Shown here piece after piece: positions 1 to 25,150 of a stretch of DNA of 25,150 nucleotides (its first letter is position 1; each line of letters opens with the position of its first letter). A program made the position numbers and the translations under genes. The stretch is from a virus. Taxonomy: Duplodnaviria > Caudoviricetes. The notes below the pieces were generated by a model that had not been told where the DNA came from, did not search any database, and was given only the letters and a program-made list of their open reading frames with translations. The stretch lies in IMG/VR virus record IMGVR_UViG_3300030331_005526, positions 1 to 25,150 of that record. The stretch is one strand, 5' to 3'.

Positions 1-872
1 AGTATATTTTTATGGGTATGGCAGCGTATGGTCATCCCGTTCACTTGAATGTGGTCGAGAGAGCATTACGCAGAAATAATCATAAAGGAATTAGACTTGG
101 TAATTACGATAGGTGTGATGTCGCCAAGAGTGCAGAAAGAATATTGCAATTAGAATTGAATGAGATATTCGACATAGCATCTCGATATAGTAAGAACATA
201 TGCTACGGGGGTGGTGTTGCCTTGAACTGCGTTGTAAATACAGGTCTAAGGGAAATGTATAACCTTTGGATTATGCCTTGTCCTGGCGACGCAGGGGGTG
301 CTCTAGGAGCAGCATGTCTAGCGTATGGTAAGAAGGTTGCCTTTAGTCCGTACCTTGGATATAATATACAAAAGTTCTGTGATCCAAGGAGAGTTGTTGA
401 TGCACTCCTCGAAAAAAGAGTCGTGGGGGTTGCGAATGGCCGTGCTGAGTTTGGTCCTCGTGCTCTCGGCAATAGAAGTTTATTGGCGGATCCGAGGCAA
501 GCTAGCACAAAAGACTTAGTAAATGAAATCAAACGAAGAGACAAATTCAGACCCTTTGCCCCTGCAGTTTTGGAGGAGCATTGTCAGGACTACTTTGATA
601 TGCCTTCCAATTCGAGATACATGTCCTATGTCTATAAGTGTAAGCAACCTAAGGCGATACCTGCTTGTATACACGTCGATGGTAGTGCGAGGGTACAAAC
701 GGTACCGTTAGATTCAGAGAGTATACTGAGACCAATACTGGAGGCTTGGTATGCACGTACAGGTTGTCCTGTATTGCTGAATACCTCTTTGAATATCAAA
801 GGTAAACCAATGGTCAACACAATAGCAGATGCAAAATTATTTGAGCAGAAGTATGAAATTACAGTTTTCTAA
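1..872 (+). CDS. Carbamoyltransferase, NodU/CmcH/TobZ family (5'-truncated by the window edge)
   Basis: The frame is open from the window start (YIF-MGMAAYG, matching the internal family motif EYxxMGLAAYG), so ATG 12 is probably not the true start. Family motifs present: GGVALNC, PGDAGGALGAA, GRAEFGPRALGNRSLLADP, KRRDKFRPFAP, HVDGSARVQT, LLNTSLNIKGKP. Stop TAA at 870-872. Confidence 0.93.
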   Translation, partial: YIFMGMAAYGHPVHLNVVERALRRNNHKGIRLGNYDRCDVAKSAERILQLELNEIFDIASRYSKNICYGGGVALNCVVNTGLREMYNLWIMPCPGDAGGALGAACLAYGKKVAFSPYLGYNIQKFCDPRRVVDALLEKRVVGVANGRAEFGPRALGNRSLLADPRQASTKDLVNEIKRRDKFRPFAPAVLEEHCQDYFDMPSNSRYMSYVYKCKQPKAIPACIHVDGSARVQTVPLDSESILRPILEAWYARTGCPVLLNTSLNIKGKPMVNTIADAKLFEQKYEITVF

Positions 873-1359
873 ACCACAGAGTCTTGAAGAATATGTCGGA
901 CAGATTCCAAATATAAAATCTCATACTTTACTTTACGGTGAGATGGGTGTGGGGAAATCTACTCTAGGGGAATTATTGAGAGATACTTATGGTTACATTT
1001 TTATTGATGAGATACACAGATATCAAGAAAGTATTCTGACGCTTATGAATCATGATGTTGTTATAGGTGCAACTAAAGACCTAAACCTTCTCTGTGGTGA
1101 TTTGAGGTCTAAATTTGTTTGTCACGAAGTCAAACCTAGTGAGCAAGAATTGGAAACTATTTTACTCACTTACTTAGGAAAAGAAGATTACATTTTTGAC
1201 AGAAGTATAATAACTAAAATTGTAAGGGCATCAAGACTTAATACAAGACGATCACTTAGATTATTCAAAAGAATACAGCAATATTCAAAGTATGTGCGAG
1301 ACACTAATATTATCTCACATAATATAGTAGACTATGTTATAGAAAAAACTGATTTATGA
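853..1359 (+). CDS. Miniaturised RuvB-like AAA+ ATPase-fold protein (168 aa)
   Basis: RuvB motifs occur in the correct order: KPQSLEEYVGQ, HTLLYGEMGVGKSTL (Walker A), FIDEIHR (Walker B), IGAT (sensor 1), LRSKF (Arg-finger region) and RASRLNTRRSLRLFKRI (sensor 2 helix). ATG 853 is preferred over 829 because it gives a shorter overlap with the upstream gene. Confidence 0.75.
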   Translation: MKLQFSKPQSLEEYVGQIPNIKSHTLLYGEMGVGKSTLGELLRDTYGYIFIDEIHRYQESILTLMNHDVVIGATKDLNLLCGDLRSKFVCHEVKPSEQELETILLTYLGKEDYIFDRSIITKIVRASRLNTRRSLRLFKRIQQYSKYVRDTNIISHNIVDYVIEKTDL

Positions 1360-2000
1360 ACTCAATTACTTTTAGTGGGTGTAGTATTACATGGGGTGAC
1401 GAATTAAATGATAGGTTGAATGAAAGATACAGCAAACTTGTTGCAGATCATTACAACACTAAAGGATACAATATGTCAGAATGTGGTATCAGTAATGATG
1501 CGATAGTAAGAAGAACAATTGAATACTTACAAGGCACAAGACCAGATTTAGTAGTTTTACAATTCACTGTGACACAACGAATTGAATTTTTTGATGCAAA
1601 TGTTGAACCAGAGAAATGGACACCTCAAAGATTGAAGTCTGTTAGACAAAGAGATTATTACACAAGAATATACAATGAGGTATTGGGAGCAGAGAACTTA
1701 TGGAAAAATATATTTCTCTTTGATTCTTTTTGTAAAAGCATAGGTCAAAAGTATGTGTCTATAATTGCAGAACATTATGAGAGCACACAAAGGTGGCCAG
1801 AAAGGTATTATGAAAACAAAAAAGGGTATTGGAGAAGTTTGTGTAATGACTATACTCCAGTATGGATGCATATGGATGTACTCAAAGGATTGAAACAATG
1901 CCCTGCTCACTATGCCAATGGATTTAACGGTGGGCATCCAAGTGCGAAAGGTCACAAAGCGATAGCAAATAAAATCATTGAGTTGATAGACGCTATATAA
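1356..2000 (+). CDS. SGNH/GDSL hydrolase-like protein (possible O-acyl esterase or transferase)
   Basis: Block I-like FSGCSITWG, block II-like NMSECGISN, block III-like PDLVVLQFT and block V-like GGHPSAKGH. ATGA overlap with the upstream stop. Confidence 0.7.
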   Translation: MNSITFSGCSITWGDELNDRLNERYSKLVADHYNTKGYNMSECGISNDAIVRRTIEYLQGTRPDLVVLQFTVTQRIEFFDANVEPEKWTPQRLKSVRQRDYYTRIYNEVLGAENLWKNIFLFDSFCKSIGQKYVSIIAEHYESTQRWPERYYENKKGYWRSLCNDYTPVWMHMDVLKGLKQCPAHYANGFNGGHPSAKGHKAIANKIIELIDAI

Positions 2001-2011
2001 AGTGTTATAAT
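1983..2011 (+). promoter_or_regulatory. Host sigma70-type (early-like) promoter upstream of the GT2-like gene
   Basis: TTGATA (1983-1988), a 17-bp spacer, then TATAAT (2006-2011), with an extended -10 TG at 2003-2004. It ends 21 nt upstream of ATG 2033. Confidence 0.7.
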
Positions 2012-2032
2012 GATTATGACTGAACTCTAATT

Positions 2033-2785
2033 ATGGCCAAAGGATTTAAGGTGGTCTCCAAACCACCAATTGAGAAGAAAGATGAATTTGACATCGAAGC
2101 AGCAAAACAACTTATCAAGGGTAAGAGTATTGTATTCTGTTTACCTGGTAGAGGTGTATCATACATTTTTCTAAAGAATTTTGTATCACTCTGTTTTGAA
2201 TTGGTACAGAATGGGGCAAACATTCAAATTGCACAAGACTATAGTTCTATGGTTAATTTTGCAAGATGCAAAGTTTTAGGTGCAAATGTGCTAAGAGGAC
2301 CTGATCAATTACCTTGGGACGGTAAACTAAACTATGACTATCAACTGTGGATAGACAGCGACATTGTATTCAACCTCGAAAACTTTTATAGAGTTATAGC
2401 AATGGATAAAGATATTGCAGGTGGTTGGTATGCTACAGAGGATGGTAGAACCACTTCATGTGCACATTGGTTAGAAGAGGATGATTTCAAAGAAAATGGC
2501 GGTGTGATGAATCACGAGATGGTAGATGGTATTGTAAAACGTCGTAAACCATTCACTGTTGATTACTCTGGGTTTGGTTGGTTACTTATCAAAAAGGGTG
2601 TGTTTGAACATAAAGATATGAAGTATCCTTGGTTCGCTCCTCAAATGCAGGTATTTGACTCAGGTGAAGTACAAGATATGTGTGGTGAGGATGTGTCATT
2701 CTGTCTTGATGCAATCAAAGCAGGGTACGAGATATGGATAGATCCTCAGTGCAGAGTAGGTCATGAGAAAACTAGAATCATATAG
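2033..2785 (+). CDS. GT-A fold (GT2-like) glycosyltransferase-like protein of cyanomyophage type
   Basis: YDYQLWIDSD (DxD motif), SGFGWLLIKKGVFE, CGEDVSFC (GT2-type ED motif) and IWIDPQCRVGHEK. Confidence 0.75.
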   Translation: MAKGFKVVSKPPIEKKDEFDIEAAKQLIKGKSIVFCLPGRGVSYIFLKNFVSLCFELVQNGANIQIAQDYSSMVNFARCKVLGANVLRGPDQLPWDGKLNYDYQLWIDSDIVFNLENFYRVIAMDKDIAGGWYATEDGRTTSCAHWLEEDDFKENGGVMNHEMVDGIVKRRKPFTVDYSGFGWLLIKKGVFEHKDMKYPWFAPQMQVFDSGEVQDMCGEDVSFCLDAIKAGYEIWIDPQCRVGHEKTRII

Positions 2786-2791
2786 ATAGCG

Positions 2792-2983
2792 GTGATGACC
2801 AATATAACTGCTATGGAATTGTACGATATTTACATCAAAGGGAGTAAAGAATTTAGTCAAATATCAGAGGAGGAGATGCTTGATATTACGCAAGAACTGG
2901 CAGATGATTATTACAAAGAAGGGTTTCCTCACCCTGATGAAATAGAGGTAAGATATCTTGGGCATGAAGAAGACCCCCAATAG
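2792..2983 (+). CDS. Small acidic hypothetical protein (start may be GTG 2792, ATG 2795 or ATG 2813)
   Basis: It fills the gap between the GT gene and the terminator on the same strand. Acidic sequence ISEEEMLDITQELADDYYKEGFPHPDEIE. Confidence 0.7.
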   Translation: MMTNITAMELYDIYIKGSKEFSQISEEEMLDITQELADDYYKEGFPHPDEIEVRYLGHEEDPQ

Positions 2984-2994
2984 GGGTCTTTTTT
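2970..2994 (+). terminator. Rho-independent terminator
   Basis: Perfect 8-bp stem AAGACCCC / GGGGTCTT with loop CAATA, running into a T-tract (2989-2994). The TAG stop of the upstream ORF lies at the loop/stem junction. Confidence 0.88.
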
Positions 2995-2998
2995 GTCT

Positions 2999-3015
2999 CT
3001 AAATAATGATAAATA
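2999..3015 (+). promoter_or_regulatory. Tandem T4-like (gp55-type) late promoter boxes
   Basis: CTAAATA (2999-3005) and ATAAATA (3009-3015) resemble the T4 late consensus TATAAATA. They lie between the terminator and the first structural gene. Confidence 0.7.
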
Positions 3016-3035
3016 TACCCAGACTATAATTTGTA

Positions 3036-3440
3036 GTGCCCACACAAAGGTTTTCACAAGGATTCAAGGATATCTCCTTATCCTTTAAAAGACATCCAGT
3101 AACAAATGACATTCTTGCATTAAGAAATGAGGATGCCATAAAACGTTCTGTGCAAAATTTAGTTCGTACGATAAGAGGTGAAGTTTTTTTCAATGAACTC
3201 GTAGGCACAAACATTTCTAATTCACTATTTGAATTAGCGAATGGTGATTATATTGATCCATTGAGAACTCGGATTGAGACTGTAATTAGTAACTTTGAAC
3301 CAAGAGTCAATTTGACTAAAGTTGATTTTCAAACCTTTCCCGATCAAAATGCAATTGATGTTACTATAAATTATGAAATTATTGGACTCTCTGCTCCTTC
3401 ACAAACTGTCAATTTTATTCTAGAACCCACAAGGTTATAA
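3036..3440 (+). CDS. gp25: Baseplate wedge subunit gp25
   Basis: FKDISLSFKRHPVTNDI, NEDAIKRSVQNLVRT, GEVFFN and ISNFEPRV are typical of the GPW/gp25 family. GTG start, directly upstream of gp6. Confidence 0.92.
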   Translation: MPTQRFSQGFKDISLSFKRHPVTNDILALRNEDAIKRSVQNLVRTIRGEVFFNELVGTNISNSLFELANGDYIDPLRTRIETVISNFEPRVNLTKVDFQTFPDQNAIDVTINYEIIGLSAPSQTVNFILEPTRL

Positions 3441-5608
3441 TGGCACTGCAACAATTTACAAATCTAAACTTTGAGGACATCAAAACCTCAATAAAAGATT
3501 ACTTAAGACAAAACTCAAATTTCACTGACATGGATTTTGAGGGGTCAAATCTTTCTGTTATTGTAAATTTGCTTGCATATAATTCATACACCACAGCATA
3601 TAATACTAACGCAGTTGTAAACGAAACATTTATAGACAGTGCTACACTTAGAGAGAACGTAGTATCACTAGCAAGAAATATAGGTTACGTGCCTCGTTCA
3701 AAAAGAGCAGCGAGAATGTTGGTTGATTATGCTATGTCTGGAATAACAACTACTACAAATACAATTACTTTTCAACCTGGTTTGATAGGAAATGGGAGTG
3801 TATCAAATATTAATTTTTTATTCTCTATACCTGAGAAAATGACAGCTTCCGCTACAGAGGGTCAATCAACTGGTGTAATTGAAGTTTTTCAAGGACAATA
3901 TTTAGAATCAAGATTTGTCGTAAATGATTCTCTTCCCAATCAAAGATATATTTTACCTAATAATGGTATTGATACTTCAACCATAAGAGTGAAGGTAAGG
4001 GAGAATAATTCAAGCACTACATCAGAAGAATATAAATTAGTTGATAATATAATTGGCATAACTTCAACCTCAAACATATATCTAATTCAAGAAACCACTG
4101 ATGAAAAGTATGAAGTATTATTTGGTGATAATATTTTTGGAAAAAAATTATCTAATGGAAATTTGATAGAGATATCTTATATTAAAACTGAAGGTAAGGA
4201 CGGAAATGGTGTAAGAAGATTATCATTTTCTGGAACAGTGACTGATGAAAATAATGTTACTGAAACAGAAATATCAACATCTATTATACCACAATTTCCA
4301 TCACAAAATGGTGATGATATAGAAGATGTAAGAAGTATAAGGTATTATGCACCTAGACTATACTCTTCACAACACAGAGCAGTCACAGCAAATGATTATG
4401 AAGCAATTGTTCCATCAGTGTACCCTAATATAGAATCAATAAGTGCCTTTGGTGGTGAGGAGTTGTCACCTCCAAAATACGGTAGAGTTTTTATCGCAGC
4501 AAAACCAAAAAACGGATCGTTTTTATCAGAATTTACTAAAAAACAGATACTTACATCATTAAAAAATTATTCTGTGGCAGGCATAGTGCCAGAGATTATT
4601 GACTTGAAATTTTTATACGTTGAACTTGACACTCATGTATACTATAACGCAAACTTCGTAGGTGATACGCAAAACTTAAGAAGTGATGTGATAACTGCTA
4701 TGACTGCTTTTGCGAGTGGAACAGAATTGAATAAATTTGGAGGTAGATTTAAGTATAGTAAAGTTTTATCTCTCATTGACCGAGTAAGTGATTCTATCAC
4801 TTCAAATATCACTACAATAAGAATTAGAAGAAATTTAGTGGCACAATTAGACGTATTCAGTCAGTATGAAATATGTTTTGACAATACATTTCATAGAAAT
4901 GAATCCAGTTATAACATTAAATCTACAGGTTTCAACGTGTCAAATGTTTCAGGCACGGTGTATTTTTCAGATCAACACACACCTGGCACGGATAAAGGTA
5001 AATTATTTCTTTTTCAAATTGATGGAGATTCAAAAGTCAAAATTTTATCCACGACATTTGGTTCTGTAGATTATAAAAAAGGTGAGGTCATAATTGACAC
5101 TGTGAATATTACAGGCACATTATTACCTGACAACATTATTGAAATACAAGCAGTGCCACAATCAAATGATGTGCTTGCAAGAAAAGAACTATATCTTCAA
5201 TTTGATGTATCGAATAGTAATTTCTTTATGAGAGAGGATCCTATATCTACGGGGGCAAATACATCTGGTACAAGATATGACCCACAATCAAGTTATAGTA
5301 ATGGTGCAAAAGTAAGAGGTGCAATCATAACAAGCTCAGCGAGCACCTCAAATTTAGTTGGATACGTGAACGGAAATCCTTACTACGGACCTTTTCACTT
5401 TCACCCAAATACAGGTAAGAAAATGGTTGGTGCGTTCCATGTTTCCACTCCTCATGACACCATATACGCTACCAAGGCAGAGAGTTTAGGAATTGCTGCT
5501 GACAGTGCCCCTATAGATAGTTCGACAACTAGCACGTCAATGACATCGACAACATCGTCGTCATCTTCATCATCATCCTCAAGCAGTAGTAGTGGATACG
5601 GATACTAA
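3440..5608 (+). CDS. gp6: Baseplate wedge subunit gp6 with C-terminal extension
   Basis: LNFEDIKTSIKDYL, FTDMDFEGSNLS, NETFIDSATLRENVVSLARNIGYVPRS, RAVTANDYEA and PPKYGRVFIAAKP match T4-type gp6. TAATG overlap with gp25. Confidence 0.93.
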   Translation: MALQQFTNLNFEDIKTSIKDYLRQNSNFTDMDFEGSNLSVIVNLLAYNSYTTAYNTNAVVNETFIDSATLRENVVSLARNIGYVPRSKRAARMLVDYAMSGITTTTNTITFQPGLIGNGSVSNINFLFSIPEKMTASATEGQSTGVIEVFQGQYLESRFVVNDSLPNQRYILPNNGIDTSTIRVKVRENNSSTTSEEYKLVDNIIGITSTSNIYLIQETTDEKYEVLFGDNIFGKKLSNGNLIEISYIKTEGKDGNGVRRLSFSGTVTDENNVTETEISTSIIPQFPSQNGDDIEDVRSIRYYAPRLYSSQHRAVTANDYEAIVPSVYPNIESISAFGGEELSPPKYGRVFIAAKPKNGSFLSEFTKKQILTSLKNYSVAGIVPEIIDLKFLYVELDTHVYYNANFVGDTQNLRSDVITAMTAFASGTELNKFGGRFKYSKVLSLIDRVSDSITSNITTIRIRRNLVAQLDVFSQYEICFDNTFHRNESSYNIKSTGFNVSNVSGTVYFSDQHTPGTDKGKLFLFQIDGDSKVKILSTTFGSVDYKKGEVIIDTVNITGTLLPDNIIEIQAVPQSNDVLARKELYLQFDVSNSNFFMREDPISTGANTSGTRYDPQSSYSNGAKVRGAIITSSASTSNLVGYVNGNPYYGPFHFHPNTGKKMVGAFHVSTPHDTIYATKAESLGIAADSAPIDSSTTSTSMTSTTSSSSSSSSSSSSSGYGY
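5515..5605 (+). repeat. Low-complexity Ser/Thr tract at the gp6 C-terminus
   Basis: Encodes SSTTSTSMTSTTSSSSSSSSSSSSSGYGY using mixed TCN and AGY codons. Confidence 0.85.
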
Positions 5609-8600
5609 TGATACAGACATCATTAACAAAAGTCAAAATATATGAAATAATTGAAAGTCAAATACCAGAGGTAATTGACAATGAGAATCCTCTTTTTGGA
5701 GATTTTCTAAAACAGTATTATATTTCTCAAGAGTATCAAGGTGGTGCTATAGATATCGCTGAAAATCTTGTTGAGTACAAAAGTTTAGATTTTTTAAACA
5801 CTCGAAATCTCATTGGTTTTACCTCAATCACTCGATATACAAGACCAAATGATGATATAATTTATGTCGATTCAACAAATGGTTGGCCTAACCAATACGG
5901 TTTATTAAAAATTGATAATGAGATTATTACATACACAGGTATAGGTTCAACGACATTTGAGGGTTGTGTAAGAGGTTTCAGTGGTATTGAAAACAATAAC
6001 AAAACTAATGAACCTGAATATCTCACATTTTCCAATACTGGTATATCAACACATGGTGTGAGTGCTAGAGTACATAATCTTAGTAATGTTTTCTTACAAG
6101 AATTTCTAAAAAAACTTAAGAAACAAGTACTATCAGGATTTGCTGAAAGAAAATTAGATGAAAAACTCAATCAATCTAATTTTATAAGACAATCAAAAGA
6201 TTTTTACAAATCAAAAGGAACTGAAGAGGCATTTAAAATATTATTCGGAGCACTATATGCTGAGAAGGTTGAAATGATTCAACCATCAAAATTTATCATA
6301 AGTCCATCAGACGCTGATTATATTGTAAATGATGTATTATTATGTGAGTTGATTTCTGGTAATCCACTTAAGATAACGGGTCAGAGTCTTGTGCAAGAGA
6401 CAATCCCCTTACAAACAAGTGGTTCAATTTACAATGTTGAGAAATCTATCATAGGTGGCAAAACTTATTATAAGATAGCAATATCAAAAGGAACAACTTT
6501 TGGTAAGTTTCAGCAAGTTGGTAAAACATTCCTAACACAATCATCACCTGTGGGATCCACAGTATTGAATGTAGACTCGACTATTGGATTTGGTGCGACA
6601 GGAAGAATAAGTTATGAAGATAGAAATATATCCTACACATCAAAATCACTTACACAATTTTTAGGTGTAGATCCGCTTACATCACCATGCGGAATAGGTT
6701 CGACAGTAAAATCTGGTATTATCGCATTTTCATATGAAGATGGAGATTTAAGTTTTCCTGTAACTTTCAATATATTAGGTGTGTTGAATAAGTTTGTTGG
6801 GGATCCAATCAATCAACAAGAAGACTCAATTATAAACGTAAGTCAATTAGGTAAGATAGAAAAGGAGTTAAGATATAAAACATGGATATACAACACAGCA
6901 TCAACTTATGCTGTAGAGACATTCTTATTACGTAATACAAATAATTATGATTTTATCCTCACCGCAAAAGAATTTTCACTATATGTGGGTGATCAAATTG
7001 AAGTTATTGATACAATACAACCCTCGATAATTTTTAATGGTAGTATAACCTTCGTATATGATGACGACAATGAATTTTCAATATCAGTAAACGTACCTAC
7101 ACTTGATGAAAACAGAAAATATAAAATTAGAAGAATACTTAAACTGCAGGGTGGTATAACAGCTGACGTTCAAAACACTTATTCTCAATTTGGAGTGCCT
7201 TACGTTGCTTCAAACAGTCTCCCACACTGGCCTATTGATCCACAAAAAAGAGTAAGGACATTTTCAAATGCAGGTATATCAACCACACAAGTAGAGATAA
7301 ATTTACCTGATCACAATTTACATGATGGTGATTTAGTCGTATATTCATCTTCGGGTATAGGCACACTTACAAATTTGAATGAGGGTGAAGCATATTTTAT
7401 CAAAAAAGTTGATAGTAGCACTGTCAAACTTGCTTACACAGGAGAAAACGTAAGGAGAGGTCAATTTATTACAGCATTTTTTGGTAATGATATTGGAGTA
7501 ACAACTTCTCATACACTTACGCCATTTTCTATCTTTGGTAATGAGATGGGTGGACAAAAATTACTTAGAAAATTTGACAAGCCCGAATTCGGTGATAGAG
7601 AAAAAACTATTCAGGGAGGAGTTGGTTTATTTGTTAACGGTGTTGAAGCATACTCATATAAATCATCGGACATTGTATATTTCGGACCTTTGCAATCTGT
7701 TGAAGTATTGAATAAAGGCACAGATTATGATATAGTGACTCCACCAAGATTATCTGTTACACAAGACGGACATACTGGTGTGGGAGCATCTGTTATTGCA
7801 CAAGTAGAGGGTAAGTTACGAGAAGTTTTAGTTGACAAAGAAGGACTAGATTACGAAGAGATACCTACCGTAAAAATTTCAGGAGGAAATAATACTACAG
7901 CTGTAATAAAGGCAAAAATGAAGACAGTTCATCATACTGTTGAATTTGATGCGACATCATCAGGTGGTGTAGTAAACACAGCAACTGATAGGTTTGTATT
8001 TACAAAACCACATGGTCTGAAAGATGCTGAAGAGATAATATATGATGTAAATGGAAGTAGTGCTATTGGAATCGGTGTTACACCAGGTTCATTGGTAGAC
8101 ACTGCCCCATATTTTGTTGTGAAAATAGATGATTTTCAAATACATTTGTCAGAATCAAAAACAAAAGCACTTGCTGGAATTGGCACAATAGATCTATCAA
8201 CAAATGGTGGTGGATTACAAAGATTTAAGACAATCGCAAGAAGACAAAAAGTTGATAAAATTTTAGTCGAAGATGAGGGTTCCTTTAAAAATAGAGAATT
8301 ACGCACCATCTCAGGTATCAATACATTTACAGATACCATCAATATTCCTTCACATGGATTCAACAATTCTGAGATAGTAAAATACTCATCAGATACATCA
8401 GTCATAGGTGGACTTACAAATAACGCAGAGTACTTCGTAGATAAAATAAACGACGATAGTTTTAGACTATCAAATAATAAAGAATTATCTTCTTACATTT
8501 CATTAAAAAATGACGGACTAGGCACACATACATTTCAAGATCCACCTATTTCTATTGAGATTAGCGGAAGACAAGGTATATCAACTGACAATGCAAGTGC

Positions 8601-11600
8601 AACCCCAGTTATACGTGGTGATATATTTGGGGTGCATGTGAGTGAGAAAGGCAGTGATTTTGGATCGACTGTAATAAATGACAATTACAAACCATTTATC
8701 AACATTGTGGTTGGGGAGAAAGCATTCCTACAACCATTCATTGTTGATGGGGGTGTAGATCAAATAATTGTAAAAGACGGTGGTGAAAATTTCTTTAGCA
8801 CCCCTGATATTATTATCACTGGAGATGGCACAGGTTGTAAAGTGAAAGCAAATGTGTCAAATGGTAAGATAATAAGCATCAGTGTCATAGACAAAGGTAA
8901 AGGGTATAATCAACTCACTACCACTGCAAGAGCAATTACACCTGGCGAGGGAGCAATATTCTCTAGTGTAATTAAGTCATGGACAATTAATCAAGTAGAG
9001 AGATATGCTAAATTTGGTGATGTTAAGGATGATGATGGTTTTCTTGAGACACCCAGAGACAAAGATTTAGGTAATCCATACGTAAATTATTACATTCCAA
9101 GAAATCTAAGGAACTTCTTGGGTGATGTGGGACAGGATCATTCACCGATTGTTGGTTGGGCGTATGACGGTAATCCAATTTACGGACCTTTCGCCATAGT
9201 TGATGGTAATAAAAAATATATTGAATCAAGTTATCGTAAGTTAGCTGGTCAAAGAGTTGACGGACCTAATATCAGTATATACCCTGCTGGATTTTTCATA
9301 GAAGATTTTACATATGTTGAGGGCACAGGTGATCTTGACGAGCACAATGGAAGATTTGCTCCTACACCTGAGTATCCTAATGGTGTATATGCTTACTACA
9401 CCACAGTCGAACCTATACAAGTCAACAATGCCAATAGTCCTTTTGATGGTGTTAGGACTCCTTTGTTCCCTTACATAATAGGAGATTCTTACTACTCTAC
9501 TTTAGATAAATTCAATACTGCATTTGAATCAACTCAAGATTTAGATCCAATATCATTAGGTTTTGTCAGAAATACGCAAGCATACAACATTAATGAATAT
9601 GATTTTGTACCTAATGCCAACAAAAATACAAATATTATCTCCAAGATAACAAAAACAAAAAATGGTTTTGTTGATAGAATTGAAATCGTAAATTCAGGTA
9701 AAGATTACAATGTGGGAGATAAATTAGTATTTGATAACAGTATTACTGGTGGTTTTGGTGCTATAGGTCAGGTGAATTTTATTGAAGGACCTGGCATAAG
9801 CACTATCACATCAACTATTACAGAGATTGATGATATCGTATTGATATCAAATGGTGACACTGTGACTGGAATACATACAGGTCCTCACAATCTTGCTAAT
9901 AATGCATTCGTAGAAGTGATAGGTATATCTACGTCAACACACACTAATCTAACAACACAATCAAGAATAAAGGTAAAGACTGTAAGATCTGGAATTGGTA
10001 TGAGTATGGGCACCAGTGCTGCAACTGGATTGACCACAAGTGTATTATTAAGTGAGTGGTTACCTGATGTTATAAAAGATTATAAGTTCAAAATTAATGA
10101 TTTAGTCAAGATTGAAAATGAGCAACTCAAGATTTATAATTTCGATTTCAATAATAATAGAGTAGAATTTCTTAGAGCACAGAATGGCACAACTGGTGTC
10201 GCTCATTCATTTGGAACAGAACTGACAAGAATAGAAAATGAATTTACTTACTCACTAGAAAAACCTGTCAATCTGAACACACCAGAAGATGAAATTTACT
10301 ATTTCAATGCTGAAACGTCTGTAGGAACAGGTAATACTTTTGGTGTAGGAATCGGTACCACAGTCACAGTATCTGGGAGAGGTGGTAATCAAACAACATC
10401 ATTCTTTGGAAACGAGACAAAGGATATATTCATACCAACAAGATCATTCTACTTACCAAATCATCCATTTCAAACTGGAGATAAGGTAGAGTACAATCCT
10501 GGTGCTGGTACATCGATAAGATATCAAACAGATGCAATGAAACGTGTCAACACATCATTCACTGCTCCGATGCCACCTGAGGTATTTTTACAAGTTATTG
10601 ACAGAAATCTAGTTGGAGTTGTGACTACAAGAACTGGGATAGGATCTGACTTACAGAGAGTCATGCTTAGTGCAAATGCAGGTATAGGAAATACACATTT
10701 TCTTAAGACCAAAAAAGATGTAGTTACAGGAACCTTAAGAATTATAGAGGTGACAGCAACTTCAAATAATCATACATTTGAAAGGAATGATGTAATTAAT
10801 CTCACTGTAGTGTCATCTGCAACAAGTTCAGTTACAGCAACATACGATCCTGGCACAAGGTTCGTGAGCATAGGTTCATCTGTAAACCCACCTATATCAT
10901 TAACAATCGGTGATACTTTGGAAATAGACACCTCAAGCGTGTCTCTTGAGAATACAAAATTATTATTTTTCTTAGATCAAGATTACAATAAACCTTTTGT
11001 TGGCACTGGTAAATCTGCGATTGAAGTTATTAATAGTGGTATACCTGGCAATGCAGGTTCTAAAACATCCATACATTTTACTACTAGAGTTCCTGATGTG
11101 CTCTACTATAAATTTTTACCACTTCAAAACACAAAAATTATTGAAATCAATAAAGAGATAAAAAATTATTCTAAGGTATTTGTAAACAAGAGTAAATTTA
11201 CTGGTGCACATACTATCCTATCTAAGGACACAAATACTTTTAGTTGGAATTTATTTACTGTCCCTGAACGTGTAGGATATTCTAGCGAATCAAGTTTATC
11301 TTACATCACCAATTCAAAAAATATCAAGGGTGGTGTGGCAAGTGTTCTATTGCAAGGAACTGGATATGATTACAAGGATATACCTCAAGTATCTGTTGCA
11401 TCAACCACAGGATCCTCAGCTAACCTCAAAGCGTTTGGAAGAGATATAGGAAAAATAGATGAAGTAAGAATGGTAGAGACGGGTTATGATTATCCATCTG
11501 ATCTGACATTACAACCACAAGCTTCTGTTCAACAGATAATCAATTTGAAGGACAACTTTGCAGTTGAGAGTGTAGCAATAACATCGACTGGAAAAAATTA

Positions 11601-13881
11601 TCTTACACCTCCAAATTTTGTAATTTATAATAGTAAAACTAATTCAGTAAATGAAAATGCAAAATTTGAAGCAGAAATCAAAGGTGGATCAGTTTCAAAT
11701 GTAAAGGTAATAACTGGTGGTGGAAATCTAAGTGCTGGTGATGTTGAACTACTCGCAATTAATAATTCAAACGGTGTTGGTATCATCAGTGCCACATATA
11801 ATGATCCTAATGTAACACTTAGATTACAGACTCCTCTTACAGGTTTTAACACAGATGTGCCAATGCCATTTGATATTGGTGATAAAGTGTTTGTGGAGAA
11901 TATTGGCGTGAGTACAGGAAATGGATATAATTCATCTGATTTTGGATATAAAACATTTACACTTACAGGAATAGATACTGCTTTTGGTAATTTGAATGGA
12001 GCAACAATCACCTATGTTGTTGACAAAGATCCTGGTTTACATGATTTTGGAAAGTTTGGAACAGTTACTAAAGATAAAGATATTGCTAAATTTGAGGTAA
12101 AACTCATAGAAAGCACATTTCTAAATGGCGAACCAGTTGTATCATCATCAGGAAAAGAAGCAAATGTTGTTATTGGAAAGGGCAAAACAAGAAATGTATT
12201 GAGGGTGGACACCTTAGTAGGATTCAATACAGGTGATGTTATAACTGGTAAATTTTCTAAAGCAGGTGGTACCATAGAATCAACTATAGAATATACAGGA
12301 CATTTTACTCTTGATACATCTACAGAAAAATCATTTGGTTGGGAGAAAGATACAGGAAAACTAAATGATTTCTATCAAAGGGTACAAGATAACGATTACT
12401 ATCAACATTTTTCATATTCACTTAAGAGTTTTGTTGGTATCAACAGTTGGAGTGAACCTGTAGATTCTCTTGCACATATAGCAGGGTTCAAGAAACACTC
12501 AGATTTACTAATCAACTCTGTTCCTGTTGTTGCACCTCAACCATCTGGTATATCATCAGGTACAGGTAATGTTATCATAATTGATTCCGAAGCATCGTTA
12601 CTTGAAACACCTAATTTTGATTTAGTGAGTGAAAATACAAATATTGATGAAAATATTTCAGATGAAGTTAGATTCCAATCAGGAAGATTTGGTGACGCTA
12701 TAATTTGTTCAACAAATAGAGTATTAAGTATAGATGACCTAAGTCCACAATTCTATTCAGATCCAAACCTTGTTAGATCTGTGGAACTTGATACCTTTGA
12801 CATGATCTCAGGAGGACCTGGCGGTGATGGTATAAACGCTATCAAATACTATGCACAGGTTGTGCTTGATACAACACAAGACACATCTTTCAACATGACT
12901 CAATATACTGAATTTGTTGTGTTCCATGATGGCACTGATGCATATATCAACAATTATTCAGAACTTAGCGATGCTGATGATTTGGGTGAATTTATGACTG
13001 AAACAAACGGACCTCTTGCAAGTGTATCTTTTGTTCCAAATAATTCATCATTCAGTTATGATGTCACATTCCATAAAGAAATACTCACAAATGCTGTGGG
13101 CGTAGCGTCAACATCATTTGGATTCCAAGAATATAAAGGTAAAACACTTGCATTGAATGTATTTGGATCATCAGTGGTACAGGAAGTTGATGCGATTGAT
13201 GCCACAATGTACAAATCTGGCAGCATACTTGTTGCAGCAAGAGGACCTCTTGGTGAGAAAGAAATAGATGAATTTACGTGGTTAGCAAAAGGTTCTAATA
13301 ATGTGGTCTTCACCAATTTTGGTAAAATGGATGCTGACACAGATATCGGTCAATTTCAAATCAATATGTTGAGTAATGTATTGAAGTTGAGACATACATC
13401 ACCTGTGGGCATGGCAGTGACAGTGACAGCATTCTCAAGATCAGTAGGAGTGGCACAAACTCATAGTAACACTGGTATCACAGGATCATACGTCATTGGT
13501 GATACTGAGTTAGATGGTTCGTTCACAAATATTGTTGCGAGTGGATCACCCACACAGCAAGTAATATCAACTAAAGCGTATGCTAATTATACAACTTGTA
13601 GATTTCACGTAGAAATACACAACACTACTGATGACGAATATTCAGTGTTTATTGTGGGTGCAAATTCATTTGGTGGGAATGCAGCATTCAACAAATACAA
13701 TAATCTATTCACAGATGATAGTGAAAAACGTAATATGGCAAATACTGACATACATATTACAGGAACTAATACACAATTACGTTTCTTACCAGTTGCAAAT
13801 AAGGCATACACGGTAAGAGTAGCTGAACTCAAAATTGACAAACCAGATTCAGTAGCAAGCGATCAAACTTACAGCCTATAA
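5608..13881 (+). CDS. gp7: Large baseplate wedge initiator gp7-like protein (2757 aa) with repeated beta modules and a YHYH-like segment
   Basis: Located between gp6 and gp8. The N-terminus has FLKQYYISQE and KDFYKSKGTEEAFKILFGALY. A later block, QRVQDNDYYQHFSYSLKS...HIAGFKKHSDL, is typical of T4-like gp7. TAATG overlap with gp6. Confidence 0.8.
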   Translation: MIQTSLTKVKIYEIIESQIPEVIDNENPLFGDFLKQYYISQEYQGGAIDIAENLVEYKSLDFLNTRNLIGFTSITRYTRPNDDIIYVDSTNGWPNQYGLLKIDNEIITYTGIGSTTFEGCVRGFSGIENNNKTNEPEYLTFSNTGISTHGVSARVHNLSNVFLQEFLKKLKKQVLSGFAERKLDEKLNQSNFIRQSKDFYKSKGTEEAFKILFGALYAEKVEMIQPSKFIISPSDADYIVNDVLLCELISGNPLKITGQSLVQETIPLQTSGSIYNVEKSIIGGKTYYKIAISKGTTFGKFQQVGKTFLTQSSPVGSTVLNVDSTIGFGATGRISYEDRNISYTSKSLTQFLGVDPLTSPCGIGSTVKSGIIAFSYEDGDLSFPVTFNILGVLNKFVGDPINQQEDSIINVSQLGKIEKELRYKTWIYNTASTYAVETFLLRNTNNYDFILTAKEFSLYVGDQIEVIDTIQPSIIFNGSITFVYDDDNEFSISVNVPTLDENRKYKIRRILKLQGGITADVQNTYSQFGVPYVASNSLPHWPIDPQKRVRTFSNAGISTTQVEINLPDHNLHDGDLVVYSSSGIGTLTNLNEGEAYFIKKVDSSTVKLAYTGENVRRGQFITAFFGNDIGVTTSHTLTPFSIFGNEMGGQKLLRKFDKPEFGDREKTIQGGVGLFVNGVEAYSYKSSDIVYFGPLQSVEVLNKGTDYDIVTPPRLSVTQDGHTGVGASVIAQVEGKLREVLVDKEGLDYEEIPTVKISGGNNTTAVIKAKMKTVHHTVEFDATSSGGVVNTATDRFVFTKPHGLKDAEEIIYDVNGSSAIGIGVTPGSLVDTAPYFVVKIDDFQIHLSESKTKALAGIGTIDLSTNGGGLQRFKTIARRQKVDKILVEDEGSFKNRELRTISGINTFTDTINIPSHGFNNSEIVKYSSDTSVIGGLTNNAEYFVDKINDDSFRLSNNKELSSYISLKNDGLGTHTFQDPPISIEISGRQGISTDNASATPVIRGDIFGVHVSEKGSDFGSTVINDNYKPFINIVVGEKAFLQPFIVDGGVDQIIVKDGGENFFSTPDIIITGDGTGCKVKANVSNGKIISISVIDKGKGYNQLTTTARAITPGEGAIFSSVIKSWTINQVERYAKFGDVKDDDGFLETPRDKDLGNPYVNYYIPRNLRNFLGDVGQDHSPIVGWAYDGNPIYGPFAIVDGNKKYIESSYRKLAGQRVDGPNISIYPAGFFIEDFTYVEGTGDLDEHNGRFAPTPEYPNGVYAYYTTVEPIQVNNANSPFDGVRTPLFPYIIGDSYYSTLDKFNTAFESTQDLDPISLGFVRNTQAYNINEYDFVPNANKNTNIISKITKTKNGFVDRIEIVNSGKDYNVGDKLVFDNSITGGFGAIGQVNFIEGPGISTITSTITEIDDIVLISNGDTVTGIHTGPHNLANNAFVEVIGISTSTHTNLTTQSRIKVKTVRSGIGMSMGTSAATGLTTSVLLSEWLPDVIKDYKFKINDLVKIENEQLKIYNFDFNNNRVEFLRAQNGTTGVAHSFGTELTRIENEFTYSLEKPVNLNTPEDEIYYFNAETSVGTGNTFGVGIGTTVTVSGRGGNQTTSFFGNETKDIFIPTRSFYLPNHPFQTGDKVEYNPGAGTSIRYQTDAMKRVNTSFTAPMPPEVFLQVIDRNLVGVVTTRTGIGSDLQRVMLSANAGIGNTHFLKTKKDVVTGTLRIIEVTATSNNHTFERNDVINLTVVSSATSSVTATYDPGTRFVSIGSSVNPPISLTIGDTLEIDTSSVSLENTKLLFFLDQDYNKPFVGTGKSAIEVINSGIPGNAGSKTSIHFTTRVPDVLYYKFLPLQNTKIIEINKEIKNYSKVFVNKSKFTGAHTILSKDTNTFSWNLFTVPERVGYSSESSLSYITNSKNIKGGVASVLLQGTGYDYKDIPQVSVASTTGSSANLKAFGRDIGKIDEVRMVETGYDYPSDLTLQPQASVQQIINLKDNFAVESVAITSTGKNYLTPPNFVIYNSKTNSVNENAKFEAEIKGGSVSNVKVITGGGNLSAGDVELLAINNSNGVGIISATYNDPNVTLRLQTPLTGFNTDVPMPFDIGDKVFVENIGVSTGNGYNSSDFGYKTFTLTGIDTAFGNLNGATITYVVDKDPGLHDFGKFGTVTKDKDIAKFEVKLIESTFLNGEPVVSSSGKEANVVIGKGKTRNVLRVDTLVGFNTGDVITGKFSKAGGTIESTIEYTGHFTLDTSTEKSFGWEKDTGKLNDFYQRVQDNDYYQHFSYSLKSFVGINSWSEPVDSLAHIAGFKKHSDLLINSVPVVAPQPSGISSGTGNVIIIDSEASLLETPNFDLVSENTNIDENISDEVRFQSGRFGDAIICSTNRVLSIDDLSPQFYSDPNLVRSVELDTFDMISGGPGGDGINAIKYYAQVVLDTTQDTSFNMTQYTEFVVFHDGTDAYINNYSELSDADDLGEFMTETNGPLASVSFVPNNSSFSYDVTFHKEILTNAVGVASTSFGFQEYKGKTLALNVFGSSVVQEVDAIDATMYKSGSILVAARGPLGEKEIDEFTWLAKGSNNVVFTNFGKMDADTDIGQFQINMLSNVLKLRHTSPVGMAVTVTAFSRSVGVAQTHSNTGITGSYVIGDTELDGSFTNIVASGSPTQQVISTKAYANYTTCRFHVEIHNTTDDEYSVFIVGANSFGGNAAFNKYNNLFTDDSEKRNMANTDIHITGTNTQLRFLPVANKAYTVRVAELKIDKPDSVASDQTYSL

Positions 13882-16800
13882 TGTCTTTTCAATTAGCATC
13901 AGTCAATAAACAATTCAATACTCAAAGTGAAAGTTTTCAAAGGTCTTTCAACCTAACTCATCAGGGTGATCCTATATTTTCACACGAGTTTGATGCCAGT
14001 TCAAGTACAAATGTTCTTTTAGGTTCTGATACAATTGTAATAAAAAATCATTTTTATGTTACTGGTGAGGAATTGACATATGATACGGGAGGTGGCACAG
14101 GGATAGGTATAGATCATACAAGTAGTGGTATTGGTGCTGACACATTATTACCATCATCTGTATTTGTTATCAAAGTAAGTGAAGATAAATTCAAACTGGC
14201 ATCTACCAAGGCATTTGCCCTCTCAAACGATCCTATAGGATTGACCACAGTAGGTGTAGGTTCAACACATAGATTTACTGCACAAAAACCTGATACTAAG
14301 TGTATTATATCAATCGACAATGTTATACAATCACCTCTAATAAGCATCACAGGAACAGCGACCACAACTGAAAATACAATGGTCAATCGTGAGGTAAGAT
14401 TTGCTGATGTCAGAGGATTTAAACAGTATGACATGATACAAATAGGAAATGAGATACTTAGAATTCAAGTTATTGGTTTTGGTACAGAGTCAAATAATGT
14501 ACTTTTAGATAGAGCGTGGATGGGAACTACTGAAGAAGCACACTTGAATAATTCCACAGTAACTTTATTGCAAGGTGATTATAACATCAGACAAGACAAG
14601 ATACATTTTGCAGATGTGCCCTTTGGTGGAACAAGACAATTTGTAGGTGTCTCATCTTTTAATGTTGATGTAACAACAAATAGATTTACTGCATTGACTG
14701 AAGTATTTGATACTGGCACACAAGTAAAACTTAGATCTATTACTCCACCATCACCTCTAGTAGGTAACAGAGATTACTTCATAATAAAAAATGACAACAA
14801 CAACTTTTCATTTGCAGAAACAAAAGGAGATGCTCTCACTGGTGTTGGCATAACACTTACATCTGCAGGCATAGGAACACACAAATTACTTGTTGCTGAC
14901 GTAGTGCAGGGAAGTGAGTTTCAGGGTAGGGCATTTACAAGATCAGATTATAGTGGTAACTTTTTGCTTGATGATTTAGCACCAAGTTTTACAGGTGTAG
15001 CAAAAACATTTACAATGACAAGTGGTGGATCAAATATAACAGGAATCAATACTGATTTTGGTGTTGTATTGATCAATAATGTATTTCAAAAACCAGAGAC
15101 TGATTATGAATACTTAAGTAATTCTGGCATTACATCAATAAGATTTACTGGTAATAATATTGAAGGCCAAACTGAGGTATACTCAACCTCTGATGTCAAC
15201 GCTAATAGATTACCAAGAAGGGGTATCATATCTGGTTTAGGAAATTCTCAAGGTTTTGGATACCAACAAACAATTGCTGGTTTTGGTACAGCAGTTGTCT
15301 CTGGTTTTGGAACTATAACAGTGTCGATGGGATATACTGGTTCAGGTTATAGGGAAGCTGGCACTCAATTTCGTGTCAGAGTTTTAGGTGGCAACCCCAC
15401 AACTGCTGCAGCAGGCACATTCTCAGTGCAAGATGGTAGAATAAAAAAAGTCTTTATGGATAACACGCCAGGTGTTGGTTACACATTTACAGATGTGCCA
15501 TTACTTGAGTTTGATTCTCCTTATGCATATGATGACATCAAACTTATAAGTGCAAATACAGGTATAGGTGCATCTGTTTCCATCACAATTGGTGTAGGAG
15601 ATAGTATCTCAGAATCAAACATCATAAACACTGGATATGGTTTTACGGTTGGGGAGGTGCTTACCATAGCAGGTATTCCTACCAATTTTAGTGCTGGTAC
15701 GAATTTTCAACCTGCAACCTTTACCGTCACTGAGACAAGTGATGATAAATTTTCAGGTTGGGTATTAGGTAAGTTTCAAATACTAGATGATTTTTCAGAC
15801 GAATTCAATGGAAGTAAAAAAATATTTACAATAACAGAAAATAATACACCAGTCAGTATTGAAAAGGCAACAGGAAATCTCATAAGTCTTGATGATGTTA
15901 TTTTAATTTTTATAAATGATGTACTTCAAAAACCTGGTGTTGCATATAAATTCAACGGTGGCACACAAATAGAGTTTACTGAAGCACCTGCGTTTGGATC
16001 ATCATTGCAGGTTTTATTTTATCGTGGCACAGACTCTGATGTTACTGAAGCATCAGCAGTAGAGACAATTACAAAAGGTGATATTATTACTTTACAAAGT
16101 CCACCAGATGACAGATCAATACTCAAACAAAATCCAAGGACTATAAGAGAGACCGTATCAAGAGACACATTACAAACAACAATTTATAAAGCTCAGGGTA
16201 TAAGTGCAACTAAGAGCACCCTAAGACCAGTTACGTGGAGAAAACAAGAGCACGATAAAGTTGTTGATGGTGCTATTGTAAGTAAAGCACGAGGATTATA
16301 TGCAGGTCAAATTTTCCCTGCCACTAGAATTATAGCTGACGTTGCTACAACTGACACCGTGGTGTATGGACAATCAGGAATAATAGGGTTTACCAAGACA
16401 GAGGATCCGAACACTTCAACTTTTGGTGTAAAGATTATTGATACTGATAAGGACAATAATGGTTTCGGCACAACCACGTTTACAAACCCATATAAATCAA
16501 TCTCAGGTGTAACAATGGTAGGTGATCATGGTGAGATTGTTGGAGTTGGTGTAACATCAAAAGGATTACAATTAGATTTTTCAATACCATCTAATTCACC
16601 ACTCAGAGAAAATAATCTTGGGGGTATCACAGAAACTGGAATAGGCACTGGTGATTACTTTGTTGTGAGTAGATCGAATGTATCCAGTGGAGGTATTCTG
16701 ACTGCTAGAACAAGCAATGGGTCTGCTGTTGTTGGAATTGCAACTACATGCCTTGATGGTGTGTATCAAGTAAGTCATATAACCAGAGTTGGATCAACGC

Positions 16801-17009
16801 AAACATTTCGTGTCCACACTGAACTTTCATCTGGTCATGGAGTGGTAGCAAGTGTGGGAAGTAGTGTCCTTGGTTCCTACTCATACGCTAAATTTACAAC
16901 TGGAGCTGTAGGTTTAGCGTTTACCGTGAATACCTTGAATGGTCTTACAGGATTATCCACTGCTCCACAAATCCAAAGAACAACTAAATTGTCACTGGAT
17001 TACACATAA
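13881..17009 (+). CDS. Virion structural protein (1042 aa), probably baseplate; resembles the C-terminal part of large cyanophage gp7 proteins
   Basis: TAATG overlap with gp7. G/T/S-rich. It shares repeat modules with gp7 (KNHFYVTGEELTY, IQIGNEILRI) and has two LDD..F.G..K.FT...IN.V.QKP modules. Confidence 0.7.
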   Translation: MSFQLASVNKQFNTQSESFQRSFNLTHQGDPIFSHEFDASSSTNVLLGSDTIVIKNHFYVTGEELTYDTGGGTGIGIDHTSSGIGADTLLPSSVFVIKVSEDKFKLASTKAFALSNDPIGLTTVGVGSTHRFTAQKPDTKCIISIDNVIQSPLISITGTATTTENTMVNREVRFADVRGFKQYDMIQIGNEILRIQVIGFGTESNNVLLDRAWMGTTEEAHLNNSTVTLLQGDYNIRQDKIHFADVPFGGTRQFVGVSSFNVDVTTNRFTALTEVFDTGTQVKLRSITPPSPLVGNRDYFIIKNDNNNFSFAETKGDALTGVGITLTSAGIGTHKLLVADVVQGSEFQGRAFTRSDYSGNFLLDDLAPSFTGVAKTFTMTSGGSNITGINTDFGVVLINNVFQKPETDYEYLSNSGITSIRFTGNNIEGQTEVYSTSDVNANRLPRRGIISGLGNSQGFGYQQTIAGFGTAVVSGFGTITVSMGYTGSGYREAGTQFRVRVLGGNPTTAAAGTFSVQDGRIKKVFMDNTPGVGYTFTDVPLLEFDSPYAYDDIKLISANTGIGASVSITIGVGDSISESNIINTGYGFTVGEVLTIAGIPTNFSAGTNFQPATFTVTETSDDKFSGWVLGKFQILDDFSDEFNGSKKIFTITENNTPVSIEKATGNLISLDDVILIFINDVLQKPGVAYKFNGGTQIEFTEAPAFGSSLQVLFYRGTDSDVTEASAVETITKGDIITLQSPPDDRSILKQNPRTIRETVSRDTLQTTIYKAQGISATKSTLRPVTWRKQEHDKVVDGAIVSKARGLYAGQIFPATRIIADVATTDTVVYGQSGIIGFTKTEDPNTSTFGVKIIDTDKDNNGFGTTTFTNPYKSISGVTMVGDHGEIVGVGVTSKGLQLDFSIPSNSPLRENNLGGITETGIGTGDYFVVSRSNVSSGGILTARTSNGSAVVGIATTCLDGVYQVSHITRVGSTQTFRVHTELSSGHGVVASVGSSVLGSYSYAKFTTGAVGLAFTVNTLNGLTGLSTAPQIQRTTKLSLDYT

Positions 17010-17012
17010 ATA
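17006..17012 (+). promoter_or_regulatory. T4-like late promoter box upstream of gp8
   Basis: ATAAATA overlaps the upstream stop codon at the only sizeable intergenic gap (35 nt) of the structural module. Confidence 0.6.
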
Positions 17013-17044
17013 ACAATTACGAACTAAAATAGTTTGCAAAAATA

Positions 17045-18583
17045 ATGCCAGCAGTCATCACCGACCAGATAAGAGTTTTGAATGCGACGAATTTCGTAAG
17101 TGGAATTTCGACGACTGACAACAGTTATTATGTTTTCATAGGTCTACCAAATGCAACTTCTGTTGCATCTGATTGGAACTCAAATACCCCGTCACCTATT
17201 GATAATTTTGATGAACATGATAACATATATGATACTCTGATATCTGCCAAAAAAATCACATCCAGCGACGTGTTGAGAGTGATAAAAAAAATAACATGGT
17301 CAAGTGGTACGATATACGAGATGTATCGTCCAGACTATAGTATAAACAAATTAAGTCCTCAAACAAGTTCTACTAATTTGTATAGCACCAATTATTATGT
17401 TATGAATTCTGATTTTAGAGTTTATGAATGCATATACAATGGAGCGTCTCCTTCAAATAGTGGTGGTGGTGTCATATCACTTGAAGAACCTGTGCATACG
17501 GATTTACAACCACGTCAGGAGAGTGATGGATATGTTTGGAAATATCTTTATACTATAAAACCAAGTGATATTATAAAATTTGATAGTGCTGATTATATAC
17601 CTGTGCCAGATAATTGGTCAACGAATACAGACGTAGCAGATGTAAGGAATTCTGCTGTGGATGGTAAGATAGAAACTATCGTAATTGAAGATGTCGCTAA
17701 TGCAACGTATCAATTCAACGGGACGAAAAATGGAGTTCCTATAAGAGGAGATGGATCTGATGGACTGGCATCTGTCACATTCATTAATGGTAAACCTTCT
17801 GCTGTGCAAGTGACAAATGGTGGTAGTGGATACTCATTCGCTACACTTGATCTTGATGCTGTGGTGACAGGTAGTGGAGCATCATTCTCTGTTATCGTTC
17901 CTCCACCTGGCGGTCATGGTGCAGACATTTACAGAGAACTTGGAGCAAACAAAGTTTTAGTATACTCACGAATTGAGAACAGCGATGTAACAAATCCTGA
18001 TTTTCCCACTGGTAATCAGTTTGCAAGAATAGGCATAATTGAAAATCCACAACAATTTGGTAGCACAAACTTACTTACAATTGCTTCTGCGTCTGGTGTC
18101 TATGGGTTGAAATTAGTTGGTGCAGCAACCACCAGTATGTCCGTGAAGGTGGATGGTGAAATAAGACAAACAACTGGAATAGGGTCTACTGCAGTTGGAC
18201 AAATTATAGGATATGATCCAGTAACAAAATCACTACAATATTGGCAAGACAGATCCCTTGCTACCAATGATTCTTCAGGTAATAAACCTACCTACGGATA
18301 CAAACTAAATAGATTCACTGCAAGCCCTGCAACAGGTGGTAGCACAAATGTCGTTGTCACCACAACTGGAGGCACAGAAACCTTATCAATAGATACTGGT
18401 TTTACTGGAGTCTCTACTACGGTGAACTCACAGACATATTATTTTGGTCAAACATATAATAGTGGATTAGCAAACCCAGAAATCAAAAAATATTCTGGCA
18501 ACATAATCTACATTGACCAAAGACCTGAAGTAACTAGAGCAACAAACCAACGTGAAGATATTAAAATCATCTTAGAATTCTGA
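17045..18583 (+). CDS. gp8: Baseplate wedge subunit gp8
   Basis: MPAVITDQIRVLNA, YYVFIG, WSSGTIYEMYR, YYVMNSDFRVYECIYN, DGYVWKYLYTI, and C-terminal YSGNIIYIDQRP..R..NQREDIKIILEF. Confidence 0.92.
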   Translation: MPAVITDQIRVLNATNFVSGISTTDNSYYVFIGLPNATSVASDWNSNTPSPIDNFDEHDNIYDTLISAKKITSSDVLRVIKKITWSSGTIYEMYRPDYSINKLSPQTSSTNLYSTNYYVMNSDFRVYECIYNGASPSNSGGGVISLEEPVHTDLQPRQESDGYVWKYLYTIKPSDIIKFDSADYIPVPDNWSTNTDVADVRNSAVDGKIETIVIEDVANATYQFNGTKNGVPIRGDGSDGLASVTFINGKPSAVQVTNGGSGYSFATLDLDAVVTGSGASFSVIVPPPGGHGADIYRELGANKVLVYSRIENSDVTNPDFPTGNQFARIGIIENPQQFGSTNLLTIASASGVYGLKLVGAATTSMSVKVDGEIRQTTGIGSTAVGQIIGYDPVTKSLQYWQDRSLATNDSSGNKPTYGYKLNRFTASPATGGSTNVVVTTTGGTETLSIDTGFTGVSTTVNSQTYYFGQTYNSGLANPEIKKYSGNIIYIDQRPEVTRATNQREDIKIILEF

Positions 18584-18587
18584 TACG

Positions 18588-21500
18588 ATGCCACAGAACA
18601 CCAACCTTAATGTCAGTCCATATTTTGATGATTTTGATTCATCAAAGAATTTCAACAAAGTTCTTTTCAAACCTGGCAATCCAATACAAGCAAGAGAATT
18701 AACAACTCTTCAATCTATCTTACAAGGACAGATAGAAAAATTTGGTAAACACTTCTTCAAAGAAGGATCGATGATCATACCTGGTGTATTCAAGTATGAT
18801 GGTCAATATACGTCTGTCAAAGTAGAATCTACATTTTTTGGTGTTCCTGTAGAATTATACTATGACAAACTTGTTGGTCTAAGAATACAAGGTAAAACAA
18901 CTGGTGTTATTGCTCAAGTCGTAAAGGTATTGTCTGCTGCTGCATCAGAAACTAATCATACTACACTTTATATCAAATATGAAAAGGACTCTGATAATTA
19001 TTTGGCAGGCACTTTTTTAGATGGTGAGACTCTTACAACACTTGAAGACCTTACTTATGGTTTGACAACCATAACAAACGGGTCAGATTTTGCTACAGCG
19101 ATCAATTCTAATGCGACAAATGTTGGATCTGCTTTTGCTATCACAAGAGGTGTATGGTTTGTCCGTGGATCTTTTGTCGAAGTAAGTCCAGAAACAATAA
19201 TACTAAATCAATATGAACCATTTGCATCATTCAGAGTAGGTTTAAATGTCAAAGAGGAGATTGTCACTGCTGTTGATGATAATAGTTTATACGATAATGC
19301 TGCTGGATTCTCCAACTACACTGCTCCTGGTGCTGATAGGTTCAAGCTTAGTGTTTCTCTTATTAAAAAGGAATTAGATGATTATCAAGATGAAAACTTC
19401 ATAGAATTACAACGTATACAGGAAGGCATTACCGTAAAAATTGTAGATACCACAATATACAGTGAGTTAGCTAAAGAATTTGCAAGAAGGACATTTGATG
19501 AGAGTGGTAATTACTATGTTGATAAATTTGATATAGAGGCAAAAGAATGTTTGAATGATAGGGTAGACGTATTTGGTACTTTTTTCCCAGAACAAATTAC
19601 AGATCAGGGTAATGTGCCTACAAAAGACTTGATGAATATAAGGATAGGACCTGGTAAAGCATACGTAAGGGGATATGAAGTAAAAACACATGGATCAAGA
19701 CATATTGATGTAGATAAACCAAGAACAACTAGACTTGTTGAGTCATCTGCTGTGCCATTTGAGGCAGGTAATAAACTAAGACTTAATAATGTTCTCAATG
19801 GTGCACAGATAAAGTTGTCCGCTATAAATTCTGATTATGTATCACTACAAAAAGAAAGATTAGGATCTACAAGATCATCAGCATTGACAGAAATAGGAAG
19901 AGCAAGAATATATGATTTCAAATTACAAAACGCTGGTTATACAGGAGATGTCAGTGTTTTTGAGTTGATGTTACTTGATATTCAAACAGATGTATCACTA
20001 ACAATAAATCAATCACATACTATAGCACTACCTGCTGTTATAGAAGGAGCAAGTTCTGGTGCAAGAGGATTCTTGAAATCTGGTGTTTCAGGTTCTACAA
20101 CTGTTGTGTTGAATCAAGTAGCAGGTAAGTTCCTTACTAATGAGCAACTTATTATAAATGGTGAAAGAAATGGTAGAATAATTACAGGTATAACTGAGTT
20201 TGATCTGAGTGATGTAAAATCAGTTAGATCAACAGCAGCGTCTAGAACATTTGCTGCTGATGTTGTACTAGAAACTAAAAAAGATCTTACTGGTAGATCA
20301 TTCAGTATCACAAGTGGTGGTGTGGTTACCAGTGGCACAGCTGGTTGGACAAAAAACTTCAAAGTTGGTGATGTTATCTCATACAAACGTGGTGGCGTTA
20401 CAGATGTAACATTCAACGTTGTAAGTGCTGTGAGTGCAACAAACAATAATGTTACTGTTGTAGCAGCACCAAACACAGTCTCAGGTGTATGTCATAAGGC
20501 ACTCCCAAGTTCAACCATCACTGTAAGCGATTTAAAAATTGTATCAGGTAAAATAAAAAGTTCCAAGAGTGGGTTCTTGTACGCTGAGTTACCTAATAAA
20601 GGAATTGAATCAGTAGATCTAACTGATTCTCTTTTACAAGTAAGAGTAGAAGATACTGGACTTAGCACTAATGGTAGCGGTCAATTGACTATGCCATCAT
20701 TGACAGGCACTGATTTTGTTTATGCACCCTTTGATGAGGAAAGATATACTGTCATATACAACGATGGATCTATTGAAACACTAACGACTGATCAAGTAAC
20801 ACTTACTACTGGTGCTAAAGGTGTGACAATATCAGGATTGACAGCTAGTCAAAGTAATAATGTTGTGGTTCACAGCACACAACAAAAATCAAAAGTAAAA
20901 TCAAAAGTAAAAAATCTTACAAGAAGTGCTACTCTCATTGTATCAGGTTCAAATAGATCAAACTCAGGGATTACAACTGGTTTACGAGATGGTCTTACAT
21001 TTGCCTCTCCATTTGGTAAACGTGTACAAGATAGAGAGATATCTTTAGATGTTCCAGATGTGGTTTCTGTAGCTGCTGTATTTGAGTCATCAGGAAACAC
21101 AGATCCTACTATCCCTCAACTCACACTTGGATCATACAACGGACCTAACGCTAATAATAGTGATGTTATCTTAGGTGAAATCGGTATTGGTGTAAGTTCT
21201 GGTGGTGCTGCTATGATTCTTGGCAGAAGTTCCACAACAAAAGTTGATGTTATCTTCAAAAATAATAAACCTTTTGTAGAGGGTGAAGAGGTTAAGTTTC
21301 AGGAGAGTGGAGTAAGAGCAGTGCTATCAAGTGTAGAACCTGGTGACAATAACATAAGGGCAAATTATAGACTTGATACTGGACAAAGATCAGAGTTCTA
21401 TGATTTTGGTAGATTAGTACGTAAGCAAGGATTCCCAGAACCACAGGGTAGATTGAAAATATATTTTGATCATTATGTGATAAATTCTGAGGATTCTGGT

Positions 21501-24500
21501 GACGTAATTACAGCGAGTAGTTACGATGCTAATGAGTATGATACTGTGCCCATATTTGATGAGATAAGAAACACTGATGTTGTAGATTTTAGACCTAGAG
21601 TAGCTCCGTACAGTGGGAGTAGATCACCGTTTGAATTTGATTCAAGAGATTTTTCAGGTGCTGGTCAAGCTGCGAGAGTTCTTGTTTCAGATGAAAACAT
21701 AACGTTTGATTACAAACACTATCTACCTAGAATAGATAGGTTGTATATTCAAAGAAACGGGAACTTCATTATAAAACAGGGTGAACCTGCTGTCAAACCC
21801 GTTCAACCAGAAGCAATACCAAATGCTTTTGAATTAGCTAGAATAGAGTATCCACCTTACGTCTTTGATGCAAAACGTGAAGTAAAAGTTATTTTCCGTG
21901 GAAATCAAAGATACACCATGAAAGATATTGGTGCTCTTGAAACTAGAATTGAAAAATTAGAAGATTCTACTACACTGTCATTACTAGAATCTAAAACTGA
22001 GAGTTTAGTTATTACTGACCCAACTACAGGTTTAGATAGATTCAAGAATGGTTTTGTTGTAGATCCATTCAACACATTTGGGGTAGCCGATAAAACAGTA
22101 CCATTCCTAAAGTACGATATTGATGAAGGAAAACTCGTCTCACGCAAATATTCAGATTCTATTGATTTGCTTGTTGGTTCTAATAGTGTTGTGGGTACGA
22201 ACGGTGCACCAGATTTATCTGTTGACCCAAGGTATGTAACCGATTTTGGCAATCCAAATGTAAAGAAGACTGGTGACCTAATTACACTCGATTATGACGA
22301 AGTTGTAGAAAGAGTACAACCATTTGCAACAAGAGTTGAAAACGTAAACCCATATATGATAAGGAGTTGGGCAGGTAATCTTGCACTTAACCCAGACTCT
22401 GATGTCTTTATTGTAAATGAAGCACAACAATTAGGGGATTTCTTATCTCTCTCTGACGGTACAGACCTTATCGTGACTGAAAGAGATATTCCAGACATGA
22501 GGGAGCAGAATATTGAATTTGTTGCTACTCGTCTAAAACCAGGCACTAATCATTATATTTCATTTGCAGGTGTGGACATGATTGAGAATCGTAATAATGT
22601 CATACCTAAACTTTTAGAAGTAACACCTGTGACTGGTGCGTTTCAAATTGGTGAAACAGTGAGTGGATTAATTCCTGATGCCAATGGTGGCACTGACCAA
22701 GTAGTATTCAGATTTAGACTTGCAACACCTAATCATAAAGACGGTCCTTTCAATAGTCCTACAGTCGTATTCGATAACAATCCATACGAGGCAAATGTTG
22801 GATTGTCTTCATCATACTCTGAGACTTCTACAGTATTAAATATTGATACTAAATCTTTATCACAGATGTCTGATCCAAATTTCTTTGGATTTGTACAAGA
22901 AGATATGATATTGGTAGGTGAATCAAGTGGTGCAGGTGCTCAAATCAATCAACTTAGATTGATAAGTGATGATAAAGGTGCTTTGGTAGGTTGTCTTCAC
23001 ATTGAGGAAGGACAATTTATAAACGGTACAAACACCGCATTGGTTTCAAGTTTGAGACCAACTGATCCACAAACACCAGGCATAAACTTCAGTCGTGCTA
23101 GTGCGGATCATTTCTCAGAAGGTACATTAGTAACTGATAACACCCTTGTGAAAATAGAACCAGAACCAGTAATACCTGTTATAAACTTCATAACAAATAT
23201 TACACAAAATATAACTAATATCACAAATATACTATCTCAACAAGAAGAGGATGATGACCCCCTTGCACAGACATTTCAAGTCGACCAAAGTGATGGTATC
23301 TTTATAACATCTGTTGATTTATTCTTTGCAACAAAATCAGAAACTATACCACTCGAATTACGTGTGGTTGATGTGGTCAATGGTTATCCATCAAGAAATG
23401 TAAGAAAACATAGCATCGTAGTTAAAAATCCAAGTGAAGTGAATGTGTCATCAGATGCTTCTCTTCCAACTACATTTACATTTAGATCTCCTGTTTATCT
23501 ACCTCAGGGTGAATATGCTTTTGTCGTAATCACAGCGACATCAGATTACAACCAATGGATTTGTCAGATAGGAGAGGAGGACATCTCAACAGCAGATCAA
23601 CCAGAATTAGGTAAGGTAATTGTCACAAAACAACCTACTCTTGGGTCATTATTCAAAGGTCAAACTGCTGGCACATGGACACCCTCTCAGTTAGAGGATA
23701 TGAAGTATACTCTCAGAAGAGCAAAATTCACTACAAATCCTGGTGCGGTCAACTTCTACAATCCAGCACTAAACATATTTGATACTAGAAACAAATTACC
23801 CGATAATCCAATAGAAACATTTTCAAGGAGAGTTGTTGTTGGTCTCACGTCTTCAATTGCAACTGGGACTGACATTGGATCTGTTATTACACAAACATCT
23901 AATTCAGATGCCAGTGGTATTGTTGCTGAAAAATTATCACACCTCTCACAAGCTGGAAATACCTTATCTGTTACAAATTCTGGAACTGGGTATGAAGATG
24001 CCACATACAGTTCGGTCAGTTTGGTTGCTTTGACAGGTAGAGGAACAGGTGCAGTAGGAGTTGTTACTGTCTCGTCAGGTCAAATCACTGGTGTGACAGT
24101 CAAAGGAAGTAATACTGGAAGTGGATATCAAGTGGGTGACATACTTACTGCTGCTCTCGGAGTAAAGGGTTTAGGTCAAGATCTTAAGATAACAGTTGGT
24201 GTGACCACAGCAGCAAATGCTCTAGTATTGACAAATGGCACGGGAACATTTGACACCACAAATACTATTATATCTGACGGAACAACTTTACCCAATATCA
24301 TACCTGCTACAGTGACAACAAATACAGATCAGTATGATGGATCGCACTTCAAAGTCAGTCATCCTAATCATTGCAATCATGCAGTGAATAACACAGTGAC
24401 TATCGCTGATGTTACAGGCGATTCAGTTTCAACCAAAATAACCGTAGGTTATGGGGTGAGTGAGACAAGTGTAGTATCTGTTGCAAGTAGTATTGGATTT

Positions 24501-25150
24501 AGTTTCTTTGAGGGAGAACAGGTTACAGCAAGTAATCCTGGTTATGCAATGATAGGAAATGAAATCATAGAATATACATCTGTGGGTGTAAATCAACTTA
24601 GTGGTACCATCACTCGTGGAATAGATAATTCATTACCTAGAACTTATTCTGTAGGGGCACCGATACAAAAATATGAATTATCTGGTGTATCACTTAGAAA
24701 AATAAACAAAACACACTCACTTATAAATGTGACATCTGGAATCGAGGACAGAGTAACTCTTGACTCATATCATGTAAAAATTGACGGTACTAAATTCTTC
24801 TCTAAAGATAAATTTGGTGGAGGAGTGAAGGCAAGAGCTACAAAAAATATTATGTTTGACGCTATTACGCCAACAGTATCACATAGTTTACCACCTGGTA
24901 CAGATATAAATGCAAGTGTTAGAACAATAACTGCAACCAGTGTAAGTGGTGGTGAGAATTCATTTGTGGACACAGGATTTACAAATTTATCACTTGTAAA
25001 TGAAACTGTATTTACTGAGACTAGAATGGTCGCATCAGTTGCTAACGAGGATGCACAACTATCTCAATTACCAGCAAATAAATCATTCATGTTGCAAGTG
25101 TCCATGAACACCAACAATGAAGATTTATCACCTGCTATAGATGCATTCAA
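18588..25150 (+). CDS. vrlC: VrlC-like / DUF4815 large virion structural protein (>2187 aa, 3'-truncated; missing from the ORF track)
   Basis: ATG 18588 lies 4 nt after the gp8 stop and gives MPQNTNLNVSPYFDDFD...KVLFKPGNPIQARELTTLQSILQ. Family motifs downstream include APGADRF, ARRTFDESGNY, GPGKAYVRGYE, RYTMKDIG, DRFKNGFVVD, MREQNIEF, DPLAQTF and EDMKY. Frame spot-checks at about 22500, 23160, 24360 and 25140 match the start, and the ORF track shows no closed ORF in this frame. Confidence 0.9.
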   Translation, partial: MPQNTNLNVSPYFDDFDSSKNFNKVLFKPGNPIQARELTTLQSILQGQIEKFGKHFFKEGSMIIPGVFKYDGQYTSVKVESTFFGVPVELYYDKLVGLRIQGKTTGVIAQVVKVLSAAASETNHTTLYIKYEKDSDNYLAGTFLDGETLTTLEDLTYGLTTITNGSDFATAINSNATNVGSAFAITRGVWFVRGSFVEVSPETIILNQYEPFASFRVGLNVKEEIVTAVDDNSLYDNAAGFSNYTAPGADRFKLSVSLIKKELDDYQDENFIELQRIQEGITVKIVDTTIYSELAKEFARRTFDESGNYYVDKFDIEAKECLNDRVDVFGTFFPEQITDQGNVPTKDLMNIRIGPGKAYVRGYEVKTHGSRHIDVDKPRTTRLVESSAVPFEAGNKLRLNNVLNGAQIKLSAINSDYVSLQKERLGSTRSSALTEIGRARIYDFKLQNAGYTGDVSVFELMLLDIQTDVSLTINQSHTIALPAVIEGASSGARGFLKSGVSGSTTVVLNQVAGKFLTNEQLIINGERNGRIITGITEFDLSDVKSVRSTAASRTFAADVVLETKKDLTGRSFSITSGGVVTSGTAGWTKNFKVGDVISYKRGGVTDVTFNVVSAVSATNNNVTVVAAPNTVSGVCHKALPSSTITVSDLKIVSGKIKSSKSGFLYAELPNKGIESVDLTDSLLQVRVEDTGLSTNGSGQLTMPSLTGTDFVYAPFDEERYTVIYNDGSIETLTTDQVTLTTGAKGVTISGLTASQSNNVVVHSTQQKSKVKSKVKNLTRSATLIVSGSNRSNSGITTGLRDGLTFASPFGKRVQDREISLDVPDVVSVAAVFESSGNTDPTIPQLTLGSYNGPNANNSDVILGEIGIGVSSGGAAMILGRSSTTKVDVIFKNNKPFVEGEEVKFQESGVRAVLSSVEPGDNNIRANYRLDTGQRSEFYDFGRLVRKQGFPEPQGRLKIYFDHYVINSEDSGDVITASSYDANEYDTVPIFDEIRNTDVVDFRPRVAPYSGSRSPFEFDSRDFSGAGQAARVLVSDENITFDYKHYLPRIDRLYIQRNGNFIIKQGEPAVKPVQPEAIPNAFELARIEYPPYVFDAKREVKVIFRGNQRYTMKDIGALETRIEKLEDSTTLSLLESKTESLVITDPTTGLDRFKNGFVVDPFNTFGVADKTVPFLKYDIDEGKLVSRKYSDSIDLLVGSNSVVGTNGAPDLSVDPRYVTDFGNPNVKKTGDLITLDYDEVVERVQPFATRVENVNPYMIRSWAGNLALNPDSDVFIVNEAQQLGDFLSLSDGTDLIVTERDIPDMREQNIEFVATRLKPGTNHYISFAGVDMIENRNNVIPKLLEVTPVTGAFQIGETVSGLIPDANGGTDQVVFRFRLATPNHKDGPFNSPTVVFDNNPYEANVGLSSSYSETSTVLNIDTKSLSQMSDPNFFGFVQEDMILVGESSGAGAQINQLRLISDDKGALVGCLHIEEGQFINGTNTALVSSLRPTDPQTPGINFSRASADHFSEGTLVTDNTLVKIEPEPVIPVINFITNITQNITNITNILSQQEEDDDPLAQTFQVDQSDGIFITSVDLFFATKSETIPLELRVVDVVNGYPSRNVRKHSIVVKNPSEVNVSSDASLPTTFTFRSPVYLPQGEYAFVVITATSDYNQWICQIGEEDISTADQPELGKVIVTKQPTLGSLFKGQTAGTWTPSQLEDMKYTLRRAKFTTNPGAVNFYNPALNIFDTRNKLPDNPIETFSRRVVVGLTSSIATGTDIGSVITQTSNSDASGIVAEKLSHLSQAGNTLSVTNSGTGYEDATYSSVSLVALTGRGTGAVGVVTVSSGQITGVTVKGSNTGSGYQVGDILTAALGVKGLGQDLKITVGVTTAANALVLTNGTGTFDTTNTIISDGTTLPNIIPATVTTNTDQYDGSHFKVSHPNHCNHAVNNTVTIADVTGDSVSTKITVGYGVSETSVVSVASSIGFSFFEGEQVTASNPGYAMIGNEIIEYTSVGVNQLSGTITRGIDNSLPRTYSVGAPIQKYELSGVSLRKINKTHSLINVTSGIEDRVTLDSYHVKIDGTKFFSKDKFGGGVKARATKNIMFDAITPTVSHSLPPGTDINASVRTITATSVSGGENSFVDTGFTNLSLVNETVFTETRMVASVANEDAQLSQLPANKSFMLQVSMNTNNEDLSPAIDAF

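Follow-up and report, generated by a model that had tools for sequence, protein, structure and literature searches.

The question raised by this locus is what a phage does with a protein that carries the motif series of bacterial RuvB in about half the length. The window, i.e., the whole analysed stretch of 25,150 nucleotides, is a viral fragment that, by a completeness estimate, represents about 12% of a genome. Translation of the ORF at 853..1359 (hereafter mini-RuvB) agrees with the sequence-only reading in that the product contains, in RuvB order, PQSLEEYVGQ, HTLLYGEMGVGKST, YIFIDEIHR, IGAT, LRSKF and SRLNTRRSLRLFKR, with the spacers of 6, 11 and 14 aa given there. At its two ends the ORF shares 20 nt with the preceding gene and 4 nt with the following one, and an in-frame ATG upstream, at 829, would yield an alternative form of 176 aa. 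Its parts are as follows.

853..1359, plus strand: mini-RuvB ORF, 168 aa
871..903, plus strand: N-terminal nucleotide box K7-Q17 (K/R-PxSLEEYVGQ); the next helix of RuvB (16 aa) is deleted
937..963, plus strand: Walker A, G29-T37, invariant in 42 distinct variants
997..1020, plus strand: Walker B strand I49-R56 (IFIDEIHR), abutting the P-loop helix owing to a 28-aa deletion of beta2-alpha2
1066..1077, plus strand: sensor-1 position G72-K75, where the RuvB Thr (T. maritima T158) is an invariant Lys; the 26-aa deletion ahead of it removes the end of the signature motif and the presensor-1 hairpin
1102..1116, plus strand: arginine-finger box L84-F88, where the finger (T. maritima R170) is the invariant Lys87
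1141..1347, plus strand: complete helical lid domain; the protein stops where the winged-helix domain would start
1231..1272, plus strand: sensor-2 region S127-R140, with basic residues of the RuvB type

Several lines of evidence connect this protein to RuvB. Its best NCBIfam families are both RuvB (E = 5.9e-10 and 1.4e-8), with scores below the curated cut-offs (38.6 vs 282 bits and 34.1 vs 299 bits); RuvB accounts for the top 8 of 26 matches in a PDB sequence search; and 119 of the 120 longer proteins among the matches listed contain the RuvB C-terminal domain. Over shared columns, the mean identity is 31.5% to 18 canonical RuvBs, compared with 27.3% for 7 hairpin-less viral RuvBs and 23.0% for 11 RarA proteins; of the 20 RuvB rows entered in the comparison set, 13 had been picked because they resemble the query. 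In a tree of 50 rows obtained by a quick search, the mini family does not fall within the RarA clade; its stem measures 3.09 changes per column, and no sister group is resolved. A Foldseek search started with the predicted model, which was itself built from an alignment containing RuvBs, identifies RuvB first (TMq about 0.8). The lid and finger-box residues are of the RuvB type, and the nearest relatives are RuvB.

The competing ancestry would be RarA/MgsA or a clamp loader, AAA+ modules that naturally consist of a hairpin-less core plus a lid and that obtain the top Z-scores in a wide structure search. There, MgsA (Z 14.4, rmsd 3.3, 163 aligned) and the clamp-loader gamma subunit (Z 14.3, rmsd 2.6, 158 aligned), along with clamp loaders down to Z 14.2, rank above RuvB (1hqc, Z 11.6, rmsd 2.6, 161 aligned), and the 18 diagnostic columns split 7 for RuvB vs 4 for RarA. 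Among the same structure rows, however, RuvB has the highest identity (28%), in line with the mean identities, the C-terminal domain of the longer matches and the tree position given above. The hallmarks of RarA/MgsA, namely TENP after sensor 1, the GD-x-R lid motif and the C-terminal domains, are absent: mini-RuvB reads KDLN and SRLNTR instead and ends after the lid. Furthermore, the RarA spacer is 21 residues long, RarA/MgsA and clamp loaders retain beta2 and differ from mini-RuvB in their lid and finger motifs, and gp44 of a complete relative of the phage (see below) resembles mini-RuvB at the P-loop only. This ancestry thus appears very improbable, and the earlier choice of RuvB over RarA or a clamp loader is borne out by the families, PDB matches, tree and identities. 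That mini-RuvB is of RuvB origin and is not a motor can be held with high confidence.

What was removed is readily seen from the spacers. Compared with canonical RuvB (TIGR00635/PRK00080; PF05496, PF17864 and PF05491), with which it shares the order and sequence of the N-box, Walker A, DEIHR, GAT, finger-box and lid motifs as well as the predicted core-plus-lid fold, mini-RuvB has 11 rather than 27 residues between the N-box and Walker A, 15 rather than 43 between Walker A and Walker B, 15 rather than 41 between Walker B and sensor 1, and a tail of 98 rather than 181-191 residues. These differences amount to four clean losses, which we take to be the N-terminal helix, the beta2-alpha2 unit, the RuvA-binding presensor-1 hairpin and the winged helix. 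The spacer and tail comparison thereby confirms the absence of the hairpin and the winged helix noted in the sequence-only reading, the deletion list of which missed the N-terminal helix and beta2-alpha2. A search for the winged-helix profile PF05491 gives no match in mini-RuvB, and the stop codon follows directly after the lid; among 7997 scored candidates, a sample that weighs little for absence, no close longer form was found.

An AlphaFold2 model from an 89-row alignment (pLDDT 90.7, pTM 0.83) shows a compact core of four strands and a full lid, with high confidence across the deletion joints. With the mini family alone the model is poor (pLDDT 56.1), so that the predicted fold leans on full-length RuvBs. 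As modelled, mini-RuvB is predicted to fold and to bind ATP or ADP. If so, this 19-kDa protein would be a natural minimal AAA+ module, a folded core without beta2, in which the N-terminal helix and the edge strand are dispensable.

The residues of the active site fall into two groups. According to the accessible part of PMC9477746, the nucleotide site of RuvB comprises the Walker A Lys/Thr, the Walker B Asp-Glu, an N-terminal Arg and the sensor-2 Arg, whereas the elements of hydrolysis that act in trans are the arginine finger and a Glu-Asp signature motif. In the 42 variants described below, K35, S36, D52 and E53 are always kept and position 7 is K or R; the sensor-2 residue R132 is present in 40 of 42 and is Lys in the other 2, and Q17 varies in 4 of 42. 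By contrast, the sensor-1 Thr is replaced by an invariant K75, aligned with T158 of T. maritima (1in8 is T158V), the arginine finger is an invariant K87 in all 42 variants, and the signature motif is gone, its Glu column reading N, S or G. Hence the view that the motifs are intact does not hold, while the specific observation that the LRDRF finger reads LRSKF does, with Lys87 fixed throughout the family.

The same asymmetry is apparent at the subunit faces. Salt-bridge residues between RuvB subunits are catalogued in PMC10272136, and they were placed by offset onto the RuvB consensus. On the nucleotide-holding face, as so placed, three of six interface residues are kept (R7, R205 and R212, corresponding to K/R7, R132 and K139) and three salt-bridge residues are lost (Q142, Q143 and a winged-helix Asp); on the activating face, placed in the same way, none of six is identical (R34, E39, E115, D116, R147 and R158, which are deleted or S23, N66, deleted or H67, D76 and K87). 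The retention of two of the three kept residues needs no partner because both are also nucleotide ligands. In addition, the RuvB-invariant lid residues S127, R136, L137 and R140 are retained despite the missing winged helix. Given that half of the residues survive on one side and none on the other, mini-RuvB appears to be a one-faced protein, unlikely to build a working ring by itself. Neither could it be a branch-migration motor: lacking the winged helix, it would not move DNA; lacking the hairpin, which in RuvB binds domain III of RuvA (as stated in the accessible text of PMC9477746), it would not be run by RuvA; and with Lys for the finger and the signature acids gone, it would not activate a neighbouring subunit. 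As its natural alleles show selection against change (see below), it is likely to be a repurposed protein.

Such replacements might also be expected of a relic, i.e., a captured ruvB that shrank and became a near-neutral passenger, open mainly because the downstream SGNH gene starts in its stop codon. A protein search yields 34 matches (87-99% identity), of which 31 are full length; with cluster members, there are 55 identifiers for 42 distinct proteins, either 168 or 172 aa long, a count that leaves out three shorter entries (P0033-P0035). Two of these three start internally, at Met65, and the third differs at its N-terminus; they may be broken alleles, as would fit a relic, or contig-edge calls. 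The 42 variants answer the proposal to look for homologs of the same length, and 9 of them carry one of three different 4-aa insertions after residue 128, beside sensor 2 in the lid. Between two allele groups, represented by six DNA copies, the dN/dS of the gene is 0.21-0.24; comparison of the window with the related locus L002 gives changes at 24 of 114 synonymous vs 22 of 390 non-synonymous sites (Fisher p 3.8e-6). Most neighbours are more constrained, with dN/dS of 0.03-0.14 for the carbamoyltransferase, the glycosyltransferase-like protein, gp25 and gp6.

The relic explanation accords with the replaced catalytic residues, the long branch, the rarity of the gene and a bias of protein searches toward intact ORFs. 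An open-frame constraint alone, however, does not yield a dN/dS of 0.24 with mostly conservative changes, and it does not account for deletions that take out whole structural elements, or for the identity of 38 of 79 RuvB-conserved columns in mini-RuvB vs 12.7% identity at variable columns. In a simulation with 46 random changes, 88% of the copies gain a stop and a mean of 32 residues change, compared with 17 observed. A relic is accordingly quite improbable. The mini-RuvB gene is under purifying selection and is not decaying, given the 42 full-length variants, the dN/dS of about 0.24 and the conserved columns kept on a long branch; the earlier preference for selection over decay is upheld by these data and by the invariant residues.

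The mini family is narrow and rare among its relatives. A phmmer search for distant short relatives over 1.84 billion representatives returns a single match at E <= 1e-10, the mini family itself; a contig scan recovers 0 of 18 candidates; in the Atlas, the additional hits are limited to the cluster of the family itself and to generic AAA clusters; and the RuvB-like matches in 15 records of isolated phages are all full-length. Short contigs cover the gene in 4 of 4 RNA-labelled runs, which were chosen for containing it; one of these is assigned to RNA by guess only, and the runs may also contain DNA.

The genomic context provides further clues to the origin of the gene. Its surroundings are the following.

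12..872, plus strand: Nol/NodU-like carbamoyltransferase, the 5' part of which lies outside the window (458 aa in L002)
853..872, plus strand: left junction; the mini-RuvB start codon lies inside the carbamoyltransferase 3' end, at -19 from its stop
1356..1406, plus strand: right junction; SGNH codons 1-17 are identical in the window, L001 and L006, with divergence right after
1356..2000, plus strand: SGNH/GDSL-like hydrolase gene (weak Pfam matches, under cut-off)
2033..2785, plus strand: phrog_1574 protein with weak glycosyltransferase likeness; the baseplate block begins at 3036

The carbamoyltransferase was compared in 80 viral loci, which are not independent of each other: mini-RuvB is present in 3, an SGNH match comes immediately after the carbamoyltransferase in 58, and the remaining 19 have other content there. 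At 36 of the 58 empty-site loci, this SGNH match starts at -19 from the carbamoyltransferase stop, i.e., at the point where mini-RuvB starts, and contigs that jump from 845-862 to 1370 are found in 4 of 4 DNA runs. The mini-RuvB gene is thus an optional accessory insertion that captured the overlapping start of the next gene. Because the insertion sits on the start codon that SGNH uses in empty-site alleles, its coupling to both neighbours is inherited from that arrangement, which makes the coupling a weak argument for a function shared with them.

The gene also appears to have moved recently. It is 98-99% identical between the window and L001, whereas flanking 150-nt bins are mostly at 63-89%, and the dS of this pair is 0.045 for mini-RuvB vs 1.6-1.8 for gp25 and gp6. 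These values, together with the end of the identity 17 codons into SGNH, suggest a recent exchange of the gene between phage genomes by recombination, for which the first 17 SGNH codons are the likely anchor; the conserved FSGCSITWGDEL start of the SGNH gene may act in this capacity. The slot behind the carbamoyltransferase (853-872 and 1356-1406 in the window; L072-L142) is a swap site: it holds SGNH paralogues at 23-79% identity, in places as tandem pairs, whereas L087 has a 2OG-Fe(II) oxygenase there and L104, L106 and L120 have no gene. In L002, four ORFs upstream of the carbamoyltransferase (381-3935) have no Pfam match at E 0.01, and some start with what we take to be a sulfotransferase-like P-loop motif. 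A scan of the window reveals no promoter-like site of mini-RuvB's own; a sigma-70-like site ahead of the phrog_1574 gene (1983-2011) has 11 of 12 matches and an upstream TG, and the number of such sites in the window overall is no higher than in shuffles. As far as the accessible part of PMC3037559 goes, T4-like cyanophages carry LPS gene clusters and sporadic carbamoyltransferases, the function of which is left open there.

With a carbamoyltransferase, an SGNH hydrolase and a glycosyltransferase-like protein as neighbours, mini-RuvB could be a monomeric kinase-like enzyme of a sugar-modification island, in which the new Lys75 or Lys87 replaces the lost finger. In small P-loop kinases the Walker B strand comes straight after the P-loop helix, an arrangement that the beta2-alpha2 deletion reproduces; there are weak N-terminal matches to dNK (E 2e-4), SKI, guanylate, shikimate and dephospho-CoA kinases, and D52-E53, K75 and K87 are all invariant. 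All the kinase matches are nevertheless under cut-off (21.5 vs 27 bits for dNK and 15.7 vs 22.1 bits for SKI) and mostly cover the P-loop alone, and no kinase is among the best 50 rows of the wide structure search or the Foldseek matches listed. Unlike the shikimate, dNK and dephospho-CoA kinases, mini-RuvB keeps an AAA+ lid and has no evident acceptor domain, the model showing only a 12-residue helix at the would-be acceptor site, and the same neighbours occur without mini-RuvB in 77 of 80 loci. A kinase-like role is considered unlikely, though not far behind the reading favoured below.

The source is likely a T4-like cyanophage, judging from the relatives of the window. Its gp6-like protein is closest to that of Marine virus AG-345-D19 (64%), followed by Synechococcus myoviruses (about 50%), and a complete 192-kb relative, found via its carbamoyltransferase (67% identity), carries two photosystem II core genes. 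This genome has no ruvA, and its sole match to a RuvB profile is its clamp loader. Likewise, no ruvA or ruvC was found in the 25-kb record, as had been stated before, that is, in about 12% of a genome. The baseplate block contains very long structural ORFs at 5608-13881 (2757 aa), 13881-17009 (1042 aa) and 18588-25150 (over 2187 aa). The last 100 codons of the gp6-like baseplate protein (3440-5608) form a C-terminal extension with a Ser/Thr run and GYGY at the end, which differs between alleles and is unmatched in the isolates listed.

The reading that we favour, at a probability of roughly 0.35, is that mini-RuvB caps the RuvB rings of the host from one side. A protein with the Walker motifs and the lid would dock on a host RuvB subunit, its pocket-and-lid face accepting the activating face of that subunit; ring growth would end there, motor rings would fail to close, and the blocked host RuvAB would be kept off the phage's own recombination intermediates. 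This role is preferred because the kept face holds RuvB-specific lid residues that outlived the winged helix, and it fits better than that of a poison subunit, as a dominant-negative subunit needs both faces and only one is partly kept. The asymmetric retention of the faces, the lid residues, the dN/dS, the exchange of the gene, the fold and the photosystem II-bearing relative without ruvA are compatible with a cap, and a variable lid loop with three insertions might be expected of a host-facing surface. On the other side stand the loss of half of the kept-face salt-bridge residues, the variation at R132 and Q17, a dN/dS above that of most neighbours, the presence of the gene in only 3 of 80 loci, its setting in a sugar-modification island and the dependence of the model on full-length RuvBs; moreover, an identity to canonical RuvB of about 31% and a stem of 3.09 seem far for a mimic. 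A complex prediction for Prochlorococcus RuvB with mini-RuvB scores 0.00 and carries no weight either way.

The data on selection and exchange equally apply to a nucleotide-binding adaptor or decoy that addresses a partner other than RuvB (another host AAA+ protein, a defence protein or a phage protein) through its basic lid helix and variable loop, and the strong divergence from RuvB would be natural in such a protein. No co-varying partner gene, however, is seen in the loci examined, the PADLOC matches are at the P-loop level only, and the RuvB-specific lid residues would be left unexplained; this role is rather doubtful, yet a near competitor of the cap. As regards the one-sided cap, the fuller proposition, that marine cyanophages trimmed host RuvB to an AAA+ module with four strands and a single face, which they exchange between genomes to cap rings and so inhibit the host Holliday-junction motor, is put forward as tentative. 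Were the cap real, phages would be inhibiting host recombination with a protein derived from the very subunit that it targets, and this protein could serve as a template for one-sided inhibitors of AAA+ proteins. Apart from its function, mini-RuvB is a real reduction of RuvB that is under selection and apparently undescribed: a literature search by title and start of abstract, with subscription papers mostly outside its reach, gave nothing relevant on a phage mini-RuvB or a phage RuvAB inhibitor.

Loss of the hairpin, as judged from sequence, is recurrent in phage RuvBs. About 40 RuvB-like proteins (P0038, P0067-P0105), mostly with an N-terminal CxxC...CxxC motif, have a Walker B to sensor 1 spacer of 19 residues and keep the winged helix and the finger; four of them are encoded on viral contigs of 55-153 kb (L153:5989-6984, L155:5992-6978, L154 and L156), and in L153 and L155 the neighbouring genes also hold many cysteine-rich motifs. 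A motif scan reveals three further hairpin-less types (L026, L045 and L046/L054). Neither RuvA (one weak match) nor RuvC is found over cut-off in the five carrier records, and a literature search gave nothing describing such proteins. Like mini-RuvB, the whole set (P0038, P0067-P0106; L026, L045, L046/L054, L153-L156) is viral and has a shortened Walker B to sensor 1 spacer, here of 19-21 residues; unlike mini-RuvB, these proteins are about 290-350 aa long, and their N-terminal helix, beta2, winged helix and finger Arg are all present. Because those parts are retained, they could still be DNA motors, and the P0038/P0067-P0105 family is possibly a RuvA-independent one. The further losses of mini-RuvB are met nowhere else in the phmmer search of the 1.84 billion representatives. 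The hairpin-less clade was considered as a direct ancestor, as suggested by P0038, but this gains no support from the mean identity (27.3%) or from the tree, in which the two do not group.

Together, mini-RuvB and the hairpin-less proteins would mean that phages repeatedly retain RuvB without RuvA. Among the latter, the genes at L026:1279-2058 and L045:1014-1925 (minus strand), both on viral contigs, differ in the ends of their deletions, and the gene at L046:921-1838 (minus strand), with the same protein in the complete 115-kb record L054, adjoins an integrase gene and lies near an Hjc-like resolvase gene on the opposite strand.
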